Positions 1-64,000 of a DNA stretch of 64,000 nucleotides are shown piece after piece; positions within the stretch are counted from its first letter, which is position 1, and each line of letters begins with the position of its first letter. Where the stretch lies: assembly GCF_044324875.1 (NCBI RefSeq), contig NZ_CP172186.1; one strand, written 5' to 3'. Made by a program: the position numbers and the translations under genes. This DNA comes from Escherichia coli (GTDB lineage Bacteria > Pseudomonadota > Gammaproteobacteria > Enterobacterales > Enterobacteriaceae). Below the pieces are notes generated by a model. The model ran no database searches and was not told where the DNA came from. It saw only the letters and a program-made list of their open reading frames with translations.

Positions 1-23
1 TGGAGAGTGTTTTATCTGTGAAC

Positions 24-914
24 TCAGGCTGCCAGATCATCGTTTCCGATGGAAGCATAATAAGCTTTTTCTGCTTCTGCCGGTGGGATATGGCCCAGCC
101 TTTCCAGCAATCGTCGATTGTTATACCAGTCCACCCACGTGAGTGTGGCCAGCTCCACTTCTGTCCGGTTTTTCCAGCTCTTACGGTGTATTACCTCCGC
201 TTTGTAAAGGCCATTGATGCTCTCCGCCATCGCGTTGTCATACGAGTCACCAGTACTTCCTGTTGATGCCAGTAATCCGGCTTCCTTAAGCCGCTGTGTG
301 TAGGCCAGCGATACATACTGAGAACCTTTATCACTGTGATGGACTGTGCCGGACGGTCGACGGGCCCATAACGCCTGCTCCAGAGCATCCAGCACGAATG
401 TCGTTTCCATAGACGATGAGACCCGCCACCCCACGATGTATCCGGCAAACACATCAATGATGAACGCCACATAGACGACCCCCTGCCATGTGCTGACGTA
501 AGTAAAATCAGCCACCCACAACTGGTCAGGACGTTCTGCCACAAACTGACGGTTTACGCGGTCGCCTGCGGCAACGGCTTTCCGGCTGACGGTAGTGCGG
601 ACCTTTTTACCCCGGAGAACACCGGCAAGTCCCATAACCGCCATGAGGCGCGCCACTGTACATCTGGCTACCCTGATTCCTTCCCGTAACAACTGACGCC
701 AGACTTTACGCACACCGTATACCTGATGATTCCCATCGTATACGCGCAGTATCTCTTTCTTCAGCCAGTCATCGCGCTGCGCACGGGCACTGCGTTTATA
801 AGGATGATGTCGCTGTTGCTGACAGTGGTAATACGTTGACGGGGCAATATGTAGTTCACTGCATACCGGTCCGACCCCGTACAGCTTACGCAGCTTATCC
901 AGCAGTGGCATCAC
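24..914 (-). CDS. IS3-family transposase OrfB (DDE integrase core)
   Basis: 296-aa ORF, one substitution relative to 25472-26362; HSDKGSQY...YDNAMAES motif. Confidence 0.9.
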
Positions 915-1163
915 TTTTTCCAGAGGCGGTCGAACTCCGCCTTCGCAAAATAAGCGGAAGCCTGGCGAAGGATATCGTTACTGCGGCGCAGTTCACGATT
1001 TTCACGTTCCAGCTCTTTCAGACGCTGACGTTCAGCGGTGGTGAGCCCGCCATCACCGCCTCCGGTATCCCGCTCATGCTGGCGTACCCAGACACGCAGG
1101 GTCTCTGGCGTACAGCCAATCTTTGGAGCAATGGAACAAATTGCCGCCCACTGTGAGTCATAT
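911..1163 (-). pseudogene. 5'-truncated orfA of the IS629-like element
   Basis: Reverse complement matches the 3' two-thirds of orfA 25149-25475; N-terminal coding sequence absent. Confidence 0.7.
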
Positions 1164-1193
1164 GTAAGCGACTCGTCAGAACCGTATTGATAT

Positions 1194-2765
1194 TTACTGA
1201 GAGCTCAGATCAACTTTCCAGGGCAACAGATCGCGTACCCGGTTTGCCGGCCAGTCCTGGATATGTTCAATGACGTAACGCAGCCACTTTTCTGGCTCCA
1301 CATTGTTCAGACGGCATGTGCCGATCAGCGAGTACAACACCGCCGCATGTTCACCACCGCTGTCGGAACCCGCGAACATCCAGTTTTTCCGGCCTACGGC
1401 CACTCCCCGTAAGGCGTTCTCTGCGATGTTGTTGTCGATTTCCACCCAGCCATTACTGCAGTACACGTTCAGTGCATCCCACTGTTTCAGCAGGTATGCG
1501 AACGCTTTTGCCGTATCTGAGTGACGCGACAGTGTTTTCATCTGTTGCTGTATCCAGTCATACAGTGACTGCATCAGTGGCGCGGCTCTGGCTTTTCTTG
1601 CCGCCAGACGCTGTTCTGCTGAACAGCCCCGGACCTCTGCCTCGATGGCATACAGTTCACCGATACGCTGCAGGGCTTCCGTGGTGATGTAGGTGGGCGC
1701 TCTTGCATGCACATCGTGGATTTTTCTCCGGGCATGAGCCATACACGCGGCTTCCGTTATTCTGCCGGATTCGTATAACGCCCGGTAACCACCGTAAGCA
1801 TCGGCCTGAAGCACACCGCTGTAACCGGCCAGGTGATTTTGTGGATGGATACCTTTCCGGTCCGGACTGTACGCGAACCAGACCGCCGGGGGCATCTGTG
1901 AACCGGCGTTACGGTCATCACGGACGTAGACCCACAGCCGGGCTGTCCGGGTTTTACCGCTGCCCGGCTCCTGGACCGGGACGGGGATATCATCAGCATG
2001 GACTTTACCGGGCATCAGCACATACTGGCGCAGGACGTCATACAGCGGCTCCAGCAGTTCAGCAACAGCACCTGTCCAGCGCCCCAGTGTGGCACGGCTC
2101 AGCTCCACTCCCTGACGACGGTATATTTCTGACTGGCGGTATAACGGCAGATGGTCTGCATATTTCCCGGTGACAACATGGGCCAGAAGCCCCGCTCCGG
2201 CATAACTGCGTGCAATGGGTTTTGAAGGTACTGGTGCCTGCACGATATGGTCGCACCGGCAACAGGCCTGTTTCGGACGTTGTGTTTCGATAACCTTAAA
2301 GGCGCTGCTGATAAGCTCCAGTTGCTCTGACACATCACATCCCAGAGAACTGAGTTCACCACCACAGGCAGGACAGCATTCCTCTTCCGGCCGGATAACC
2401 CGGGTTTCACGGGGAAGTGAGGCCGGTAACGGTTTACGGGCTGAAGACTGGCGCAGGGCGGATGGCAGTACCGGGTCATATTGCTCACCCAGCGTTTCCG
2501 CCATTTCTTCCTGAAGTGCGCTGATTCGCTCCTGTGCTTCCTGTATCTGCCGTTCGGTTTTTGCACGAAGTTTTTCTGAGCTTTTACCGAACTGCATACG
2601 TTGCAGTTTCGCAACCAGCGCCTTCAGCCGGTTGATTTCGGAAGCATAAGCCGCCACCCGCTGTGAGAGCAGGCGGTTGTATTCAGCCATCTGGCGGATG
2701 GTGTCCTGTTGCGTCTGCAACAGTGCCCGCAGGCGGGCGTTCTCATGAGCAAGTGAGGTGTCCAT
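1194..2765 (-). CDS. tnpC: IS66-family transposase TnpC
   Basis: 523 aa, N-terminal coiled-coil/leucine zipper, CxxC zinc motifs, C-terminal DDE region. Confidence 0.9.
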
Positions 2766-2784
2766 ATCCTCACTTTACAACGGG

Positions 2785-3132
2785 TTATATGCGGATTCCA
2801 GCGCGTTCCGTTCGTTTCGGGTGCTTCCAGTTGATACCTTCAAGAAGCATGGATAACTGAGCCGGAGTAAGGTGCACCTTGCCGTCACGGGTGACTGGCC
2901 AGACGAAGCGGCCCCGCTCCAGGCGTTTGGTGAAGAGGCACAGTCCGTCACTGTCAGCCCACAACACTTTTATCTGGTCACCCCGGCGTCCGCGGAAGAT
3001 GAACAGGTGTCCGGAGAACGGGTCATCCTTCAGGACGTTCTGAACTTTTGATGCCAGGCCGTTAAAGCCATTTCGCATATCGGTGATACCTGCAACCAGC
3101 CAGATACGCGAACCTGCAGGGAGAGATATCAT
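2785..3132 (-). CDS. tnpB: IS66-family Orf2 (TnpB)
   Basis: 115 aa, typical IS66 Orf2 size, start/stop coupled to neighbours. Confidence 0.9.
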   Translation of the reverse strand: MISLPAGSRIWLVAGITDMRNGFNGLASKVQNVLKDDPFSGHLFIFRGRRGDQIKVLWADSDGLCLFTKRLERGRFVWPVTRDGKVHLTPAQLSMLLEGINWKHPKRTERAGIRI

Positions 3133-3809
3133 CAGTGGCTGCTCCCTTTTATTTCGCGGATAAGTGTCTGTAATAACGCCGGCGTCAGTTTACCTTTAAG
3201 CCTGAGAGTTCCGGCCGGCAGAACCAGCTCACAACACAGACTGTCGGACGGTGTATTTATCTGCTCTGGTTCCTGTGCGGGGGCCGGGATTTTATTATCC
3301 GGCTCCGGCGTTAACGTCACGGGAAGCAGTGCCGGCATATTTTTTCCGGAAGGCAGCAGGCCACCTTTCCGGTATTGATGGCGCCAGTTGAAGAGCAGGT
3401 TATCGTTGATTCCGTTTTCCCGGGCGATCTGCGCCACACAGGCTCCGGGCTGCAGTGACTGCTCCACTAAGGCGATTTTAAACTCATAAGGGAAGTTGGG
3501 CCGCCGGGGACGTTTTTTTACCACGGGGGCTTCGGATATAACGGTGCTTTCAGGACGTACGACTGGTACCGTGGAAAATTGTCCGTAAAGGCAGGCATCA
3601 AGTTCCTGCTCCGACATGCCTGCGGGCAAAGGCCACGAAAGGCCAGCTCTCCGAAAGCGCACGAACATACTACAAACTGTTGATTTTGGTACACCCAGGC
3701 GACGCCCGGCCACAACCCGGGGTAAATGTTCTTCAAAGTGAAGACGTAAAGCTTCAGTGATCCAGGTCCGGTGTTTCATACGATAGTGTCCATTAAAAAT
3801 GATGGACAT
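3132..3809 (-). CDS. IS66-family accessory protein Orf1 (TnpA-like) with N-terminal HTH
   Basis: C-terminal half resembles IS66 Orf1 (PRRPNFPYEFKIALVEQ...); N-terminal part has HTH and an LSWPLPA motif also seen in IS21-type IstA. Confidence 0.6.
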   Translation of the reverse strand: MSIIFNGHYRMKHRTWITEALRLHFEEHLPRVVAGRRLGVPKSTVCSMFVRFRRAGLSWPLPAGMSEQELDACLYGQFSTVPVVRPESTVISEAPVVKKRPRRPNFPYEFKIALVEQSLQPGACVAQIARENGINDNLLFNWRHQYRKGGLLPSGKNMPALLPVTLTPEPDNKIPAPAQEPEQINTPSDSLCCELVLPAGTLRLKGKLTPALLQTLIREIKGSSH

Positions 3810-4085
3810 TATTTTTGTAGAGCCGGAGGAAACAGACCAGACGGTTTAAATGAGCCGGTTACTTCCCGACAGACGACTCGGTGAAAAAAGTGGTGTGGCT
3901 GGCAATCCAGTCTGCGTCCCGGAAATGGACGATGCCGTTGAAGGACTGGCGAATGGCAATGAGCCGCTTTATTATCGAGTTCGGTGACCGCCTGGACGGT
4001 CACTTCTGAGAAAGGCATTTACACAGAATCTTAAACAGGCTCAAGTGAAGCTAAGCACACAATCAATTCAGGTCTTTGACATCCT

Positions 4086-4152
4086 CCATCTTAACTTCCA
4101 AAGGGTACTCCCGCCGACATAAGGCGGGAGTACCCTTTGGAAGTTAAGATGG
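4086..4152. repeat. Perfect 30-bp inverted repeat with 7-nt loop (hairpin; candidate bidirectional terminator or protein-binding site)
   Basis: CCATCTTAACTTCCAAAGGGTACTCCCGCC-gacataa-GGCGGGAGTACCCTTTGGAAGTTAAGATGG read directly. Confidence 0.9.
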
Positions 4153-4296
4153 AAAACCGACATAAGAACCCTCTGTTATCCTGAAACTCTTATATTTATA
4201 TAACTTGTGAAGGCGTTATGCACACAACCAATCTTCGCAAAGTCGGCGTCTCGTTGACATCCTCCACGCCCTGACGAATGTGGAGGAATGTCAATA

Positions 4297-6570
4297 TTAA
4301 TGTCCGGGCCACTCCTGTTGTTCAGTGACGTGATGTGATATTTCTTCTTTAGCTGTAGCCTCATTCTGGAGGTTTGAAGTAAATATACGCTCCATTGTTT
4401 GTGCAACCGATGGTGGCATTTTTTCTTCCACACGTTCCTCTTCCGGACAACTCTGTGTGATATAGCATACGTGCCGTTCTTCCCGGGATGTGGTATTGAT
4501 GATGTGAACTGCCTTGTTCCACAGGCTGTTTCCCCGGGCAGAGATATCTGTATCATATTGCGGAAGCAGATCCAGCGATGTTTGTGTTTCGTTAAGCTGC
4601 TTCTGGAAGGTATCGATGATACGGTAAGGCTCTGTACGGTTTTTACGACGTTTACGGGATGGTTTTGCTGTCAGTACACCAATAATGCTGCTGACATGCT
4701 CCGGTGTGGGAAAACGGCGCTGCACTGTCCTGGGGACGAGACGGCGGAGACGCTCCAGGCGGGGGGCTTCAACGGAAATATAGCGGTTGATGACCACCGG
4801 ATCACTGTCGCAACTTTTCTCGCTGTCCGGAATATACACAGAGGCTGACGGCACCACATCCCCCTGGAAAACGGTAAAGAACTCACCGGCATTCAGTCTG
4901 ATCAAATCCTGCACGTCGATTTTGCTTTCCATCTGGATGGTGATCTGGTTACCGTCCACCCAGGACTCACCCATCACACCATCGTGGCGCTGCAGGCTGC
5001 CCATTCTGGCCCGAGCCTCTTCACCGGCGGCATTTTTCACCGTTCTTGCCGTTTTGTCGTCACTGACAATGCGTCCGGCGAATTTGGTGCCGGCGTTCTG
5101 CATCAGTGTGGCGGTGTTGGTGGCGGAGGTCTGCCCTTCAATTCGCTCCTGATCCTGCGCCATCATTATCAGGGAAAACTCCAGTGAACGTACCTGGGTG
5201 GCCTCCACAGCAATGCGGTCTGTGTAGTAGGCACCGACTTCGTCAAGGATACAGATATAGGGGAAGCGGCCTTTGTATTTTTTTACTTCCAGGGTCTGTG
5301 CGTCTGTGCCTTCCAGGCGGTAGCCCAGGTCACGGGCGAGGATCATGCTCTGCTGGGTGATGAACATACGACCGAGTGCCGACGTGGTATGGGCTGATGT
5401 GTCCAGTGCGGGGATCATCACAATCAGAATTCGGTCGCTGTGGATACTGTCGCGAATATCGATGTCGCCGGCATCTGCCGCAAAGACGTCCCCGAAGGTT
5501 TCGGCAAAGGTTGTGAATGTTTCCGAGAACTGACCGGAGAGATAAGCATGCTGTTTACGGGGCTCCTCAGTCCAGGCTGACGGCGTTCTCACCAGTGACA
5601 TATCGAATCCCGGAACGTCCTGCAGGTAATTTCTCAGTGGTGCGATGGCTTCTTCCGGCCACTGGTCATCAAGCCCACGGCAATAGAGTTTTGCCATACC
5701 TTCCAGCGTCATATGCTCCCGTAACATCTGCAGGGACATGGTTTTTCTTTCCCGGACGCACCAGAATTTTGTGCCAAAGACCAGGGCTTTGTTCATGGCT
5801 ATCGCCCGTGACTGCCATTCACCCCCCTGAACGTTCTGGGGAAGCATGGACTGCATGGTTTCGGCGGTGAAGGCTTCGGTGCTGAATGCGAACGGGTTCC
5901 AGGTGTTTGACTGTGGGCGGGATTTTTCGCCGCTCTGAATGATTTCACTGCGGGATTTTCCGCCGTTCATGAAGTTGATGACCTCGATATCATCCTCCCG
6001 GCCAAAACGTCGGGAGAGATACCAGATTGTCCTCGTGGTATCGTTCTGTGCCTTTCCGTCAACAAAGGTAAAGCCTCTTCCCCAGCAGAGAGGGTTGAGC
6101 AGCCAGGCAAAGGTGGTTTCTGTTTTACCGCCACCGGTGGTGGAAAAAAATATGATATGCCGGGTGAGGTCATCCATGCTCAGCCAGAGCTCACGACCGA
6201 TATCGTTGATACGGCGGTAACCGACATAAAAAATCCCCCGTGCGGGGGATGTTTCATCTGCTTCATACTGAAACAGGGTGGGCCAGAAGCTGAAGAGGCT
6301 TCGCCTGACCTTTCTGTCCTGGGAGGGGTCATCAAGGCTGAGCGTCATGGGCATACGCAGGGGGCATCGCCAGCGTTGCAGCGTGAATATCACGGAGGTG
6401 ACCAGGGTGAACAGCAGACAGACAGGAAGGGCCAGTGGCCATATCAGGGCCGTAATGATACTGCCGGCCAGACACAGACCAATGATGTTCAGGTTGTGCA
6501 GTGCATTCCACAGCGGGTTTCCCCAGGCCGTGCGGTGTATGAGGTCAGGATTAACGTGATGCTGGCTCAT
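4297..6570 (-). CDS. trbC: Type IV coupling protein, TrbC/DotL(IcmO)-like
   Basis: 757 aa, N-terminal TM helices, Walker A STTGGGKTET; last gene of a trbA-trbB-trbC unit as in IncI1. Confidence 0.75.
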   Translation of the reverse strand: MSQHHVNPDLIHRTAWGNPLWNALHNLNIIGLCLAGSIITALIWPLALPVCLLFTLVTSVIFTLQRWRCPLRMPMTLSLDDPSQDRKVRRSLFSFWPTLFQYEADETSPARGIFYVGYRRINDIGRELWLSMDDLTRHIIFFSTTGGGKTETTFAWLLNPLCWGRGFTFVDGKAQNDTTRTIWYLSRRFGREDDIEVINFMNGGKSRSEIIQSGEKSRPQSNTWNPFAFSTEAFTAETMQSMLPQNVQGGEWQSRAIAMNKALVFGTKFWCVRERKTMSLQMLREHMTLEGMAKLYCRGLDDQWPEEAIAPLRNYLQDVPGFDMSLVRTPSAWTEEPRKQHAYLSGQFSETFTTFAETFGDVFAADAGDIDIRDSIHSDRILIVMIPALDTSAHTTSALGRMFITQQSMILARDLGYRLEGTDAQTLEVKKYKGRFPYICILDEVGAYYTDRIAVEATQVRSLEFSLIMMAQDQERIEGQTSATNTATLMQNAGTKFAGRIVSDDKTARTVKNAAGEEARARMGSLQRHDGVMGESWVDGNQITIQMESKIDVQDLIRLNAGEFFTVFQGDVVPSASVYIPDSEKSCDSDPVVINRYISVEAPRLERLRRLVPRTVQRRFPTPEHVSSIIGVLTAKPSRKRRKNRTEPYRIIDTFQKQLNETQTSLDLLPQYDTDISARGNSLWNKAVHIINTTSREERHVCYITQSCPEEERVEEKMPPSVAQTMERIFTSNLQNEATAKEEISHHVTEQQEWPGH

Positions 6571-7669
6571 TGTGATTATCCTCGGTATCTGTGGCTTTCA
6601 GGAACAGGCTGACGGTAGTGGCGTCTTTCAGGATGCCGGACGGCAGGTGCCAGCCGGTATCGGATAACACCCATGGGGTACCGCCAAAACCGAACTGGCG
6701 GAAAGCCTGGTTATTGACATCGATGGCAGCACGAGCAGCGGTCAGACACTTTTCATCCGGTGCAGCCGGTGCATCGCCGGTGGGTGCCATACCACCGTCT
6801 GCGGAATACAGCTGATGCCATCCGGTCGCCCGTTTTTGTGCGTCCGGTTCACACAGCAGTGGCGCAGTCCGGTTTGTGCTGGCCTCTCCGCCGATTACGG
6901 AGACCGGATAAATCACCACGCTGAATTCCCGGGCCAGTTGCTTAAGCGCGGGCTCCAGAAGACGGCAGTTGATGCATGCGGGGTCAAGGAAGGCGTAGAG
7001 TGTGCGTTCATGACCAGTGGAGAGATTAATGGTGAACATACCCCGGTCCGCGTTGCGTTTAAGTACAGTGGCCAGATTACGGCGGGCTTCAGCGACCAGA
7101 GTATTTTTGTCTGCTGTTATCGCCGGGGTAGCGGATGTCTCCTGCATTTCCTGTGATGCCGGGTGAACGATTTCATTTTTCGTCTCTGACGGGGCTACTG
7201 ACCGGACAATTTCCTTGTCGATGTGTAATGGTGCTGTTTCTGTTACGGATTCTGTGACAGGTACCCTGAGAGGGGAATCGCTGTCCGGTTTCAGTAAAAT
7301 ATATCCGGCTGTTACCGCTGTCAGAAGTGCCAGCACTAATCCTGCACCGTATATCAGCCCTCTCATGAAGCTGGTTTTCCGGGCAGGAAGTTCTGCATAT
7401 GCCGCGCTCAGACAGCTGTCAATCGCGGAGAGCATTCTGCCGATGTGATGTCCGGGACGTTCAGTATCAACGGTATCAACAAGCAGTGTTTCGGTTATTT
7501 CACGAAAAGGGGTGCTGAAGGACAGGTGCATCAGCCTGTTATTACGGTTAATCAGTGCGCCCAGTTCTGTAACCGGCAGGATGGCAATAACCTCCTGACC
7601 ACCGTCAGGGTACAGGGCGGTCAGGGACAGGTGTTTATTGTTCAGTGTTGCAGTGTAGCGGATGGTCAT
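6551..7669 (-). CDS. trbB: TrbB, DsbC-like thiol:disulfide interchange protein
   Basis: 372 aa, TM/signal anchor, thioredoxin-type CINC (CxxC) motif; coupled between trbA and trbC. Confidence 0.65.
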   Translation of the reverse strand: MTIRYTATLNNKHLSLTALYPDGGQEVIAILPVTELGALINRNNRLMHLSFSTPFREITETLLVDTVDTERPGHHIGRMLSAIDSCLSAAYAELPARKTSFMRGLIYGAGLVLALLTAVTAGYILLKPDSDSPLRVPVTESVTETAPLHIDKEIVRSVAPSETKNEIVHPASQEMQETSATPAITADKNTLVAEARRNLATVLKRNADRGMFTINLSTGHERTLYAFLDPACINCRLLEPALKQLAREFSVVIYPVSVIGGEASTNRTAPLLCEPDAQKRATGWHQLYSADGGMAPTGDAPAAPDEKCLTAARAAIDVNNQAFRQFGFGGTPWVLSDTGWHLPSGILKDATTVSLFLKATDTEDNHNEPASR

Positions 7670-8982
7670 TGTGCTTTTTCCTTGTCGGCGGGATGCTGTT
7701 TTTCGGTGGTTTCGGTGGTTTCGGTGGTTTCGGTGGTTTCGGTGGTTTCGGTGGTTTCGGTGGTTTCACCAGTGTCAGTGTCTTCGTCGTTATCATGGCG
7801 GCGGGGTATCACGTCATCCGTGAGTGACCAGCGGGTCCTGATCTGACGTTTACGATCGCGATCTGGCTGAGGTTCGTCCCATATCAGGCCCAGCCCCAGC
7901 ATGTCCCGTCGAAGCCCTTCAATGGCCTCTTCCACACAGGGTTCCGGGCAGGGGAGGCCGAGACGGCTGGCTTCATTTTCTGCCCGGGCAACGGCCACCA
8001 CGCCGGCCCCTTCGATGAAGCCTTTTGTGGTGTTTGCCCGGTGAAGGGCATAGAAGAGCGTCCGGTCAACGCCCTTGAGCCACAGCCAGTTCGGAGGCGT
8101 CAGGCGCAAATCATGTGCGTAAAGCCAGACCAGACCGCTGCGAACGTAACGGTGCTGCCTGAGCCACTTTTGTGCGCCTTCTGTTTTGATGACCCGGATA
8201 AAGGCGTTTCTGGCCAGTGAATACACCGGCGTGCTGAAACGCCCCTGGTCCCGTTTACTTTTGAGCCTGCAGGAGAGATTGAGGTTGTTCATCAGGGCTA
8301 CCGCTGCTTTCCGGTCACCGAGGAAGAACTGCAGGCCAAAGATGGCAAAGAGCGCTTTTTCATGTGGGGCCATGTCTTTCCAGCTGGTCAGTGGTTGCCC
8401 CAGTTGCGCCATGAAGCACTGGCGTGTGGACGCAACATCGAGCTGCATGTTGCGGATAAGGTTGTTCTGCTCCACAAAGGCTTCGGGGGTTAGTGCGACA
8501 CGGCGCTCGGGACGTTTTTGTCCGTGGAAGAGTCTGTTGTTGTCTCCGTCAGCCAGAACGGGGGCGATCGCCGGTGACAGAGCTGAAAAAATATGGGGCA
8601 GTGTGTGGATATTCAGTGGCCTGCGGGTAAAACGGGGCTGGGCCGGATGGTGAAACCACATCCACAGAAAGCCGAATGTCATGGGAAGCAGAATCAGCCA
8701 GAGGATCCCCACTGTCCGGGACATAACATCCAGCCACTGGCTGAAAGTGATGGTTGCCGCGTTGTTAGCAGTGATGGCCAGCAGGTTGTAACGGGGGACG
8801 GCAAAGTTGTGAAAGGGCCCCCAGTCAATCATGCCCCACAGTGTGTGCAGGATCAGGCAGGAGGCGAAGACGATTTCAGGTAAAAAGCGCCAGATGATAA
8901 TCGCAAAGAGCAGGCATATGGCACCGACGATATACCATATAGCCATTGGATCTTCGGCGGCAGACGTCTGTTGGTAAGACAC
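7666..8982 (-). CDS. trbA: TrbA/DotM(IcmP)-like inner-membrane protein with C-terminal (TET)n acidic repeat
   Basis: 438 aa, several TM segments; position and size fit IncI1 TrbA. Confidence 0.65.
   Translation of the reverse strand: MSYQQTSAAEDPMAIWYIVGAICLLFAIIIWRFLPEIVFASCLILHTLWGMIDWGPFHNFAVPRYNLLAITANNAATITFSQWLDVMSRTVGILWLILLPMTFGFLWMWFHHPAQPRFTRRPLNIHTLPHIFSALSPAIAPVLADGDNNRLFHGQKRPERRVALTPEAFVEQNNLIRNMQLDVASTRQCFMAQLGQPLTSWKDMAPHEKALFAIFGLQFFLGDRKAAVALMNNLNLSCRLKSKRDQGRFSTPVYSLARNAFIRVIKTEGAQKWLRQHRYVRSGLVWLYAHDLRLTPPNWLWLKGVDRTLFYALHRANTTKGFIEGAGVVAVARAENEASRLGLPCPEPCVEEAIEGLRRDMLGLGLIWDEPQPDRDRKRQIRTRWSLTDDVIPRRHDNDEDTDTGETTETTETTETTETTETTETTEKQHPADKEKAQ
7701..7766. repeat. Tandem 9-bp repeat TTTCGGTGG x7 (coding, minus strand ACCGAAACC = Thr-Glu-Thr)
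   Basis: Seven perfect head-to-tail copies inside the 3' end of trbA. Confidence 0.9.
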
Positions 8983-9292
8983 GGGGATTCCTCCATAGAT
9001 GAATGGATAAATTTCGGGATTAAGTCGGGTGGCATGAATGCGAATCAGCGCCGGTAATAACCGGACAGGAATGAATTCAACAGGACATTTTTACAGAGAA
9101 GAGCGAACGGCAGAAGGTGGTGGGAGACAGGTACAAAAAAACCGACTGGTGAGGCCGGTTTTTTTGCGATTCCGGGGTGGAGTTGGTGGCTCTGACCGGA
9201 GGAAGTCTCTTTTCAGCTAACAATGAGAGAGCTGTTGTGACAGGCAATGTAAGAGTAAGCAGCAGTGATTTCCTCCATTGACGGAGAAACGG

Positions 9293-9376
9293 ATGATTAA
9301 CCTGTTAATCATCGTTCTCAGGGCGGTTGTTGCTGTGGCTAACGCAGTGATAGCTCTCCGGGAACTGGTTGACTGA
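9293..9376 (+). CDS. 27-codon hydrophobic peptide MINLLIIVLRAVVAVANAVIALRELVD (candidate type I toxin-like small membrane peptide)
   Basis: ATG 7 nt downstream of GGAGA; single predicted TM helix; hairpin 9399-9428 just downstream; below ORF-track length cutoff. Confidence 0.3.
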   Translation: MINLLIIVLRAVVAVANAVIALRELVD

Positions 9377-9785
9377 TAATCCCGGAAACGTACTTAAGGG
9401 CAGAGGGTCACCTCCTTCTGCCCTTTAACAAAATATGCTCAGGTTAAAAATCGAAAACCTTCCTGCACTTCCTGTGCCTGTTCCCGTGAGCCAAACATGA
9501 GCCGGCTTTTACCCGGAACTCCCCAGGAAATATATTCTACATCCACCCACCATTTTCCGTATTCTTCATACGGTCCGGATATCACTTTAGTGACAAATGC
9601 ATCAATCAGGTTCATTTTTACACCTTTCTGTTATTCTGCTTATTACGACCAGCAGACAGCAAATATTAAAAATAACGCGGCGGTAATGCGTATTCCGCTC
9701 TATTCGATCACGGATTGGCATCGAAGTCCGATCAGCGATTCGCATCCATTCGATCAACCGGGAACTTAACTTTTTCTACCGCTTT

Positions 9786-10565
9786 TTAACGCGTTTTTTC
9801 GCTGCTTTCCACTACCGGGGGATTTTTCCTCAGTGACTCTCCCTGAAGGACCACTCGGTGTGAGTTATGTACCAGTCTGTCCAGGATGGCATCTGCTGTT
9901 GTTGGGTTCTCCATCAGACCATGCCATTTATCTACCGGGAACTGGCTTACCACTATCGTGCTGCTTTGTCCGTAACGATCCTCTATGAGCTCCAGAAGGT
10001 CATTACACTGGGCGTTACTTAACTGTTCCAGCCCCAGATCGTCCAGGATTAGAACCTGTATTTTTTGCAACTGTTTCAGATATTTCAGCCAGCTGCCATC
10101 AACACGTCCCTGAGCCAGTTGTTCCAGTAATCGCCCGGTTCTACAGTACCGGACGCTGTGTTTCTGTCGACATGCCTGTTCGCCCAGCGCATTGGCTATC
10201 CAGCTCTTGCCACATCCTGTCGGACCGGTTATCAGCAGGTTTTTCCTGTGGGTTATGTAGTGGCCGTTCAGCAGTTCTCTCATCTGTTCAGCCCGCAGAC
10301 CTCTTGAGGCCGGATAGCGCAGCCCTTCCGGTGTTGCCTGGTATTTCAGGCCGGCATTTTTTCTCAACCGTGCCACACGGCTGTTTTCCCTGCTCAGAAG
10401 CTCGTCATCAACCAGCAGCGTCAGCCTTTCCTCGAACGACAGTTCGTCGTAGGTCTGAGGCGTTTCCCGCTGCCGTATCAGGCTCCCGGCCATCGCCGGG
10501 AGTTTCAGTTGGGTCAGTTTGTTTAACAGGTTATCACTCATACTGTTGTTCCTTCTGTCAGTGGT
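9786..10565 (-). CDS. istB: IS21-family helper ATPase IstB
   Basis: Walker A GPTGCGKSW, DnaC-like AAA+; start taken at MSDNLLNKL inside the 332-aa ORF. Confidence 0.9.
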   Translation of the reverse strand, partial: TTDRRNNSMSDNLLNKLTQLKLPAMAGSLIRQRETPQTYDELSFEERLTLLVDDELLSRENSRVARLRKNAGLKYQATPEGLRYPASRGLRAEQMRELLNGHYITHRKNLLITGPTGCGKSWIANALGEQACRQKHSVRYCRTGRLLEQLAQGRVDGSWLKYLKQLQKIQVLILDDLGLEQLSNAQCNDLLELIEDRYGQSSTIVVSQFPVDKWHGLMENPTTADAILDRLVHNSHRVVLQGESLRKNPPVVESSEKTR

Positions 10566-12204
10566 AGTAGCCCGGACCACGCAGGTTTTCATGCTCTGAA
10601 GCATATGCCGGATGTTGTTCGCCCTGGCGGGATAATGGAAGCTCCAGGTTCTCCCGATGGTGACGCAGCAGATTGTCGATAAAGCGTCTGTCAGGGGCGT
10701 TATAGTGCAGGGCAACGTAACAGGCCTTTTCCAGCCGTTCCGGGCCGTATTTTTTCTGAAGTGCCAGCAGCCCCAGAACTGCACGATAAGCCAGTTCCGG
10801 ATGGGGTTTTGCCTTCAGCATGGATTCAACCACCCGGCCTGTGGACGGGCCCGTACGTTTTCCCTGCTCGATCAGGCGTTCCGGTGTCCATGTCCCGTGC
10901 TGCCGGTGGCGCTCTGGCATGTGAAGCGGATTGGTTGTGTGTTTATATTCATGTGTGCTGCGCGGATGTTGCGCCACACACTGCCCCTTGTGCCAGAGCT
11001 GTACCACCGACTGCCCCGCCTTCAGTGACAGACGCTGACCGACCAGTTCGTGTGGAACGGAGTACCAGTGACGGGCATATTCAACGTGGTAGTCAGGGCC
11101 AACCTTCACAGCTTTGTATTCCGTGTATTCATAAGGTGCCAGAGGCAGCGGAGAGAGTGCTGGCGCATCCAGTATGCGGAAGCGTTCTGCACGGGTTTGA
11201 TTGCCGTACCCCTTCATTGGCCGGTTATTCATGTCTGTCAGTAACTCCCTAAGGCGCGCATTCAGCGCCCTGAGCGTGTGGAAGGTTTCATTACGGATGC
11301 GGGCAAGAAGCCATCGTTCAACGATGAGGACGCCGTTTTCTGCTTTTGGTTTATCTTTAGGTTTGCGTGGTCGGGCCGGGATGATAACCGTGCCATAGTG
11401 CTCAGCCAGTGCCTGATAACTGTCGTTGATGACAGGCTCATATCGATCGGCCTTTTTCACTGCGCTTCTGAGGTTATCGGGGATGAGCAGCTTCGGTACG
11501 CCGCCCAGGAAGGTCAGGCAACGGCTGTGGGCATTTAACCATGACATCATGTCCTGACCTTCGCACGCTTCAACGTAGGTATAGTTGGACGCCCCCATTA
11601 CGGCCACGAAGATTGCCACGCGGCGTATCTCACCGGTGTCCGGATTAATAACAGGAACCGTAGGACCACAGAAGTCGATAAAAAGCTTTTCGCCGGCACG
11701 ATGCTCCTGGCGCATGGAGAGACGTCGCGTTTTTTTCCACTCCCGGTAGCAACGGCAGAAGTGCGAGTATCCCATCGCTTTGTTACCCGCCTGTGCCTTG
11801 TATTCCATCCACAACAGTTGCCGCGTCACACCTGGTTTTCTCATTTCCGTATCGAAGTACAACATGTCAGGCATTACAAGCTCTGATGCAAAGGTGTCTT
11901 TGGGCGGAAAAATGAGTTTCTCCAGCGTGTCATGGGATATATCAGCAGGTAATGGCCATGACAGAGAAGAGGCTTTGAAGCGGGCAAGAACCTCAAAAAC
12001 GGTTGAGGCGCTGATGTGTAACGTCAGTCCGATACAACGGTTAGTCAGCTTCTTGTCGAACTTGAGCTGAAGGATCTTAAAACAGGTTTCCATAGTGCTC
12101 CTGGATTTTCTCTTTCTGGACATTGACGTCTCCACTGGTTTAAACACGGCAATGGAGACTGTGGTGAAAAGAGTTAATTCCCGGAGTGACTGGCAGGATG
12201 CCAA
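10558..12204 (-). CDS. istA: IS21-family transposase IstA (true start probably internal, METCFKIL at ~12093)
   Basis: N-terminal HTH, LSWPLPA motif, DDE core; 2-nt spacing to istB. Confidence 0.9.
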   Translation of the reverse strand: MASCQSLRELTLFTTVSIAVFKPVETSMSRKRKSRSTMETCFKILQLKFDKKLTNRCIGLTLHISASTVFEVLARFKASSLSWPLPADISHDTLEKLIFPPKDTFASELVMPDMLYFDTEMRKPGVTRQLLWMEYKAQAGNKAMGYSHFCRCYREWKKTRRLSMRQEHRAGEKLFIDFCGPTVPVINPDTGEIRRVAIFVAVMGASNYTYVEACEGQDMMSWLNAHSRCLTFLGGVPKLLIPDNLRSAVKKADRYEPVINDSYQALAEHYGTVIIPARPRKPKDKPKAENGVLIVERWLLARIRNETFHTLRALNARLRELLTDMNNRPMKGYGNQTRAERFRILDAPALSPLPLAPYEYTEYKAVKVGPDYHVEYARHWYSVPHELVGQRLSLKAGQSVVQLWHKGQCVAQHPRSTHEYKHTTNPLHMPERHRQHGTWTPERLIEQGKRTGPSTGRVVESMLKAKPHPELAYRAVLGLLALQKKYGPERLEKACYVALHYNAPDRRFIDNLLRHHRENLELPLSRQGEQHPAYASEHENLRGPGYYH

Positions 12205-12408
12205 TCAATGATCGGAAGCATGCCAAATCGTGATCGATTGTGATGCCAAACTGTGATCGGAGATGGATGCCAAATCATGATCGATTCGAATGCCAAACTG
12301 CGATCGATTCAGATGCCATTTTGCAGGTAAAAATGGCAATTTTTTTCATGCTGTATTTTTGCCATTTATTTTCTTTGAAATGGTTTTTTTCTTCATATCA
12401 GCAAATAA

Positions 12409-12876
12409 TTATTTCTTATTCTGTTTTCTCCAGGTCCATGGTGGTACCGGATTTTTATCTGCCCATAATCCCCGCTTCAGGGCGCGGGCATCACGCTGGA
12501 GCGGCGGGAGAGTATAGTCATTATTGTAGTCCGGGTACACCCAGGCAGCGCCGTTACGGACCTGCCAGCGATTTGCTTCTGTGCCGTCAGCGGTATAGAC
12601 CCGGCCGAGAATACGGCCATACCTGTCTGTCTGCGCGTATTGCACGGTTACGGGCTTTCCGGCCACCAGGTCCTTCAGCTGAGTGGCTGACCAGCGTCCA
12701 AAGGGCTGTTTCTTTTCCGGTGCATCAATATTAGCCAGACGGACCCTGACAGGCTTTTTGTCCTGTAATATTTCCAGCGTATCACCATCAAGAACGCGGA
12801 TGACGTGCCCCTGAATCTGTGCGGCACAGAGAGAAGCGGAAAAAATAATGGTGAGTGAAAAGATATATTTTATCAT
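12409..12876 (-). CDS. nuc: Secreted thermonuclease (staphylococcal nuclease/SNase-like) Nuc
   Basis: 155 aa, signal peptide, VIRVLDGDT and RLANIDAPE motifs typical of SNase fold. Confidence 0.8.
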   Translation of the reverse strand: MIKYIFSLTIIFSASLCAAQIQGHVIRVLDGDTLEILQDKKPVRVRLANIDAPEKKQPFGRWSATQLKDLVAGKPVTVQYAQTDRYGRILGRVYTADGTEANRWQVRNGAAWVYPDYNNDYTLPPLQRDARALKRGLWADKNPVPPWTWRKQNKK

Positions 12877-12978
12877 TTCATCGTCTCCTTTTTATTTATG
12901 AAAACAGGTGCAATTAATATTGCGAAATAATAACGTTCAGGTGTGTTTTTTTTGGCAGTGTGATACTTCACGCAGGGC

Positions 12979-13659
12979 ATGAATTCCAGTACGCTGATAT
13001 CCGTGATGATACGGCAACAGATATCCGGTGACGGTATGCAGGAACATATTGATTATCAGATTGAGAAATATCAGTTCAGGGCCAGGAATGAGTCACCGCG
13101 ACTGATGCGCCAGTGGGAAGATGTCATGCGTGAATGCCGTGATACCGGAGCAGGAGCCAGGGAGCGGCTGCGGATTGCCTTACTTAATGTTGATTATGTG
13201 ACCAGTTTTGAACTGCCGTTTCGTCTGCTGTTAACCCGGACACCGCAGATGATTGACAGCGTGCGGCGGGAATGGCAGCTCAGCCAGAAAAAAGTCGTAT
13301 TCAATGAGCGGCAGCGGGGATGTGTATACAGTCTGCAGAATGACTTATCCGGCGTGCCGGATAGCTTCAGTTACAGTCTTGCGACGCGAATACGGCGGGT
13401 GGACAGCTATGGCATGACGACGCGTTGTTTCACTGATATAGCCGGGCAGGTTAAAGCCCCGACAGCACGGCTGAAACTGGCGCTGGAAAGCGGGTTAATT
13501 GTCACCGCGCTGGATGGTCTGTTCTGGCTTGGTATTCAGCGTATTGCCGCAGATGTGCAGCGGCTGCGTCAGTCCGGAATGACAATCATCACCCGGGATG
13601 TTGAGGTCTCAGACTCGCTGACCGGAACCACACGGGTTGTTTCCGGGTACAGACTTTGA
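12979..13659 (+). CDS. Hypothetical protein, possible C-terminal DNA-binding helix
   Basis: 226-aa ORF divergent from nuc with AT-rich shared upstream region; no recognised family. Confidence 0.45.
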   Translation: MNSSTLISVMIRQQISGDGMQEHIDYQIEKYQFRARNESPRLMRQWEDVMRECRDTGAGARERLRIALLNVDYVTSFELPFRLLLTRTPQMIDSVRREWQLSQKKVVFNERQRGCVYSLQNDLSGVPDSFSYSLATRIRRVDSYGMTTRCFTDIAGQVKAPTARLKLALESGLIVTALDGLFWLGIQRIAADVQRLRQSGMTIITRDVEVSDSLTGTTRVVSGYRL

Positions 13660-13860
13660 TTTATGCAACAAAGTATCGCAGCGTCGAATATGAGCTATGG
13701 CCAGATTTTTGTTAATCGTGGTTGTTGCAACATGTAAGGCGAATGACCACACTATTCTGGTACGCTCGTAATCACGCTGAAATTCTGCTTCCTGTCCTGC
13801 CGTGATGAGTTCCGACCAGGACATACGGCGAAGTGTATGTCTGTCAGTAATATCCGTCAT
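13609..13860 (-). CDS. Hypothetical small protein (83 aa), last gene of a four-ORF cluster
   Basis: Start overlaps stop of upstream ORF; no recognisable domain. Confidence 0.35.
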   Translation of the reverse strand: MTDITDRHTLRRMSWSELITAGQEAEFQRDYERTRIVWSFALHVATTTINKNLAIAHIRRCDTLLHKSKSVPGNNPCGSGQRV

Positions 13861-14072
13861 GAGCTCTCAGCCTCCTCCTTCGTATTTCCGTCAGAAACAC
13901 AAACGCCCCGCAGAGAAAATTCGCCAACATTCTCCTTTTTAATGGCGCGCAATGCATCGCGGCAGGCCCGTTCGGTATGAAAGGCCTGGCTGTGCACCGC
14001 CAGTGTGGGCTGACGGGCATCACCGGAAGAGACATTAAAGGGCGATGAAAGCCAGAAAATCAGTAGCCACAT
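13857..14072 (-). CDS. Hypothetical small secreted protein (71 aa)
   Basis: N-terminal hydrophobic signal-like segment; coupled with neighbours. Confidence 0.35.
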   Translation of the reverse strand: MWLLIFWLSSPFNVSSGDARQPTLAVHSQAFHTERACRDALRAIKKENVGEFSLRGVCVSDGNTKEEAESS

Positions 14073-14075
14073 GCG

Positions 14076-14459
14076 TCACACCTCGTCCTTTTTATGCGGG
14101 TATCTGGACAGAATATTGAGCGCCTGTAATGGCGCTTCATGCATTTCACGGATACAACGGGCATCGGTGATATTTTCCCGGTAATGTGTGGTTTCCAGCA
14201 TCATATGATGCATATGGAGCATCCGGGCCAGGGCTGCGCGGAGTTCTTCAATATGTTGTTCATGGGAATGCTGGCGGGGCTGTATCCGGCAGAGAGGGAT
14301 AACCTCCACATCATCCGGGTGCGCGCGAAGCCACGCGTCAGTGACTGCAATGTCGTCAGTGTAAAACCATGTGCCGGATGTCCCGTTGGCCAGAAAACGC
14401 ATTTTCCAGGCTTCTGGGGTGGCGGTTGTGTTGTTATCTTTCATGGTGCCACCACTCAT
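14076..14459 (-). CDS. Hypothetical protein (127 aa), His/Met-rich segment
   Basis: ORF with ATGA overlap to upstream ORF; HMHHMMLETTHY stretch. Confidence 0.45.
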   Translation of the reverse strand: MSGGTMKDNNTTATPEAWKMRFLANGTSGTWFYTDDIAVTDAWLRAHPDDVEVIPLCRIQPRQHSHEQHIEELRAALARMLHMHHMMLETTHYRENITDARCIREMHEAPLQALNILSRYPHKKDEV

Positions 14460-14647
14460 TCAACAGGCTTAATGCTGTCCAGGCGCAGTCTGCTCAGACT
14501 GTCGTGGCTGCCACAGCGGCGTCCAGTGCTTTTGCTGTAGCACTCCTGCCCCCTGATACACCATGCCGTTGGCGTTTCGTAGAGGCTGACACGTCGGGTT
14601 TTATCTTTAATGATGAGAAGCCCGGTGTGAGTTTTTGTCTTTTTCAT
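14456..14647 (-). CDS. Hypothetical small basic protein (63 aa)
   Basis: First ORF of the coupled cluster; weak support. Confidence 0.3.
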   Translation of the reverse strand: MKKTKTHTGLLIIKDKTRRVSLYETPTAWCIRGQECYSKSTGRRCGSHDSLSRLRLDSIKPVE

Positions 14648-14901
14648 CGGTGGGGTACAAACGCAGAAATTTTGTTGTCATTACATCATCAGTTTTAGCC
14701 TGCAGAGACGCTGAAAAATCAGCGTTTTCAGACCCTGTTCAGGTTAGTGAATATTCTTGCCTGGCCTTTCGGCAATATCAATCCCCTGATGTGTGCACAC
14801 GTAGTCACTTTCCGGCTTTATTTCTGTCCCTGACACAAAATACGTGGTGGCATGAAAAGGATTGTGGCGGACAGGAAAACGATTAGAATAGCGGCGGGCG
14901 C

Positions 14902-15195
14902 TTGAGGCTGTATGCCGAAAGCGTTTTGTGGACGGCATGTAGCAGAAAGCCCCAGGCGATTTTTTTATCAATCAACCCAGGGCCCACTGTAATGCCTAGA
15001 CAACATTATAGTAGCCCGATGACGGCCGAAAGGCAATGGAGGGGCTGCGATGCCACAACGAACGTTTTTAATGATGTTAATCGTCGTCTGTGTGACGATA
15101 CTGTGTTTTGTCTGGATGGTGAGGGATTCGCTTTGCGGATTTCGTATCGAGCAGGGAAATACGGTGCTTGTGGCAACGTTAGCCTACGAAGTTAA
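14902..15195 (+). CDS. Possible pndC (mok-like) overlapping reading frame of the pnd locus
   Basis: ORF in alternative frame overlapping the Hok-family toxin gene, as in hok/mok loci; real start uncertain. Confidence 0.35.
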   Translation: MRLYAESVLWTACSRKPQAIFLSINPGPTVMPRQHYSSPMTAERQWRGCDATTNVFNDVNRRLCDDTVFCLDGEGFALRISYRAGKYGACGNVSLRS

Positions 15196-15202
15196 ACGTT
15201 AA
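15050..15202 (+). CDS. pndA: Hok/Gef-family type I toxin PndA
   Basis: Hand-translated 50 aa MPQRTFLMMLIVVCVTILCFVWMVRDSLCGFRIEQGNTVLVATLAYEVKR; GGAGG 9 nt upstream; not in ORF track (<60 aa). Confidence 0.85.
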   Translation: MPQRTFLMMLIVVCVTILCFVWMVRDSLCGFRIEQGNTVLVATLAYEVKR

Positions 15203-15339
15203 CGGGCAACACGGCGGTAGAGAATCTGCCGCCGGATTGTTGCGAAGGCTGACCTCAATGCGCCTTGTTTGTCTTTTTTACCGGACGACTGCTGGTTGCT
15301 GCTGTCCGGCAGCTATTATTTTTTCCGTCCTGTGCGTCA

Positions 15340-15555
15340 TCAATTATGACAGTCGCTCTCATTTAGTTGTCTCTGGTTAGATGTATTATTATATATTTTC
15401 GGGGTAATTCGATAAAAGTTATCCACTTCAGCACCAGACTGAATGATATATGCAATAAGATCTAAACGATGAATCTCGTATCGTGTACGTAACTCCATTA
15501 TTTCACGCCATGGAGTACCATGTCGTGCTGGAAAATTGCTGCGGGATTCAGACAT
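15340..15555 (-). CDS. Hypothetical small protein in AT-rich segment
   Basis: 71-aa ORF only; no recognisable domain. Confidence 0.25.
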   Translation of the reverse strand: MSESRSNFPARHGTPWREIMELRTRYEIHRLDLIAYIIQSGAEVDNFYRITPKIYNNTSNQRQLNESDCHN

Positions 15556-15828
15556 GATTTTATCTTTATGTTTTCTAGGTACTGCCTTGAGTGTGTGGAT
15601 ATGATAATTATTTATAATGATATTGTTATCTTTTATAGATAACTGATATGCAGAATTGTATTGATTTTGTCTACAGTGGGCAAGACAGTGCTAAGAATTT
15701 GTGGGGAAAACATAGAGACTCCATGCTGCGTCCTGAGATAGACGGCAGACAGGCATTCTGCCTGAAAAGAAAAAGCCGGTTCAGAGAAAACCGGCTGACG
15801 GATTATCGTCTAACAGTTGATAGCTACC

Positions 15829-16476
15829 TCAAAATACTTCTGCAACAGGAACACCGGCAACTTTTTCCCACTCTTTAACCCGATACCGGATCATCTGTGG
15901 GAAACGTTCCTTGTACTCATATCCACGTGCAGCCATGGTGTGCATGGTGTTGGCCAGCGTCCTTGCTGAGATGCCGGAGATCTCAAGAGGAATCATCGGC
16001 AGACTCACATAGGTGGTGTGGATTTCCAGCTTGCCGTCCTCAGCAACCGTGCGGGTAAAGTTGTGAATATCCAGACCAATCACATCCATCACATTGTTTG
16101 GATAAATACGCACATACAGCATGGTGCCGTTTTTAATGTCGATCCCGAAATAACAACTCTTCGAGAATGACAGTTGCTCATAATCGCTGGTCGGCGCAAA
16201 GGGACTGCTTTCTTTTATCTGCTGAACAACCTGCTGGACTTTCTTTTTCTTCGCCCTGGTTCTTAGATATAGCCAGAGTAATGGGAGGATAATCAGCGTT
16301 GAACATCCATATGTTATCATATAGATATTAGGGGAGGAGTATCTGGCGTAGCTAATACTTAATGTACCTAATATTGCATATATTAATAGGAATGGTATTC
16401 CAATAATAAAATAAGCATTGCGGATCAGGTAATAATATGCCCACCAGGAAGGATATCTGTTTTTTGTTGTACTCAT
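15829..16476 (-). CDS. Inner-membrane protein, putative entry-exclusion ExcA-like
   Basis: 215 aa, N-terminal TM helices, AT-rich, immediately downstream of traY as excA is in IncI1; assignment by position. Confidence 0.45.
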   Translation of the reverse strand: MSTTKNRYPSWWAYYYLIRNAYFIIGIPFLLIYAILGTLSISYARYSSPNIYMITYGCSTLIILPLLWLYLRTRAKKKKVQQVVQQIKESSPFAPTSDYEQLSFSKSCYFGIDIKNGTMLYVRIYPNNVMDVIGLDIHNFTRTVAEDGKLEIHTTYVSLPMIPLEISGISARTLANTMHTMAARGYEYKERFPQMIRYRVKEWEKVAGVPVAEVF

Positions 16477-16563
16477 AATAAACCTCCATATTCACCTGAA
16501 TGTATTTTAATCTCTTCAGGTGAATATGGCAATGGTATTTTAGTGGTTTTTCGATATTTTCAT

Positions 16564-18723
16564 TTATTGTTTTATTCCGTCTTTATCATCTCTATTAATA
16601 TTTTTCAGTTTTTCTTCACGAACGCCAGGTGTTCTGCGCATATTGGTATTACCTCCGGCAATAATATCTTTGACGGATGAAACCATATTCCCCAGCATAT
16701 TAACACCGTCACGTCCGCCCAGAAAATTAATCACATGGTCAGGCAGATAAGCCTGAAGCGCAAAAACGGCCGCAACCAGCGTGGTACAGACTCGGGCATA
16801 AATCAGCAAAAATCCTGCCATGCTGAATAGCCCCGTCAGGGAGTCTGTCTGTACATTGGCCAGTGCAGCTCCAAACAACGAATTTAGAATGGTTCCGGCA
16901 GCAATGATAGCGACTGACGCAAAGAAGAACCCGAATACCATCAGCAGCGGTCTGATCATGCTGTCTATCAGGTAGATGTAACCGTAAGCGGCCCGGCTTC
17001 CCCGGTCCTGGCTTGTTCCCAGGTGGGTGGCCGCCCAGAGGGGGCCAGCAGCACATCCAATCAGCACGCTGACTATCCAGTTACCAATGCCGGTCATCCA
17101 GAAGATAAACGGAATAAACGGCAGGTAAATGGATAACGAAAAGCCGGCACAGAACAGCAAAAACAGCAGGAAGTAGAGCGGTGGAGCGGCTGCTTCCATA
17201 AAAGCCTTTGCAGCCTCAGGTAAGCCCGTAACGGTATTAACCAGCCGACCAAAAATGGAGTTGCTGCCGGCAGTCGAAAGCACCCTGACTGTGGTATAAC
17301 CCGCCCAGATGCTTTCAGTAATGCCCATAGTGTAATCACCGATATTTTTCATTTTTATCAGTGGGTTTAGTTGGTCAGTGGTTGTGCCGGTTTTTGTAAA
17401 GATTGTTGCTACATTATTTGTAAGTTCTACTCCAGGAATTGAACTTAAAATAGCACTTTGCGGATCGTTACTGCCTGCGCTGTTATATTCATTTGCTGAT
17501 TTTAATGTTCCCAGTGCAGGAGTATACGTTGAGTTCTGTAGCTGTGCCTGGTAAGCCCCCTTGACTTCCTTCAGGAACTCCGTATCCCCGGCTTCGCCCA
17601 GTGACGAGACGCCACTCACAGTAGGAGCGCGGTTGGCCAGGTCTTCCAGTCGCTGGTTGGCGGTGGCAAAGGTCTGGTACCAGGCGCCCAGGGCAACCCA
17701 GCCGTAGGTGGTCAGGTAGGATTTCAGCTGCTCCCTGCGCTCAGTTTCTGCGTTATCTGCCGGCAACGCCTTCTGCACCGTTTCTTCATACCGGTTGGCA
17801 GCCTGCTGAATACGGCTTTCAATATCCGGCAGGTTGCCGTTACCCGTGTCGCGTCGGGTCCGGTACGCTGACACAAATTCCTGCGCCGCGCTGTCCAGGT
17901 CACGGAGCATGGTATCCATGGCGGAGCGCTGTGCCGTCAGAACCCCCTGATATTCCGTTTCAATGAAGGGATTGAAAAAATGGGCCAGCGCGGACTGCTT
18001 GTTACTGCCGTTTCCTTTCACGGAGAGACTCACACTCCCGCAGGTGGCGCTGCCATTTGAGACGGTGACGGTATATCTGCCATTCTCTGTCCGTGAGGAT
18101 TCGCTCATGGGCGGCGTTGATGAACGTGCGGTACGGTTAAAGTCATCGAGGCCCGTATTCATGGCGTGTTTGCACAGTTCCATCTCCAGTATTCCCCGTG
18201 CTGCCGTGCGGGTGGAGACATGTACTGGCTGTACGGTCATTGAATAGCCTTCAGCGATGTTTTCTGCCGCTGTCTGAACCATGATATTGGCGGAACCGAT
18301 GCCCATGATGGATGCGCCCCACAGCATGACCAGTTGTGCCAGACTCCAGCCGGAAGCGGTGGGCACAATCATCATAAAACCGCTCACAATACTGAGCATT
18401 CCGACGACGTCCCGTCCGTTGTTAAAGACATTGCCCTGGTGTCCCGTGCGGACAGCATGACGGATACCAATAAACAGAAACCAGACTATCCCCATCGTGG
18501 CGATAATTGCGTTAAACACCATGAACAGGTTGCCAATGATGGTGTTGCTGCTGGCTGTCAGGGGATTTGTGACCACATCACCAAAAATGGTGACCAGTGC
18601 CTGGCGCGACAGGTCATCCGGATTGGTGGCGGCACTCACAATGTCCTGATAGGTGACGAAAGCCTGTGCAGGTACGGCAGCCAGCGCCAGACCTGCACTC
18701 AGTGCTCTGGGTATGATTTTCAC
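16564..18723 (-). CDS. traY: TraY, polytopic inner-membrane protein (DotA-like)
   Basis: 719 aa, signal peptide plus many TM helices; terminal gene of tra block. Confidence 0.75.
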   Translation of the reverse strand: MKIIPRALSAGLALAAVPAQAFVTYQDIVSAATNPDDLSRQALVTIFGDVVTNPLTASSNTIIGNLFMVFNAIIATMGIVWFLFIGIRHAVRTGHQGNVFNNGRDVVGMLSIVSGFMMIVPTASGWSLAQLVMLWGASIMGIGSANIMVQTAAENIAEGYSMTVQPVHVSTRTAARGILEMELCKHAMNTGLDDFNRTARSSTPPMSESSRTENGRYTVTVSNGSATCGSVSLSVKGNGSNKQSALAHFFNPFIETEYQGVLTAQRSAMDTMLRDLDSAAQEFVSAYRTRRDTGNGNLPDIESRIQQAANRYEETVQKALPADNAETERREQLKSYLTTYGWVALGAWYQTFATANQRLEDLANRAPTVSGVSSLGEAGDTEFLKEVKGAYQAQLQNSTYTPALGTLKSANEYNSAGSNDPQSAILSSIPGVELTNNVATIFTKTGTTTDQLNPLIKMKNIGDYTMGITESIWAGYTTVRVLSTAGSNSIFGRLVNTVTGLPEAAKAFMEAAAPPLYFLLFLLFCAGFSLSIYLPFIPFIFWMTGIGNWIVSVLIGCAAGPLWAATHLGTSQDRGSRAAYGYIYLIDSMIRPLLMVFGFFFASVAIIAAGTILNSLFGAALANVQTDSLTGLFSMAGFLLIYARVCTTLVAAVFALQAYLPDHVINFLGGRDGVNMLGNMVSSVKDIIAGGNTNMRRTPGVREEKLKNINRDDKDGIKQ

Positions 18724-18797
18724 GGTAACTCCGGAACCGAAGGGGATGCCCGGGCATCAGCCCCCGGAATGAGGAAAAGAAATTGCAGACCGGACGG

Positions 18798-19367
18798 TCA
18801 GTACTGCCGGTGGGTAATGGCCAGCCATGTGGCCTGTTTCCAGCCGTGCCGGGCCTGCAGGTAATCGGGGAAGGTGCCCTGTTCGTCCTCGCTGACCCGC
18901 CGTTCATTCAGCTGCCAGAGGCGGTATGACGCAATCAGGGCTTTTGAGGCACACAGTGCTGCAATGGTGCTCATCAGTAACAGGCAGACCAGGATACGTA
19001 TCAGGGTGATGACCGGCAGTGCGGTGGCCGCAAGGGCCATACCACACAGCAGAAGTACCGGTATCATCATCAGCCAGAATCCTGTCCGCCAGAACATCCT
19101 GCGACGTCGCAGACGCCGGTCCAGTTCGTCGACCGTCAGTCCGCTGGCCCTGACCGCTTCCTCCCAGGTCATACAGACCGGACTCTCCGGTTGCCGGTCG
19201 GGCATGAGGCGCTTCAGGCGCGTTTTATGCTGGTCCAGCATATGGCGGCAGCTGCGCAGCATCCAGCGGGTTTCTGCCAGTGGTGCGAACAGATTTATCC
19301 CTATATCACCGATGCGGCGGAGACGGGGGGCCGGTTTTTTTTCGTCGATGCTGTTGTCGTCTTTCAT
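18798..19367 (-). CDS. traX: TraX membrane protein
   Basis: 189 aa, TM helices; synteny traU-V-W-X-Y. Confidence 0.55.
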   Translation of the reverse strand: MKDDNSIDEKKPAPRLRRIGDIGINLFAPLAETRWMLRSCRHMLDQHKTRLKRLMPDRQPESPVCMTWEEAVRASGLTVDELDRRLRRRRMFWRTGFWLMMIPVLLLCGMALAATALPVITLIRILVCLLLMSTIAALCASKALIASYRLWQLNERRVSEDEQGTFPDYLQARHGWKQATWLAITHRQY

Positions 19368-20569
19368 CTTACGCTCCCCTGGCTCATGGCCTGTGACAGT
19401 TCGCCAAGGCGCTGTCCGTAATACTGCCGTGCGGCCAGCGCAAGTTGCTGCCCGGCGATAACGTTACCCTGACGAATCTGCTCTTTCAGGTCGTTCATCT
19501 GCCAGTTCAGCAGGGCGGTGGTGCGCAGCAGTTCACGGAGAAGGTTATCGCCTTCCATGCCCTGCAGATCCTGCTGCCAGTCGGTGTTTGCATAGCGTCT
19601 GCCGGCTTCAAAGGCCTCAAACTCCCGCTGGCTCATGTGACCACGGGTGCGGGCCTCTGATGATGCGGTCCGGTCAAAATATGCCGCAGCGGATGGTGAC
19701 TGCAGGGCTTCAGTCAGCGCTCCACGGGTGGCCTCATTAGGGGTGCTGTCAGCTATCAGTGACAGTTGCGGATGAGAGGCGGCATCGATGATGCCGTTGT
19801 ATTCATTCTGCAGGCCCACATACGTGCGCCCGGTCTGTGTTCCCACTTCACCTTTCCCCGGGGCACGACCCGCTGACGGTCTGGCGGTGTTTTTCATGTA
19901 AGCCGTGGCAGCATCAATCTGTTTCTGATCCCAGGTGAGGGCGGCAGGGGTATCTGCTGTGCCTGCACCCTGATAGAGCGATCGCACCTGGCTGTCTCCG
20001 CCCGGCAGCTCGCCCACGGCAGGGCAGACATCGGTTCCGCCAAAGCGGGCATATTCAGCTTCCGTGCAGTAACCGGCATGAATGCCTGCACTGTCATATG
20101 CCTCGCGGGTTGGTGAGTCTGCTGCCCGGGAGAGACGTTCACGGATGAGTTTACTGCTGACGCCTCCTCCCTGACTCAGACGTGCAGCCGCAGACGCTGC
20201 TGCACGGCGACTTTCAGCTGCAACTCCGGAGGCGGATTCACTGCAGATGGAGTCCGGCACGCTGAAGCTCTTCCGGGCTTCCTCAAGCCGGCGGGTTTCA
20301 TTACTGAATATCATCTGCTGACGGGTGGCCTGCCCATCCTGTGCGATGACAGAGGCCAGCTTCTCTGAACTCTGGTTGATGGCTGTGCCGGTGGCTGTCT
20401 GCATACGGACCATCTCTGCCATCACGCCCTGAATGGCGGCCAGCTCCGGCATGATTTGTGTGGTGACAGGCTGGCTGGCCACTACGGTCACAGAATAGGC
20501 GTGGGTGGACGGGATAACCGCACAGCCTACCAGGAGTGCAAGCAGTGTGGTTGCTGGTTGTCTTTGCAT
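19364..20569 (-). CDS. traW: TraW lipoprotein
   Basis: Lipobox LLVGC after internal Met; ORF-track start at 20674 probably too far upstream. Confidence 0.6.
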   Translation of the reverse strand: MQRQPATTLLALLVGCAVIPSTHAYSVTVVASQPVTTQIMPELAAIQGVMAEMVRMQTATGTAINQSSEKLASVIAQDGQATRQQMIFSNETRRLEEARKSFSVPDSICSESASGVAAESRRAAASAAARLSQGGGVSSKLIRERLSRAADSPTREAYDSAGIHAGYCTEAEYARFGGTDVCPAVGELPGGDSQVRSLYQGAGTADTPAALTWDQKQIDAATAYMKNTARPSAGRAPGKGEVGTQTGRTYVGLQNEYNGIIDAASHPQLSLIADSTPNEATRGALTEALQSPSAAAYFDRTASSEARTRGHMSQREFEAFEAGRRYANTDWQQDLQGMEGDNLLRELLRTTALLNWQMNDLKEQIRQGNVIAGQQLALAARQYYGQRLGELSQAMSQGSVR

Positions 20570-21147
20570 TCTTTTTTCTCCGTTTTCAGGGGATACAGGA
20601 TGTCTGGTACGCGGTGACTGTGTGATTCCGGCAGCGGAGCCAGCGGGAAACACTGGAAGCGGCGCGTGATCCATCCCTGACGGTTACGGTTATCGATGAG
20701 CGTGAAGGTACGACGCTTCACGCGTTTCAGTGTCGGGGTGTCGCTTTCCATGACCGGCCAGTCTCCGGCTGTGAGTGCCGGTGTGCCGGGGACATCCGGC
20801 CACAGCCAGGTGTTGTCAGACATCAGCGCCGTGAGAGGCGAGGGCAGAAGCCAGTGAATGACATGCTGTATATCAAAAGGCGGTCGCTCCGGCACGTTAA
20901 CCTGCCAGGTGGCCGTTGTTATCAGCGTGCCTGTCTCTCCGGGCAGGGCCAGGCGAATACCACTCATCTCCCCGTCAGCCCGTCTGTCACTGGCAAAAAT
21001 GACCCGGGGATTGGGGGACGGTCGCAGTGTGAAGCAGGCGGACGGCAGGGTGAAGCTGAAACTGTCACCGTCCACGCGCAGCGTTTTCAGGAAGACCTGT
21101 CCCCGTGCAGGACGCCGGCAGCGGGGAGTGATGTGTATGCTGTACAT
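20527..21147 (-). CDS. traV: TraV
   Basis: 206 aa, stop/start coupled to traU; assigned by synteny. Confidence 0.5.
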   Translation of the reverse strand: MYSIHITPRCRRPARGQVFLKTLRVDGDSFSFTLPSACFTLRPSPNPRVIFASDRRADGEMSGIRLALPGETGTLITTATWQVNVPERPPFDIQHVIHWLLPSPLTALMSDNTWLWPDVPGTPALTAGDWPVMESDTPTLKRVKRRTFTLIDNRNRQGWITRRFQCFPLAPLPESHSHRVPDILYPLKTEKKECKDNQQPHCLHSW

Positions 21148-24100
21148 CAGAGGTGATATCCCTGCTTACGGATGAGTTCCGCAGCCAGATCATGGATGAC
21201 GTTTTCACTGTCATGTGTACGGGCGCGGTGTTCTATCAGTGAGGTGGCTGAACCACGGGGAAAGTTTTCTGCCAGGATCTGGCGTGCCCGCAGTGACCCG
21301 AGCTCCTGCGTCAGCGCACGTCTCAGGGCGCTGTCTTTGGGTGAGGAATTCAGAGCCCACAGCTCCAGTGGACCGAGAGTGAATTTCAGGATCCGGGCCA
21401 GCGTACCGTTTTTTACACGGAACACAGCCAGTACCGGGACACCGCTGCCATCCGGTGCAGCCCCTTCCGGCATTTTCAGAAAGCGCCGCAGGGTGACTTC
21501 AGGGACACCAAAATTATCCCGCAGAAACGGAATTTCGTCAGGGCGGTAACGCAGCAACCAGAGGGTGTTGGCGGATTTGAGAACTGCCGGTGGATAGTCC
21601 TGCAGTAGCTGGGTGCTCAGCACTGTGCGTATCCCGAACTTACGCTGCTCCAGCTCCTGGGTGTCCAGGGCTTCCCAGATGAAGTTGATCCCTTTTGCAT
21701 TGTGCAGTTCGTCATAGACTTTGGTCTTGACCTCCTGATCAAGCTGTTCAATGCGGCGGAAAATCACCTCATGGTAGCGTGGGTCGAGATTTTTCCGTAT
21801 TTCCTCCTGATACTGCGGCAGGACAAAATCCCCGCCGGCGATTTGTCCTGCCAGCAGGTACATGATGCCGGTGCGCAGACGCCCGGCAGGTGTCTTGTCA
21901 CCGGCCACATTGTTCAGATCAACGGCCACAACGCGGGTGTCGGGGCTGAGCATAAACCGGGTACAGCCGGACATCATCGGGTAGTCACTGTGTCCCTGAT
22001 CGAGGGCACGGCGGATGTAGTCCAGTAACAATTCTGCTGAGTTATCGCGCTGAACTGTGCCGAACACATCCCGGATGGATGGCTGTCCCAGCAGGGCGGA
22101 CATTTCAGCCAGCAGGGGCATGGCCTGGTAGTGTGCCCGCTGGGCTGCGGGGATATTGCCAGCCATATGCAGCATGTCCCTGATTTCAAACCAGGTGGCA
22201 GCATTCCACCATCCAGAGTCATGTTGTTCTGCGATGCCACTCTCTTCCAGGGCGAGATCCACAAGGGGCTCTGTTCCTGCACGGTACAGTCTGGGGTTGT
22301 TTTCGCCATACTCCCTGAAGGCCAGATCCACCAGGTTGCTTATGATTTGCCGGGTGTCACCGGGATTACAGGGCTGACCGGTGCCGGTATCCACGCACAG
22401 TGCGCAGAGTACAGATACCATGAAGTTCTTTTCCGGGGTGGCGGGTTTTTTAGCACCGTACATCACATCAAACAGGTTACGGGTGTGTTCCGGATCATTG
22501 CTCAGAATGATCCCCACGGCTTCGTCCTTTCTCTGCTCCGGCAGGCTGTCACGGATAAGCTGTACCAGTCCCTGTGCACTGAATCCCTTGTCGATATAGG
22601 CAATGAAAGGCAGGTTCTTCTGGGCTGAGGCTATCTGGATCTCCGACAGTGCGTTGATGAGTACCGATTTGCCCAGACCGGGTGCGCCGGGCGTCAGTTC
22701 CGTGTGCTTGTTCTGTTGTGACGATGCCAGTGCGACCTCCCATGCAGAGCCGTCCTCGGTGTGCATCATCAGATTTCCCTGTCCCCGCCAGACAGAGCCT
22801 GCCCTGTTCAGGGGAAACAGGGAAAGGGCGTGTGAAAGGGGCGGGTAAAGGGGGATCGGGCCGGAGCTGTGGGAGGCTGCCAGAACCGTGTTCACCCAGG
22901 CACGTCTCGGATCACCGAAGGTGGTGGTGGTGCCGCATACCCCCCAGCCTTCCAGCGCAGATTTCAGGAGAGCCTGGTTACGGGTACAGACTTCCCGGCT
23001 GTTTCCCCATGTGGTGGCAACAATGGTCATGATACAGACCGGATCATGTTTGTTGATGTCATTCAGCATCATCACCGAGTCATACATGGGCCGGAGAGGG
23101 GAAATAAAGCTGCTGTAGGTTAGCAGGGTTTTCTTGACTCCAAGCGCCTTCATGCCGCCGGGCATCAGATCCATCCGGATACGCCAGGGGATTGCGCGGG
23201 GCACATCCCTGACCAGCTGGTTGAATGTCCGCAGATTCTGGGGTGGCAGGGTAATGGCGACCATACCGTGCCAGAGGTCACCGGCCTTTATCAGGCTGCC
23301 GTGTGTTTCAGGCTGTGTGGTGAATAACTGCAGATTCAGCGACGGTGCGTGGAATACAGAGGTATCCTCGCCCTGTCGCCAGCCGGCAGGACGGGCATCT
23401 TCAGGCAGATGAGGCTGCCATACTGCAGGTGTGCTGTTGCGCTCCAGTTGACGGCGGATTTCCCGTCCCACTTCATGAATATCCATCAGGCGAACCAGCA
23501 GACCATCAGAATCATGTGTCAGGGCCTGCTCCAGCGTGTCCAGAAAGGCGTCATGCCGTATTTTGAGTGCGGAAAGTGTCCAGCGCCATGGATCCTGCGC
23601 AAATCGGGCTGGCGGAGCGTGTTCAGCGAGTTTCCTGATACGGGTCTGGTGGTCCTTGCGATCGGTCCGGCTCAGCAGTTCTTCAGAGCTCCAGACGGTC
23701 AGCCAGCAGCGTTCCCGGACAAGCCAGGGGGTGAGGGTGGTGACTTTTTCATCCAGAACGTCCTGAAGCAGGATCCCCGTACGTGCGATGGATTTTCGCT
23801 GGGGTAAGAGCATGGCTTCGATTTCATCCCTTCCACGCTCCGGATCGCGTTCGAAAACAAAACTGATTTTGTGACCGGTGTTTTTATAGGCAGTGTTCAT
23901 TCGCTCTGCCAGCGCTGTAATCAGTGATTCCAGTGTGCCGGGGGCTGTCAGGTCCGGGTTTTCATCCATTTCTTTCAGGGCACCGCTGATTTCAAAGACG
24001 GAAAGGTAATACCCCTGTTTTGTGGTGGCAATGTAGGGGGCTTTCAGCCAGGGGCGGCGTTCGCGGTCCTGTTGGTCCAGACCGATGACGGTGTGCAGAT

Positions 24101-24203
24101 CACAGTAATCGGGGAAGAATGCGGAAACGGAATACCGTGACAGGGTACTGATACAGTCTTCAATGGCAAAAATAATGCGGTTGATATTCATGGCATGGAG
24201 CAC
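21147..24203 (-). CDS. traU: TraU ATPase (DotO/IcmB-like, VirB4-class)
   Basis: 1018 aa, Walker A GAPGLGKS; size matches IncI1 TraU. Confidence 0.85.
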   Translation of the reverse strand: MLHAMNINRIIFAIEDCISTLSRYSVSAFFPDYCDLHTVIGLDQQDRERRPWLKAPYIATTKQGYYLSVFEISGALKEMDENPDLTAPGTLESLITALAERMNTAYKNTGHKISFVFERDPERGRDEIEAMLLPQRKSIARTGILLQDVLDEKVTTLTPWLVRERCWLTVWSSEELLSRTDRKDHQTRIRKLAEHAPPARFAQDPWRWTLSALKIRHDAFLDTLEQALTHDSDGLLVRLMDIHEVGREIRRQLERNSTPAVWQPHLPEDARPAGWRQGEDTSVFHAPSLNLQLFTTQPETHGSLIKAGDLWHGMVAITLPPQNLRTFNQLVRDVPRAIPWRIRMDLMPGGMKALGVKKTLLTYSSFISPLRPMYDSVMMLNDINKHDPVCIMTIVATTWGNSREVCTRNQALLKSALEGWGVCGTTTTFGDPRRAWVNTVLAASHSSGPIPLYPPLSHALSLFPLNRAGSVWRGQGNLMMHTEDGSAWEVALASSQQNKHTELTPGAPGLGKSVLINALSEIQIASAQKNLPFIAYIDKGFSAQGLVQLIRDSLPEQRKDEAVGIILSNDPEHTRNLFDVMYGAKKPATPEKNFMVSVLCALCVDTGTGQPCNPGDTRQIISNLVDLAFREYGENNPRLYRAGTEPLVDLALEESGIAEQHDSGWWNAATWFEIRDMLHMAGNIPAAQRAHYQAMPLLAEMSALLGQPSIRDVFGTVQRDNSAELLLDYIRRALDQGHSDYPMMSGCTRFMLSPDTRVVAVDLNNVAGDKTPAGRLRTGIMYLLAGQIAGGDFVLPQYQEEIRKNLDPRYHEVIFRRIEQLDQEVKTKVYDELHNAKGINFIWEALDTQELEQRKFGIRTVLSTQLLQDYPPAVLKSANTLWLLRYRPDEIPFLRDNFGVPEVTLRRFLKMPEGAAPDGSGVPVLAVFRVKNGTLARILKFTLGPLELWALNSSPKDSALRRALTQELGSLRARQILAENFPRGSATSLIEHRARTHDSENVIHDLAAELIRKQGYHL

Positions 24204-24366
24204 TCCGGTAAGGATGAATCATCACGGTCTGATATTTTTTGATGCCACAGCAGGGGATGTGGCATGAAAAAACAGCAGAGGAAATAAATAATCTGTTGAG
24301 GGACAGGTGCGTATTTCTGTGTGATTACAGTAAATAATAAAAATGTAATAAGGTGGAAACACGCTG

Positions 24367-24489
24367 TCAGCTTAGTGAATTTACAGGCGGATAAGTGATT
24401 TTATTAATATGTACAACAATAGATTTTCTTCTTTTATTTTGTATAAATACCGGTGGGACATAAAAGAAACGGAGACTGCAGAGACAGAG
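24367..24489 (-). pseudogene. 3' remainder of the tra-region gene split by the Tn3-family insertion
   Basis: Reading frame of 31268-31678 continues in frame across the ATGAA duplication for 41 codons to a stop at 24367. Confidence 0.5.
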
Positions 24490-24526
24490 ATGAAGGGGTT
24501 CTACGCCGGAACCGCCGAAATTTCCG

Positions 24527-25120
<594 letters not shown>

Positions 25121-25148
25121 TAAACTCCCTGAGAAAGAGGTAAACAGA

Positions 25149-25475
25149 ATGACTAAAAATACTCGTTTTTCCCCCGAAGTCCGTCAGAGGGCGATTCGTA
25201 TGGTTCTGGAAAGTCAGGGCGAATATGACTCACAGTGGGCGGCAATTTGTTCCATTGCCCCAAAGATTGGCTGTACACCGGAGACTCTGCGTGTCTGGGT
25301 ACGCCAGCATGAGCGGGATACCGGAGGCGGTGATGGCGGGCTCACCACCGCTGAACGTCAGCGTCTGAAAGAGCTGGAACGTGAAAATCGTGAACTGCGC
25401 CGCAGTAACGATATCCTTCGCCAGGCTTCCGCTTATTTTGCGAAGGCGGAGTTCGACCGCCTCTGGAAAAAGTGA
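25149..25475 (+). CDS. IS3-family transposase OrfA (HTH)
   Basis: 108 aa [19 protein letters not shown]..., leucine-zipper region; overlaps orfB start. Confidence 0.9.
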
Positions 25476-26362
25476 TGCCACTGCTGGATAAGCTGCGTAA
25501 GCTGTACGGGGTCGGACCGGTATGCAGTGAACTACATATTGCCCCGTCAACGTATTACCACTGTCAGCAACAGCGACATCATCCTGATAAACGCAGTGCC
25601 CGTGCGCAGCGCGATGACTGGCTGAAGAAAGAGATACTGCGCGTATACGATGGGAATCATCAGGTATACGGTGTGCGTAAAGTCTGGCGTCAGTTGTTAC
25701 GGGAAGGAATCAGGGTAGCCAGATGTACAGTGGCGCGCCTCATGGCGGTTATGGGACTTGCCGGTGTTCTCCGGGGTAAAAAGGTCCGCACTACCGTCAG
25801 CCGGAAAGCCGTTGCCGCAGGCGACCGCGTAAACCGTCAGTTTGTGGCAGAACGTCCTGACCAGTTGTGGGTGGCTGATTTTACTTACGTCAGCACATGG
25901 CAGGGGGTCGTCTATGTGGCGTTCATCATTGATGTGTTTGCCGGATACATCGTGGGGTGGCGGGTCTCATCGTCTATGGAAACGACATTCGTGCTGGATG
26001 CTCTGGAGCAGGCGTTATGGGCCCGTCGACCGTCCGGCACAGTCCATCACAGTGATAAAGGTTCTCAGTATGTATCGCTGGCCTACACACAGCGGCTTAA
26101 GGAAGCCGGATTACTGGCATCAACAGGAAGTACTGGTGACTCGTATGACAACGCGATGGCGGAGAGCATCAATGGCCTTTACAAAGCGGAGGTAATACAC
26201 CGTAAGAGCTGGAAAAACCGGACAGAAGTGGAGCTGGCCACACTCACGTGGGTGGACTGGTATAACAATCGACGATTGCTGGAAAGGCTGGGCCATATCC
26301 CACCGGCAGAAGCAGAAAAAGCTTATTATGCTTCCATCGGAAACGATGATCTGGCAGCCTGA
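25472..26362 (+). CDS. IS3-family transposase OrfB (DDE)
   Basis: 296 aa, rve domain; made as OrfAB fusion by -1 frameshift in this family. Confidence 0.9.
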
Positions 26363-26405
26363 GTTCACAGATAAAACACTCTCCAGGAAACCCGGGGCGG
26401 TTCAA

Positions 26406-28271
26406 AACGTCAGCCACATCACAAAATGGTAGCTGTTCATAGAATCGCGTCTCTTTTGCCTTATTACGATTGACAACGGGTTTATGCCAAGTCAGCTTCT
26501 GCGTTTCTCTATCGTATATCACATGCTTCAACTTTCCCTGTTTTAGCTCGCGGTTGAATGCTTTCCATTGTCGATGCAGTTCAGACTCCAACTTCTTTAG
26601 TTGTGTTTTGATCGGCTTGTGCAAAAATGGGATATTCATTTCAGCCAGCACCGTCGCCTTTTTTCCTTCTGGTACCAGTTCATCAGAAAGATGACGATGA
26701 CGGAGACTGTTATTGAGGTGGAATTCACCTGCCTGAAAGCGTTTTCTAATCTGTCGGTAGAGCCAGAACTCATAGCGCCCAGCATTCAGTCCAATGACTT
26801 CGCCACTCTCATCAAACTCTAGCAAATACGGGCGTAATCGTTTGGGTAATGTTCCCTTTGGGCATTCTGTTAGTGGTCGCTGCGAAAGCGTCTGCTTTTT
26901 ACTGAATACCACCTTAAGCCAGTTCATGGCTTTTACCCACGGACTATCGCTGACTACACTGTTGAGGTCGAGCGACAGAAATAATGGTCGAAGGTGACGC
27001 CGGATTAATCCGGTCATACCATCGACAGCTTGCCACTGTAATGCCAGTTTGCTGACGGGTTTTACGCTCATACGCTGAGCGGTGGTTTGCAGTGTCTCCC
27101 GTGGCATAATCTTCCACGCTCTACGGCGCACTTCGCCAAAGGTGGTAAAGTCTGAGACACTATCATCAACATAAAGAGACAGCAGTCGTCCGATCTTAGG
27201 CGTTTCACGCCGGTGTTTTTCTTGAACGTCAACCAGAAGCTGCTTAGCTACACGGCGACTCTCATCCTCGATCTTTTTCAAATGGAAAAACATGGCTTCC
27301 ACCAAGTTATCGCTGAACTGACGATAACGAACCCATGCATAACACAGCAGATAAAGACGCGCCTGCTCGGGTTTCAGTTGACGCAGATCGTAAACGGTAT
27401 AGAAATTTGCCAGACTCGCGTAGTACAACAGGTTTTGCTGAGAAATATTCAGTGTAGGTAAAATATTGCAGGCTTTATGGTGCAGTGCTTCCAAAATGGT
27501 TCGTTTTTCCCTTTCTTGGGTCATCTGTCGCCATCCGAAGTCTCGGGCATCTTGCCTGAGAATGGCAAGGCGGGAAAGAGTTTCATCGCGTTCAATCAGC
27601 TTGTTCAAATGAGCAATAGTCGCGTCATCGAGTTGTTCCGTTAAAATATGTCCTAATCTTTGTCTTTCATTAGAAAGGACTTTGCTGACTAGCTCTTGAA
27701 GTGTGGTATAGCCGGGTCTGATAATTTTGTTCTCGTTGAGCCAGATAATTAGCTCTGTGGCAACAAATCCGGGAGTGATATCGCGGTGAACAATATGGAC
27801 AGCTTGTTGTTCAACCAATGAAGACAATGCTGAGGACCATGGACGATAATTATACAATTTGAATATTTTTTCTCGCTGAGCATAGCGTTCATATTTAGAG
27901 GGCGATTGAAGTGGAATTGACTCTCCAGGAAAATAACGACTCAGGATAAAGTTGCAGTCGTCCAAGACATCATGCCAATTGAAATGAAAAAACAGACTTT
28001 TAGCTTTAAAGTAAGCAATCTGCAGAATGCAACAAAGCTGCGCATGAAGCCCTTTTCGACTGTTGACTAACGCTAACTCCGATTCATCCAGAACCAAAAA
28101 CTCTAATTGTTGTGCATCATCGAAATCAGGGAGGCCATAGAGAGCTTCTTGTTCAGCATTACTTAATACCGCTAGTCGTTCACTTTTACCAGCGGCTTTA
28201 CCACCACTTACCATCTTGCCCCCCGAAATTAATGTCCGTAAGAGGATCGTTAAGCGGACAGTAATAACCAC
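26406..28271 (-). pseudogene. tnpA: Tn3-family transposase tnpA, N-terminal ~620 codons (interrupted, internal deletion)
   Basis: Tn3-type TnpA N-terminal region; ORF-track frame runs into IS629; combined fragments shorter than a ~1000-aa TnpA. Confidence 0.8.
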
Positions 28272-28362
28272 TTTTATAATCCGCCTATTTATTAGGCTGA
28301 CGTTGTCTCATATAACTGGTACGATATCAATCTCTTTTATCCCCCCTTAAACGTACATTAAT
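28272..28362. promoter_or_regulatory. Probable res site / divergent tnpA-tnpR promoter region
   Basis: Intergenic between divergently oriented tnpA and tnpR, the usual res position in Tn3-family elements; inferred, subsites not mapped. Confidence 0.4.
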
Positions 28363-28938
28363 ATGACTGGAATCAAGATTGGCTATGCTCGTTGCTCCAC
28401 AGACCAACAAGACCTAACTGCCCAGATAGATGCGCTGATAAATCTAGGCATTTCCACTGACAGGATCTATACAGACAAAGGACTGACTGGTTCAAACCGA
28501 CAGAGGCCGGGCCTAGAACAGGCGCTTGCAGCGGTTCGAGAGGGAGATACGCTAGTTGTTCCAAAACTAGATCGTTTAGCCCGTTCAGTACCTGATGCAA
28601 GAGGTATTGCTGATATCCTACAAGCTCGAGGAGCGAAACTCGCTCTAGGGGACAGTATCTATGATCCAACAGACCCGATGGGGAAAATGTTCTTCAATAT
28701 TCTTGCTACTTTTGCAGAGTTTGAAGGAGACCTTATTCGACTACGAACTAAAGAGGGGATGGCTGTTGCCCGTTCAAAGGGAAAATTGAAAGGAAAACAG
28801 CCTAAATTATCTGAAAAACAACAAAAAGAACTATGCCGTATGCGTGATACTGGCCAGTACTCTATCAGCGATCTAGCGGAACTATTTACCGTCTCGCGTG
28901 CAACGGTTTATCGAACACTTTCACGAGGACAAAAATGA
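28363..28938 (+). CDS. tnpR: Serine recombinase (resolvase) TnpR
   Basis: 191 aa, GYARCSTDQQ catalytic serine motif, C-terminal HTH. Confidence 0.9.
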   Translation: MTGIKIGYARCSTDQQDLTAQIDALINLGISTDRIYTDKGLTGSNRQRPGLEQALAAVREGDTLVVPKLDRLARSVPDARGIADILQARGAKLALGDSIYDPTDPMGKMFFNILATFAEFEGDLIRLRTKEGMAVARSKGKLKGKQPKLSEKQQKELCRMRDTGQYSISDLAELFTVSRATVYRTLSRGQK

Positions 28939-29149
28939 CCGATTTAACTACACAGCAACATCTAGTAAAAATTGTCCATGATTATGCCTGCCCTCAAAAG
29001 GGTCATGGACAGTCCATCAAAGGTTCAAATGGATTACATCTGCATTCAATACCCAGATTACTTCCGCTTTGCTAAATGGATAGAACGGTTGGCGTAGGGT
29101 ATTGTTGATGGTGTAATTAAAGTTCCTAAAGATCATTAAAATATCAGAT

Positions 29150-29188
29150 CGGAAATTTAGGCGGTTCCGGCGTAGAACCCAGAACCCC
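29150..29188. repeat. Internal third copy of the Tn3-family terminal IR (variant terminus)
   Basis: CGGAAATTTAGGCGGTTCCGGCGTAGAACCCAGAACCCC, same orientation as the right-end IR at 31234-31267. Confidence 0.8.
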
Positions 29189-29197
29189 TTATCCGAA

Positions 29198-30061
29198 TTA
29201 TTGTTCAGTTAACTTCATTTCGACAAGTAAAGGTAAATGATCTGAGACAGATGCATATGGCTTACTTTCAGGGGTCGCTCTATCTGACGGTTTAGGAATA
29301 TATACATCTTTAATGTCCCATTTTTGAGCATTTGATGTAAGTATATAATCAATTTTCCTGTCTGGATTCCATGATGGTGCCGTGTACTTCAATTCCTTAT
29401 CAGTGTCATTGAACCATGCTGTTAAATCCAAGTACTCTGTTGATTGAGGTGGTAAATTAAGATCACCCACTATAATTGGAAGTGCATTTTTAAACTGCCA
29501 AGAAGAGAATTTTGTTTGAAGAGTTCTTACTTGCTCTGCTCGTAATGGCTGCGTAGTGAAGTCCAAATGAGTAGTTACTAACATAACAGGCGCAGGATAA
29601 TTAGGGACATCAACTTCTACAGCACAGGCCGCTCTTTGCTCCGCACCTTTGATGTTAGGTAGTTCCATCCTTTTACTCAATTTCAAATCATACTTAGACA
29701 GTACTGCTGTACCATATTCCCCACCATCATGATCTATAGCCTTGCAGAAGTAATAATTCATTCCCAACTTATTAGCTATATACTCTGCTTGATTGACTGG
29801 GTTAGAACCCTCTTTACTAAAGTTCTTACCAGAACGCCTAGTCATGTTATCAACTTCTTGCAGTCCAATAATATCAACATTCATTTTACGAATTGCTTCT
29901 ACAATGGCATCAGTACTCCCCATTCTAGAGGCCATTATGTTATATGACCCAACACGAATACTATCGGTATCTGCTGGACCATCCATGAGGCGATCAGAAG
30001 CTAAAGTTGAAGAGGAAAGAACTATAAACCCTATAACCGCAGCAATGCTTGTTAATTTCAT
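29198..30061 (-). CDS. Secreted endonuclease/exonuclease/phosphatase (EEP, DNase I-like fold) family protein
   Basis: 287 aa, N-terminal signal peptide, SYNIM...GLQEV and C-terminal SDHLP motifs; AT-rich; cargo inside transposon. Confidence 0.7.
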   Translation of the reverse strand: MKLTSIAAVIGFIVLSSSTLASDRLMDGPADTDSIRVGSYNIMASRMGSTDAIVEAIRKMNVDIIGLQEVDNMTRRSGKNFSKEGSNPVNQAEYIANKLGMNYYFCKAIDHDGGEYGTAVLSKYDLKLSKRMELPNIKGAEQRAACAVEVDVPNYPAPVMLVTTHLDFTTQPLRAEQVRTLQTKFSSWQFKNALPIIVGDLNLPPQSTEYLDLTAWFNDTDKELKYTAPSWNPDRKIDYILTSNAQKWDIKDVYIPKPSDRATPESKPYASVSDHLPLLVEMKLTEQ

Positions 30062-30062
30062 T

Positions 30063-30390
30063 TGGATTTGCCCCTATATTTCCAGATACCTGTTATCACT
30101 TAACCCATTACTGGCTTGCTGCCGTAGATATTCCCGTGGCGAGCGATAACCCAGTGCACTATGCGGATGCCATTCGTTATAATGCTCGAACGCCTCTGCA
30201 AGGTTCTTTGCTGCCGTTAACCCGTCTGGTTTGGGCATGACACTGATGTAGTCACGCTTTATCGTTTTCACGAAGCTCTCTGCTATGCCGTTACTCTCCG
30301 GACTCCGCACCGCCGTGCTCTTCGGTTCAAGCCCCAACATCCGGGCAAACTGCCGTGTTTCATTAGCCCGGTAGCATGAACCATTATCCG
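30063..30390 (-). mobile_element. IS2 remnant (3' end of orfB plus terminal IR)
   Basis: IS2 end TGGATTTGCCCCTATATTTCCAGA; translation matches IS2 OrfB C-terminus; junction with IS1 approximate. Confidence 0.8.
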
Positions 30391-30937
30391 TCATCCATAT
30401 CACCACGTCAAAGGGTGACAGCAGGCTCATAAGACGCCCCAGCGTCGCCATCGTGCGTTCACAGAATACGTGCGCAACAACCGTCTTCCGGAGCCTGTCA
30501 TACGCGTAAAACAGCCAGCGCTGGCGCGATTTAGCCCCGACATAGCCCCACTGTTCGTCCATTTCCGCGCAGACGATGACGTCACTGCCCGGCTGTATGC
30601 GCGAGGTTACCGACTGCGGCCTGAGTTTTTTAAGTGACGTAAAATCGTGTTGAGGCCAACGCCCATAATGCGGGCAGTTGCCCGGCATCCAACGCCATTC
30701 ATGGCCATATCAATGATTTTCTGGTGCGTACCGGGTTGAGAAGCGGTGTAAGTGAACTGCAGTTGCCATGTTTTACGGCAGTGAGAGCAGAGATAGCGCT
30801 GATGTCCGGCGGTGCTTTTGCCGTTACGCACCACCCCGTCAGTAGCTGAACAGGAGGGACAGCTGATAGAAACAGAAGCCACTGGAGCACCTCAAAAACA
30901 CCATCATACACTAAATCAGTAAGTTGGCAGCATCACC
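30390..30937 (-). mobile_element. IS1 remnant (IR, insA, 5' two-thirds of insB) fused to the IS2 remnant
   Basis: IS1 terminus GGTGATGCTGCCAACTTA at 30920-30937; InsB sequence ends at WMTD then continues as IS2 OrfB. Confidence 0.8.
30607..30882 (-). CDS. insA: IS1 InsA
   Basis: 91 aa [30 protein letters not shown]... Confidence 0.85.
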
Positions 30938-31267
30938 CGCGAATTATTAAATAAATACCATGGGCTCTCTCGTATTAGCCAAAAATTAAGGCAAAAAGGC
31001 TCGAGACCTTAGTAATAGAACAAGAGCTTGAAGATACCGATGTCAATTGGTTTGAGACGTGCCTTAAAGCAAAAGAAAAAAGTTTGGCAGCAGCTTCCCC
31101 CAAAATCAGAGTTAGAAAACAAAGATGATTCGTGACCTTCTATATTAAGGTCACTCGTTATCAATGATATTAGAGTGCATAAGCAAATAGAAAGAACATA
31201 CCAGTCAATTACTTATACTTTCTTTGACTCAATGTCGGAAATTTCGGCGGTTCCGGCGTAGAACCCC

Positions 31268-31678
31268 ATGAAGTTGTTTTCTCCGTTTCCTTAATGAAAA
31301 TTCAGCCAGAGGCGCAGCAGGATGATTATGTAGTGCACTTAATGCCCTGTTGAACTGAAGTATTCCGGCAATATCCATCCATGAGAGATATTTATCGACG
31401 CTCACTGTGACGGTGATGCAGTCATGGGTACGGGATTTTTCATGAATTTCTGCAGCCAGAAAGAGCAGCCAGCCGCCGTTAAATGCCGGGTGGCGGAGAA
31501 TGAACCGGGCAATCTCTTTTTCAACTCCATCAGGCGGAATATCGTCCGTCAGTGTCCGGATAATAAAGTGCCGGAATGCATCAGCGGTGAACTGATATGC
31601 GGCAGAGAGGGTATCCATTTTTGTTCCTCTGTAAGTTGAGAGGGCCGGCAGAACGTCACCGGCACCGGTGTGTGTCAC
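31268..31678 (-). pseudogene. 5' part of the tra-region gene disrupted by the Tn3-family insertion
   Basis: ORF-track ORF 31229-31678 takes its last 13 codons from the transposon IR; native frame continues at 24489-24367. Confidence 0.55.
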
Positions 31679-32493
31679 ATGACGTACTTTTTGTCAGGAA
31701 ACGAATCCGGCAGCAGGATAAGCGCCACACCGTCCATTTTCTCCCGCAACATTTGACGCTGTGCCGGCGGCCAGCGGCGCAGTGCATCAGCAAAATCCGC
31801 CGGACGCCAGGTGCGAAATTTCTCCTCAACGGCCAGGCGGTTCTGTACCAGGGCATTCAGTACGGCCCGTCCCTGTCTGACTCGCTTACGCTCATCGCTG
31901 AAAATTTCCTTCAGTGCCCGTGCATTGAGAGCAACTACCGAGGCCGGATGCAAATCAGGGAGCCAGACCATCACCCCCTGTGCGGCAGCGTAGCCGTTCA
32001 GGCAGTGCCAGGCGTGGCAGAAGGCACAGAGATGAAAGGGCGGGCCTTCCGGCTGCAGCAGTTCACTTTCATTTTCGCTGAGTGCATCTGTTGTGACGAT
32101 TTGTGACTTTTCCACATGACGCAGGGCCAGTCGCCTGGCCGACAGGCGGGCCTGTGCCAGGGACCGCTCCGCATCCTGCAGGGTTCGGGTGTGTTTCTTT
32201 TTTTCGTCAGCGTTTTCCGGTACCGGATGTTTTTTCAGGCGCATCACCCGGGTGAGGTTTTTTTCCAGCAGGACGACCGTATCCCGGCAGGTGTCAGCCA
32301 TCTGCTGTAATGGCCATGAATCCTCCAGAATGAAGCGGTGAGTGACGGTCCTGCGACAGCAGGGACAGCGTCCGGGTGTTGAGAGCACGGGTGGTGGCAG
32401 CAGGGATTCACCGCTGAATACCGTGTCCGGTTGCGGGAGCGGGAAAAGCCAGCGTTCCCGGGCCGGGGCGATGAGTGGCGGTGTTTTGTTCAT
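31675..32493 (-). CDS. Tra-region protein (traS/traT position), unknown function
   Basis: 272-aa ORF coupled to neighbours; no recognised domain. Confidence 0.5.
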   Translation of the reverse strand: MNKTPPLIAPARERWLFPLPQPDTVFSGESLLPPPVLSTPGRCPCCRRTVTHRFILEDSWPLQQMADTCRDTVVLLEKNLTRVMRLKKHPVPENADEKKKHTRTLQDAERSLAQARLSARRLALRHVEKSQIVTTDALSENESELLQPEGPPFHLCAFCHAWHCLNGYAAAQGVMVWLPDLHPASVVALNARALKEIFSDERKRVRQGRAVLNALVQNRLAVEEKFRTWRPADFADALRRWPPAQRQMLREKMDGVALILLPDSFPDKKYVM

Positions 32494-32715
32494 ACGTTTT
32501 TCTCTCTGTATACAGGGTGACGGCAGCCAGAATCAGTGCTGCGATGGCGGTGGAATAACACTCTGCAAACACAAACTCCTGATTATCCCGGTTGTCGCGG
32601 GCAATCACGTTGCCGTGCTCTGTTCTGAGCAGGGTGAAAGGGGGCAGCTCACAGGACATGGTCTGGTCCTCTTCATTGTGTGAAGACGGCACCGGGAAAC
32701 CGGTGCCGTTGTGGA

Positions 32716-33114
32716 TTAACTGATGGAGACCGGAGAAAGACCGAGCGTTTTCTGTCCGCTGCTCATCATTTCCGGTACGACGGCAAGACAGGCACCGACC
32801 ACAATGGACAGTATGCAGGCCAGCCCTGCTCCGGGTTTTTTACCGATTTGTTTGAGGCCAAGCAGGCCGGCAATAAAGAGCACCAGGCCAATAACCTGAG
32901 CGATGGTCACAAATGAACTGCTGGAGCCTTTTGCACCATCGCCAACGGTTTTGATCATATCGAATAGGGTGTTTGCCATCGCTGTGTGGGGCAGCAGTAT
33001 CACGGGAAGCAGAAGTAACAGGCGTATCAGCCGGTCACGGCAGGCCACCAGGCATAACTGAACATAAATAAATGCAGCGCACAGACGCGCCGCCATGGCA
33101 CGGAATCGTGACAT
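32716..33114 (-). CDS. traR: TraR-position small inner-membrane protein
   Basis: 132 aa, three TM helices; symbol by synteny. Confidence 0.45.
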   Translation of the reverse strand: MSRFRAMAARLCAAFIYVQLCLVACRDRLIRLLLLLPVILLPHTAMANTLFDMIKTVGDGAKGSSSSFVTIAQVIGLVLFIAGLLGLKQIGKKPGAGLACILSIVVGACLAVVPEMMSSGQKTLGLSPVSIS

Positions 33115-33160
33115 ATAGTCTCCTTAACTAACAGACTGAATTACTGAAAATGAATGTGGA

Positions 33161-33691
33161 TCAGAAGGCGAGACCAAGACTCGCCAGAGAGGCATCGATG
33201 ACGCGATCGATAAAAACCAGCAGAACGCCGGCAACAAACTTGACGTTTCCTTTGCTGATGGACTCACTGCTGCTCAGGGCGGTATGCCCGTCCAGCAGGG
33301 ATTTACGCCAGATGGAAATGCCGTTCATGGCAAATCCCACTCCGGCCAGTTTTACCAGTGAGAGCATGGCATTGGCGGCACCGGCAGCGGCACCAAAGGT
33401 GGTTGGTTGTACATAAGCGATAGGGCCGAAGGAATCTGCCCTGAATCCCATCTGGGTACCCCCGGCATTGATGAAGGATGGCAGGGCGACCAGCATGCCG
33501 CAGATGACGATACCGGCGATAAATTTTCCCGGTCCCATACTGTGACGCCCTTCTGCCCGGGCGCGCATCAGATGACCAATCAGGCCGATAATCCCCAGCA
33601 GCTCTCCCCAGGTGAAGAGAAACTCCATGCCTGCACTGAATATACCGCTGGCAAAGTTCTCTATGGCTGTCAGGGCATCAATGCTCATCAT
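33161..33691 (-). CDS. traQ: TraQ inner-membrane protein
   Basis: 176 aa polytopic; by synteny. Confidence 0.5.
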   Translation of the reverse strand: MMSIDALTAIENFASGIFSAGMEFLFTWGELLGIIGLIGHLMRARAEGRHSMGPGKFIAGIVICGMLVALPSFINAGGTQMGFRADSFGPIAYVQPTTFGAAAGAANAMLSLVKLAGVGFAMNGISIWRKSLLDGHTALSSSESISKGNVKFVAGVLLVFIDRVIDASLASLGLAF

Positions 33692-34401
33692 CGTAATGTA
33701 CCGGCAGAGGTGATGACTGAGCGGCTGGACGGTTCAATCCGGGTGATGGTGATATTCCCCAGCCTGTCACCTTCCCGTACTGCCCAGGCGCTACCCTGCC
33801 AGCGGATCCAGGCCATTCCTTTTTCCACCGACATGATTTGCATGCCCTGCAGGCGGGAAGGCGGGGTTTTCGTTGACTGGCCGTTATTCCCGGTCGGGAT
33901 TTGCAGTGGTCCCTGCATCTGCAGGGCATGCACCTGCTTACGGGTTTCATCAAGCAACTGACGGGTTTCCTGTGCCCAGGCCTCATCTTTCCGTATGGTG
34001 TCGCCAAGGGTTGTGATGCTCTCTTTCAGCATGGTCAGGGTACGTCGGATTTCCTCATCCCGCCTGTCCAGCTCTGCTTTCAGGTCACGGGCAAGCTGCT
34101 GCATGTCTGCCTGTGGGGTGACAGGAGGCGCGGACATGGTGTTTCCGCTCCCGGTCTCCGTTATGGGCATGGGCTCTGCCCAGCTTTCGGCTGCGGGCGG
34201 TGTGACAGCGAAGCCTGCATCTGCAGGGGGCTCTGAGGGTGTCCGCAGAAACTTGTACCAGACTGCGGCCAGGATGATGAGGACACAGCCGGCCCAGACT
34301 GGCAGGCTGTATCCCATATACTGGCGTTTCAGGAAGGATTTGCCGGATGCCGGTGTCGTTGTTTCGCCAAAACTGCCGGGATCTTCATGTTCGTTTTTCA
34401 T
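33688..34401 (-). CDS. traP: TraP membrane-anchored protein
   Basis: 237 aa, single TM; coupled to traO and traQ. Confidence 0.5.
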   Translation of the reverse strand: MKNEHEDPGSFGETTTPASGKSFLKRQYMGYSLPVWAGCVLIILAAVWYKFLRTPSEPPADAGFAVTPPAAESWAEPMPITETGSGNTMSAPPVTPQADMQQLARDLKAELDRRDEEIRRTLTMLKESITTLGDTIRKDEAWAQETRQLLDETRKQVHALQMQGPLQIPTGNNGQSTKTPPSRLQGMQIMSVEKGMAWIRWQGSAWAVREGDRLGNITITRIEPSSRSVITSAGTLR

Positions 34402-35729
34402 GGATGACTTTCCTGTTGTATTCCGTAACGTTGCCGCATTTCGTTCTGTTTACGCATGACAGCTGCCTGGATCCTGTCAGACGCCTGACGCTCTGCTTCT
34501 TCCTGGGTGAGCGGGCGTCCGGAGGGCGGTGGCACAGAAGGGGCAGTGCCGGAGGAGGGGGGACTGATATCGTTGCTCATGACCGGCTCAACAAACAGAA
34601 TGGAGACAACCTCTCCGCGTGACACTGTCACCTGCCGGTAAGGTTCGCTCTCCGCCTGGCGGGTCAGCAACTGACTGCCCCGTTCGGCCATGCCGCCTGC
34701 AATGACGCCAGCCAGCGCCTCGCCATCAGGCATTCCCACCCTGCCAGTAATGCTGCCGTAGTTTCCCTGAATGACCTGTGTGTTGGCGTCTTTGTAAAGA
34801 CTTCCGACACTGCCCACCCCACCGAGCACAGACGGCAGAACGATATGCTTAAACCAGCGGTGGTTCACGTCGCTGGCCACGGATGACATGCCGGTATGTT
34901 CATTCAGGGCATATGCATTGACTTTCAGAAACATGCCCCGCCACATCATCCGGTCAAAGTGGATATCCATTCCCTTGCCGGCGAGTCTGGCGTCCTGGCT
35001 GTAGAGGACGGCCCCGGCCCATGGGCCGGCAGGTACGGAGGCCACCACGCGGGAGACAGCATTGTCAGAGTCCACTTCCGTATCAATGAAGGCAGGTACG
35101 CGGGTCAGTGCCGGTATCAGCTGTATCCCTGTACGAGCTGCCGGGGTTGCCAGACTGGCCTCCTGCAGACGTGGTTGTGGTGATGTGCCGGTACCGGGTG
35201 GTGAGGCGTGTGAGCTTATCCCGGGAGCACCAGTGGCACCCCACATTGCAGCCGCCACTACCGGGGGGCGGGCGTCAGGATGCTGTGTGTTGATGCGGGC
35301 AAGCAGTTTTTGTAACGCTTCCCGCTGTTTTTCCCGGGCTGTTTGATCTGCCTGAGGGGGCGTTGATGGTTGACCAGAACCCTCGGCCTGGTCAGCAGGC
35401 TGAGTATCCCTACTTTGATTCTTTCCGTGATCAGTATCCAGTCCCCTGGGCAGACTGGCGATGAACGTCTGGTTATTACGTAATGCTTCTGCGGCCCCGC
35501 GCTCATTGTCAGCACGCAGTAAATCCCGGTAGTGCTGTGACTCCACCACGGTCCGCCCGCTGCCTGTTGTCGTGCTGTTGATATTGACTGACGAGAGCGA
35601 TGCGCTGTTTTCGGGGGAAAGCCAGGTGAGCAGCAGGTATCCGCCCCCGATGATAATCACGCTCCCGAGAACCAGCAGGGCTGACAGTTTTTTGCCGGAC
35701 TTTACGGCTGTGTCCTGTTCTGCGCTCAT
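34398..35729 (-). CDS. traO: TraO (DotG/VirB10-like core component)
   Basis: 443 aa, N-terminal TM, Pro/Gln-rich linker, conserved C-terminal domain. Confidence 0.6.
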   Translation of the reverse strand: MSAEQDTAVKSGKKLSALLVLGSVIIIGGGYLLLTWLSPENSASLSSVNINSTTTGSGRTVVESQHYRDLLRADNERGAAEALRNNQTFIASLPRGLDTDHGKNQSRDTQPADQAEGSGQPSTPPQADQTAREKQREALQKLLARINTQHPDARPPVVAAAMWGATGAPGISSHASPPGTGTSPQPRLQEASLATPAARTGIQLIPALTRVPAFIDTEVDSDNAVSRVVASVPAGPWAGAVLYSQDARLAGKGMDIHFDRMMWRGMFLKVNAYALNEHTGMSSVASDVNHRWFKHIVLPSVLGGVGSVGSLYKDANTQVIQGNYGSITGRVGMPDGEALAGVIAGGMAERGSQLLTRQAESEPYRQVTVSRGEVVSILFVEPVMSNDISPPSSGTAPSVPPPSGRPLTQEEAERQASDRIQAAVMRKQNEMRQRYGIQQESHP

Positions 35730-35732
35730 GAT

Positions 35733-36707
35733 TTACTCCAGTTCAGGGGTGACGTGAATGGACTGACCATTCACGGAGAAGGTGAGTAAGGGAGTCACCG
35801 GCAGTTTCCACAGACGCGTACCGTCAGCAGATGCCAGCGTCTGTTCAAATTCATCCCGCAGCATGGCCCGCGATCGCACGAGCAGATCATCGCCGTGCTG
35901 CCAGATGGTGGTGCCCGGAACATTTCCGGAGAATTTCAGCCGACGCACGGTGGGATCATCGGGAGGAACACCGTCCAGAAAGGCCTGCAGGGTGGCATCA
36001 TGCAGGGCAATCTTCTCTGATGGTACGGCTACCACAGGACTGGCAGGTCCCTGACGGGGAATGCGCAGATCCAGACGGCTGTCGATCTCCTGACTCAGGG
36101 TATTGGTGTCGGTTTCACCACTGGTGATATTCAGAATGACCGGTACAGACAGTCCTTTGAGGTAGACCGTTACATTCCCTGCAGCCCAGGCGCGCAGGGG
36201 GGTGACGGAGACCATATTGCCGTTGAACTGCACATCAAAGTGACCGGGTGCCGCGTTATAAGGCGGATCCGACTGAGGCCACGGGGAGCCGTTGATGTCC
36301 GTGAACGTTACCACGCTGACGTTATGCAGTGCGGTTCGGACAAGCGGCAGACTGGCCCCGGGTGACAGATTTACCGTGAGGGAGCTGATACGGGGCACCA
36401 CACTGGTGACAGGTGCGCTGATGGCCCGTTCGTTATCGGCCATTCGTCCCCGCAGTTCCCGAATTTCACCTGCATTCAGGGGGGAATCCAGTGATGCGGC
36501 TTCCTGAACAAGAGGAGAGGCAGGTGGCGGCAGGGGGCCTGTGAGTTGTGTGGCTGGCGGGGGGCCGCCTGCGGGGGCGCTCCCGGGAGCCTGTCCTGTC
36601 TTTCCGCCAGCCTGTGGGGTTCGTGCGTTCTGCCAGCCCGGGTTATCTGCAGCCGTGACAGTGCCGCACACAATAAGCAGTGCGCCAAGAAGATGATGTA
36701 TTTGCAT
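35733..36707 (-). CDS. traN: TraN (DotH-like periplasmic/outer-membrane component)
   Basis: Signal peptide MQIHHLLGALLIVCGTVTA; start taken at internal Met. Confidence 0.55.
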   Translation of the reverse strand: MQIHHLLGALLIVCGTVTAADNPGWQNARTPQAGGKTGQAPGSAPAGGPPPATQLTGPLPPPASPLVQEAASLDSPLNAGEIRELRGRMADNERAISAPVTSVVPRISSLTVNLSPGASLPLVRTALHNVSVVTFTDINGSPWPQSDPPYNAAPGHFDVQFNGNMVSVTPLRAWAAGNVTVYLKGLSVPVILNITSGETDTNTLSQEIDSRLDLRIPRQGPASPVVAVPSEKIALHDATLQAFLDGVPPDDPTVRRLKFSGNVPGTTIWQHGDDLLVRSRAMLRDEFEQTLASADGTRLWKLPVTPLLTFSVNGQSIHVTPELE

Positions 36708-36717
36708 GATATGAGTC

Positions 36718-37413
36718 TCAGGTTCCTGATGCGGCGTTACGGGAAACCATCTGGCTGATTTCCATGCCGCCGGGTTTGATTCGTGGGTCAACGCGCCGGA
36801 CAGTGATTTCAAAGGTGAAGGCCTGCTCGGGGCGGGTGCTGGTCTGACCGACCAGACGCATCCTGACCGGATACTGGAATTTCCAGAACCAGATGCCGTT
36901 TTCCATCTGGCCCTGATTCACCAGCGTGCCGGCCCCGATGGTGGCTGTGAGGTTAAATTTCTCCTTTTTAATGGTGTCCAGAATGTTGGAGGCCTGAAGA
37001 GCATTCACATAGCCGGCAAAACCGGCTTCGGAAAAGCGTGGAGCCAGTGTCGTGATTTGTTTCCTGTAGTGGACAAAATCCAGATTAAAAGCTTCGCTCA
37101 GCGTCATGCTGCCAAACGTCATGACGTCGCTCTGACTCCAGGCTGGCTGACTGGTGGGGGCCAGGCGGACCAGCCGGCCATTGTCGGTGGCAAAGTATTC
37201 GCGCGTCACGTCGGTGGCATGCCAGTACTGTATGATATTGCCGGTCAGACTGATGACGAGAGCTGCGCTGCTACACAGCAAGGCCCTGACCAGTCCGGGA
37301 ACCAGTGCGGCCCGTTGTTCTGACTGTGCGATGGTTCTGAGCACGGGGTTATAAATATCTCCGCTGTTATCCGCTTCCGGTGAGACAGGGGAGGTGGGTT
37401 GTGCTTCGCTCAT
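36718..37413 (-). CDS. traM: TraM membrane protein
   Basis: 231 aa, one TM; by synteny. Confidence 0.5.
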   Translation of the reverse strand: MSEAQPTSPVSPEADNSGDIYNPVLRTIAQSEQRAALVPGLVRALLCSSAALVISLTGNIIQYWHATDVTREYFATDNGRLVRLAPTSQPAWSQSDVMTFGSMTLSEAFNLDFVHYRKQITTLAPRFSEAGFAGYVNALQASNILDTIKKEKFNLTATIGAGTLVNQGQMENGIWFWKFQYPVRMRLVGQTSTRPEQAFTFEITVRRVDPRIKPGGMEISQMVSRNAASGT

Positions 37414-37424
37414 GGTGCTCCTGT

Positions 37425-37775
37425 TCAGAGGTTATAGTCTTTCCAGGGGTCGATATTCCCCGGCAGATGTTCATTCACCCGATCCACGACGGCATCACAG
37501 ACCTGGTTTTCCAGGTCGCGGAGGAGTTTGTCCAGGCTGGGGAACTGCGGAAGAGTGATGCTGACGTCCTTGATGCGGGACAGGCAGGACTGCAGGGAAG
37601 AGGCGACGTCATTCTCCCGCTGTGACCATGCCTGGCTGGCTGTGCGCGCCCGCTCCCAGGCGGCTCTGCTGCCGGCTTCGGCAGCGGCCCCCGCCCGGCA
37701 GGTGGCGGCACCTGCCACCGGTGATGCCAGGGTGATGCCGGTCAGTATGACCAGCAGCGTTTTTTTCATGTTCAT
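37425..37775 (-). CDS. traL: TraL small secreted protein
   Basis: Signal peptide MNMKKTLLVILTGITLASPVAGA; start taken at internal Met downstream of primase stop. Confidence 0.5.
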   Translation of the reverse strand: MNMKKTLLVILTGITLASPVAGAATCRAGAAAEAGSRAAWERARTASQAWSQRENDVASSLQSCLSRIKDVSITLPQFPSLDKLLRDLENQVCDAVVDRVNEHLPGNIDPWKDYNL

Positions 37776-37791
37776 GGTCGTCCTTACCGGC

Positions 37792-40700
37792 TCATCGGCC
37801 GGGGCTGTGAGATTGTGCCTGTTGCAGAGTTTTTTCCTGCCTGTCCTCCGCCTTTTGGCTGTCAGACCACTCTTTCCAGGTCTGCTCAAAACCCAGAGAG
37901 CGGAAAAGCTTGTCCGGCTGCTCTTCCGGTTTGTGGATGGCGGCAAACAACGGGGAGTCCTGTTGCTTCAGGTGAAACTGCATCAACTGTGGGGCAGGAC
38001 GCTTAGGGCCGTCCGCATCCCGGTTGATGGCCTCACCGTAACCGGAAAACTGAAGGCCCCTGTCGGTCATGGCGTTGATGACCAGCTGACGGCTGTCCGC
38101 TGTCGGGGTGGCCAGTGCCGGGTAAAGGGTGCCGTTCAGGCGGACCACGCCCTGCATGTATTCGTCGGCGCTTTGTAACAGCAGCAGATCCAGACGCTGG
38201 CTTTGTTTGTCGACGGAGAAGATGAGCGGCGTCAGTGTGGCGGGCGGTGTTCCGTTAAGTGGAACCCGCAGTGCCGGGTCTCGCGGTGCAGCGGCTGGCT
38301 GGCGGTCCTCCCCCAGATACAGGGTGTCGGGTACTTTGTCGGGGAGACGTACATCCTGCATGAGCTGTGGCCATCCCTGCTGTAACAGGGTCATCATCTG
38401 GCGGAATGTGGCCGCCGGATATTCCCGGATGTACTGGCCTTCATGCGGGTTATCATGCGATACGCTGATCCCGTTACAGACCGGTTTCATGGTCCAGATA
38501 TTTCGCACCCATTCCGGTTTGCCCTGTGATGAAGGTGATCTCTCCCGGGCCTGCAATGTCAGCGTGACGGGGTCGCCTTTCTGGTGGTTTTTGACCAGTT
38601 CTTCCAGGCCTTTTCCCCAGTATTCCCGTTTGCCACTGCGGTTGGTGAGCTCCACAAAAAAGCAGCGCCCTTTTCCGGGCGCATACTCTTTTTCTCCGTA
38701 GTTTGTCAGGACGGCAGTCACACTTTCACCGGGTCTGAGTTTGCCGGGGGGCTCTTCCTCCGGTGTGTCGGGTTGCTGTGGCTGTGCACTGACAGCGACG
38801 TTTCCTGCTGACGATGACGGGGCGGCTGGTTGTTCCGGTGTGTCGGCCCGGGGGGCTTCAGCTTTTGCCGTGACCGGCGCTTCCGGATGCGGTGTTTCAG
38901 CCGTACTGCCTGCAGTTTGCTCTGTTTCTGCTTTCGGTGACACAGGGGGGGCCGGTTGTGCCATTGTTGTCTCTTCCGGTGACAGGCGGTTGAGTTCCGG
39001 CGTGGGTCTGTGGGTGACGATGGCATCATGCGCCATCCCTTTCTCCTGGCGGAGTTTTTCCAGCGCAGCCCTCTGGGTCGGGAGTTTCATGCGAACCTTG
39101 ATGTCGTATTCGACAATCAGTTGCATGGCTTTTTGTTTAAAGGCATCACTGCCGGTCAGCTCGATAACGCCGCCATAGAAATTGGTGGCCACAGCAAGGG
39201 CAGCCAGAACCTTTTTGTCATCCGCGCTGGCGCCATCCACCATTTCCAGACGGTTGAGTTTATCCAGGAATGCCGGTTCGCCGTCGACGCGGTAGAGCGC
39301 AGTATTGTCGGGTAACTCTTCGTGCTCAAGATTTTTAATAATCTCGTCCAGGTTGTGCCGCTGCGGACTGTCGGGACGGCGGGGCGCAAAGATAATCGTG
39401 TCCGGTTCCGTTGACGATGTGTCTTCCGGGCTGTTTTCCGGTGGTGATGGTGGTGCGACCTCCTCTGTTGCTGTTTCAGCCTCCGTGGGCTTTTTCTCCT
39501 GAATAACGGAAGGTTCTGAGGTGCGTGATTTCCCACCGGTCAGAAAACGGCGCAGACGGCTGAAAAGCGATGGCGTTTCAGGGTGGGCTGCTTCATTCGC
39601 TGTGCTGGTCTCAGTGGCAGACACAGGACGCTCTTCCTGCAGTTTATCTTCAGCCGTCGGTTCAGCGGTGGCCTGCCGGACTGGCTGAGTTTCTGCAGGT
39701 TCAGAAGGTGAGGCTGTTTCTGCTGTGCCGGTGTTGTGAACAGTGGCAGCAACCGTGGCATCGGCATTGAGCTCCTCAGGCGGTGCGTCACGGTTGTTAT
39801 CGGGGACGGCAGAGGCACTCTTTTCACTGGTATCCGTTGCAGACAGAACATCCTCTTCCTGCGGTTTATTTTCTGCCGTTGCTTCAGGGGTTGCCTGCTG
39901 AACAGGCTGAGTCCCGGCAGGTTCAGAAGGTGAGGCTGTTTCTGTTGTATCGGTGTGGTGAGCCGTGGTCATCACAGTGGCATCAGCGTTGAGGTCTTCC
40001 GCAAATGCGCTCCAGTCGTCAGCGCTGGCCATGGAGACCTGCAGTTGTTCTTCAGTCTGCGTTGTGGTGGTGTGCTGTGTCCCGGTCGCGTCGGAGACGG
40101 AGGTTTCCGGTGTGTCGTCACCTGGGGAGAGCTCTTCTGCCTGTACGCTCTGGTTGTCAGCGGTGGTGGCAGAGGCATTTTTTTCACCGGTATCAGCGGC
40201 AGGTATAACGCTCTCCTGAGGTTTGTCTTCTGCTGTTGGTTCAGGGGAGGACTTCTGAACAGGCTGAATCTCTGCAGGTTCAGGAAGCGTTCCTGTTTCT
40301 GCTGTGTTGGTGTTGTGAGCGGTGTCTGTACCTGTGGCGTCTGTATTGAGGTCTTCCTGGTCGCCAGCGGTAGCCGCAGAGGTATTCTCTGTGCCGGTAT
40401 CAGCGGCAGACGCAATATTCTCCAGTGGTTTATCCGGGGATAACGTCTCCGTAGTTACTGACTGCAGGGATGCATAGGCGGCATAGTCATCTTCATATGC
40501 CTGGTTTTCTGTCTCTTCAGTGTGGATGTCATAAGGCGTATCCGGTGTCGCCAGCACCGTTTCCGGGGCTGTGCTCTGTTTGTTTTCAGGGGACATTTGT
40601 GGCTTCTCATCTTTTACCGGTGTGAATATCAGGTTGCCGATCACGACAGCTTCACGGTGGTCGGCAGTGTCACTGTTGGGTGTGGGGATACCGATATGTT

Positions 40701-41823
40701 TTAACTGTGCGTTCATGACATGCTGAAAGTCGTCCCGTCCCCGGCTGGCGTCCAGGTCATTGAAATCGGTCAGTCCCTGTGCTTTTTCCTCCTCCGTAAA
40801 GGCCGGAATAATGACTTCGCCATTCGTGACTTCTGCGGCTTTTGTTGCACTAAAAACCCCCTTGTTAATTTCCCGTTGATGATCGTTGTCGGCACAGAAG
40901 ACAAAGGGGCTGTCAGTCCAGATTTGGCGGGCATTTTCTGCCACGGCAATCATATTGCCGGCATCAACTGTCATCAGAACCGGAAGGCCGGTGGCTTCGT
41001 GCAGGGAGGCGGCAGTAGCGTAACCTTCCGCAAATAACAGGGGACGGCCATTTTCCGGGGTTCCGAAGGTGAACCAGTTGCCGGTTTTCTCGGAGTCTTT
41101 CAGAATGCGGGCATCCTTCCCGCCGGTGACCGGAATACGCTGGTACGAACGTATTTCCCCCCGGCCGTTGCTGAAGGGAATAACCAGCTCATTTTTATTG
41201 TTCAGCCGCACGCCAGGCGCGGCCCGGATGCCCTTGCGCGTCAGGTATTCATGTGCTGTTGCCTGTGGCAACCCGTTAATATAGGAGCGGGCATACCGGG
41301 CCTGTTTGTTGTACTGTTGCTGCAGTTTACGTGCGTTATCATCGCGCTGTTGCTGAGCGAATGCCCGCAGATGCAGTCTGGCCAGAGGATCGTGTTGTTC
41401 TCCGCCGGAAAATACCCAGTTTGTGGGACTGTCATCGGCGCTCCGGTAGTCGCGGTACCAGCCAGCGGGGCGCCCATCAAGATAGGCTTTGTATGCGCCA
41501 CTTTTGGCCCCTTTTTTGTCATCCCGGGTGGCGACTCTGTGTATGGCGCCATCCATCTGTGGCAATCCCTGAATAACCAGCCCGGCGTTTTCCAGGACCT
41601 GAGCAAATTCGGTGACCGGATCGCCGGCATCCATCGACAGTTCCTGCGGCCGGGGTAACCAGCGCTCCAGCAGAGAAAGTTCGGTACCTGCCCGGGCATA
41701 CCAGAGTTTTTTTTCTGGATCCCATGCGACAGCTTTGCGGCCATTTAACGGGGGTACTGCATTTTTTACGGCTTCTGTCTCCTCAGGCGGGACAGCAAGC
41801 CAGGTACGATATCTGGACTTCAT
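37792..41823 (-). CDS. sogL: Conjugative DNA primase (Sog-like; Toprim domain, repeat-rich linker)
   Basis: 1343 aa, Toprim-type CADNDH acidic motif, position between traK and traL. Confidence 0.75.
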   Translation of the reverse strand: MKSRYRTWLAVPPEETEAVKNAVPPLNGRKAVAWDPEKKLWYARAGTELSLLERWLPRPQELSMDAGDPVTEFAQVLENAGLVIQGLPQMDGAIHRVATRDDKKGAKSGAYKAYLDGRPAGWYRDYRSADDSPTNWVFSGGEQHDPLARLHLRAFAQQQRDDNARKLQQQYNKQARYARSYINGLPQATAHEYLTRKGIRAAPGVRLNNKNELVIPFSNGRGEIRSYQRIPVTGGKDARILKDSEKTGNWFTFGTPENGRPLLFAEGYATAASLHEATGLPVLMTVDAGNMIAVAENARQIWTDSPFVFCADNDHQREINKGVFSATKAAEVTNGEVIIPAFTEEEKAQGLTDFNDLDASRGRDDFQHVMNAQLKHIGIPTPNSDTADHREAVVIGNLIFTPVKDEKPQMSPENKQSTAPETVLATPDTPYDIHTEETENQAYEDDYAAYASLQSVTTETLSPDKPLENIASAADTGTENTSAATAGDQEDLNTDATGTDTAHNTNTAETGTLPEPAEIQPVQKSSPEPTAEDKPQESVIPAADTGEKNASATTADNQSVQAEELSPGDDTPETSVSDATGTQHTTTTQTEEQLQVSMASADDWSAFAEDLNADATVMTTAHHTDTTETASPSEPAGTQPVQQATPEATAENKPQEEDVLSATDTSEKSASAVPDNNRDAPPEELNADATVAATVHNTGTAETASPSEPAETQPVRQATAEPTAEDKLQEERPVSATETSTANEAAHPETPSLFSRLRRFLTGGKSRTSEPSVIQEKKPTEAETATEEVAPPSPPENSPEDTSSTEPDTIIFAPRRPDSPQRHNLDEIIKNLEHEELPDNTALYRVDGEPAFLDKLNRLEMVDGASADDKKVLAALAVATNFYGGVIELTGSDAFKQKAMQLIVEYDIKVRMKLPTQRAALEKLRQEKGMAHDAIVTHRPTPELNRLSPEETTMAQPAPPVSPKAETEQTAGSTAETPHPEAPVTAKAEAPRADTPEQPAAPSSSAGNVAVSAQPQQPDTPEEEPPGKLRPGESVTAVLTNYGEKEYAPGKGRCFFVELTNRSGKREYWGKGLEELVKNHQKGDPVTLTLQARERSPSSQGKPEWVRNIWTMKPVCNGISVSHDNPHEGQYIREYPAATFRQMMTLLQQGWPQLMQDVRLPDKVPDTLYLGEDRQPAAAPRDPALRVPLNGTPPATLTPLIFSVDKQSQRLDLLLLQSADEYMQGVVRLNGTLYPALATPTADSRQLVINAMTDRGLQFSGYGEAINRDADGPKRPAPQLMQFHLKQQDSPLFAAIHKPEEQPDKLFRSLGFEQTWKEWSDSQKAEDRQEKTLQQAQSHSPGR
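39550..40450. repeat. Degenerate tandem coding repeats (~70-110 codons, at least three copies) in the primase linker
   Basis: Repeated LNADAT...ETASPSEPA.TQPV.QAT.E.TAE.K.QE blocks; mirrored by similar antisense ORFs; boundaries approximate. Confidence 0.6.
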
Positions 41824-41886
41824 GTCGTTCTCCGGGGATTAAAGATGAGGGCGTTGTGATACGCCGGGATGATGGACAAAAGAGGG

Positions 41887-42177
41887 CTATTCTGGTCCGT
41901 GCCATTCACGGGGTAATTCTGTGCGGTGTCGGTACCACCAGGGACGTCCTGATGCCTGCTTACCCTGAAGCAGGCTGTACAGACGTATACAGAGGGTGCG
42001 GACTGTCCAGCCGGAATATCCCAGGAGCATAAAAAACAGCAGAATGCCGCTGCACACCCAGAATGTCGTTTTTGACGGATACGGAAACAACAGCAGGTAA
42101 ATCATGGTAAACGGCAGGGGGACACCATAAATGTTGAGCGGTGGAGTTACATCCCGCCAGAAGCCTTCGCGTTTCAT
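41887..42177 (-). CDS. traK: TraK small inner-membrane protein
   Basis: 96 aa, two TM helices, stop/start coupled to traJ; by synteny. Confidence 0.45.
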   Translation of the reverse strand: MKREGFWRDVTPPLNIYGVPLPFTMIYLLLFPYPSKTTFWVCSGILLFFMLLGYSGWTVRTLCIRLYSLLQGKQASGRPWWYRHRTELPREWHGPE

Positions 42178-43385
42178 CGGGGGAACTCTCCGGCCGGGAT
42201 GAAGAGCGCTGCTTCTGATTTCTCAATGCGGTCGTTCTGATACATGGTCAGAACCTGATCCCTTATCCGCCGTTTTTCCTGACGAATGATTTCGTCAATG
42301 TAATGTCCCCATGTTGCATGGGATTGTCCGGAGAGCGTATTGCGCAGTTCGTCAGTCATGACGATGTATTCCCGGACAGCCTGCCTGCCGCCGTCATTTG
42401 TTCTGACCAGTACCTGCACCAGAATGAACTGTACGAGGGAAAGCGTGGCTGCAGCCATCGAATCCCTGATTTCAGGAGGAAACAATCCCAGCAGGCGGGC
42501 AAAGGTTTCTCCGGGTGATTTTGTGTGCATGGTGCCGATACAAAAGTGTCCGGTATTACCCGCCTGGACTGCGGCATCTGCTGTTTCATAATCCCTGATT
42601 TCACCGATACCAATGATGTCCGGATTACGGCGAACGGCAGAGCGAAGTCCTGCAGCAAAACTTTCCACATCGCGCCCGATTTCGGCCTGATGGGGAGGCA
42701 GAAGGTCATTCTCTCCGCCCAGAATGTATTCCACCGGATCTTCATAGGTCACTATTTTGCGATCGGGGAAATTTTTCAGAATGTGGCGATACAGTGCCGC
42801 CGCCAGTGTGGATTTCCCGGAGCCGGTTTCTCCGCAGATGAAGCCCAGGCCGGTTTTTCTGAGCATGGCATCCAGCAGATCCGGTTCAATATTCATAGTG
42901 AGGATGTCCGGAATATCTGACGGGATCACCCGCATGGTGACGGAAATGGCTTTTTCTTCTGTTGCCGATGTTCCCTGTATCAGGTGGCAGCGCAGGCGAA
43001 CACGCTGACCTCGTTGCAGGCCATAGCGACCGGAGGCATCTCCGCTGACCTGAATGGTACGATCCACGGGATGACCTGACAGAACCCGGGGAAGAACCTC
43101 CCGCCCAAACAGCTCATCACTCAGTGCCATCATGATGGAGGACGGAAGGGGATTTACGGATGAGCGAACCCGCCGTCCAAAGCGACTGACGGATACCGGT
43201 GAACCGCCGGTCAGATCAATATCACTGACGCGGTGGCGGGCACACCAGGCAAAAAAATGGCGAAACTCTTCTGCCGTAAAACGGGAGAAGGGGAAGGTAC
43301 CGAAGTCATCTGGTGATATCATTTTTCTCTCCTTCGGTGCTGACAAGAGGGCGCCAGCGCGATTTCTGCAGCGTAAATTCAGCAT
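42174..43385 (-). CDS. traJ: TraJ secretion ATPase (DotB/VirB11/PilT-class)
   Basis: 403 aa, Walker A GETGSGKST. Confidence 0.85.
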   Translation of the reverse strand: MLNLRCRNRAGALLSAPKERKMISPDDFGTFPFSRFTAEEFRHFFAWCARHRVSDIDLTGGSPVSVSRFGRRVRSSVNPLPSSIMMALSDELFGREVLPRVLSGHPVDRTIQVSGDASGRYGLQRGQRVRLRCHLIQGTSATEEKAISVTMRVIPSDIPDILTMNIEPDLLDAMLRKTGLGFICGETGSGKSTLAAALYRHILKNFPDRKIVTYEDPVEYILGGENDLLPPHQAEIGRDVESFAAGLRSAVRRNPDIIGIGEIRDYETADAAVQAGNTGHFCIGTMHTKSPGETFARLLGLFPPEIRDSMAAATLSLVQFILVQVLVRTNDGGRQAVREYIVMTDELRNTLSGQSHATWGHYIDEIIRQEKRRIRDQVLTMYQNDRIEKSEAALFIPAGEFPR

Positions 43386-44142
43386 GTGTTTTCAGGCGGC
43401 GGACGCGATCGCCAGTGATGAGTTTTTGCCCGTTGCCGGTAACCGTCTGCATCTGCTCTGTGACATCTGGACGTGTGATCATGCCCTGACGCCACAGAAG
43501 GGCGTAAAGCATCATGCCCCGGTAATCACGGGTCAGGCGCTTCTGATTAGCTTCCAGTGTGAGATCTGCGTTGAGGCGCCCTTCCTGCCATCCCTGACGT
43601 AAGGCGTTTTCCCATAGTCTGCGTTGTGCCCGGTCTTCCGGCACAACCCGGCCTTCAGTGCCTGGTGTGGCGGTGGTTGAGAGTCCTTTCAGCAGCCAGT
43701 CACGCCATCCAGGAGGATTACTGACAAAGCGTTCCGGGCGGAGGATAGTCCAGACACGGGAGGCTGTTCTTATCTGGTCCGGTCTGATGTGTGCAACATC
43801 CTGCGCTTCATCGATAACAGGAGGCAGCCAGCCTTCCTTGCTGATGAGAGGCCGGAAATCATACAGGGCATTCAGGGTACTTTCCCGGGCATTCAGTGCC
43901 TGAATCAGTTCCCATGAGCGCTGTGCTTTTCCACCACGGAATCCCAGCGTTCTGCCGGCATCCGTGAGCATCTGACGACGGGTATCTGAAATACCATCAT
44001 CCTGGTTGCCGGAGGGCGTCAGCCATGCACGGATATCCGGGGGCGGTGCGTTTTCTGTCATGACGGCAGAAGAACGGTGATGCTGTCCGGCACAGCCTGT
44101 AAGCAGGAGAGCAGACAGCAGGAGACACAGGTGTGTTTTCAT
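43306..44142 (-). CDS. traI: TraI lipoprotein (DotC-like)
   Basis: Lipobox LLLTGCAG; 278 aa. Confidence 0.65.
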   Translation of the reverse strand: MKTHLCLLLSALLLTGCAGQHHRSSAVMTENAPPPDIRAWLTPSGNQDDGISDTRRQMLTDAGRTLGFRGGKAQRSWELIQALNARESTLNALYDFRPLISKEGWLPPVIDEAQDVAHIRPDQIRTASRVWTILRPERFVSNPPGWRDWLLKGLSTTATPGTEGRVVPEDRAQRRLWENALRQGWQEGRLNADLTLEANQKRLTRDYRGMMLYALLWRQGMITRPDVTEQMQTVTGNGQKLITGDRVRRLKTHAEFTLQKSRWRPLVSTEGEKNDITR

Positions 44143-44591
44143 TTTTTCTCCGGCGTCATAAAAGACAGATGTAAACGCCCGGCTGACTGCGAGAGTGTTG
44201 CCCGCCAGGCAGTCTGGGCTTCAGTGAGACGAAGGACATCAGCAAAGGTCATGTCGCGGACGTGCAGTGAGACGGGTAAGGGGAGACGGACGCCGCTGTA
44301 GCTGAACTGCTGGCCGCGCAGACGGGCCAGTTCGTTGAGCAATTCCAGGGCATCGCCTTCCCAGTCAAAGGAAACACGGTCGCTGTGAGCCTTCAGACTG
44401 CCGCCGGACTGACGCTCCGGAAGGGCTGCAGAGTAAATTCCCTGCCCCCATAGCTGATACTGCGCATGCCGGGCGACGGCGACATCAGAGGCAGCACCAT
44501 ACTTTCTGGTCGGAGCTGTATTATCCGGGGGGAGATGGCAGCCGTTCAGGCAGAGTACGGCGAGACATCCCGCAGGTATCATACGGTTCAT
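44139..44591 (-). CDS. traH: TraH lipoprotein (DotD-like)
   Basis: Lipobox LCLNGC; 150 aa; ATGA coupling to traI. Confidence 0.65.
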   Translation of the reverse strand: MNRMIPAGCLAVLCLNGCHLPPDNTAPTRKYGAASDVAVARHAQYQLWGQGIYSAALPERQSGGSLKAHSDRVSFDWEGDALELLNELARLRGQQFSYSGVRLPLPVSLHVRDMTFADVLRLTEAQTAWRATLSQSAGRLHLSFMTPEKK

Positions 44592-44949
44592 GGTGTATTT
44601 TTCCTGAGCAGTGAAAGAAGAAAGCGTTGTGGGGAGGATTTACTGGTTCGTGTTTTTGCTGAATGGCTGGAACACCTCAGAGGGTGACAGTGCTACCCGG
44701 ATACAAATATCGTTTGCTATCACGATATTACATTCGTTAGCTGTCGGATCCCGGAACGGTTCCACCATAAAGGCTTTGTTTTCGATATGCGTTTTATTTT
44801 TGTTAAACATGCATTTCCTCATGCGAAAATGATATGTCAGATAACAGCCAGATCAGAGGCAGCACTACAGGTCTGGCTGTGTCGTTTGATGGTCGGAAAA
44901 CGCGAGGATGCAGGTCTGGATACCCCGGTCAGTACCGGGGCAGAGATGA

Positions 44950-46152
44950 TCAGAATGTGAACTGCAGTTGTGCAACGGCACCGTAGTTGTTGTCTGTGCC
45001 TGCTATACCCGCCACATCAATATGGACGACATCAAATGGTGAGATACCCAGCCCGGCGGTGAACGCACTGCCATCATTGCTGGCCAGATTCTGGCGGTAG
45101 CCTGCACGTAACTGTGCCCATTTCCAGGCATTAAATTCAGCACCAATGGCAGCAAACTGACGTTTACTGTCTGATGTGAAGCCACTGGCCGGGGTCAGGT
45201 CAACATCCAGTGCTGTAGTGAACATGTCGTTGTGCCAGGAGACACCGGCAGTCACCTGCGGGCGGATCCTGAAAGTTTCAGTGACACCGTTCACTTCTTT
45301 TGTCTCAATACTGCGGGGGAGCAGGTTCTGTGCGACCAGACCCAGTGTCCAGTTGTCATCCAGGTCCATGCTGGCCCCGATATCAGCGTTAATGCCGTTT
45401 CTGGTGTTGTGGTAACGGTCGCCTTTGAAAGCGCTGCTGTCGTAATTTTTAACCAGCACGTTGTAGCTAAACAGGTCAACACGCTGGAATTTTGGTGTGA
45501 AGCCCAGAGACCACTTTTGTCCGGCCGTTTCCAGTTCAGTAGCCAGAGCAATACCCACATCGGTGACCAGTGCGGCACGGGCAAAAGCCTGAGAGGTCAG
45601 TCTGTCTTTATCCACATCCTGACCGTTACTGTTTGCAATGCTTTCCAGATAGTTCAGGTCGGCATCACTGACTTTACCGTCGACACTGACCGTACCGTAG
45701 CTTTTCAGCATCAGAGCGGCAGCGAGGGTGTCACCGGGAAGAGTCGCCACAGCAGATGTTCCCACCTGTGCGTCAGCATGCGTGTGACGGAAGTCCTGAA
45801 GTCGCGTCTTCAGACGTGCAGCAGTCTGCGACACGTTGCTCTGACTGTCGATGGCACGATCAAAGGCTTTCCAGTCATCACTGATTTTGTCTGCGTTGTC
45901 ACTGATATTACCCGGATCGGACAATTGCCCACCAACGGACGGAATCAGAAGACTGAAGTCATCTTCCGGACCGGCTTTTGTCAGCAGGGCCGGGTTTGCC
46001 AGAGGTGCCACACCGTAGTGAGAGGAGGCTACCCCGGTTCCCCCCATTGCATCATTGCGGGCTTCAAAATATGAAGTTGCGGCTGTTGAATTAAAGGAAA
46101 ATAAAACAGCAGATGCGATGAGAGTTCGGGTAATGTGCATATTCATCATCAT
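44950..46152 (-). CDS. Outer-membrane beta-barrel protein (traG/traF position)
   Basis: Signal peptide after internal Met, alternating-hydrophobic strands, C-terminal aromatic QLQFTF. Confidence 0.55.
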   Translation of the reverse strand: MMMNMHITRTLIASAVLFSFNSTAATSYFEARNDAMGGTGVASSHYGVAPLANPALLTKAGPEDDFSLLIPSVGGQLSDPGNISDNADKISDDWKAFDRAIDSQSNVSQTAARLKTRLQDFRHTHADAQVGTSAVATLPGDTLAAALMLKSYGTVSVDGKVSDADLNYLESIANSNGQDVDKDRLTSQAFARAALVTDVGIALATELETAGQKWSLGFTPKFQRVDLFSYNVLVKNYDSSAFKGDRYHNTRNGINADIGASMDLDDNWTLGLVAQNLLPRSIETKEVNGVTETFRIRPQVTAGVSWHNDMFTTALDVDLTPASGFTSDSKRQFAAIGAEFNAWKWAQLRAGYRQNLASNDGSAFTAGLGISPFDVVHIDVAGIAGTDNNYGAVAQLQFTF

Positions 46153-46241
46153 TTCAGTTTCCTGGTTTGAGGTGTTTTGGGTACAGCAACGGTATGACAC
46201 GACTGTGCCATTAAAAATTTACTGGTTTTTTCTCTGCGTTA

Positions 46242-47063
46242 TTACCAGGGTAATAACGGTATACTGAATAACTCAGCAGGTAATATTTTTCCTGTCATCA
46301 GATATTCTGCCTGTGCCGGACGAAGCGTTACGGTCCGGACGGATGTCTTTGCATATAAATTGCGGGCAGTGTGAAACCAGTTTTCTTTTTCCTTATTCAT
46401 TCTTACAGGTGATAAAGAAAGTACAGGATAAATGATGGCTTTATTAATTTCTTTTTTCTTGCGGAACAGTACACCGCAATATTCCTGTGAATGAACACCG
46501 GCAAAAGGAAAACTGTGCCAGATAATAATATCCACATTATCGCTGGCTGAAATAAGCTGGCAGAACGCATCCTGTGTTGCTGGCCACTCACCGGCACGGC
46601 TTAAAGGATAACGTACCCTGCCGTTCAGCCATTCCGGGTTGAGATAAAACCAGTCAGCCAGAGCAGTCAGAATCTCTCCTGTCAGATAATCTGCGAGTTT
46701 GTCCGGGTCACGGAAAACGGCAGGACGGATATTCCAGGGAGCCAGTAACGTTGTCATCGTTGTTACGCAGACATCATGTGCCTGCATGATGTGTTCTGTC
46801 CGGCAGATAAGACGGTGAACGATGTTTTCAGCCGGGAGAAACATTTCAGTTAATGCATCTTCGACCAGGATACGCGTCAGGTCGGATACAGAAAGGGAGA
46901 GTTGCTCGCTCATTATTCCGAGTGCTTCTCTGACGCCCTGCGGATAACGGATCTGCAGGGGAGTGGACTGCAACTGGCGGTTATTGAGCAGAGCTTCACT
47001 AATCCGGGCCCTGTCAATGGAGAGCATCATGCGGGCAGCAATGCCTGTGCTGTTGGGTTTCAT
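46242..47063 (-). CDS. Hypothetical protein (tra-region, traE/traF position)
   Basis: 273-aa ORF; no recognised domain. Confidence 0.4.
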   Translation of the reverse strand: MKPNSTGIAARMMLSIDRARISEALLNNRQLQSTPLQIRYPQGVREALGIMSEQLSLSVSDLTRILVEDALTEMFLPAENIVHRLICRTEHIMQAHDVCVTTMTTLLAPWNIRPAVFRDPDKLADYLTGEILTALADWFYLNPEWLNGRVRYPLSRAGEWPATQDAFCQLISASDNVDIIIWHSFPFAGVHSQEYCGVLFRKKKEINKAIIYPVLSLSPVRMNKEKENWFHTARNLYAKTSVRTVTLRPAQAEYLMTGKILPAELFSIPLLPW

Positions 47064-47322
47064 TTCACCTCCGTGCGGTTCATATGTTAAGTCTAAAGAG
47101 CGTGTTTACTGAACGGAAACGAGTTATTTCGATCGTTATGATCGAGTGTGTTTCAAGAGTGCTTTTAACTCTGTTTTAAGCGTGAATGAAAAGGATTCGG
47201 ACAGGACGTGATTTAGTATGCCGCTGGTCTGGCATTATGCTGCAGAGCAGACGGAGTCAGGAGATTGAAAGTATTTCGTTATATAATCTTTTCCTTTTCG
47301 GGATGAAATCAACGAGGTTCGT

Positions 47323-47643
47323 ATGAAAATTAAACAGCATAAAGAAAAACTGGAGATTATAAGGGATATTATTCGAGAGACGCTGTTGGGTAATGCTGCT
47401 CTTATTGTTCTGGCAGCCATGGTTCCGGTTGTACTGGTGAAACCATGGGATTCGATGACATTTATTTTTATGGGGGCCGTGTGTGTTTCTTTTGCAGTCA
47501 TTCTGTTTTGGCTGGTTTATATAGTTTGTTTGTATATAGGAACGCTTGTAAAGAATATTTTTATAAGGATTTTTGCTTTTTCTATTTGGGCCCTTTCTGC
47601 TGAGGGGGCAATTATTTATAACATGATAAAGATATTATCATAG
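47323..47643 (+). CDS. Hypothetical small membrane protein
   Basis: 106 aa, 2-3 TM helices, AT-rich, opposite strand to backbone. Confidence 0.35.
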   Translation: MKIKQHKEKLEIIRDIIRETLLGNAALIVLAAMVPVVLVKPWDSMTFIFMGAVCVSFAVILFWLVYIVCLYIGTLVKNIFIRIFAFSIWALSAEGAIIYNMIKILS

Positions 47644-47734
47644 AAAAGTTGTTTATATATTGGCTCTATGTAAAAAGAATGGTACCTCTGCCAGAGTTCC
47701 CGGCGTTATTTTTATGTGTTGGGGCCATGAATGT

Positions 47735-48055
47735 TTATTTGGCATCCCTTATCTCGCCCATTAGCAGGCGGATACGCAGCCAGGTGTCATGATCCAGAAC
47801 AGGTGATGGTGTTACCATGCAAGCACAGTGCCCGATGGCGAGCGTATCAAGGAAGCGTTTTGCATCGCTGGCACTTTCATATTCACCAGTATGGATCAAC
47901 ATCCACCTTTGCCCCAACGCTGATTCGGTGTGAATTGGTTGCGAGAATGCGATTGTGTAAACGTCTTCAATTGTAACGATACGATTATTATCCGCAGTGG
48001 CTGCACGGGAGGATAAGTGTTTCATAAAGGGTCTCATAGCGTTAATTTTGAACAA
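47735..48055 (-). CDS. Hypothetical protein downstream of rci
   Basis: 106-aa ORF; no recognised domain. Confidence 0.35.
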   Translation of the reverse strand: MFKINAMRPFMKHLSSRAATADNNRIVTIEDVYTIAFSQPIHTESALGQRWMLIHTGEYESASDAKRFLDTLAIGHCACMVTPSPVLDHDTWLRIRLLMGEIRDAK

Positions 48056-48066
48056 AAATTATTTGT

Positions 48067-49236
48067 TCAGGAGGAGGATATGAAAATACTGTTCGCTTTT
48101 GTCATGAACTGGCTGTTTGTTAACGGACAAATCATGACCCGTTCATCAATGTTTGCGGGTAGCTCGCCTGGTGTGGGGACGCGTTCACCCCGCTGAGCAG
48201 CCTGGGCCAGTGCGCGCAGCAACAATACGCTGGCGTGAGATATTGCCAGTTCCCGGGTTTCAGCACGGCTTTCAAGGTCGAAATCGTGCAGTGTCACAAT
48301 GAACACTCCGTTTCTGTTTCTGACAGTTGCAGGGTAGGGAACAAAATAAGGGGAAATTTTGCTGGTCTGTTTACGCCTTGCATCGAGTTTACTGACCAGG
48401 TGATATGCCCGGAGATGTGTGTACCGTTTCAACATGTTCAGGGAGCGGTGACCGGAAATGGCTGCAATCTCCATAACGTTCAGTGTGCCGAGCTCGAACA
48501 GACGGCTGATGGCCTCATGGCGGAGATCGTGAAAATGCAGATTTTCTATTTTCAGATCCAGAAGAGCGGTACGCCAGGCGCTTTTGAAACCGGACGAGGT
48601 GTAATTGAACACATTGCCGTTTATCTGTTGTGGCAGAATTTGCAGGTAGTTACGTGCTTTCCGGGAGAGTGGTACGTCGCGTGGTGAGCCATTTTTCGTT
48701 TCAGGAAGATGCGCCACGCCGTGCTGCAAATCGAGGTGTTCCCAGCGTAATGAGAGAATTTCTCCCTGGCGCATTGCTGTTTCCAGAGCCAGATGGAAGA
48801 TAACGTAGAGCTGCGGATTTTTGTCCCTGAAATAGCGGGAAAGGCGGCGTTCTTCACCAGAAGTCAGTCGGCGGTCGCGGCCATTACTGATTTTCGGTTT
48901 TCGGACCAGTTCAACAGGATTCATACGGCATGTTCCCCATTCCACACGGGCGATATTGAATAATGATGATAAAAGGGCAAGTTCAAGACGGACGGTATTT
49001 CCGGTGATTTGACGCCCTGTTCGTGGGTTAATTTGAGCTAAACGCTGATCCCGGTAACCGGCGATATCAATGGTAGTGATTTCATCCATATAGCGCTCGG
49101 CCATAGGGTGACGTTTAATCACATTGACGCGATAAAACTCCTGCAGATGACCTTTTTTATGGACGGAAACGGTTTTCAGGTATTTGTCCAGCGCCCGGTT
49201 GAGAGTCATTTTGCGAATTTTGATTTTTCGAAACAT
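48067..49236 (-). CDS. rci: Shufflon-specific tyrosine recombinase Rci
   Basis: Tyrosine-recombinase C-terminus (HDLRHEAIS...[14 protein letters not shown]); adjacent to 19-bp repeats; start taken at MFRKIK since the ORF-track start overlaps a repeat. Confidence 0.85.
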
Positions 49237-49298
49237 ATCTGCCTTCCACGATAAAAACGGGGAAGGTAGGAATAGTGAAACGGAAATGCAATATCGCC

Positions 49299-51117
49299 GT
49301 GCCAATCCGGTTCGTGGATTAGGGTATCAGGTAGCACTGTTCTGACAGGAAAAATCGCAAATGGAGAACGACTACCTTTGCCGTCTGGTTTTTCTGCCAG
49401 CCAGTGTACCTGGAGCGTCAGCAATGCTGAAAACCCGCATGGCTGGAAGCCAAATTACTTCGCAGGTTCTGTTGCGACATATGATTCGAACAGGATTGTG
49501 AAGTGTGGTTACTACGATGAATACAATTTTCACGGCGGTACAAACAGGAACGACCTGACGGGGAAATGTAGTTACATTGTGGTTTGCCAGTAAATCACTT
49601 TGTCATTGGCAAATGGCATGTACAGTTATTTTTCCAATGATGTGTTCTGTCGTATCGCAATAGCCATACCAGGCATTATTGTTTACAGGTATTGAACGGA
49701 CAAGCCAGATAAAGCCAATTCCAGAGCTGCATTCTGCACCACCCCCGATCACCTTCTTACCCATTGGGCAGGTGGCAGTAGCACCAGGCCAGCGGAGTTT
49801 TGATGCTGTTACTTTGACGATTTCAATATCGCCTTTTCCTGCATTTTTCCACGAACCGGATTGGCACGGAGGCCAGTGCCAATCCGGTATCTGGACAACG
49901 ACAAAAATGAACTTCACTACCAGTACATACAATATCGGGAAAAATACTCGTAATCTGAGCATTGGCGTACATGCGTACTGCTCGTGGACATACCTTAATG
50001 GCTCGCCTTTTGGTGGTTTTCAGCAGATATACGCCGACCAAAACAAGGTTTGGTATGTGAATAATTATGCGTGGGGAAATTATGAGTCCGGTGGCACAAT
50101 TACAGTGACATGCCTCAACCTTCCTGGTGCCGGAATCTAACCAAAAGGGCAACAGTAAGCATCGACGTGCTCTTCATCAATACCATCTCCGATGCCGTAC
50201 ATTCTTGTACCTGTCATGACGTACCCGGCAGGGCACTGAATCGGCTTGTAATAAATAGAACCTCCACTTCTGCCACCGATAAAATGTGCGGAGGTCGCTT
50301 CATACCATTTACAGGCAGAATAGTTCACTTTATTGCCTCCAAGCCACAAACCGGATTGGCACTGGCCTCCGTGCCAATCCGGTGTGTGGGTTGGCTTTGA
50401 ATCCTACCCTGTGGGAAGCCCTATCCCGTGGCCATCTGCCACTCCTCCACAAGGCTATCTGTTGATGAACGGCCAGTCGTTTTCCTGTTCCCGGTATCCT
50501 CAGCTTGCCCGTGCTTATCCTGGCTGTAAATTGCCCGATCTGCGCGGTGTTTTTATCCGTGGCTGGGATAACGGGAAGGGACTTGATGGTGATCGGAACA
50601 GACAACTCCTGAGTTATCAGGCCGATCAATCAGGCGTCTATCACGAACGTGGCGGATGGCTGAAAGGGCATCATAGTGGTATGCCATACTGGGCACAGGG
50701 GAGTACCACAGAAATGCGTCCCAAAAATATTGCATTCAACTACATTGTTAAAGCCAGCTAGGGACTCACATCTGATAGGCATACACAGAGAAAACACCGT
50801 TACCACAGGCGTAATTTTGTGTTGGTCTGGAGATGATTTGATATGACGCTCCCACTGGCACGGCAAATGAAATAAATGCTGTCTTTCCGTAGGAGGGGTT
50901 ATTGCTGGCATTCATACCAATGAAAGCGCCGTTCACATAGCCCTGAAGATTTGATGTGTTGGCGCAATCACCGCCACCGGCACCATTTCCACCGGAAGCG
51001 TACACAAACAAAGTTCCTCTGCCGTTATTTCTCCCGTTAAATGTTCCCCGGTGAGAACCCAGATTGCTGTAACTTCCGTCAGGTGCACCAATCGTTCGCC
51101 ACACACCGGATTGGCAC
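49299..51117. repeat. PilV shufflon: six 19-bp repeats GTGCCAATCCGGTNNGTGG bounding three invertible segments with convergent alternative pilV 3' exons
   Basis: Repeats at 49299-49317(+), 49849-49867(-), 49876-49894(+), 50345-50363(-), 50371-50389(+), 51099-51117(-); overlapping ORFs on both strands. Confidence 0.85.
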
Positions 51118-52100
51118 GAAAGTATTGCCCCTTTACTGTCGCGGCCTACAAGTCCGTCCGGTGAGCAGGAAGTACCTGCGGTGGCTGTTTTATCCAGCTG
51201 TAAATACTCACCCGTGGAAAGACGCCCCTCAGACCGGACAGTTCCACCACTGACTTTTCCTCCTTTGAGCTCTCCTTCGGTTGTGATCCCTTTGTTGTTA
51301 ACAGCACGTATCCATTGGCTGTCCGTCATGGTGAAACCGCCTCCGTGCGTCGTGTTCATCCACCCCTTGTTGTTTCTGGTGATAAGCCAGCCGTCTTCGC
51401 TGGTTATATCGCCTTTCACCGTGGCTTTCTGACCATTGAGGTTACCGGCGTTATTGATGTCATTTCCGCCCATGTTGATAGCTGTGTGCATCTGGTTCAG
51501 CTCTGATCTCCCCGGGACCTGGAAACGATACAACCTGTCGCTTTCCTGCAGATCATCACCCGTCATGACGACGGCAATGTGACCTGCCGAACAGGTGAGT
51601 CCGTAATCCCCCGGTTTGTCTGTCCAGGCGCCGAATGCGCCGGTTGCTGTTCCGTTTTTACCAATATAACCACCCAGCCCGGGAAGCTGTCCTGCCACAC
51701 TGCGCAGACCATCTTCTTTGATATTCTGCCCCCCTGTTGAGCAGGTCAGGGCTTCAAGACGTCCTGTAGTCTGGTTACGGCGGATACCCGTGATATAACT
51801 CTGCCCAAACGGAGAATGATTAAATCCCTGTTTCAGGTATCCCTTGCGAATCAAATCATCGGCTGTAAAGTTTGCCGGAAGGCTGCCGTTGTGCAGAGTG
51901 GCATTGTTATCGGCAATGTAATTTCTGGCTGCGGTATTGTAGGCATCTGCATGAGAAGCAGCACTCTGGTAAAGCTGTTCATTCAGCCAGTTTTCTATTT
52001 CGGAATAAATCAGCGGCGTGGCGATACCAATCACTATCAGTCCCGCCAGTATTTCAAGCAGAATAAAACCTTTGTCGTCATCGTGTCTGAACTTTTTCAC
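50766..52100 (-). CDS. pilV: PilV minor pilin/adhesin (constant N-terminus plus currently attached shufflon exon)
   Basis: Prepilin-like N-terminus GFILLEILAGLIVIG; ORF crosses the repeat at 51099-51117. Confidence 0.85.
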   Translation of the reverse strand: MKKFRHDDDKGFILLEILAGLIVIGIATPLIYSEIENWLNEQLYQSAASHADAYNTAARNYIADNNATLHNGSLPANFTADDLIRKGYLKQGFNHSPFGQSYITGIRRNQTTGRLEALTCSTGGQNIKEDGLRSVAGQLPGLGGYIGKNGTATGAFGAWTDKPGDYGLTCSAGHIAVVMTGDDLQESDRLYRFQVPGRSELNQMHTAINMGGNDINNAGNLNGQKATVKGDITSEDGWLITRNNKGWMNTTHGGGFTMTDSQWIRAVNNKGITTEGELKGGKVSGGTVRSEGRLSTGEYLQLDKTATAGTSCSPDGLVGRDSKGAILSCQSGVWRTIGAPDGSYSNLGSHRGTFNGRNNGRGTLFVYASGGNGAGGGDCANTSNLQGYVNGAFIGMNASNNPSYGKTAFISFAVPVGASYQIISRPTQNYACGNGVFSVYAYQM

Positions 52101-52804
52101 GTGAATATCTCCGAAGTGCGGAAAACGGAATCAGGGAGGAGGGTTAGTGCATACAGTGATGCGCAGAGAAACGGGGCGAACGGCAGTGCCTGCTGATGTC
52201 TGTGACGGCAGAAGAGGAGGATAAACAGAAATGCCCCGGAAGCTGCGGCGGTGATTAGCAGCGGCGTGTGTTGTGGCTGTGTCCACATTGCAATTCCTGC
52301 TATCAGGAATACATCACCAAGGCCGAGTGCTTCTGTTCCTTTTGCCGTTATGAAAAACTGCCGTAGCAGGTATGTCATGCCGAACCAGAGTGATGCGTTG
52401 AGGAGGCTGTATGTGAGCTCCTCCAGGCTGTACCTGAACGCTGCCCCCAGAACAATCAGTGAAAGCGTGAATATCCGGGGAAGCCGACAGACGGCGATGT
52501 CCGTCAGCGTCATTACAGTTAATAATCCCGTCAGAATGGAAAGGAATAACAGCCCCGTGGCTTCAACACCATATGCGCCGTTGAGGCTGACACTCACTAT
52601 GGCCAGAAGGCAACACACGTACACCACCGGCCTGGGCGGCCGGGTGTCGTGTACTGCTGACAGGTAGAGAGCGGCGGTGATGTATGCAATATAAAGAATA
52701 ACCGCCAGGATGATGATTATTATTGTCATGCTCAGTAATGCGCTCACCGTCACCTCGTATTTATTAATATTGTCTGAAATACCGGTTGTGGATTTTTCGG
52801 GCAT
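52097..52804 (-). CDS. pilU: PilU prepilin peptidase-like polytopic membrane protein
   Basis: 235 aa, multiple TM; position between pilT and pilV. Confidence 0.7.
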   Translation of the reverse strand: MPEKSTTGISDNINKYEVTVSALLSMTIIIIILAVILYIAYITAALYLSAVHDTRPPRPVVYVCCLLAIVSVSLNGAYGVEATGLLFLSILTGLLTVMTLTDIAVCRLPRIFTLSLIVLGAAFRYSLEELTYSLLNASLWFGMTYLLRQFFITAKGTEALGLGDVFLIAGIAMWTQPQHTPLLITAAASGAFLFILLFCRHRHQQALPFAPFLCASLYALTLLPDSVFRTSEIFT

Positions 52805-53240
52805 ATATCATGCGCCGGGCTGTGTTATTTTTGCTGAAACCGGCGTTATAGCTGCCAAGGCATTCCCAGTTAACGCCGCAGCGTTGAAAATGGCGGGCCA
52901 GTATCCAGGCACCGGTATGAATATTCAGGCAGGGCTTTTTAAGCAGTTCATCCTTGTTTTTAATGACGCCCAGTTTTTTCAGTTCAGGAATATGCACTGA
53001 ATTAATCTGCATTATTCCGTAATCCGTACTGATAATTTTTCCGGATTTGTTTTTATTGTGATTTATCGCAGTGGCGACCAGGCCGCTTTCCTGCTGTGCA
53101 ATGGTTTTAAGAAGCTCAGGCGCAATCAGGTAACGTTTTCCGGCCTGAATAAAACAGGAATCGAGATGATTATTATTCATCACAGATGCGATTGATGTGT
53201 GACTGAATAAAAGCAGGACAGAGAGATATAACCATTTCAT
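52764..53240 (-). CDS. pilT: PilT lytic transglycosylase (SLT domain)
   Basis: Signal peptide; SLT catalytic-region motifs QQESGL...DYGIMQIN. Confidence 0.8.
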   Translation of the reverse strand: MKWLYLSVLLLFSHTSIASVMNNNHLDSCFIQAGKRYLIAPELLKTIAQQESGLVATAINHNKNKSGKIISTDYGIMQINSVHIPELKKLGVIKNKDELLKKPCLNIHTGAWILARHFQRCGVNWECLGSYNAGFSKNNTARRMIYARKIHNRYFRQY

Positions 53241-53298
53241 TATGATAATCCCGGCAGTGACAGCATCCTCTGGTATTTAAGGATGCTGTCCGGAAACA

Positions 53299-53835
53299 TT
53301 AGCTGTTTGTTTCAAGGGTGATGTTATTTTTGTCGTTACTACATACTGTTACGGGATCCACAGTAGCCGGGGCGGTATTCATGATTTTGGTAAACATGGA
53401 TGAACTGCGCAGGCTGTTAATGAGTTCCACGCAATTTTCTTTCGGTACATTATTGCTGGTAATCGTATAACCATACTTATCTGCTGTTGCCTTAATGGTG
53501 ACATCACCGCCCCAGGCATTTTTGGCCTTGTTACCACCGGCGATCATATCGGCCGGCAGGGAACCACTCTGCGTCAGCGTTTTGATATAATCACTGCTGG
53601 TATATTGTCCCTGGAACTTGTACTGCTTCATTTTGGTTGCAATGGTCTGCAGGTTTTTCACTTCGCGCTGGTTATCACTGGATGACATGGTACTGGACAT
53701 CTGACTCATTGCGAGAACAACCACAATACCGATAATAATCAGTGCGCCGGCAACTTCCAGTAAGGTTAAACCTTTATCCTCCTCTTTCTCTTTTTTTAAA
53801 GCAAAATAAGAATAAAGACATGATCTGAAGTTCAT
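53299..53835 (-). CDS. pilS: PilS type IVB prepilin (major thin-pilus subunit)
   Basis: Long leader followed by GLTLLEVAGALIIIGIVVV hydrophobic pilin N-terminus. Confidence 0.8.
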   Translation of the reverse strand: MNFRSCLYSYFALKKEKEEDKGLTLLEVAGALIIIGIVVVLAMSQMSSTMSSSDNQREVKNLQTIATKMKQYKFQGQYTSSDYIKTLTQSGSLPADMIAGGNKAKNAWGGDVTIKATADKYGYTITSNNVPKENCVELINSLRSSSMFTKIMNTAPATVDPVTVCSNDKNNITLETNS

Positions 53836-53884
53836 ATATCACTCCTGGTTTATGGGATGTTTCAGAAATATTCTGTATGCGGGA

Positions 53885-54985
53885 TTATTGTTTCAGCATG
53901 TCGCTGATACTGTAGATGGCAGATATCATGTTAAGAATAAAAAAGAAGACAAAACCTCCTGATATACCGGTAATAATTAATCCAATTCGTTTTACCCGTT
54001 TTTTTGCTTCCTCCAGCCACTGATCGGCATAGAGTGCCATGGTTGCCACACTGTCCTCCCTTTCGGAGTTCAGGAGCAGTTTATTGATGCATATTCTGGA
54101 CGGAAAATCGTAACCGGAATTTCGCATTGCTGTGGCCAGATTCTGACCGGATAATACATGTTTTCGTATTGCCTGAATTCTCTCCTTTAACCATTTATTC
54201 TTTTCTGCACCTTTTTCCATTCGGAGCAGCGCCTGCGAAAGAGGAATATTAATCTGCAGCATGGATGAAATACTGAACAGATAATTCACCCCGTGTAAGG
54301 TCTGATACAGTGACCAGGGGGGAGCCTTGTCCAGCATCCTCCGGCCGGGGCCGGTATACCGGCTGAATGAAAAACGGATCAGAAGCGTCAGGGCGAAAAT
54401 GGTCCCACAGAGCCAGAATCCGTACCCGATGAAAAATTCCGACATGCCGGCAAGCAATTTCATCTGGAATGACCATTTATCTTCTGAAGCAAACGCACTG
54501 ACGATGGGGATGATACGGGTATGGGCGTTGTACATATTCACCACACAGAGCGAAAGCAGCAGAAGGGGGTAGAGGCAGACGGCAATGAGGCTGGATGTCA
54601 TTTCCCGCCGGGCTTTAACGGTTCTGGCCACCTGGAAAAGGGCGTCGGCAATATTTCCGCGCTCTTCCCCGTTTCTGATTAACGTGGCTTCCTCCGGTGG
54701 CACCCAGGTTAACAGGGCACCGGATAACATGCCGCTGGCTTTGATGGAATCGATGCATTCTTTTGCCAGAAAATACATGCCGGATGTGCCTTTCTTTTCA
54801 CCAAAATCGGTTTCGATCTCGCAGAGAAATTCGAGTGCACGCAGGGACGGCGTTCCGTCACGTATCATGCCGCCCAGGGCTTCGTAGAACTCCACCCGGT
54901 TCAGGGCAAAGGTTTTTCTGGCTATCCAGACAGTCAGTGCTGTCAGCTCAATGTCGGTGTTGTTGAGTTTTTCCAGAAATCTCAT
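53885..54985 (-). CDS. pilR: PilR inner-membrane platform protein (GspF/PilC family)
   Basis: Polytopic; start taken at internal Met adjacent to pilQ stop. Confidence 0.75.
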   Translation of the reverse strand: MRFLEKLNNTDIELTALTVWIARKTFALNRVEFYEALGGMIRDGTPSLRALEFLCEIETDFGEKKGTSGMYFLAKECIDSIKASGMLSGALLTWVPPEEATLIRNGEERGNIADALFQVARTVKARREMTSSLIAVCLYPLLLLSLCVVNMYNAHTRIIPIVSAFASEDKWSFQMKLLAGMSEFFIGYGFWLCGTIFALTLLIRFSFSRYTGPGRRMLDKAPPWSLYQTLHGVNYLFSISSMLQINIPLSQALLRMEKGAEKNKWLKERIQAIRKHVLSGQNLATAMRNSGYDFPSRICINKLLLNSEREDSVATMALYADQWLEEAKKRVKRIGLIITGISGGFVFFFILNMISAIYSISDMLKQ

Positions 54986-54986
54986 G

Positions 54987-56495
54987 TCAGTGCAGCAGCG
55001 TATAGCTGTCCTCGTCGATGGGAGAGATGTAATGGGCCGCCAGCGGATCAACCTGCCCGCTGTTGATTTTTCCCAGCAGATGCTGATTTCGTGTCATGCC
55101 GCCCAGCTCCCGGTGCCAGTATGTTCTGGCCTCAATACGCCCCTTTTCCCGGTACAACTGGAAAAAACGGGCATCCGGGGAGATGACTTCTGCGATCACC
55201 GTTCGTCCTGTCACGCCACGCCAGCAGTGCGGGCAGCCTTCATGATTTCGCAGATATACCTGGTCCGGGTTGCAGACGCTTTCCACCAGGTGCCGTTCAT
55301 CATCCGTGCGCTCGGTAGCCACCTCATGCCAGGGGCGACGGCAGTGCGGACATATCAGCTGAACCAGACGCTGGCTCAGCAGGCCAATGAACAGTTGCGG
55401 GTCGGCAATCATCCTGGCCTGTACCCCCTCCATCTCAAGACGTTCGAGGATGTTAATCGGGTCGTTCGCATGGATGGTGGTCAGCATCAGATGGCCGGTC
55501 ATGGCGGCTTTTATTGCCGTAATGGCGGAATCGTGGTCGCGGATTTCACCGTTCAGGATCCCGTCGGGGTCAAGACGCAGTGCCGATTTGATGGAGTCCA
55601 CCCAGCCCTGCGCGGTATCCATGACGGCGGTCTGAATGGCACCGGGAATACGCCCTTCCGGCGGGGATTCGATGGTGAACAGCCTGCGACGGGGAAGAAG
55701 AATATCGCCGGTGTTGTTGAAGCCGTACTGTTCAAGGTACGCCGCAGAGGCGGTTCTCAGCGTGGTGGATTTTCCTGAGCCGGTGGGGCCTGAGAGCGTG
55801 ATAATGCCTTCAGGGCGCTGCAGAATGCGGCGAAGAGTGCGCTCCTGGTCAGGGTGATAGCCCAGCATACTGAAGGTCGGGATTTGCTGACTGTCATCCT
55901 TGATCAGACGGAGCACAGCATATAGGCCGCCCACACAGGGGTAGTGGGAGTAGCGTGCACCAAACAGACCGGCCAGTTTCAGATACTGCTCTGAAAGACG
56001 TGCATCCTGAGGCACCCCGGGATCAAACTGTGTGCCCTTGATAACATCGGTCATGCCGGAATAGGTGGCCCCCAGTAATTCGAGGCCTTCTTCTTTCCGG
56101 AGGATATCGAGCACTTCCAGTTCGCCGTGAACCCGGGCTTCCACATAGGTGAAGTCCGTGTTGTCTCGTCCCGGGGTCATATGAAGGTCTGAGGCACCAA
56201 GAGAGGCAGAATGGCGGATATAGCCGAGCATTTTCTGCTGTACCGGGTTAATGACGCTTTCATCACCGGCGGTTGTGGTGTCCTGTCTGAGGCGGGCTAT
56301 CACATCCAGGGTGGTGAATTCAAAGTCTCCCACACGCCCCTGATGACGTGCGCGCAGGCGGGTCAGATATTCCTGGACGGCACGCAGATGTTTTTTTCCC
56401 TCCACGACCCTGACCCGCAGATGACCGGTTTTATCTGTGTCGATAGCCACATAATCCAGAATGTCATCCGGTGGCAGGTCTGCAGGCTCCAACAT
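54987..56495 (-). CDS. pilQ: PilQ pilus-assembly ATPase (GspE/PilB family)
   Basis: 502 aa, Walker A LSGPTGSGKSTT, tetracysteine motif. Confidence 0.85.
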   Translation of the reverse strand: MLEPADLPPDDILDYVAIDTDKTGHLRVRVVEGKKHLRAVQEYLTRLRARHQGRVGDFEFTTLDVIARLRQDTTTAGDESVINPVQQKMLGYIRHSASLGASDLHMTPGRDNTDFTYVEARVHGELEVLDILRKEEGLELLGATYSGMTDVIKGTQFDPGVPQDARLSEQYLKLAGLFGARYSHYPCVGGLYAVLRLIKDDSQQIPTFSMLGYHPDQERTLRRILQRPEGIITLSGPTGSGKSTTLRTASAAYLEQYGFNNTGDILLPRRRLFTIESPPEGRIPGAIQTAVMDTAQGWVDSIKSALRLDPDGILNGEIRDHDSAITAIKAAMTGHLMLTTIHANDPINILERLEMEGVQARMIADPQLFIGLLSQRLVQLICPHCRRPWHEVATERTDDERHLVESVCNPDQVYLRNHEGCPHCWRGVTGRTVIAEVISPDARFFQLYREKGRIEARTYWHRELGGMTRNQHLLGKINSGQVDPLAAHYISPIDEDSYTLLH

Positions 56496-56591
56496 AAGGC
56501 CTCCTTACGGGCAGCGGCGCCCGGAAAATATGTTTTCTGTTATTAAGCGAGGGAAATAATCAGTTCTTCTGCGGAGAGAATCTGGACATTT

Positions 56592-57266
56592 TCAGCACAG
56601 GCTTAACAGTGTAAAAATGATTACGCCTCCAAAAGCGAATAACAGGGGAATGTTTTTCTCCGGCTGTGTTGATCTCAGCGTTAATACCGGTGTGGCGAGA
56701 GCGTAAAAAATAATACCTGCGGTATAAATAAAATAAGGTGTGATGCCGGACAGATTACATACACTGGCGAATATCATAAGCATGACGGCAACTACCGATA
56801 AAATAATGGAAGTATTCTTCCATTCACCAGATGGTGTAAGTGAAATGATATCGCCATCCTGTTTATAGTTCGTGTTCAGCTTCAGGAAATGACGGATATC
56901 TTTCAGCGTGTTCAGTTTCTGCTGGATATCTTCCACAAGTTCCTGTCTGTCGGTTTTTTCACGGAGCAGCTGGAATTTTGTCTCCCTCAGTACAGATATA
57001 ATACGGTCCACCTGGCCGGGGGAGGGATAGTAATGATGTTCGAGCATCCACCGGATATCGGCGATTAACCGGTCAGTTACCGGTGTATTACCGTTGTTAA
57101 TGAGAGGTGTTTCGTGCATCCACTGAAATATGCGGTAGATATGTTGCTTAACAAAAATAAAATCATCGGTGGTTTTATTCTCCAGCATGAGATATATCCC
57201 GTCGAGTGTTAATAATAAAACGTCCCGGGTGTGAGGTGATTTGTGATGTATTGTACGGAATATCAT
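56592..57266 (-). CDS. Hypothetical membrane protein (soluble N-domain, 3 C-terminal TM), AT-rich
   Basis: 224-aa ORF between pilP-like gene and pilQ. Confidence 0.4.
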   Translation of the reverse strand: MIFRTIHHKSPHTRDVLLLTLDGIYLMLENKTTDDFIFVKQHIYRIFQWMHETPLINNGNTPVTDRLIADIRWMLEHHYYPSPGQVDRIISVLRETKFQLLREKTDRQELVEDIQQKLNTLKDIRHFLKLNTNYKQDGDIISLTPSGEWKNTSIILSVVAVMLMIFASVCNLSGITPYFIYTAGIIFYALATPVLTLRSTQPEKNIPLLFAFGGVIIFTLLSLC

Positions 57267-57283
57267 TTCTGCACTGTAATCGT

Positions 57284-57838
57284 TTACGCAGGTGATATAT
57301 CACACCAGAGTAAATACAGCGGAATGAAGCTGTAGAGTGACCAGAAAAGCCCGAGGGGATCTTTTGCCCACAGGCATAAGAATGTCAGTCCGGTGCACCA
57401 TGCGCCGGCAAGTGCCGCGCATAATTCAGCGCCTCCGGAATTGCCGCTCTTCATCATATAACAGAGCGCGATCAGCAGTGGGATAATGAAGACGAGCGGC
57501 AGGACAAAGGATTCGGCTGCGGATATCCATTCCCGGTAACGCCAGCGGTCGTTTAATCTGTCGGCATCATATTTCAGACAGTTGCTCAGGAACGCCAGAT
57601 CGTTCATGAGGGGGGCGTCCTGGCCATACTGCGCCGCGAGGCGCATTCTGGCACCCCACAACCGGGCACTCAGGGCACGGAGTTGTGCCGGGGTGACCTG
57701 TTTTCCCCGACAAAGTTGTACCTGTAATTGTGTTGCCTCGTGGACAATATCTGTGTGGTTCACCCCATATTCTGCAGCGGCTGTTTCCAGGTCACGGATG
57801 ATCAGGCTGAGCCAGGATATCAGTTCACTGATGTTCAT
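57284..57838 (-). CDS. Hypothetical membrane protein (soluble N-domain, 2 C-terminal TM)
   Basis: 184-aa ORF between pilP-like gene and pilQ. Confidence 0.4.
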   Translation of the reverse strand: MNISELISWLSLIIRDLETAAAEYGVNHTDIVHEATQLQVQLCRGKQVTPAQLRALSARLWGARMRLAAQYGQDAPLMNDLAFLSNCLKYDADRLNDRWRYREWISAAESFVLPLVFIIPLLIALCYMMKSGNSGGAELCAALAGAWCTGLTFLCLWAKDPLGLFWSLYSFIPLYLLWCDISPA

Positions 57839-57886
57839 TGTCGTTCATCCTTTTGTACGGACAGCCGCCTGTACTGGCGGCCGGTT

Positions 57887-58339
57887 TCATGGTCGCAGGG
57901 TTTTTCTGATGCCGGACTGCTCCAGTACCACACTGTCCGGTGTGATTTTCTCCACGAGATAAGGGGTTCCGGGGATGTTCTGGCCCGTCTTCACATCGGT
58001 GATGTGTCCACCCGAAAGTTCTATCCGGGCGCTCAGCTGAGGCTGTACACCAAATATTTCTGTCAGACGGGGGGATGTCGCCGTCGACGGGGCAGTCGGG
58101 ATGGCGGACGTGCTTTCCTGCGGACGACCGGGCTCTGCGGGAATACCCTGCTCCAGCATGCGCAGTTCATGACGGATTTTCTCTCTCGCCAGCATGGCTT
58201 CATACAGGGCTGTTTCGTCCTGTATCCGCTCAATCTGCAGTTGCCGGGGACTCTGTTCCTCTGCGTTTCCGGTTGTGGCCATTGCCGTTGCCGGTAACAG
58301 CAGCGCTGAAACCAGAAGGGCTTTTGTTTTAGCGTGCAT
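57887..58339 (-). CDS. PilP-position periplasmic protein
   Basis: 150 aa with signal peptide; downstream of pilO. Confidence 0.5.
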   Translation of the reverse strand: MHAKTKALLVSALLLPATAMATTGNAEEQSPRQLQIERIQDETALYEAMLAREKIRHELRMLEQGIPAEPGRPQESTSAIPTAPSTATSPRLTEIFGVQPQLSARIELSGGHITDVKTGQNIPGTPYLVEKITPDSVVLEQSGIRKTLRP

Positions 58340-59624
58340 AATATTTACCTGTAAATTGATAGTGGAAACGACCGTTCTCCAGTTGTCGTGTGACAGAGAT
58401 AAAACGGACAGAAGGCGCCTTCAGACGTTCAACCAGCTGGTATGCCGGGAGTAGCGTCTGTATCTGAAGGTCATACTCTTTCCACGGAGGCTGGATAATA
58501 TTTCCGTTTTCATCGGTGACGCTGTTACTGACCTCCTGCCAGTCCAGCGTCAGTGGCATTGACTGAGCAAGCGTGGTCAGTTGTTCTTGCAGGACAGAGC
58601 TTTCCGGCAGAGCATCAACGTCGACGGGATGTTCAGGCAGGCGGAAGCTGACTGGCAGGCCAATGCCGCCGGTCTTTCCTTCCGGCATCACAATAAAGGG
58701 GCGGGTACCCGTCATATCACTGATGCGCCGGATGAAGTCAGTCACTGTCGCGCCAGCTGTATTAGTGTACGAGGCGCGAAGATTGCCGCTGCCGCCGTCA
58801 GTTGAACATTCAGCCAGCGAATAACGCCATCCGGAGGCAGACAGTGGCAGTGACGTCCATATGTCAGCACATCCCTGGATAAAGGCGTCGGTTTCGGGGA
58901 GTCCGGGCCAGGGGGGACTGATTTGTTCCTCTGTGACCTGTCGGGCAGCTGCTGCCTGCGCGGCTTGTTCAGTCTTCCACCGTTCATAATACTGCCAGCC
59001 GTACCATGCAGCGCCGAGAAGGGCGATGATCAGCGAGACAGTGATGAACTGCGCTCCCCGGGATACCGGATTCAGGCGCGCGGCAGCCGGATGTTTACCA
59101 GAGCCGGTCAGGGTGGACAGCGGCAGGGCCTGATTCTGATCGCCTGCTGAAAATGCCACCGGTTCATAGCGTGTCCAGCCCTGCTCCGGTTCGGTGTTGA
59201 TGGAAAGAAAGGTATCCCGGGCTTCACGGACCTCTTCTCCGCTTCCCACCAGGTCACTGACGAGAACACCGTCGACAGCGGAAACAAAGCTGTAGCGCGG
59301 TGTTTCTCCGGGTAACGTCAGTTCCGTGATGGCATAGCCGCCCTGTTCAAGCAGTGGCAGGATCAGCAGGGCGAGGGAGAAGCACTGACGGGGTTTTCCG
59401 GGCAGTATGCGGCGACTGGCTGTGGCCACCATGGTGTGGGTATCGGCATCTTCATTACTGAGATACTGACAGGCCAGGAAAAGGTCGGCTTTCTGTGCCC
59501 GGGCAAAGTCGCGGGCATGCCGGTACTGTGAGGGCAGTGTTTTCCATTCCAGACCGGCCAGAAACACATTGCGCCCTGCCGTCAGCGGAAACACCTGCCG
59601 CTCTGTCGGTGAAATATCCGTCAC
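58329..59624 (-). CDS. pilO: PilO
   Basis: 431 aa, one TM; synteny pilN-pilO. Confidence 0.55.
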   Translation of the reverse strand: MTDISPTERQVFPLTAGRNVFLAGLEWKTLPSQYRHARDFARAQKADLFLACQYLSNEDADTHTMVATASRRILPGKPRQCFSLALLILPLLEQGGYAITELTLPGETPRYSFVSAVDGVLVSDLVGSGEEVREARDTFLSINTEPEQGWTRYEPVAFSAGDQNQALPLSTLTGSGKHPAAARLNPVSRGAQFITVSLIIALLGAAWYGWQYYERWKTEQAAQAAAARQVTEEQISPPWPGLPETDAFIQGCADIWTSLPLSASGWRYSLAECSTDGGSGNLRASYTNTAGATVTDFIRRISDMTGTRPFIVMPEGKTGGIGLPVSFRLPEHPVDVDALPESSVLQEQLTTLAQSMPLTLDWQEVSNSVTDENGNIIQPPWKEYDLQIQTLLPAYQLVERLKAPSVRFISVTRQLENGRFHYQFTGKYYAR

Positions 59625-59644
59625 GATCGTCCTCCTTGTGAAAA

Positions 59645-61264
59645 TCAGATGATATTGGGCGTGATCAGCACCACGAGAATGGTGTCGTCGTTTTCACTGT
59701 TGATCCCACCGCCAAGACCGAAGAATCCCGGCGTGCCTACACCCTGTTTTCCGCTGCGACGTCCTGACTGCTGGAAGCCACTGATAATGACCGTCTGCCC
59801 GGATTTCAGATCCACGGTCTGATTGATGGTTTTCAGATCCACATTCGGCAGCTGGGCTTTACTTCCACCGCTCTCATAATTCTCAATAACCGGTTTGTCG
59901 GAGAGACTCATGGAATAGAGCAACTGCAGTGTCTGTGAGTCCGGGAGAATGAACGGCAGAAGGGTCATGTTAAAACCGGTGGTGATGGTGGCCGCATTCA
60001 GGGAGGTGGATGAGCCGACATTGGCAGTGGTATCCGTCGTCACACTCTCGATGTAACTCTGCTGATTGGCGATCTGCATTGGCACCGGCGTCAGGTTTTT
60101 GGTGACGGCAGAGTTCTGGGTCACCACACTGACATCCCCCTGGGAAGACAATGCTTTCAGGAAGGCTTTTGAACCGGTGAGTTTACCGTCCACAATGGAA
60201 ACACCACCTGTGATGGCATCACTGGCTGCACTGGTGAATGTGCTGCCGAGACTCAGTCCCAGCGTTCTGTCGCTGAAGACTGCGTTCCAGTCGATACCGG
60301 CCTGCTCATTGCGGGTTTTCCGGATACTCAGAATTTCCACATTCAGCACCACCTGACGTTTCATCTCTTCATTGCGTTTTTCAATGAATGCCCGGACCGT
60401 TTCCAGAACCTGTGGATTATCTGTGACGGTGATAAAGCCCGTGGACATGAACATGCGTCCGATACCCGGGGTCAGCATTGATGTGACCGCATTTTTCACA
60501 TCCTGATACAGCGCAGACTTCATATCCACGGTGGTGGTCTGGGTATTGCTGGCATCACCGGAAATGGCATCTGATGCACTGCCTCCTGATGAGCCGTTTG
60601 AGGACATGGTGCCGCTGACCACAGTGGCGTTATAGGTCACCTGACTGTCCATATAGGTGATGGGGAAGGTCTGTGTCTCGAGATAATAGAAGATGATATG
60701 CGAGCCGTCATAGCGCCAGGATATACCGAGACGGGAGGAGACCGCATTCAGCAGGGTCGTCAGGCCGGAGGCATTCAGTTCAGACAGTGCTGCGGTATTT
60801 CCCGGCAGACGGGATGGTGGCGTGTCAGATGCGCCAATGGCGGCAAGGGGGACCATGCCGCTCGCATCTGGTGGGGGTAACGCGCCCTGGATTTGTTGTG
60901 TGCTGCCGGTTGTGGATGTATTCAGGTATGTCAGTACATCAGGTGTGATCCGTACCGGAATATGGCAGCTTTCCGTGATTCGCTGAACCACCTGCTGAAG
61001 GGTGATGCTCTGACGGGTATGAATGACAATGGGACAACCGGGAACGGTTTTGCCGGTGTTTTTATCCATGACCGGACGGGGATTGATCCATTGTCGTGAT
61101 GATTCCTTAACAACCGGCGTCCGGGTTCGCAGATCAGACATCATTTCCCGTGCCCGTTGTTGTTCCGCAACGGCTTCCTTTCTTGTGCTCTCAAGCTCTC
61201 TGTAACTGGCACAGCCCTGTAACAGAGCGGCGGCAATCATAATGGCAAGAATTTTTTTATTCAT
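59645..61264 (-). CDS. pilN: PilN secretin-like outer-membrane lipoprotein
   Basis: Lipobox ALLQGCAS, 539 aa, secretin-type C-terminal domain. Confidence 0.7.
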   Translation of the reverse strand: MNKKILAIMIAAALLQGCASYRELESTRKEAVAEQQRAREMMSDLRTRTPVVKESSRQWINPRPVMDKNTGKTVPGCPIVIHTRQSITLQQVVQRITESCHIPVRITPDVLTYLNTSTTGSTQQIQGALPPPDASGMVPLAAIGASDTPPSRLPGNTAALSELNASGLTTLLNAVSSRLGISWRYDGSHIIFYYLETQTFPITYMDSQVTYNATVVSGTMSSNGSSGGSASDAISGDASNTQTTTVDMKSALYQDVKNAVTSMLTPGIGRMFMSTGFITVTDNPQVLETVRAFIEKRNEEMKRQVVLNVEILSIRKTRNEQAGIDWNAVFSDRTLGLSLGSTFTSAASDAITGGVSIVDGKLTGSKAFLKALSSQGDVSVVTQNSAVTKNLTPVPMQIANQQSYIESVTTDTTANVGSSTSLNAATITTGFNMTLLPFILPDSQTLQLLYSMSLSDKPVIENYESGGSKAQLPNVDLKTINQTVDLKSGQTVIISGFQQSGRRSGKQGVGTPGFFGLGGGINSENDDTILVVLITPNII

Positions 61265-61294
61265 GGGAGATCCGTGATTTATTCAGATTCGTGA

Positions 61295-61732
61295 CTAATT
61301 CATCCAGAGGATGACGTGATCGGGGATCACTGACGGAAGTGTGATGGAAAGCGCTCTGCCGGCAGTGTCCAGCAGTCGGCCGTTTTCCACCCTGCCGAGC
61401 AGAGCAGAGTCATTACTCTGTTCCCTGAGCGCGGCCATCAGGCCCGGGGTTTCTGTAGCCCAGACAAAAACACGTTGCTGGCTGATGATATGACTGACGG
61501 TATCCGTCCCGGGAATCCCGAGCTGAGCGGATGTCAGCCGCCCTCCGGCTGTCCGTCGTTCCGGATGCTGATGCAGGTAATCATTGATGGCGTTCATATA
61601 ACGAATGAACGTTGCTGCCTGTTGTGTGTTTTCTGCGGCCTGATGACGGTGTTCGCTGCGGGAGAGCTGACTGGTGAACCAGAAATTGCCGGTGGTCGTG
61701 ATGACCATGATGAACACGATGAACCAGCCCAT
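61295..61732 (-). CDS. pilM: PilM
   Basis: 145 aa, N-terminal TM; between pilL and pilN. Confidence 0.5.
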   Translation of the reverse strand: MGWFIVFIMVITTTGNFWFTSQLSRSEHRHQAAENTQQAATFIRYMNAINDYLHQHPERRTAGGRLTSAQLGIPGTDTVSHIISQQRVFVWATETPGLMAALREQSNDSALLGRVENGRLLDTAGRALSITLPSVIPDHVILWMN

Positions 61733-61736
61733 AAGG

Positions 61737-62807
61737 TTATTCCTGTGGACGATCTGTCACCCGCAGCAGACATTGTGCTGTGCTGGTCCGGGCATACAGC
61801 GGTTTTTCCACCGGGGTGTAGAGTGCAAAGAGCTGCTCCAGCGCCTGGCGGAAACTGCCGGTGAAAACCAGAGGAGCATCGATGCTGTAGTTGACAGGTG
61901 TTTCCCAGCGCAGTGTCCATGTGCCGTGCGGGCATTTTTCGGATGATGTCCAGCGGGCCAGTCCGTCTTTCAGGGTGGTCCCCTTTTCCATTTTCCATTG
62001 CCGTGGCGGTATGACCTTCTGCGGTGGTGGCACTACCGGTTTCGTGGCCACCGGGGCTGGCGTGGTTGTTCTGCTCTCTGGTGTTCCGGATGCCCCGGTG
62101 GTGGTCTGAGCCCGGGATACGCTGACGGCAGGTGTCACTGGTGTCGGGCCTGCCGGCGTTGCGGTGCTGCCCCTGAACGGATTACGCGGTGTATCAGCAG
62201 CTTTCTGTGAACCCTGCGGTGCCGTGACGTCGACCGGCGGTGTTGCAGAGGTCGTGACAGTCAGTATTTTCCTGTTCCAGTCCATATGTCCGTAAAGCTG
62301 CTGGCCGGCCAGCAGCGCATTCAGTGCCCGGTGCCACTGGTCATTAACGGACCAGGAAGGGAGGCGTTTGTTCAGTGCCGGTGTGGCGGCATTCTGCTGG
62401 CGGAACTGCCAGCCGGTTGGCAGCAGCTGGCGTATCCAGTCACTGACGGTGCGCTGACGTGCTTCACGTAAATAAACGACGGATGAGGGACCGGGCTTAC
62501 CGGTCATAACCAGTGCAGACAGCGGTGTGGCCTGAAGAAGCGGGCGGGGAGGCAGTGCGGTACTCTGGCTGCTGACAGTGGTTGAGGGTGTCGCCGTTGT
62601 TGTCGGACGGGGCGGTGTCACAGGGCGGGTCACCGGTGGCGGAAGCAGACGTTTTTGCGTATGGGTGATAATGGCAGCACTTTCGCGAATTTGTCCGTCG
62701 ACGAACACCAGAGCCGGAGGCGTGGTATCCGGAACAGGCGTGGCATTAAATGCCGTACAGCCGCTGAGTAATGACGGCAGAAGGAGTGTCAGTGATTTCT
62801 TTTGCAT
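61737..62807 (-). CDS. pilL: PilL lipoprotein
   Basis: Lipobox LLSGCTA, 356 aa, Pro/Thr-rich linker. Confidence 0.7.
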   Translation of the reverse strand: MQKKSLTLLLPSLLSGCTAFNATPVPDTTPPALVFVDGQIRESAAIITHTQKRLLPPPVTRPVTPPRPTTTATPSTTVSSQSTALPPRPLLQATPLSALVMTGKPGPSSVVYLREARQRTVSDWIRQLLPTGWQFRQQNAATPALNKRLPSWSVNDQWHRALNALLAGQQLYGHMDWNRKILTVTTSATPPVDVTAPQGSQKAADTPRNPFRGSTATPAGPTPVTPAVSVSRAQTTTGASGTPESRTTTPAPVATKPVVPPPQKVIPPRQWKMEKGTTLKDGLARWTSSEKCPHGTWTLRWETPVNYSIDAPLVFTGSFRQALEQLFALYTPVEKPLYARTSTAQCLLRVTDRPQE

Positions 62808-62928
62808 AGAATATAATCCGGTATATTACGGGTTACGGTATAAGACAGGTGGCGGGTAACTGGCCTTCAGATGAATATCATTTCATCGGGTTATTGATGA
62901 TGAACCTTAAAAATCACAGAGGTGATGC

Positions 62929-63324
62929 ATGATAAAGAAGATGTGGCGTTATTTACGGCAAATTGATAAGTATGAATTGCTGCAGCAGGTGATTTCAGTA
63001 CATGAAGTGGAACTGCTCAGGAAAATGATGACAGATTCATTATTAGGGTGCTCAGTAGGATATGTGTTTTCGAAAATACTGAAGATATCCTTTCTGCGTT
63101 TTATTCAGTCTGAGGGGGGATGGGATATTATTACTTACTTTTTGTGGATGCTGGGAATGCTTATTGTCATGGCCGTGCTGTTTATCTGGATGTGCGCCGC
63201 TGTATGCTATGAGCTTCGGATGTATAAAATAAAAACAGGAAGGGAGAACGATATATTATTCTGGGTGTGGATTCTTCTTTTTGATGTCGCGGTTGTATTT
63301 TCGCTGGGTAATGTTATCTGGTGA
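62929..63324 (+). CDS. Hypothetical membrane protein, AT-rich
   Basis: 131 aa, 3 TM helices. Confidence 0.35.
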   Translation: MIKKMWRYLRQIDKYELLQQVISVHEVELLRKMMTDSLLGCSVGYVFSKILKISFLRFIQSEGGWDIITYFLWMLGMLIVMAVLFIWMCAAVCYELRMYKIKTGRENDILFWVWILLFDVAVVFSLGNVIW

Positions 63325-63756
63325 TTATGGGTTCAGTGACATATGGAAAAAGATAAGTGCGAACATTGATACTGAAGAATAATATATCCAGGAATAGAAA
63401 AACATGAATTTCGGAGATGGTTTCTTCTGTCTCCTGTTTTTCAGGGGAGTCTGTGGGTCAAATGTTATCAGCGTCATTAAAGGATACCCTTTCATAAGAA
63501 TAAAAATATAGACGCATAAATGAGCGTAAAGAGGTAACCTGTCCTGCCAGAACAGAATCATCATGATGACGGCAAGATGAAATGTCGTTACATTGATATA
63601 ATAAAACCAGCTGTATTTACGCAGATACTGTTGGATATTCACGCTGTCAGCATGCGGTTCTGGTGAACAATTTATGCAAAAACAGAAGAAAGAAATGATG
63701 ATGAACACGGTCAGAGTGACCGGTAATACAGTCACAAGCAGAAAGAGTATGGACAT
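63325..63756 (-). CDS. Hypothetical membrane protein, AT-rich
   Basis: 143 aa, 4 TM helices; convergent with previous ORF. Confidence 0.35.
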   Translation of the reverse strand: MSILFLLVTVLPVTLTVFIIISFFCFCINCSPEPHADSVNIQQYLRKYSWFYYINVTTFHLAVIMMILFWQDRLPLYAHLCVYIFILMKGYPLMTLITFDPQTPLKNRRQKKPSPKFMFFYSWIYYSSVSMFALIFFHMSLNP

Positions 63757-64000
63757 AAAAATATCTCCGTCAGGATAGTGTGATTATTCCTTTATGGTTC
63801 CATAACCCGGCGTAGCTCCGTCGACTGGTTATAATTTTATCCGGGACCTGGCTTTAAGGGGTAATGCCACCTCTTTCCATTCACTACAGCTTCCGGGAAT
63901 ACGTTCTGTGCGTCGTATTATTCGTGTGTTCTGGCATACAATAATCAGGGCATTGTCTGCCGTCTGAAAAGGCATAATCGCAATGTTAATATCTTCTGTT

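Follow-up and report, generated by a model that had tools for sequence, protein, structure and literature searches.

The IS cluster beside trbC in an IncK2/Z plasmid segment of Escherichia coli is probably the right edge of an inserted island

Where is the relaxase module of this plasmid? In the IncI1 plasmid R64 (NC_005014.1), trbABC are convergent with nikB-nikA-oriT; the nikB and trbC stop codons are 36 bp apart, and neither pemIK nor an IS lies between them. In the IS-free IncK2/Z plasmid p1_020022 (NZ_CP032880.1), nikB is likewise directly convergent with trbC, in agreement with the IncI1 reference order given in an earlier note on this DNA. We analysed 64 kb of an E. coli contig (NZ_CP172186.1, assembly GCF_044324875.1; hereafter the window), in which trbABC have the same order and orientation as in R64 and the trbC stop is followed, beyond a short spacer, by IS elements. 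The earlier note held that these elements had replaced the module, and that the relaxase may lie beyond the window or the transfer region may be non-self-transmissible.

The three genes form a contiguous series on the minus strand, as expected for an I-complex plasmid: the open reading frames trbA (7666-8982) and trbB (6551-7669; annotated in relatives as a DsbC-family trbB) and trbC (4297-6570), which is intact, encodes 757 residues of the I-complex type and has its stop at 4297. TrbC scored 1008 bits against NCBIfam NF041447 (cut-off 800); along its whole length it shares 76% identity with TrbC of R64. The exact protein is recorded in 37 blocks of public assemblies. We searched all 64 kb by tblastn with NikA and NikB of both the nearest relative and R64 and found nothing better than E = 1; blastn of the oriT regions against the window gave no match. 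The claim that 1-4296 lacks a relaxase thus holds for the entire window, and the combination of a MOBP NikB, NikA and oriT beside the trbC 3' end, typical of the I-complex, is not present inside it.

The plasmid is a member of the I-complex and its type is IncK2/Z, not IncI1 as had been supposed. Its nearest relative is pLH50-c-A (NZ_CP100501.1), an IncK2/Z plasmid from Swiss poultry E. coli that MOB-suite types as conjugative. Identity to pLH50-c-A is 99.83% over 1-1163, 99.7-99.97% over 3863-49317 (about a dozen SNPs) and 98.8% over 51105-64000. The two share the backbone, an IS629-like element beside an IS1414 tail, a palindrome-bearing spacer and an identical TrbC. The remaining differences are IS insertions, an in-frame repeat change in trbA (18 bp longer in pLH50-c-A), a single-base indel within IS1 debris (31076), and the shufflon. 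pLH50-c-A lacks the ISCro1 of 1164-3862, an IS21-family element (9687-12325) and a second IS629-like copy (25095-26404). The tra, trb and pil genes of the window are all collinear with those of pLH50-c-A; we therefore found no support within the window for loss of self-transmissibility. Nucleotide similarity to R64 begins only inside trbC. The alignment to R64 that the earlier note had proposed, carried out with 3801-4700, returned 95 bp inside trbC at 75% identity; the 36-bp intergenic region of R64 is unrelated, and 3850-4296 could not be aligned.

The interval between IS and trbC (4043-4296) is backbone, the pemK-trbC intergenic spacer, and is 100% identical in nine IncK2/Z plasmids. It is hairpin-rich, as noted earlier: a perfect palindrome with 31-bp arms occupies 4085-4153, and a hairpin with a 14-bp stem follows directly after the trbC stop (4254-4294; fold z-score -10.5). 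A search of this spacer for a canonical intrinsic terminator or promoter found none. In the IS-free plasmid pRM10042-1 (NZ_CP028120.1), a 200-bp segment stands in place of the 59-bp palindrome core. This plasmid has the order nikA-nikB-pemI-pemK-spacer-trbC and represents the undisturbed state; pemIK lies between nikB and trbC in the lineage of the window plasmid.

Three IS elements separate the spacer from position 1. The outermost, at 1-1163 on the minus strand, is a partial IS629-like element of the IS3 family, identified by NCBIfam NF033516 (308 bits for orfB, 24-914) and by 94.6% ungapped identity to the IS629 annotated on pO157 Sakai. An ALIL pseudoknot, which stimulates -1 frameshifting in IS3-type transposases, was detected at 840-956 on the same strand (Rfam RF01497, 116 bits; gathering score 50). 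The element is of the IS629 type (orfA/orfB with -1 frameshift, 1310 bp, high identity to IS629), and this copy is incomplete. Its outer end is 19 bp short, cut only by the window edge; its inner 128 bp, comprising the start of orfA and IRL, are gone. The window holds a second, full IS629-like copy of 1310 bp at 25095-26404, inverted and 94.9% identical to IS629 of pO157.

ISCro1, of the IS66 family, follows as a complete 2699-bp element on the minus strand (1164-3862). Its genes tnpC (1194-2765), tnpB (2785-3132) and tnpA (3132-3809) scored above the NCBIfam cut-offs of NF033517, NF033819 and NF038385, respectively. Its termini read GTAAGCGACTC... and ...GAGCCGGTTAC, and it has the tnpA-tnpB-tnpC set with a DDE transposase and inverted repeats starting GTAA (ends GTAAGCGACTC and GTAACCGGCTC) that define IS66 elements. 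It is 99.96-100% identical to copies in pXDL-2 and pLH10-b-1-A, the latter being the 100% match.

On the right, 3863-4042 (plus strand) is the 3' terminus (180 bp) of the IS256-family element IS1414, with the last 48 transposase codons and the right inverted repeat ...AAACAGGCTC but without astA. This remnant is 100% identical to the IS1414 3' end, right inverted repeat included, annotated by PGAP in pLH10-b-1-A and pE16-3. It corresponds to positions 1155-1334 of our IS1414 probe (L005 15561-16894, in which the element starts at probe position 21); for this short piece of 48 codons no NCBIfam match was obtained. The earlier description, an IS66-family element inserted into a truncated IS629-like copy, was therefore right about the complete ISCro1 and the partial IS629-like element to its left; the right flank is IS1414, and a target duplication is lacking.

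No 8-bp target duplication surrounds the ISCro1 of the window: the left flank reads AGTCATAT and the right flank TTCCCGAC. The copies in pLH10-b-1-A, pXDL-2 and p135-2 all have 8-bp duplications, so the boundary here would have arisen by secondary deletion or recombination. Consistent with this, pLH50-c-A keeps 163 bp that the window has lost at ISCro1, made up of 128 bp of the IS3-family end and 35 bp of IS1414. In p135-2 (NZ_CP080262.1), a 99.9% identical ISCro1 also lies inside IS1414 beside trbC, with a true duplication of TTCCCGAC, the same 8-bp IS1414 site as at the right junction of the window. Unlike the window, p135-2 has ISCro1 in the opposite orientation, an intact duplication and both IS1414 halves. 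The shared site suggests that ISCro1 inserted at TTCCCGAC and that an IS-adjacent deletion then extended to the left. ISCro1 has used TTCCCGAC twice, in opposite orientations, and the site may therefore be a hot spot for insertion of this IS66-family element. We rejected homologous recombination between copies of ISCro1 as the origin of the difference between p135-2 and the window, since exchange inside an IS cannot alter which IS end joins a given flank.

Both ISCro1 junctions (1163/1164 and 3862/3863) are private and recent, as they were absent from every collection searched. Megablast with 1-6000, 1-9000, 3840-4700 and the 240-bp left junction recovered neither in one piece from plasmids or complete E. 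coli genomes, an exact 33-bp search of genome and metagenome contigs gave zero matches for the right junction, and neither of the junction-spanning open reading frames (69 and 50 residues) has a protein record. An exact-protein look-up with TrbC and the 438-residue TrbA returned relatives only; short-read contigs break in the repeated IS1414 tail. We also rejected a widespread IS3::ISCro1 composite, because matches over 1-3862 are separate pieces in different order.

What the cluster probably belongs to is suggested by pLH50-c-A, in which this IS629-like/IS1414 junction forms the right end of an IS island of 6.9 kb with AAGTGAAG on both sides. This octamer, present once after pemK in pRM10042-1, occurs in pLH50-c-A a second time between pemK and an inverted IS1414 end; in the window, the right copy of the 8-bp duplication is at 4043-4050. 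By this sequence comparison, the island of pLH50-c-A is an insertion immediately behind the pemK stop, with the trbC spacer on its other side. In the coordinates of that locus (L004, where window position 1 equals 12001) the island spans 6600-13506, and on its far side oriT-nikA-nikB-pemI-pemK is complete: nikA at 2890-3222, nikB at 3234-5936 (901 residues, with the Relaxase and TraI_middle Pfam families) and pemIK at 6005-6597. NikB and NikA of pLH50-c-A have the accessions WP_033810803.1 and WP_001291056.1, and a stretch of 232 bp represents its oriT region. The oriT region is 91% and NikB 70% identical to the R64 counterparts. The island, with its intact 8-bp duplication, has thus not replaced the module in pLH50-c-A, contrary to what was first proposed for the window.

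Other relatives have the same arrangement. The far side of the island is nikA-nikB-pemIK in pLH10-b-1-A, p135-2 (where nikB is 16.5 kb from trbC), pEF5-18-41_2 and pCh101, the nikB 3' end with pemIK in pEGY2, and pemK in pE16-3. pXDL-2 has a different IS cluster directly between nikB and trbC, with pemIK not listed. All of these plasmids are typed as conjugative with a MOBP relaxase. Counting pLH50-c-A, pemK or nikB is kept beyond the island in all seven complete relatives with an IS1414-type island, and also in pXDL-2.

We conclude that 1-4296 is probably the right edge of an IS island inserted, not substituted, between oriT-nikA-nikB-pemI-pemK and trbC in an I-complex plasmid of type IncK2/Z. 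The anatomy and junctions of the segment, its close match to pLH50-c-A and the gene order of the relatives were read directly from sequence, whereas we infer the order of events and the content left of position 1. An IS1414-bounded element would have entered right after the pemK stop, duplicating AAGTGAAG. An IS629-like element would then have inserted into the IS1414 copy nearer to trbC, of which 217 bp were left. Finally, in the plasmid's own lineage, ISCro1 would have arrived, and 163 bp would have been lost, 128 bp from the end of the IS629-like element and 35 bp from IS1414; these changes would explain why ISCro1 now connects the body of the IS629-like element with the tail of IS1414 and has no target duplication. 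The window would begin inside the island, and the first sequence to its left should be the 19-bp IS end TGAACCGCCCCGGGTTTCC and, next to it, ...TACTGTTGATTTTTTGTT as in pLH50-c-A. Further left the relaxase module is expected intact, with, by collinearity, the pemK stop at about 5.4 kb, the nikB stop at about 6.1 kb and oriT at about 9.2 kb from position 1. Of the two outcomes envisaged earlier, a relaxase beyond the window is thus favoured. Its distance from trbC would have no functional consequence, since NikB is trans-acting and oriT functions in cis from any place on the replicon; in an I-complex plasmid, a knockout of nikB was restored in trans (PMC10286972).

True loss of oriT-nikAB-pemIK by deletion or recombination mediated by ISCro1, the IS629-like copies or IS1414 is unlikely. 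Such a plasmid could build the mating apparatus, and its own DNA would not be processed or mobilised. The absence of nikA, nikB and oriT from all 64 kb, the small ISCro1-adjacent deletion (163 bp) at the same spot and several nearby IS copies of the same family, able to recombine, agree with it. However, the same 64-kb stretch is devoid of relaxase genes in intact relatives too, so that absence from the window is uninformative. Moreover, 1-1163 is closer to the pLH50-c-A copy, which has the same orientation and position, than to the second IS629-like copy of the window (2 versus 5 mismatches), and in every complete island-bearing relative examined pemK or nikB is still found beyond the island. 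We consider it improbable that this is a relaxase-less IncK2/Z derivative in poultry E. coli, with oriT-nikAB deleted via IS and an otherwise complete type IVB mating apparatus; if it were, it would rely on the relaxase of a co-resident plasmid or not transfer at all. Relocation or inversion of the module on the replicon via inverted IS copies, away from its pLH50-c-A position, is highly improbable: draft contig UDHK01000035.1 (L007) has an identical TrbC, the same IS1414/IS629-like junction, a truncated IS629-like element and an inverted Rpn...nikA-nikB-pemIK segment, but its IS629-like element breaks at window-equivalent position 968, whereas that of the window is unbroken to position 1, like that of pLH50-c-A.

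Some observations count against the favoured reading. Rearrangement at these IS copies does occur in the lineage, as the UDHK01000035.1 inversion shows; the window also has the inverted second IS629-like copy; and the ISCro1-associated 163-bp loss is an IS-mediated deletion that has already occurred once at this spot.

The reading of 1-4296 as the edge of an inserted island has little relevance beyond correct annotation, and an IS pile-up beside trbC is ordinary and already known in kind. The convergent gap between nikB or pemK and trbC of I-complex plasmids tolerates insertions: in relatives it holds an IS island (about 7-16 kb), an EcoRII-Dcm restriction-modification cassette (3 kb) or a segment of 200 bp. 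A relaxase missing from a window that ends in such an island is therefore no sign of lost self-transmissibility. The private ISCro1 junctions are useful to plasmid epidemiology as lineage markers for this poultry-associated IncK2/Z plasmid.

In the IncI1 reference R64, trbC is convergent with nikB–nikA, as the earlier note had assumed, with 36 bp between the nikB and trbC stops, and the IS-free IncK2/Z plasmid p1_020022 has the same direct arrangement. That note saw no relaxase ORF in 1-4296, and tblastn extended this to the whole 64 kb: neither NikA and NikB of R64 nor NikA, NikB, the small upstream ORF, PemI and PemK of the nearest relative, pLH50-c-A, had a match there, with NikA and NikB from either source scoring no better than E ~1. 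By blastn against the window, 12 kb of the nearest relative's upstream region and the R64 oriT region gave IS matches only, or nothing.

The genes trbA (7666-8982), trbB (6551-7669) and trbC (4297-6570; 757 aa) lie on the minus strand. TrbC scored 1008 bits against NCBIfam NF041447 (cut-off 800) and was 76% identical to R64 TrbC over its full length; public assemblies carry the identical protein in 37 blocks. NCBI calls its family 'F-type conjugative transfer protein TrbC', a misleading name for an I-complex protein that also has a weak VirD4-like coupling protein match (NF045973, E = 2e-5) and a faint match to Pfam TraG-D_C. The C-terminal Thr-Glu-Thr repeat of TrbA (7690-7760, the trbA 3' end) is variable in length; TrbA ranges from 420 to 444 aa among relatives, and the in-frame repeat of the window is 18 bp shorter than that of pLH50-c-A.

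Left of the trbC stop lies a backbone spacer (4043-4296), rightly described before as hairpin-rich. It holds a perfect palindrome with 31-bp arms (4085-4153) and a second stem directly past the trbC stop (4254-4294), and it folded 10 standard deviations better than shuffled sequences. Neither hairpin resembles a canonical intrinsic terminator. The 59-bp core of the palindrome occupies the exact slot of an unrelated 200-bp segment in the IS-free plasmid pRM10042-1; in three contigs with identical TrbC (L006, L009 and L010) the slot holds a 3-kb EcoRII and Dcm restriction–modification cassette. One copy of the motif TTGACATCCTCCA lies immediately to the left of this slot and another in the post-trbC hairpin (4076-4088 and 4254-4266; two matches versus 0.11 expected).

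Beyond the spacer, three elements fill 1-4042. The last 180 bp of IS1414 (IS256 family; 3863-4042), comprising 48 codons and the right inverted repeat, were 100% identical to annotated copies. Next to this remnant is a complete ISCro1 (IS66 family; 1164-3862, 2699 bp) whose tnpA, tnpB and tnpC each exceed their NCBIfam cut-offs. The outermost element (1-1163) belongs to the IS3 family, with orfB at 24-914 and an ALIL frameshift pseudoknot at 840-956, and aligned without gaps at 94.6% identity to the IS629 annotated on pO157 Sakai. The family labels IS629-like and IS66 were thus correct, but ISCro1 is not simply nested in the IS629-like copy: it is flanked by that copy on the left (junction GAGTCATAT/GTAAGCG) and by IS1414 on the right (junction CCGGTTAC/TTCCCGACAGACG). 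Its 8-bp flanks are unlike, hence there is no target duplication, whereas ISCro1 in pLH10-b-1-A (100% identical to the window copy), pXDL-2 and p135-2 has one in each case. The IS629-like copy had also been called truncated. This is true of its inner end, which lacks the last 128 bp present in pLH50-c-A, and not of its outer end, where the window simply starts 19 bp inside the element.

The best matches to the window were IncK2/Z I-complex plasmids from poultry E. coli. The closest, pLH50-c-A (NZ_CP100501.1, 139,970 bp), is typed in PLSDB (MOB-suite) as conjugative with a MOBP relaxase and MPF_I mating-pair formation. It is collinear with the window, with identities of 99.83% over 1-1163, 99.7-99.97% over 3863-49317 (~12 SNPs) and 98.8% over 51105-64000. 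The last of these, the pil region past the shufflon, carries 152 mismatches against 99.97% identity in the rest, and its lower identity suggests a recombinational mosaic. pLH50-c-A differs in a 1-bp indel at 31076 (IS1 debris) and in the arrangement of the shufflon (49317-51105). It also lacks the IS21-family element at 9687-12325 (target duplication GGTAA) and the second complete IS629-like copy at 25095-26404 (duplication AAAC, in Tn3-family debris). Neither these differences nor the trbA repeat change and the ISCro1 event described below disrupt any tra, trb or pil gene. The IS21-family element (2639 bp) lies in the intergenic DNA separating trbA from a nuclease gene and matches, at 100% identity, a copy located elsewhere in contig JAPXBN010000002.1. 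The second IS629-like copy (1310 bp; with an ALIL pseudoknot of its own, 25430-25546) runs opposite to the copy at 1-1163, with which it shares 99.6% identity; recombination between the two could therefore invert the 24 kb from trbABC through traU. Rfam models for sok antitoxin RNA (14896-15052; 125 bits) and an AgrB-like antisense RNA (9133-9220; 52 bits) matched beside the position of a dqlB type I toxin annotated in relatives.

pLH50-c-A does not have the ISCro1 of the window, and it keeps 163 bp that are absent at that site, namely 128 bp at the end of the IS629-like element and the 35 bp of IS1414 that adjoin them. Neither ISCro1 junction was found in any collection searched, so the event appears private to the lineage of the window. 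The right junction coincides exactly with an 8-bp IS1414 site, TTCCCGAC (3863-3870). This same site is duplicated around ISCro1 in p135-2 (6302-6312 and 9012-9019 of its locus, L002), where the element has the opposite orientation; because recombination inside an IS cannot swap the end attached to a flank, the two are independent insertions at one site. In the simplest history, ISCro1 would have entered TTCCCGAC in a pLH50-c-A-like ancestor, and an IS-adjacent leftward deletion would then have removed 171 bp, made up of the 128-bp IS629-like end, 35 bp of IS1414 and one copy of the duplication. The converse, insertion into the IS629-like copy and then a deletion running rightward as far as the preferred site, is equally possible. 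With two cases only, TTCCCGAC may be an ISCro1 insertion hot spot in IS1414.

In the lineage of the window a pemIK toxin–antitoxin pair follows nikB. pRM10042-1 represents the IS-free state (nikA–nikB–pemI–pemK–spacer–trbC), and in pLH50-c-A pemK is separated from the spacer by a 6.9-kb island of IS debris (6600-13506 of its locus, L004). Both edges of the island carry inverted IS1414 3' ends and the direct repeat AAGTGAAG, which is single-copy in pRM10042-1; this pattern is characteristic of an insertion, not of a replacement. Its ends (L004 6600-6855 and 13290-13506) are two inverted IS1414 3' ends rather than one left and one right end, implying that it entered as a composite of two IS1414 copies whose interior has since been scrambled. 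On its far side pemK, pemI, nikB, nikA and the oriT region are intact; NikB (901 aa; Pfam Relaxase and TraI_middle) is 70% and the oriT region 91% identical to that of R64. Other complete plasmids whose IS1414-type island adjoins this spacer agree. Full nikA–nikB–pemIK lies past the island in pLH10-b-1-A, p135-2 (nikB 16.5 kb from trbC), pEF5-18-41_2 and pCh101, and the locus edge shows the nikB 3' end and pemIK in pEGY2, and pemK in pE16-3, a plasmid typed MOBP. In pXDL-2, which has no pemIK listed, a different IS cluster sits directly between nikB and trbC, and in a draft contig with identical TrbC (UDHK01000035.1) the nikAB segment is inverted yet present.

Position 1 of the window corresponds to L004 12001. 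If the source plasmid is collinear with pLH50-c-A, the pemK stop would lie ~5.4 kb, the nikB stop ~6.1 kb, and the nikA start and oriT ~9.1-9.3 kb to the left. The IS629-like copy at 1-1163 has two mismatches to the orthologous pLH50-c-A copy versus five to the second copy of the window, and matches the former in position and orientation, so nothing marks it as recombinant. We consider an intact nikAB–oriT within ~20 kb left of the window quite probable. The earlier observation was thus mostly right, but its anatomy needed correction, and the idea that the module had been replaced is not supported, given the inserted island of pLH50-c-A with nikAB–oriT intact beyond it. Of the two options raised, a relaxase beyond the window or a non-self-transmissible transfer region, the former is likely.

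An oriT acts in cis from anywhere on the replicon. The IS pile-up is expected to have no functional consequence, because trbC and the hairpin behind it are unaltered, NikB acts in trans and oriT in cis; complementation restored an I-complex plasmid whose nikB had been knocked out (PMC10286972). The pile-up is ordinary accretion in a permissive convergent intergenic gap, and such accretion between nikB or pemK and trbC is already well represented among public IncK2/Z plasmids.

What the first reader, a model, noticed from the sequence alone, without database searches (positions are those of the whole stretch)
4077..4294. Perfect 30-bp palindrome and a second hairpin share a TTGACATCCTCCA motif downstream of trbC
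The 30-bp arms at 4086-4115 and 4123-4152 are perfectly complementary with a 7-nt loop, which is unusual for a simple terminator. A second imperfect hairpin at 4254-4294 directly follows the trbC stop. The motif TTGACATCCTCCA precedes both. Neither hairpin is followed by a clear U-tract. This could be a bidirectional terminator between convergent operons, a protein-binding site, or a recombination hotspot.
Basis: seen in the sequence. Interest (0 to 1): 0.45.

Follow-up and report, generated by a model that had tools for sequence, protein, structure and literature searches.

The report
Mirror-image IS200/IS605 left-end scar
The perfect palindrome downstream of trbC is the left end of an IS200/IS605-type insertion sequence joined head-to-head to its own mirror image, a transposon footprint that replaced 200 bp of older transposon debris, and it is not a terminator or a plasmid control element.

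Summary
A perfect inverted repeat has 31-nt arms at 4085-4115 and 4123-4153 around a 7-nt loop. A second imperfect hairpin lies at 4254-4294. TTGACATCCTCC occurs at 4076 and 4254.

The palindrome is nt 1-41 of an IS200/IS605-family element (Y1 TnpA plus TnpB; found in IncI2 plasmids and phage If1), followed by the reverse complement of nt 1-18. An empty-versus-filled site comparison shows this IS inserts exactly 3' of CCAT. The 59-bp core is flanked by CCAT on the top strand and CCAT on the bottom strand.

The same structure occurs in four unrelated flanking contexts. Where ancestral sequences exist, it replaced 200 bp or 166 bp, or it joins DNA from two replicons. CCAT is native on each of the six junction sides with an ancestral sequence.

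TTGACATCCTCC is the inverted right-end (RE) tip of the same IS family. The copy at 4076 belongs to an old tnpB-3'/RE relic. Hairpin 2 is a second relic RE.

There is no U-tract, no Rfam family, no tnpA or tnpB in the window and no relation to the nearby IS66 element. How the mirror LE formed is inferred, not shown. I rate it a new variant of a known kind, of modest interest.

The parts
4086..4089 (+). CCAT, the target/left cleavage tetranucleotide of the IS on the top strand. It is native backbone sequence and part of the relic A right end.
   Evidence: The empty site L009 reads ...CTCTCCCCAT|ATATGAC and the filled site L004 reads ...CCCCAT[CTTAAC...GATGTCAA]ATATGAC. CCAT precedes the IS at four independent insertions. 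CCAT is present in the ancestor-like L002.
4090..4130 (+). IS left end (LE), nt 1-41. It comprises an 18-nt tip (CTTAACTTCCAAAGGGTA, whose last four nt GGTA are the presumed guide), the stem CTCCCGCC, the loop GACATAA and the stem GGCGGGAG.
   Evidence: It is 41/41 identical to nt 1-41 of the 1818-bp IS of L004. The natural LE folds into this hairpin. The geometry resembles IS608 (PMC3201880, PMC5934647).
4131..4148 (-). Mirror copy of LE nt 1-18, that is, a second LE tip read on the bottom strand. It shares the central hairpin with the first.
   Evidence: Window 4123-4148 is 26/26 identical to the reverse complement of IS nt 1-26.
4149..4152 (-). ATGG, which is CCAT on the bottom strand: a second native target tetranucleotide abutting the mirrored LE.
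   Evidence: It is present at the same place in L002 and L005, which lack the palindrome.
4076..4089 (-). Tip of relic A, the inverted right end (RE) of an old IS200/IS605-family element (...ATGGAGGATGTCAA| on the minus strand). The rest of the relic was replaced by the palindrome.
   Evidence: 12/12 identity to the reverse complement of IS nt 1807-1818. In L002 the same motif continues into 200 bp containing a collinear tnpB-3' remnant, 47 nt at 94% to IS nt 1690-1736 and 16 aa of the TnpB C-terminus.
4254..4294 (-). Hairpin 2, or relic B: a second degenerate RE-type terminal hairpin plus tip. It reads ...GTGGAGGATGTCAA on the minus strand and ...GTGGAGGAATGTCAA on the plus strand, and it abuts the trbC stop codon.
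   Evidence: 12/12 identity to the IS RE tip. A 34-nt stretch is 82% identical to relic A of L002. Fold. It is invariant in all 13 plasmids that carry this trbC 3' end.
4297..6570 (-). trbC, given for context. The element lies downstream of its stop codon.
   Evidence: ORF list; annotation of the identical region in p135-2.
1164..3862 (-). IS66-family (ISCro1-like) element, given for context only. It is not part of the palindrome.

Best explanation
The palindrome is a head-to-head pair of left ends (LE) of one IS200/IS605-family insertion sequence. That IS is 1818 bp and carries a Y1 transposase TnpA and the RNA-guided nuclease TnpB. The two LE tips share the single LE hairpin that TnpA binds. 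Shown: window 4090-4130 is LE nt 1-41 and 4131-4148 is the mirror of LE nt 1-18. The IS inserts exactly 3' of CCAT without duplication, and the 59-bp core is bounded by CCAT on the top strand and CCAT on the bottom strand. Both tetranucleotides are native to the ancestral backbone, and the 200 bp that lay between them are gone. That lost DNA was an older tnpB-3'/RE relic of a related IS. Inferred: each side is a genuine TnpA-type target-LE junction, on opposite strands, and the two LEs were then fused at the hairpin. Because the 8-bp stem (CTCCCGCC/GGCGGGAG) is itself palindromic, it is present as a direct repeat in two inverted LEs. Slipped mispairing, annealing or template switching between those repeats removes both IS bodies and everything between them. 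This leaves exactly the observed 59 bp. The precursor could have been two inverted IS copies, which form an unstable long palindrome. It could also have been a fold-back of one LE whose mirrored copy was then joined by TnpA to a second CCAT. The motif TTGACATCCTCCA is the inverted right-end tip (...GGAGGATGTCAA|) of the same IS family. The copy at 4076 is what remains of relic A, and hairpin 2 is relic B. Today the palindrome is most likely a neutral scar with no dedicated plasmid function. Each strand still carries what looks like a complete LE substrate (CCAT, 14 nt, guide GGTA, hairpin) for a TnpA supplied in trans.
For: Identity: 41/41 and 26/26 matches to the IS end, and 12/12 matches of both TTGACATCCTCC copies to the RE tip. 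The IS encodes Y1_Tnp (1e-38) and OrfB_IS605 plus a Cas12f1-like TNB domain. IS ends and target: the empty site L009 against the filled site L004 gives unambiguous ends, CTTAAC...GATGTCAA, inserted 3' of CCAT. Four independent full-IS insertions all follow CCAT, and the base before CCAT varies (C, G, T, C). IS608-like anatomy: 18 nt separate the cleavage site from the LE hairpin foot, and 10 nt run from the RE hairpin foot to TCAA|. The four nt 5' of the RE hairpin are GAAT and the RE cleavage site is TCAA, the same as in IS608. The four nt 5' of the LE hairpin are GGTA, Watson-Crick complementary to CCAT under the IS608 pairing scheme (sequence; rules from PMC3201880 and PMC5934647). Derived state: pRM10042-1 (L002) has CCAT-200 bp-ATGG where the window has CCAT-59 bp-ATGG. 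Recurrence: the same palindrome is in SSU5-like phage-plasmids (L003), where relatives (L007) have CCAT-166 bp-ATGG inside a 74-aa CDS. It is also in two K. pneumoniae plasmids (L010, L011) at junctions of unrelated DNA. For L011 the left-flank source L016 reads ...CCAT| and the right-flank source L017 reads |ATGG.... The K. pneumoniae copies carry a symmetric T>C / A>G change in both arms, as expected if a variant LE was mirrored. All six junction sides with a known ancestor show a native CCAT. In all four contexts the palindrome stops at CCAT/ATGG, with one extra pair by chance in the window. No tnpA or tnpB is present in the 64-kb window.
Against: No intermediate was found, neither a full IS at either CCAT of these contexts nor an inverted IS pair, so the route of formation is inferred. 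An inverted double insertion within 166-200 bp in two separate lineages is a priori unlikely. The two-replicon junction in L011 is awkward for a simple collapse of a nearby inverted pair. IS608-type elements insert preferentially into the lagging-strand template (PMC5027513), which argues against opposite-strand insertions close together. No mirrored RE of the active IS was seen among 677 plasmid records that carry the RE, so mirroring is not a general property of both ends. A 10-nt identity (CCGACATAAG at 4114 and 4157) between the LE hairpin and the native right flank is unexplained. TnpA binding and cleavage of the palindrome is predicted, not tested.
Confidence: 0.8

Rival explanations
1. 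The 59/67-bp palindrome is itself a small non-autonomous mobile element (PATE-, MITE- or REPIN-like). A TnpA supplied in trans would move it between plasmids.
For: It occurs at 96-100% identity in four unrelated flanking contexts, always bounded by the IS target CCAT. Diverged look-alikes exist in two Photorhabdus genomes. Both strands carry a complete LE-type substrate.
Against: It has no RE. No TCAA-type cleavage site lies at the RE distance 3' of the hairpin, and the guide is GGTA, not GAAT. IS608 needs both ends (PMC3201880). Where ancestors are known it is not a simple insertion: 200 bp or 166 bp of target DNA are missing, or two replicons are fused, and the right-hand ATGG is native to the target. 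Only one copy was detected in each of the records examined, and it is rare: 18 of 72,556 plasmid records, 15 of 5,426 E. coli genomes, 2 of about 100,000 species genomes, and none in the metagenome or viral contig scans.
Confidence: 0.08
2. The palindrome arose from a single IS copy. Snap-back or template switching at the LE hairpin during replication or repair copied the LE tip backwards. A microhomology-mediated switch back to downstream DNA followed, with no second TnpA junction.
For: The product (natural LE through the hairpin, then its mirror) is what self-primed fold-back synthesis gives. Deletion of downstream DNA and junction microhomology (ATGG, ATGGA) fit template-switch models. It needs only one insertion.
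Against: Fold-back synthesis has no reason to stop at the IS boundary. In four of four contexts the mirror ends exactly after the 4-nt target, and the microhomology is always the IS target CCAT rather than flank-specific sequence.
Confidence: 0.2
3. The palindrome and hairpin 2 are selected RNA or DNA structures. They would act as a bidirectional terminator, insulator or mRNA 3'-end stabiliser between the convergent trbABC and nikB/pemIK operons.
For: Both lie between convergent transcription units. The stems are very stable. From general knowledge, the LE hairpin of IS200 acts as a transcription terminator. Hairpin 2 is invariant in all 13 plasmids with this trbC end.
Against: No U-tract follows on either strand and the scan finds no terminator. 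There is no Rfam family; only a sub-threshold miRNA-hairpin match. The palindrome is missing from the nearest backbones, which keep trbC. The same palindrome lies inside a disrupted CDS and at replicon-fusion junctions elsewhere. The 13 plasmids are at least 99.5% identical, so the invariance carries no information.
Confidence: 0.08

Closest known systems
Left end (LE) of IS200/IS605-family insertion sequences, IS608 paradigm (TnpA Y1/HUH 'peel and paste' single-strand transposition)
   Same: It has a subterminal hairpin 18 nt from the end. The target/cleavage tetranucleotide lies immediately 5' of the end and is not duplicated. A 4-nt guide sits 5' of the hairpin foot and is complementary to the target (GGTA/CCAT here, AAAG/TTAC in IS608). 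The parent IS has the IS608 RE signature GAAT...hairpin...TCAA|. The parent encodes Y1 TnpA and TnpB.
   Different: Here two LE tips are joined head-to-head around one hairpin, and there is no RE, tnpA or tnpB. The natural LE hairpin has an 8-bp stem plus a 6-bp outer helix across a 5x5 internal loop. In the palindrome it has become a perfect 31-bp stem. It is a derivative, not an IS.
The tnpA-tnpB element of IncI2 plasmids and phage If1 (labelled IS683 or 'IS200 element' in IncI2 mcr-1 papers, e.g. PMC5996929; I could not verify which ISfinder name applies)
   Same: It is 100% identical over LE nt 1-41, and its 12-nt RE tip equals the TTGACATCCTCC motif (reverse complement).
   Different: The window holds only 59 bp of it, mirrored, and no complete copy exists within the 64 kb.
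PATEs / MITE-like non-autonomous IS200/IS605 derivatives
   Same: It is short, palindromic and derived from the ends of an IS200/IS605-family element.
   Different: PATEs keep both LE and RE, are multicopy and insert simply. This structure has LE only, was seen as one copy in each record examined, and sits at deletion or fusion junctions.
REP/REPIN elements mobilised by RAYT (TnpA-REP) Y1 transposases
   Same: It is an inverted doublet of a Y1-transposase recognition hairpin, with a conserved tetranucleotide at the 5' side on each strand.
   Different: No RAYT gene was seen, no more than one copy was seen in any record examined, and there is no evidence of spread as a unit. It is on plasmids in the four enterobacterial contexts. 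The sequence is that of an IS LE, not a REP.
Palindrome-stimulated deletion between short direct repeats in E. coli (slipped mispairing or single-strand annealing; SbcCD-processed long palindromes), from general knowledge
   Same: The proposed collapse of two inverted IS copies uses the 8-bp direct repeats provided by the LE stem and leaves a short, tolerated palindrome.
   Different: It was not demonstrated here, and no precursor with long inverted repeats was found.

Membership tests
IS200/IS605-family LE (TnpA substrate) | Sequence identity or homology to the left end of a bona fide family member that encodes a Y1 transposase | tested here: met
   41/41 identity to nt 1-41 of the IS in L004. 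That IS encodes Y1_Tnp PF01797 (1.1e-38) and a TnpB with OrfB_IS605, TNB and HTH domains.
IS200/IS605-family LE (TnpA substrate) | Insertion 3' of a specific tetranucleotide, with no target duplication and no terminal inverted repeats | tested here: met
   Empty site L009 against filled site L004. CCAT precedes the IS at four independent insertions and lies on both sides of the palindrome in four contexts.
IS200/IS605-family LE (TnpA substrate) | A subterminal hairpin about 19 nt from the cleavage site, with a 4-nt guide 5' of its foot that pairs with the cleavage site | tested here: met
   18 nt run to the foot; the hairpin folds. GGTA is complementary to CCAT under the IS608 scheme (A+16:T-3, A+17:T-4; PMC5934647). 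The pairing is read from the sequence and is not biochemically tested.
IS200/IS605-family LE (TnpA substrate) | Binding and cleavage by the cognate TnpA | not testable with these tools
   This needs purified TnpA and the 67-nt oligonucleotides.
Complete IS200/IS605 element or PATE/MITE derivative | Both LE and RE present on the same strand (RE hairpin, GAAT guide, TCAA| about 10 nt 3' of the foot) | tested here: not met
   Only LE sequence lies within 4090-4148. The adjacent TCAA tip of relic A is 32 nt from the hairpin foot on the opposite-loop strand, and the guide is GGTA, not GAAT.
Complete IS200/IS605 element or PATE/MITE derivative | Simple insertion at the target, and multiple copies | tested here: not met
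   200 bp and 166 bp of target DNA were replaced, or two replicons were joined. Only one copy was detected in each record examined, and occurrence is rare.
Intrinsic (rho-independent) terminator | GC-rich stem-loop followed by a U/T tract | tested here: not met
   No terminator-like site in 3800-4500 on either strand. The tails are AAAACCG on the plus strand and AGGATGT on the minus strand.
IS66-family terminal inverted repeat | GTAAGCG-type terminal inverted repeats at the element ends, contiguous with tnpA-tnpB-tnpC | tested here: not met
   The IS66-family element spans about 1164-3862, with ends GTAAGCGACTCG... and ...GAGCCGGTTAC. The palindrome lies about 220 bp outside and is unrelated. 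In pTB-nb2 the IS66 sits at another position.
REP/REPIN | Many chromosomal copies per genome, associated with a RAYT gene | tested here: not met
   15 of 5,426 E. coli genomes carry the full palindrome, and all 15 copies are on plasmid records in one of two contexts.
Known structured RNA (Rfam) | A match at or above the gathering score | tested here: not met
   Only mir-5984 at 52 bits against a gathering score of 95, a generic perfect-hairpin match.

The most novel reading that the evidence does not exclude
Mirror-LE palindromes flanked by the target tetranucleotide on both strands could be the footprint of a so far undescribed reaction of IS200/IS605 elements. In that reaction two LE-target junctions on opposite strands would be made by TnpA and fused at the LE hairpin. 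The outcome would be precise deletion of the intervening DNA, or fusion of two replicons, with a 59-bp scar left behind. Such scars would be REPIN-like doublets at their moment of birth.
Probability: 0.2. Interest if true: 0.6.

Novelty: new variant of a known kind. Interest (0 to 1): 0.35.

Why it matters
For this plasmid it removes a candidate regulatory element. The region between trbC and the neighbouring genes is layered debris of IS200/IS605-type elements, not a conserved terminator or binding site. More generally, the same 59-bp mirror LE occurs at four unrelated deletion or fusion junctions, each bounded by the IS's own target tetranucleotide on both strands. This suggests that single-strand 'peel and paste' transposons, usually described as leaving no trace, can leave a recognisable footprint and take part in deletions and replicon fusions on resistance and virulence plasmids. 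Such footprints could be searched for systematically. They could also be a route by which REPIN-like hairpin doublets originate.

Tried and rejected
- **IS66 end.** Rejected: the IS66-family element ends about 220 bp away with unrelated terminal repeats.
- **Intrinsic terminator.** No U-tract, and the scan is negative.
- **Known RNA family.** The window, L002 and L004 gave only sub-threshold hits. No IS605-orfB or omega-RNA-type family was reported for the relics.
- **Conserved IncI-complex feature.** Rejected: only 13 plasmid records share even the trbC 3' end and hairpin 2 at blastn sensitivity, all at 99.5% identity or more. No covariation test was therefore possible.
- **Mobile mini-element.** Disfavoured by the missing RE, the replaced target DNA and the rarity.
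- **Mirrored RE of the active IS, as an analogue of hairpin 2.** Searched with a synthetic query. All of the listed top-ranked hits among 677 records start at the natural RE, and none is mirrored.
- **More copies in public collections.** The exact-core pattern found nothing in metagenome or viral contigs and only two Photorhabdus loci in species genomes.
- **Name of the IS.** Papers use IS683 or 'IS200 element' for IncI2 insertions. I could not establish which name applies. An IS609 search was uninformative.
- **Literature on LE-LE junctions of IS608-type elements.** Nothing found.
- **Intermediates.** No full IS at either CCAT site appeared in the hit lists for the IncK2/Z or SSU5-like lineages.

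Full report
**Observation.** The reported structures are present.
- The repeat finder gives a perfect inverted repeat with 31-nt arms at 4085-4115 and 4123-4153 around the loop GACATAA.
- The 69-mer folds at -38.5 kcal/mol as DNA, z = -15 against dinucleotide shuffles. The 251-nt region has z = -9.3 on the minus strand and -11 on the plus strand as RNA.
- Hairpin 2 (4254-4294) is an imperfect hairpin with one bulge, -11.5 kcal/mol, z = -6.8. It ends 2 nt before the stop codon of the 757-aa ORF at 4297..6570 on the minus strand. That ORF is annotated trbC in identical plasmids.
- TTGACATCCTCC occurs at 4076 and 4254 and nowhere else in the 64 kb.
- No terminator-like or promoter-like site is detected in 3800-4500.

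**What the palindrome is made of.** Megablast of 4020-4300 against PLSDB found the whole region in only ten plasmid records at 80% coverage or more. About 150 other plasmids matched only window 4086-4130, which is the left arm, the loop and the first 8 nt of the right arm.
- In the IncI2 plasmid pMRSN346638_64.5 (L004) this 45-nt stretch lies at the edge of an element annotated IS200/IS605 tnpA plus tnpB.
- Pfam confirms Y1_Tnp (1.1e-38) and OrfB_IS605, a Cas12f1-like TNB domain and an HTH domain.
- The same element sits in the major intergenic region of the IncI-pilus-specific filamentous phage If1.
- I built an empty-site query from the two L004 flanks. It matched many IncI2 plasmids as one ungapped piece.
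- The empty site L009 reads ...CTCTCCCCAT|ATATGACTC. The filled site L004 reads ...CCCCAT[CTTAAC...GGAGGATGTCAA]ATATGACTC. The ends are therefore unambiguous: an 1818-bp IS inserted exactly 3' of CCAT with no duplication.
- Four independent full insertions (L004, If1, L012, L013) all follow CCAT, and the base before CCAT varies (C, G, T, C).
- BLAST of the IS against the window gives 4090-4130 = IS nt 1-41 (41/41) and 4123-4148 = the reverse complement of IS nt 1-26 (26/26).
- The palindrome is therefore CCAT + [LE nt 1-41 + mirror of LE nt 1-18] + ATGG.

**Fit to the IS608 paradigm.** In IS608 the left cleavage site TTAC lies 19 nt 5' of the foot of the LE hairpin. TCAA lies 10 nt 3' of the RE hairpin foot. 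Each is recognised by a 4-nt guide immediately 5' of the hairpin foot: AAAG for the LE and GAAT for the RE (PMC3201880; PMC5934647).
- In the present IS, 18 nt separate CCAT| from the hairpin CTCCCGCC-GACATAA-GGCGGGAG.
- The RE reads GAAT-CCCCC(T/A)CC-loop-GGTGGGGG-AGGATGTCAA|. It has the same guide (GAAT), the same cleavage site (TCAA) and the same 10-nt spacing as IS608.
- The four nt 5' of the LE hairpin are GGTA. Under the IS608 pairing scheme they are Watson-Crick complementary to CCAT at all four positions.
- This identifies the hairpin as the TnpA-binding hairpin and CCAT as the cleavage and target site. That identification is an inference from sequence and published rules, not a biochemical result.
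- In the palindrome, each strand carries CCAT, 14 nt, GGTA and the hairpin, which is a complete LE module.

**The motif and hairpin 2.** TTGACATCCTCC is the reverse complement of the last 12 nt of the IS...GGAGGATGTCAA|.
- In the related IncI-gamma/K1 plasmid pRM10042-1 (L002) the copy corresponding to 4076 continues into 200 bp.
- Those 200 bp contain, in collinear position, 47 nt that are 94% identical to IS nt 1690-1736 and a 16-aa remnant of the TnpB C-terminus.
- This is an old, inverted tnpB-3'/RE relic (relic A) lying after the pemK-like toxin gene.
- Hairpin 2 is 82% identical over 34 nt to the terminal hairpin and tip of relic A, so it is a second degenerate RE module (relic B).
- The motif precedes both hairpins because both sit at relic right ends. 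It is not part of the palindrome's own logic.
- The CCAT used at 4086-4089 happens to lie within relic A's RE stem.

**The palindrome is derived and recurrent.** Only 13 plasmid records (IncK2/Z and IncI-gamma/K1) share this trbC 3' end.
- L002 has CCAT-200 bp-ATGG where the window has CCAT-59 bp-ATGG.
- pA16EC0070-1 (L005) also keeps the right part of the 200 bp.

The same palindrome was found in three other contexts.

| Context | Locus | What relatives or flank sources show |
|---|---|---|
| SSU5-like IncFIB phage-plasmids | L003 | About 80 relatives (e.g. L007) have CCAT-166 bp-ATGG inside a 74-aa CDS |
| K. pneumoniae F-type plasmid | L010 | Left flank is IS2-type sequence; no source was found for the right flank |
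| K. pneumoniae plasmid | L011 | Left flank comes from a ColRNAI plasmid gene (L016: ...cctttcgCCAT\|ATCCC); right flank comes from IncFII DNA (L017: ...GAGGAA\|ATGGaaaaatg) |

- All six junction sides for which an ancestral sequence exists carry a native CCAT on the appropriate strand.
- In all four contexts the palindrome ends at CCAT/ATGG, with one extra pair by chance in the window.
- The K. pneumoniae copies carry a symmetric T>C / A>G substitution in the two arms.
- In 5,426 complete E. coli genomes the full palindrome occurs in 15, all in the two E. coli contexts.
- An exact-core pattern found nothing in the metagenome or viral contig collections. It found two Photorhabdus loci among species genomes.
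- One Photorhabdus locus is a solo LE variant with a perfect 19-bp stem next to a truncated NRPS ORF. The other is a diverged LE-LE palindrome.

**How it most likely arose (inferred).** Both junctions look like TnpA-made target-LE junctions, on opposite strands.
- The 8-bp LE stem is itself palindromic, so two inverted LEs contain GGCGGGAG (and CTCCCGCC) as direct repeats.
- Deletion, annealing or template switching between these repeats removes everything between them. This leaves exactly LE(1-41) plus the mirror of LE(1-18).
- One possible precursor is two inverted IS copies. This is a 1.8-kb-arm palindrome, a class known from general knowledge to be unstable in E. coli and prone to deletion between flanking short repeats.
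- The other possible precursor is a fold-back of one LE whose mirrored copy, itself a valid LE on the other strand, was joined by TnpA to a second CCAT.
- Pure template switching from a single copy explains the mirror. It does not explain why it stops at the 4-nt target in four of four cases.
- No intermediate was found.
- The lagging-strand bias of IS608-type insertion (PMC5027513) and the two-replicon junction of L011 are difficulties for the simple inverted-pair route.

**What it does now.** There is no evidence for a selected function.
- The palindrome is absent from the nearest backbones.
- It lies inside a disrupted gene elsewhere.
- It has no U-tract and matches no RNA family.
- There is no tnpA or tnpB in the window.
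- It may still be nicked 3' of CCAT on either strand if a cognate TnpA is present in the cell. That is a prediction, not a result.

**Comparison and verdict.**
- It works like, and is derived from, an IS200/IS605 left end.
- It is not a complete IS, a PATE or MITE (no RE, not a simple insertion), a REP/REPIN, an IS66 end or an intrinsic terminator.
- I found no description of LE-LE mirror junctions for this family in the searchable literature. That library is incomplete.
- I rate it a new variant of a known kind, with modest interest (0.35).
- The more novel reading is that this is the footprint of a TnpA-dependent two-strand reaction that causes deletions and replicon fusions. That reading remains possible, at about 0.2.

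Noticed in passing
window 1164-3862: An IS66-family (ISCro1-like) element with three ORFs on the minus strand. In p135-2 (L001 3142-5843) the same element lies in the opposite orientation next to the same right-hand flank, with an extra 978 bp (astA region) on its left. In pTB-nb2 (L006) a copy is inserted at the position equivalent to window 4169/4170, between the palindrome and hairpin 2.
   Followed up: partly
window 4114-4123 and 4157-4166: The 10-nt string CCGACATAAG occurs once in the LE stem/loop and once in the native right flank, 4 nt beyond ATGG. The flank copy is also present in L002 and L005, which lack the palindrome. This may be chance, or a microhomology that played a part in the event.
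   Followed up: no
window 4052-4067 and 4217-4232: A 16-nt repeat (TAAGCACACAATCAAT / TATGCACACAACCAAT) lies upstream of each TTGACATCCTCC motif. In L002 the first copy is the very end of the pemK-like toxin gene. This suggests an old duplication of a 'toxin 3' end plus relic RE' module.
   Followed up: partly
L008 (phage If1, NC_001954 about 5311-7130): The filamentous phage If1 carries a complete copy of the IS (tnpA plus tnpB, the latter annotated ORF348) in its major intergenic region, inserted after ...GGAGTTGCCAT. A single-strand transposon resides in a single-stranded-DNA phage that uses IncI pili.
   Followed up: partly
L014 about 1483-1560 and L015 about 1897-1973 (Photorhabdus cinerea and P. 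asymbiotica): P. cinerea has a solo LE variant whose hairpin is a perfect 19-bp stem, followed by the IS's second small hairpin. It sits where an NRPS condensation-domain ORF is cut off. P. asymbiotica has a diverged LE-LE palindrome flanked by CCAT and ATGC.
   Followed up: partly
L010 1201-1267 and L011 1201-1267 (K. pneumoniae plasmids): The palindrome carries a symmetric change (CTTAACCTCC...GGAGGTTAAG) and sits at junctions between unrelated DNA segments: IS2-type sequence on the left in L010, and a ColRNAI plasmid gene joined to IncFII DNA in L011.
   Followed up: yes
PLSDB-wide: The RE terminal 45 nt of this IS family occurs in 677 plasmid records, but the LE in only about 170. Many tnpB-3'/RE fragments exist without tnpA. 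RE/tnpB relics such as relic A are therefore common plasmid debris.
   Followed up: no
window 4297-4420 (trbC 3' end): The last 120 nt or so of trbC, together with hairpin 2, match only 13 plasmid records even in blastn 'distant' mode. The C-terminal end of TrbC in this IncK2/Z and IncI-gamma/K1 lineage is therefore unlike that of other IncI-complex plasmids.
   Followed up: no

Follow-up and report, generated by a model that had tools for sequence, protein, structure and literature searches.

A 9-bp in-frame tandem repeat of variable copy number near the 3' end of trbA in IncK2/Z and B/O-type I-complex plasmids

The trbA gene is reported as essential for conjugation both in R64 and in the I-complex plasmid pMS7163B (PMC10286972, which cites Furuya and Komano 1996 for the R64-type gene), and the molecular role of its product is described as unknown in PMC5802825. 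The latter source also deals with DotM of Legionella, whose basic surface patches are described there as binding acidic Glu-rich peptides, with R196/R197, R217 and R314/R315 named as the arginines for this binding. In F-like plasmids, the C-terminal extension of TraD is described as containing a variable QQP (Gln-Gln-Pro) repeat region (Lang et al. 2011, PMC3245843). We found no description of a repeat in trbA in the open-access literature, a result that is not proof of its absence from the literature as a whole.

We analyzed a window of 64,000 nucleotides from an Escherichia coli contig (NZ_CP172186.1). To judge from the sequence, its minus-strand open reading frames at 7666-8982, 6551-7669 and 4297-6570 are the trbA-trbB-trbC operon of I-complex plasmids, with the following features:

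4297..6570, minus strand: trbC, 757 aa, DotL-like type IV coupling protein and TrbA partner (NCBIfam TrbC_conju, E=1.3e-303, above cut-off; Pfam TraG-D_C match)
6551..7669, minus strand: trbB, 372 aa, DsbC/thioredoxin-like (ORF list; weak Thioredoxin_2 match; "DsbC family protein" in related records)
7666..8982, minus strand: trbA, 438 aa, GTG start, DotM/IcmP-like subunit of the I-type (type IVB) conjugative coupling complex (ORF list, Pfam DotM_C, PDB DotM alignment, AlphaFold2)
7669..7704, minus strand: invariant post-array segment encoding EKQHPADKEKAQ (constant in all C-type alleles read, apart from A/E at the penultimate residue)
7701..7767, minus strand: in-frame 9-bp variable-number tandem repeat (VNTR), (Glu-Thr-Thr)7 plus Glu, TrbA residues 406-427 (Tandem Repeats Finder, raw sequence, codon layout, chance expectation 0)

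Several profile and structure comparisons place TrbA in the DotM family. The Pfam model DotM_C (PF23127) matched residues 185-358 with E=1.6e-47 and 162 bits (cut-off 27), covering profile positions 2-171 of 172, and the DotM chains in the PDB matched with E=1.6e-07 to 2.7e-06. Residues 9-362 of the full-length Legionella DotM in the solved coupling complex (PDB 6SZ9_B) align to TrbA 4-358. The NCBIfam equivalog model DotM_IcmP (NF033890) gave 70.7 bits, which falls under its cut-off of 230, and TrbA is therefore a DotM homolog and not an equivalog. The trbA-trbB-trbC order shows a further trait of the TrbA/DotM family, in which the gene lies beside that of a DotL-type coupling ATPase, and near-identical records carry the annotation "IncI1-type conjugal transfer protein TrbA". 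An AlphaFold2 model of TrbA, calculated with a 21-sequence alignment, contains long helices at 12-32, 34-52, 55-73 and 92-110, where the sequence is visibly hydrophobic, and remains a confident helical fold up to the helix at 351-364. Residues 373-438 have pLDDT values of 27-45 (below 50) and lack secondary structure in the model. The array is thus predicted to sit in a disordered acidic C-terminal tail, beyond the DotM-like cytoplasmic domain.

Analysis with Tandem Repeats Finder delimited the array to 7701-7767, with a period of 9, 7.4 copies, 100% matches, 0 indels and a score of 134, the top period-9 score of the window. The raw sequence reads TTTCGGTGG seven times at 7701-7763, followed by TTTC, which corresponds on the minus strand to (GAA ACC ACC)x7 from 7767 down to 7705 and then GAA A. 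The seven perfect in-frame 9-bp repeats of the original prediction are therefore present, while the array ends at 7767 rather than at 7766 as given there. A three-unit probe produced five overlapping matches, all within the array, and none in 100 dinucleotide-preserving shuffles of the window. With 7.4 perfect copies (at least 3 being needed) of a 9-bp unit, a multiple of 3, inside trbA, the array has the makeup of an in-frame coding VNTR. It encodes Gly-(Glu-Thr-Thr)7-Glu, with (Glu-Thr-Thr)7 forming residues 406-426 and the closing Glu being Glu427; the (Thr-Glu-Thr)n first proposed denotes this repeat as well, shifted by one residue. The acidic tail predicted for TrbA does lie near the C-terminus, but not at its extreme end, as 11 residues (KQHPADKEKAQ) follow Glu427 before the trbA stop. 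The trbB ATG overlaps this stop (ATGA, 7669-7666), 32 nt downstream of the array, and AAGGA at 7683-7679 on the minus strand, within the post-array segment, is likely the trbB ribosome-binding site.

Near-identical public records are typed as IncK2/Z, MOBP and MPF_I, and many of them are poultry-associated blaCMY-2 IncK2 plasmids (KR905384-KR905390). Coverage of the window's first 25 kb by any single PLSDB record is at most 79%, which makes the window a mosaic relative of the IncK2/Z plasmids. Its nearest PLSDB relative, pLH50-c-A, shares 99.9% identity over approximately 20 kb and has nine units where the window has seven. The array is lineage-specific: IncK2/Z and B/O-type plasmids have it, and TrbA of the IncI1/R64 type does not.

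To determine copy number across related plasmids, a 471-bp query around the array was searched against PLSDB, which returned 471 records, and a systematic sample of 60 records was taken across the ranking. Among RefSeq complete E. coli genomes, 380 of 5426 (approximately 7%) carry the window-type trbA, and 59 records were sampled. Unit counts in both population samples were obtained from match spans, and the two collections overlap, so that the following two rows (units:records) are not independent:

PLSDB sample, 60 records: 1:7, 2:7, 3:3, 4:5, 5:5, 6:8, 7:9, 8:3, 9:3, 10:5, 11:2, 12:3, 13:0
RefSeq complete E. coli sample, 59 records: 1:8, 2:13, 3:2, 4:8, 5:3, 6:5, 7:5, 8:5, 9:4, 10:2, 11:2, 12:1, 13:1

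In both samples the allele distribution is broad and flat from 1 to 13 units, with no preferred length, and every length difference in the 60 PLSDB and 59 RefSeq records is an exact multiple of 9, in agreement with the expectation that any change would keep the frame. In 22 plasmid records of PLSDB, 23 arrays were read base by base, and they gave n = 16, 13, 12, 11, 10, 9, 8, 7, 6, 5, 4, 3, 2 and 1 with the remaining tail unchanged (loci L001-L016 cover 16 to 1 without 14 and 15, and loci L023-L028 have 10, 6, 9, 7, 8 and 9 units). Copy number is therefore clearly not invariant across homologs, and the prediction of a slippage-prone array is borne out. All alleles preserve the frame and the 12 codons downstream, and the trbB start always lies equally far from the array. 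When PLSDB was searched with a synthetic 25-unit query, which ranks the longest arrays first, the maximum of 16 units was reached by a single record, and at least 8 records came next with 13 units. An allele with 0 units was not found in about 180 sampled records, nor was any with more than 16 units, which could reflect selection, mutation bias or sampling. In a separate exact look-up of synthetic alleles with n=0-9 on the window backbone in a collection of 15 billion proteins, n=3 gave the sole match; since not even the RefSeq n=7 protein is contained in that collection, absences there carry no meaning.

Comparison of the directly read arrays revealed two sequence types. The C-type array, to which the lineage of the window belongs, has the form (GAAACCACC)n with the exit GAAAAACAG, leading into GAA AAA CAG (EKQ). 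The T-type array has the form GAAACCACC(GAAACCACT)n-1 with the exit GAAACCCGG, leading into GAA ACC CGG (ETR), and alleles with n = 1, 2, 3, 4 and 9 were read in this lineage. Two unit variants, one of ACC type and one of ACT type, have been amplified, indicating at least two independent expansions. The alleles with a single unit, GETTEKQ and GETTETR, resemble a state before expansion, and in the T-type lineage GAAACCACC-GAAACC is already a proto-repeat of 1.7 units.

Comparison of flanking sequences revealed how little else differs between alleles. The 1071 bp surrounding the array match the window with 100% identity in 33 records, which have 7 (3 records), 11 (8), 12 (18), 13 (3) or 16 (1) units; together with the nine units of the 99.9% identical relative over approximately 20 kb, this supports the recent expansion that had been proposed. 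For records with 4, 5, 6, 8, 9 or 10 units, the gap is essentially the sole difference from the window. The total lengths of pNFI1 (119,378 bp, n=12) and MT725450 (119,333 bp, n=7), which belong to one plasmid type, are exactly 45 bp apart, a comparison based on the equal alignment start coordinate and the total lengths. NZ_CP016548.1 contains two trbB-trbA copies with 11 and 12 units, whose 1.3-kb flanks are identical on both sides, and this pair is the only hint of heterogeneity within one clone or culture. An allele can also persist through many isolates of an epidemic plasmid: 18 records of Danish isolates, taken on farms, in slaughterhouses and from food, have 12 units, and 13 RefSeq records, among them many large plasmids (118-174 kb) of human and bovine origin, have 2. 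Change is therefore fast on the scale of plasmid lineages, yet does not accompany every transfer.

Taken together, the array is probably a slippage-driven, in-frame VNTR of trbA in IncK2/Z and B/O I-complex plasmids, whose length changes are tolerated in a disordered tail and do not switch the gene on and off. The anatomy of the array suggests that units would be gained and lost through slipped-strand mispairing between perfect direct repeats during replication; unequal recombination between units is an alternative route that we consider less likely. The rate of change appears to be higher in pure and longer arrays than in short or mixed ones. Given the disorder of the tail, and as IncI1-type TrbA functions with no array at all, changes in length would be tolerated and largely neutral. 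This near-neutrality should be tempered, as the extremes of the allelic series would differ by more than a trivial amount: from n=0 to n=16 the calculated tail charge goes from -5 to -21, with one negative charge per unit, and the pI of the whole protein from 9.3 to 6.0. A phase-variable on/off switch was considered and rejected, since the 9-bp unit keeps the frame (approximately 180 sampled differences), there is no promoter-like site in or near the array, and the spacing to trbB is constant.

The charge of the tail brings in a second explanation, in which the array is an adaptive tuning knob: the length and charge of (Glu-Thr-Thr)n would modulate TrbA, and variants would be selected for transfer rates, hosts or mating conditions. 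We regard this explanation as possible but unlikely. The cytoplasmic domain of TrbA (residues 116-358) has a net charge of +14 and a pI of 10.2, and the tail from residue 386 has a net charge of -12 at n=7, an opposition of charges that would suit such modulation. In all 16 other relatives read (402-414 aa), the C-terminus consists of a short acidic stretch and a terminal Phe. On this comparison of sequences, the acidic tail is a trait of the TrbA family, and the ETT array with loss of the terminal Phe is confined to the IncK2/Z and B/O-type clade. As the acidic C-terminal tail is conserved across the family, it probably has some function, and this conservation counts in favor of tuning, as do the two independent expansions of the same motif and the missing n=0 allele among the approximately 180 sampled records. 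The flat spread of alleles from 1 to 13 without a favored length argues against it, as does the function of IncI1 TrbA without any array, according to the R64 genetics cited in PMC10286972.

One possible form of such tuning is that the tail folds back on the basic DotM-like domain, where it would compete with acidic parts of substrates or partners. By analogy with the binding of acidic Glu-rich peptides through basic patches of Legionella DotM, as described in PMC5802825, the (Glu-Thr-Thr)n tail could be a mutationally tunable acidic pseudo-substrate that docks in cis on this domain, a proposal we put forward as a long shot. Comparison of the binding arginines weakens the analogy: only R314 of DotM is kept in TrbA (R307), while R196/R197 correspond to D182/V183, R217 to D203 and R315 to Thr, so that four of the five are lost. 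If the pseudo-substrate proposal were true, slippage would continuously yield plasmid variants that differ in substrate recruitment or transfer efficiency, which would amount to a heritable "rheostat" on conjugation in clinically important IncK2/B/O/Z carriers of blaCMY-2 and similar genes.

The position of the array, just 32 nt upstream of the trbB start in an operon where trbA and trbB overlap (ATGA), would also suit an element acting at the DNA or RNA level, for example an array of binding sites, a promoter spacer or a structured mRNA region that controls the translationally coupled trbB, with the effect on the protein being incidental. This explanation is very improbable. Analysis of 7550-7950 revealed no sigma-70-like promoter on either strand, and the segment between the array and trbB, including AAGGA, is invariant, so that the array never alters the spacing. 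The unit GAAACCACC has no self-complementarity, and a range of 1-16 copies is unexpected for an array of functional sites. A role as terminator is likewise unsupported, the single terminator-like match being on the non-coding plus strand and within chance expectation. That the copy numbers are sequencing or assembly errors collapsing or expanding a short repeat is barely credible, for although four contigs of draft assemblies end within the array, 4-5 nt into it, and the 11- and 12-unit copies in NZ_CP016548.1 could be untrimmed assembly overlap, the array spans 67 bp in the window and 144 bp at 16 units and most arrays fit in single reads, alleles recur in independently sequenced isolates of one plasmid type (n=12 in 18 records and n=2 in 13 RefSeq records), differences are always whole units, and the two array sequence types have different exit codons.

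With the array read as a slippage-driven VNTR, several practical consequences follow. An in-frame VNTR is an ordinary kind of feature. The alleles of the trbA array, at least 14 in IncK2/Z and B/O-type plasmids, could serve to sub-type near-identical epidemic blaCMY-2 plasmids, and they form a natural allelic series for studying the function of the TrbA tail, in a protein whose role beyond its essentiality for transfer is described as unknown (PMC5802825, PMC10286972). The array also marks the C-terminal tail of a DotM-like subunit as evolutionarily plastic, yet consistently acidic. Two warnings concern sequence records. Draft contigs that break at the array give rise to "partial" TrbA proteins; an assembler would be expected to stop k-1 bases into the array, the observed contigs stop after 4-5 nt, and our guess is end-trimming by the assembler. 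Automatic naming also suffers: with growing array length, "IncI1-type conjugal transfer protein TrbA" gives way to "hypothetical protein".

Comparison with the described systems places the array as follows. The TrbA of the IncI1 plasmids R64 and ColIb-P9 belongs to the same family and the same trbA-trbB-trbC operon, with 77% identity over residues 1-394, and shares with the TrbA of the window the DotM_C domain, the basic linker ...PDRDRKR.IRT.WSLTDD and an acidic C-terminus. In contrast, IncI1 TrbA is 402 aa long, contains no tandem repeat and ends in ...LTDDILPRTPATDNEF (...PRTPATDNEF, with the terminal Phe), in place of which the clade of the window ends in RRHDNDEDTDTG(ETT)nEKQHPADKEKAQ. 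The two genes are separated by an 18-nt trbA-trbB spacer in IncI1 and overlap in the clade of the window. Legionella pneumophila DotM/IcmP (PDB 6EXA-6EXE and 6SZ9; Meir et al. 2018, PMC5802825) and TrbA are homologous over DotM 9-362 and TrbA 4-358; in each, an all-helical and very basic cytoplasmic domain follows an N-terminal part, which is a membrane part in DotM and a putative one in TrbA, and the two genes adjoin that of a DotL-type coupling ATPase. Past the aligned domain, DotM continues for approximately 18 residues and TrbA for 80, the repeat included.

Generic in-frame bacterial VNTRs of the kind used in MLVA resemble the trbA array in their perfect short units, unit lengths that are multiples of 3, changes by whole units in the manner of slippage, and a large number of alleles among close relatives. 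They type the host chromosome, whereas the trbA array lies in an essential transfer gene on a conjugative plasmid and would type the plasmid. The closest analogue is the QQP region of TraD, as described by Lang et al. (PMC3245843), which likewise consists of short tandem repeats, in frame and variable in number, and occupies a C-terminal extension without catalytic role in one of the proteins of the conjugative substrate-receptor complex; in TraD, to go by that description, as in TrbA, repeat number differs between closely related plasmids. The TraD repeats lie in a VirD4-type ATPase of an MPF-F system and are neutral, whereas the ETT repeats lie in a DotM-like partner in an MPF-I system and are acidic and polar. 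According to the same source, the TraD repeats precede a TraM-docking tail, while no partner is known for the TrbA residues that follow the array. Membership of the F-like TraD QQP region was therefore rejected for the trbA array, as its host protein is the DotM-like TrbA and the ATPase is the separate TrbC; the two repeat regions are analogous in behavior and do not form one family.

The number of 9-bp (Glu-Thr-Thr) units in the trbA array varies within the data of a single isolate. In the IncK2/Z plasmid NZ_CP016548.1 (90,835 bp), trbB-trbA is present twice, with 66,051 bp between the copies, and the region compared was as follows.

Equivalent to window 6400-9070: trbB-trbA, in duplicate in NZ_CP016548.1 (loci L004 and L030)

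One trbA copy carries 11 units and the other 12, with no difference between the copies in the 1.3-kb flank on either side. Either the segment is genuinely duplicated or the circular assembly was left with an untrimmed overlap, and the variation in unit number holds in both cases.

Analysis of draft assemblies revealed four independent contigs (loci L019-L022; three from NCBI and one from Logan) that stop 4-5 nt inside the array. The trbA repeat evidently breaks short-read assemblies. Contig ends of this kind give rise to "partial" TrbA proteins of 405-406 aa, with the last residues ...DTDTG(E) (protein clusters P0002 and P0057), and one truncated form comprises 96 member sequences. Among related records, the automatic product name also goes with repeat number: proteins with at most nine units are labelled "IncI1-type conjugal transfer protein TrbA", and those with at least ten, such as the 12-unit WP_041498596.1, are named "conjugal transfer protein TrbA", "secretion/conjugation apparatus DotM-related subunit" or "hypothetical protein".

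Comparison of window 1-25000 with the plasmid collection PLSDB showed a transfer region of mosaic structure when set against known IncK2 plasmids, with coverage by any one record reaching at most 79%. The nearest relative, pLH50-c-A, shows 99.9% identity across approximately 20 kb, whereas the pDV45 and pNFI1 group shows only 97.3% identity, split into 6-7 pieces, and the IS elements differ among the relatives. A separate set of four to five imperfect direct repeats (23-24 bp, roughly GATGCCAAAyyrTGATCGrwt; TRF periods 23 and 47) lies at 12196-12318, in non-coding DNA upstream of a Hok/Gef-family (pnd) toxin gene. Directly past these repeats, at approximately 12320-12370, there are recurring copies of GCCATTTT and of AAAATGGC, its reverse complement.

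The ending of TrbA was compared across relatives over the following region.

Equivalent to window 7666-7800: C-terminus of TrbA

All 16 IncI1-like TrbA relatives examined (402-414 aa; among protein records P0003-P0042) close with acidic residues and a terminal Phe, as in ...DNEF, ...ESPF, ...EQPF and ...DESF. This ending is lost in TrbA of the IncK2/Z and B/O-type clade. The TraM-docking tail of F-plasmid TraD is likewise acidic with Phe at its end, and because of this likeness the IncI1-like TrbA ending could be a candidate partner-docking motif.

Follow-up and report, generated by a model that had tools for sequence, protein, structure and literature searches.

The stretch of Escherichia coli DNA considered here (hereafter the window; 64,000 nucleotides of contig NZ_CP172186.1) carries on its plus strand, at 9293-9376, an open reading frame (ORF) for a hydrophobic peptide of 27 residues. 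A sequence-only reading had noted the resemblance of this peptide to type I toxins such as DinQ, had taken it to be unannotated and had allowed that it might be a chance ORF. The locus raises the question of whether it represents a working toxin gene, the remains of one, or neither.

A DqlB peptide and an adjoining agrB gene

A length of 27 codons is uninformative on its own, because the surrounding 4 kb contains 66 ORFs of at least 20 aa; it is homology, to a protein family (NF041473), to an RNA family (RF02891) and to other plasmids, that lifts this ORF above chance. Its coordinates and translation, MINLLIIVLRAVVAVANAVIALRELVD, are exactly those previously given. The product is a small, single-helix hydrophobic peptide that scores 47.2 bits (E=1.5e-12) in a search with the curated NCBIfam profile NF041473, ‘DinQ-like type I toxin DqlB’, for which the cut-off is 35, the match of the 27-aa peptide spanning profile positions 1-26 of 31. 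The toxin_DinQ model, NF041472, gives the same peptide 13.9 bits, below its cut-off of 30. More than 2300 plasmid records match the locus, and an identical copy in the RefSeq plasmid NZ_CP100501.1 (IncK2/Z) is labelled dqlB, with protein accession WP_271298668.1. The peptide is thus DqlB, and the locus belongs to a type I toxin-antitoxin system already known from plasmids, DqlB-agrB (DinQ/AgrB family); the DqlB family has been named and functionally characterised, and this exact peptide has been annotated before.

The proposed likeness to DinQ was right at the family level, given the DqlB profile match and the agrB gene that lies beside the ORF. The description as unannotated does not hold, since RefSeq labels the identical locus, the family was named in earlier work (PMC5066626) and an NCBIfam model exists, and the suggestion of a chance ORF is excluded by the NF041473 and RF02891 matches. 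It had also been proposed that a lack of conservation in related plasmids would refute the toxin assignment; thousands of them carry homologues. The elements of the two genes are as follows.

9283-9287, plus strand: Shine-Dalgarno sequence GGAGA, read from the sequence, of which GGAG is invariant across the family alignment
9293-9376, plus strand: dqlB ORF, 27-aa allele (ATG, 27 codons and TGA), assigned by NCBIfam NF041473, RefSeq WP_271298668.1 and alignment to 31-aa alleles
9396-9425, plus strand: dqlB terminator hairpin (arms 9396-9407 and 9414-9425), inverted repeat I2, 12 bp, fold of -22.1 kcal/mol
9133-9220, minus strand: body of an agrB-type antitoxin small RNA (sRNA) with its 5' end at 9220, assigned by Rfam RF02891 AgrB, its fold and alignment to K-12 agrB
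9134-9166, both strands: bidirectional intrinsic terminator, CAAAAAAACCG...CGGTTTTTTTG, from inverted repeat I3, a plus-strand terminator match and the folds of both strands

Some details of the earlier description need adjustment. GGAGA does precede the ATG, at a gap of 5 nt, and the 7 nt reported for it are obtained only when counting from the last G of GGAG. The GC-rich hairpin placed at 9399-9428 is present, with 12 bp, and its true span begins about 3 nt further left. The phrase ‘upstream of trbA’ is apt only in the sense of a divergent orientation, as trbA occupies 7666-8982 on the minus strand and the ORF is not in its leader.

The agrB gene lies directly upstream of the toxin gene, on the opposite strand and with its own terminator. 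The RF02891 match runs from 9220 to 9133 with 51.8 bits (gathering score 40), covers model positions 1-84 of 84 and is the sole such match in the window; searches of all 64 kb by tblastn and with Rfam found no further copy of dqlB or agrB from which a product might act in trans. In the predicted fold of the RNA, the 5' antisense segment is unpaired and is followed by an internal stem-loop and a strong terminator. This terminator is flanked on both sides by A- and T-runs and scores as a plus-strand terminator too. As it would stop plus-strand transcripts besides ending agrB on the minus strand, transcription is unlikely to read through from the direction of trbA. The annotated 5' end of K-12 agrB aligns with position 9220, which places the former agrB promoter to the right of that position, where the window now has dqlB 5'UTR sequence.

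One repeat in place of two

In the dinQ-agrAB locus of E. coli K-12, described by Weel-Sneve et al. (PMC3567139), the primary dinQ mRNA is translationally inert, because pairing of element 1 of the 5'UTR with element 2 leaves elements 3 and 4 free to close the Shine-Dalgarno sequence (Kristiansen et al., PMC5066626). Once the first 44 nt are removed, element 2 pairs with element 3 instead and the Shine-Dalgarno sequence opens, and pairing of agrB with dinQ nt 88-119 (element 2) closes it again and leads to cleavage by RNase III (PMC5066626). Plasmid and chromosomal homologues, with sigma-70 promoters, Shine-Dalgarno sequences and terminators, were named dqlA and dqlB in 2016 (PMC5066626), and the family norm is a pair of non-overlapping, divergent toxin and antitoxin genes, each with a sigma-70 promoter (T1TAdb, PMC8594479; PMC5066626). 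For the DqlB-agrB pair of pOXA-48 (IncL) it was reported in 2025 that the induced toxin is toxic, that agrB rescues and is essential by Tn-seq, and that plasmid loss kills (PMC12365149); that of pOXA-484 (IncX3) was described in the same year as a toxic, agrB-rescued plasmid-addiction module (PMC12317039). An intact locus of this kind produces a stable dqlB mRNA, with a structured 5'UTR of ~200 nt, that encodes a membrane-depolarising peptide of 31 aa and, divergently and from its own promoter, the short-lived sRNA agrB. The first ~33 nt of agrB pair with the same-sequence repeat in the 5'UTR, so that the Shine-Dalgarno hairpin closes and RNase III cleaves; upon plasmid loss agrB decays and the toxin kills the cell.

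The locus in the window was aligned with L002 (NZ_CP074816.1), the intact locus closest to it and sharing its trbA flank, with loci from IncI1 (L003) and IncX3 (L005) plasmids and with the chromosomal dinQ locus of E. coli CCUG 73778 (L004), the K-12 locus (L006) being compared separately, from its sequence. In BLAST searches, related plasmids match the 346-nt locus in two pieces spanning 500-590 bp. Intact plasmid loci possess two direct repeats of ~33 nt, which in L002 are GTTCTGACCGGAGGAAGTCTCTTTTCAACTAAC, the template of the agrB 5' end, and GCTCTGGCCGGAGGAAGTCTCTTTTCAGCTAAC, its target (‘sequence 2’) in the dqlB 5'UTR. These are 234 bp apart in L002, whereas in the window a single hybrid repeat remains and the 234 bp are absent. 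The repeat and the retained mRNA elements that follow it are listed here.

9185-9220, no strand assigned: single hybrid repeat of ~33 nt, from alignment to L002, L003 and L005 and from junction analysis
9221-9292, plus strand: retained distal dqlB 5'UTR (RNAalifold, 8 loci), corresponding to SL4 and elements 3:4 of the dinQ model (PMC5066626)
9231-9238/9259-9266, plus strand: conserved stem in the 5'UTR with compensatory changes (RNAalifold on 8 loci)
9273-9276/9283-9286, plus strand: anti-Shine-Dalgarno/Shine-Dalgarno hairpin, CUCC with GGAG, its pairing invariant across 8 loci
9292-9313, plus strand: start-codon hairpin, GATGATTAAC / GTTAATCATC, inverted repeat I6, 10 nt, 100% complementary

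Junction analysis rests on two diagnostic bases: 9195 matches the agrB copy and 9216 the 5'UTR copy. Agreement with the agrB copy extends from the left as far as 9215, and agreement with the 5'UTR copy from the right down to 9196, so the crossover lies within the 20 identical bases 9196-9215. In this family a stretch of about 30-35 nt, complementary to the agrB 5' end, is expected some 75-110 nt before the toxin start codon. The remaining repeat stands at that distance (73-108 nt before the ATG), but this sequence is at once the agrB 5' end: a single copy is shared where intact loci have two. On the DNA, the agrB 5' end and its target are directly repeated, so that a recombination event joining the two eliminates the intervening sequence; the window copy is a collapsed allele produced by a repeat-mediated deletion of 234 bp.

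On the L002 segment that the window lacks, the minus strand carries the agrB promoter (TTGCGA-17-TATTCT). The dqlB -10 box is there too, as a TATAAT conserved among L002, L003 and L005, and so are a GTTAGC motif in alignment with the +1 mapped for K-12 dinQ, an element-1-like sequence (the locking ‘sequence 1’) and the proximal dqlB 5'UTR. Recombination between the repeats has removed the promoter of agrB together with the -10 box, +1, sequence 1 and proximal 5'UTR of dqlB, and has left the toxin ORF directly behind the bidirectional agrB terminator, without a recognisable promoter and, in its present form, minus four polar-motif residues. The loss of these four codons may have come before or after the 234-bp deletion.

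Elements 2, 3 and 4 of the four-element 5'UTR are present, element 1 and the +1 having been deleted; the start-codon hairpin is kept in 8/8 aligned loci, where one of its pairs varies in a compensatory manner, and changes of this kind also support the terminator in the same alignment. A toxin mRNA from the window would thus still combine a conserved Shine-Dalgarno hairpin with a Rho-independent terminator. The hairpin at 9396-9425 is common to dqlB and a convergent ORF of 58 aa, and on the minus strand it is not followed by a U-tract.

A separate observation concerns a 17-nt inverted repeat, 9106-9122 / 9409-9425 (88% complementary), that links sequence to the left of the agrB terminator with the right arm of the dqlB terminator and exceeds what is expected by chance in 400 nt. 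A 5'-3' lock like that of the hok mRNA was considered and rejected, as 9106-9122 is upstream of the agrB terminator and outside any plausible dqlB transcript. No counterpart was seen by eye in the IncI1 locus L003, and the repeat is treated as unexplained or due to chance.

The peptide has also changed. Relative to the 31-aa DqlB of L002, L008, L003 and L005, an in-frame deletion of 12 nt at the 9356/9357 junction has shortened it to 27 aa, and LELI has been lost from the conserved ALLELIR motif (...AVIALLELIRELID becoming ...AVIALRELVD). In the alignment, the lost residues include the Glu that corresponds to DinQ Glu17, which together with Arg20 and Gln24 forms the proposed polar patch of DinQ. 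E. coli DinQ is itself a toxic peptide of 27 aa, so peptide length alone is no argument against toxicity and, by analogy, the 27-aa DqlB could be toxic if expressed.

Compared with the DqlB-agrB modules of pOXA-48 and pOXA-484, the locus in the window has the same NF041473 peptide, RF02891 RNA, distal 5'UTR elements, Shine-Dalgarno and start-codon hairpins and terminator, but one repeat rather than two, no counterpart of the 234 bp with both promoters, the +1 and sequence 1, and a peptide of 27 rather than 31 aa that lacks LELI of ALLELIR. Its position beside trbA in the I-complex backbone is shared with related IncI1, IncK1 and IncB/O plasmids. In the K-12 dinQ-agrAB locus both the toxin (37% identity over 27 aa) and agrB are homologous to those of the window, and regulation follows the same logic, the Shine-Dalgarno hairpin being closed when the antisense RNA pairs with a site 76-107 nt before the start codon; the K-12 locus differs in having three repeats, a LexA box at the dinQ promoter and a GTG start, where the window has one repeat, no CTG-N10-CAG and ATG. 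The tisB-istR1 and zorO-orzO systems likewise combine a small hydrophobic toxin with a divergent, trans-acting sRNA that pairs in a long 5'UTR, and with activation by 5' processing (PMC5066626), but their peptides belong to different families, and the Rfam match of the agrB terminator (9135-9165, minus strand) to OrzO-P is partial and below threshold, with only 30.8 bits against a gathering score of 60. A similarity of 71-74% between a zor 5'UTR segment and plasmid dinQ-like 5'UTRs was noted in 2024 (PMC11264685).

Promoter signals and the state of the module

In a promoter scan of 8900-9800 the sole site was at 9508, unrelated to the locus, with none of at least 9/12 near it. A relaxed consensus scan of the plus strand from 9167 found nothing upstream of the Shine-Dalgarno sequence even at 7/12, and neither gene has a promoter-like site of at least 8/12 at its start that could serve as its own sigma-70 promoter, although scans of this type overlook promoters that are weak or non-canonical. 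Immediately before the agrB 5' end, the minus strand offers a single site, TTGCCT-16-CATTGT (7/12; 9247 to 9220), whose sequence is also kept in intact loci, for reasons of RNA structure, and which no change in the window improves. Within the dqlB ORF and 3' region, the best minus-strand match is CTGAGA-17-AATCAT (8/12; 9321 to 9293); an RNA begun there would run antisense through the first part of the ORF and the distal 5'UTR. The sequence-only reading had advised a search for the promoter of an antisense small RNA; the antisense gene is there, directly upstream on the opposite strand, and its promoter has been deleted.

LexA control of the window dqlB was rejected, as no LexA-type CTG-N10-CAG occurs in 8983-9440; the K-12 dinQ promoter has CTGTATGATTATCCAG. 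Intact dqlB loci share a CTG-N10-CAG inside the 5'UTR, ~30 nt upstream of the agrB target (L002 1801-1816, L003 1717-1732, L005 1250-1265), which is deleted in the window and is probably the same site as the weak LexA box (HI 11.6) predicted on pTF2 (PMC12211044).

Taken together, we consider it probable that one recombination between the repeats stripped a known DqlB-agrB module of both its promoters, that four codons were lost from it as well, and that what the window now contains is a silent relic without post-segregational killing. Homology, deletion and junction, the lack of consensus promoters and the distribution over plasmid lineages are observed directly, while the absence of expression and the loss of function are inferred from the sequence. 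The copy is unlikely to work as a toxin-antitoxin module because both promoters went with the 234 bp, and the peptide, in addition, is four residues short.

A different reading is that the module is still an active, canonical addiction system, in which dqlB is transcribed from a cryptic promoter and restrained by agrB or another antisense RNA, so that plasmid loss kills. The intact ORF, Shine-Dalgarno sequence, start-codon hairpin and terminator would accord with this, as would a peptide that passes the NF041473 cut-off, the toxicity of the 27-aa DinQ and the proven addiction modules at homologous loci (PMC12365149, PMC12317039). We regard it as unlikely, however: the canonical promoters of both genes and the 5' end of the mRNA were within the deleted 234 bp, a strong terminator stands directly upstream of the ORF region, no promoter-like site is found between 9167 and the Shine-Dalgarno sequence even at 7/12, and the 5' part of the toxin mRNA would wholly overlap agrB in cis, unlike that of any validated family member.

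The agrB side of the locus suggests another possibility. The agrB body and terminator are intact, and the first ~31 nt of the RNA are computed to pair continuously with the dqlB 5'UTR of L002, as well as L002’s own agrB does. The toxin might therefore be silent while an agrB-like RNA neutralises the dqlB mRNAs of related I-complex plasmids resident in the same cell, which would make the locus an orphan antitoxin, or anti-addiction element. Such an RNA could arise from the weak TTGCCT-16-CATTGT site or by read-through of transcripts of the 58-aa ORF, ending at the agrB terminator; the latter source is plausible because 9396-9425 lacks a U-tract on the minus strand, so that these transcripts could run antisense through dqlB to that terminator. 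This proposal too appears improbable, as the true agrB promoter is deleted and the candidate site reaches only 7/12, with a sequence that intact loci conserve for RNA structure and that is unimproved in the window.

The 58-aa ORF (9439-9615, minus strand) converges on dqlB and belongs to no NCBIfam family; IncK2 and IncI1 plasmids have an annotated hypothetical protein of 58 aa at the corresponding place, oriented in the same way. Relative to pLH50-c-A, an IS21-family element of 2.64 kb (9687-12325; IstA and IstB ORFs, NF033546 and NF038214) is inserted 71 nt upstream of this ORF, and the flanking alignments overlap by 5 bp (target-site duplication). The insertion may have separated the ORF from its promoter.

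Distribution of the collapsed allele and its parallel at dinQ

The collapsed allele is present at 100% identity in 53 PLSDB records and at 98.5% in 5 more, all of them single-piece matches, and thus in at least 58 plasmids, whereas the next best PLSDB matches, at 94% identity or less, are two-piece intact loci. The records come mostly from poultry-associated E. coli, and the two for which replicon type was examined are both IncK2/Z. Single-repeat alleles were not seen in other plasmid lineages, occurring only in records ~100% identical to the window, in samples (not a census) of 60 of the more than 5000 PLSDB matches to the full-length IncI1 locus and 40 of 3485 E. coli records. From these sequences, the allele has most likely become fixed in an IncK2 plasmid lineage. 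An assembler could in principle collapse a 33-nt repeat, but such an artefact is rejected by the identical allele of at least 58 complete plasmids that were deposited independently. Although short ORFs are abundant in the region, the significant protein- and RNA-family matches, the thousands of homologues and the compensatory stem changes, together with these identical or near-identical plasmids, leave practically no room for an explanation by chance or by faulty assembly.

A similar collapse has occurred on the chromosome. K-12 (L006, 345-1240) has three copies of the repeat, in agrB, agrA and the dinQ 5'UTR, and in CCUG 73778 (L004, 770-960) the body of agrB is fused directly to the distal dinQ 5'UTR, with agrA, the LexA box and the +1 missing. 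The distal dinQ segment was found in 5422 of 5426 complete E. coli genomes and the dinQ promoter/+1 segment in only 4610 of the 5426, being absent from ~812 of the 5422 that carry dinQ; the collapsed junction itself is present at 99% identity or more in 713 of the 5426, including Nissle 1917. Match spans fall into classes of 191, ~390 and ~620 nt, equivalent to one, two and three repeat copies. An analogous collapse of dinQ-agrAB is thus present in ~13-15% of complete E. coli genomes, and the locus in the window resembles the one-repeat alleles of CCUG 73778 and Nissle 1917. Earlier descriptions of collapsed alleles were not found in the literature searched on dqlB and dinQ-agrB, of which the coverage was incomplete.

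Because the chromosomal locus has collapsed in parallel in many E. coli, the repeat structure that underlies antisense control appears also to make the DinQ/AgrB family prone to clean self-deletion. The window locus shows no decay beyond the two deletions, its ORF, Shine-Dalgarno sequence, start-codon hairpin and terminator being intact and the allele identical in dozens of plasmids. Its persistence in a successful plasmid lineage, together with the analogous chromosomal allele, could mean that the single-repeat form is of some use. It is conceivable, if doubtful, that this form is a recurrent, built-in off-switch of DinQ/AgrB loci, whereby one recombination drops both promoters and disarms the toxin safely, perhaps leaving a protective orphan agrB-like RNA, and that it has spread in IncK2 plasmids and arisen independently at chromosomal dinQ. 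Were this so, the orphan RNA may shield its carrier from DqlB addiction imposed by competing I-complex plasmids.

What these data add to a known family, the promoter-less, single-repeat allele in the window and in the IncK2 lineage, is of modest specialist interest and bears on annotation. The labels DqlB and DinQ are assigned from the peptide alone and thus fall also on loci without both promoters; RefSeq still names the one-repeat chromosomal alleles ‘damage-inducible type I toxin DinQ’. DqlB-agrB has been reported in 83.2% of IncB/O/K/Z and 67.4% of IncI1 plasmids (PMC12365149), and peptide-only labelling means that surveys of dqlB ORFs (83% for IncB/O/K/Z) may count more modules as functional than there are.

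For its stability, the poultry-associated IncK2 lineage probably depends on other functions, for example a hok/sok module. A full-length sok antitoxin RNA is found at 14896-15052 on the plus strand (Rfam RF01794, 125.6 bits), ~5.5 kb away from the dqlB remnant; it belongs to a type I addiction module, hok/sok (pnd-type), and the matching Hok/Gef CDS is annotated in pLH50-c-A. As a plasmid-borne type I addiction module of I-complex plasmids, hok/sok (pnd) is comparable to the dqlB locus, but the two are not homologous, hok/sok having an unrelated toxin, a cis-overlapping antisense RNA and translational coupling through mok.

Two further features of the surrounding DNA may be mentioned. The ALIL pseudoknot RF01497 occurs twice in inverted orientation, at 840-956 (minus strand) and 25430-25546 (plus strand), with 116.2 bits in both cases, which suggests that two copies of one IS element with a frameshift signal bracket ~24.5 kb that include the trb-dqlB region. 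The 3' end of trbA contains 7.4 perfect tandem copies of a 9-nt unit (TTTCGGTGG, 7701-7767), which encode a (TET)n tract, TETTETTET..., just before the overlap with a downstream gene of the DsbC family.
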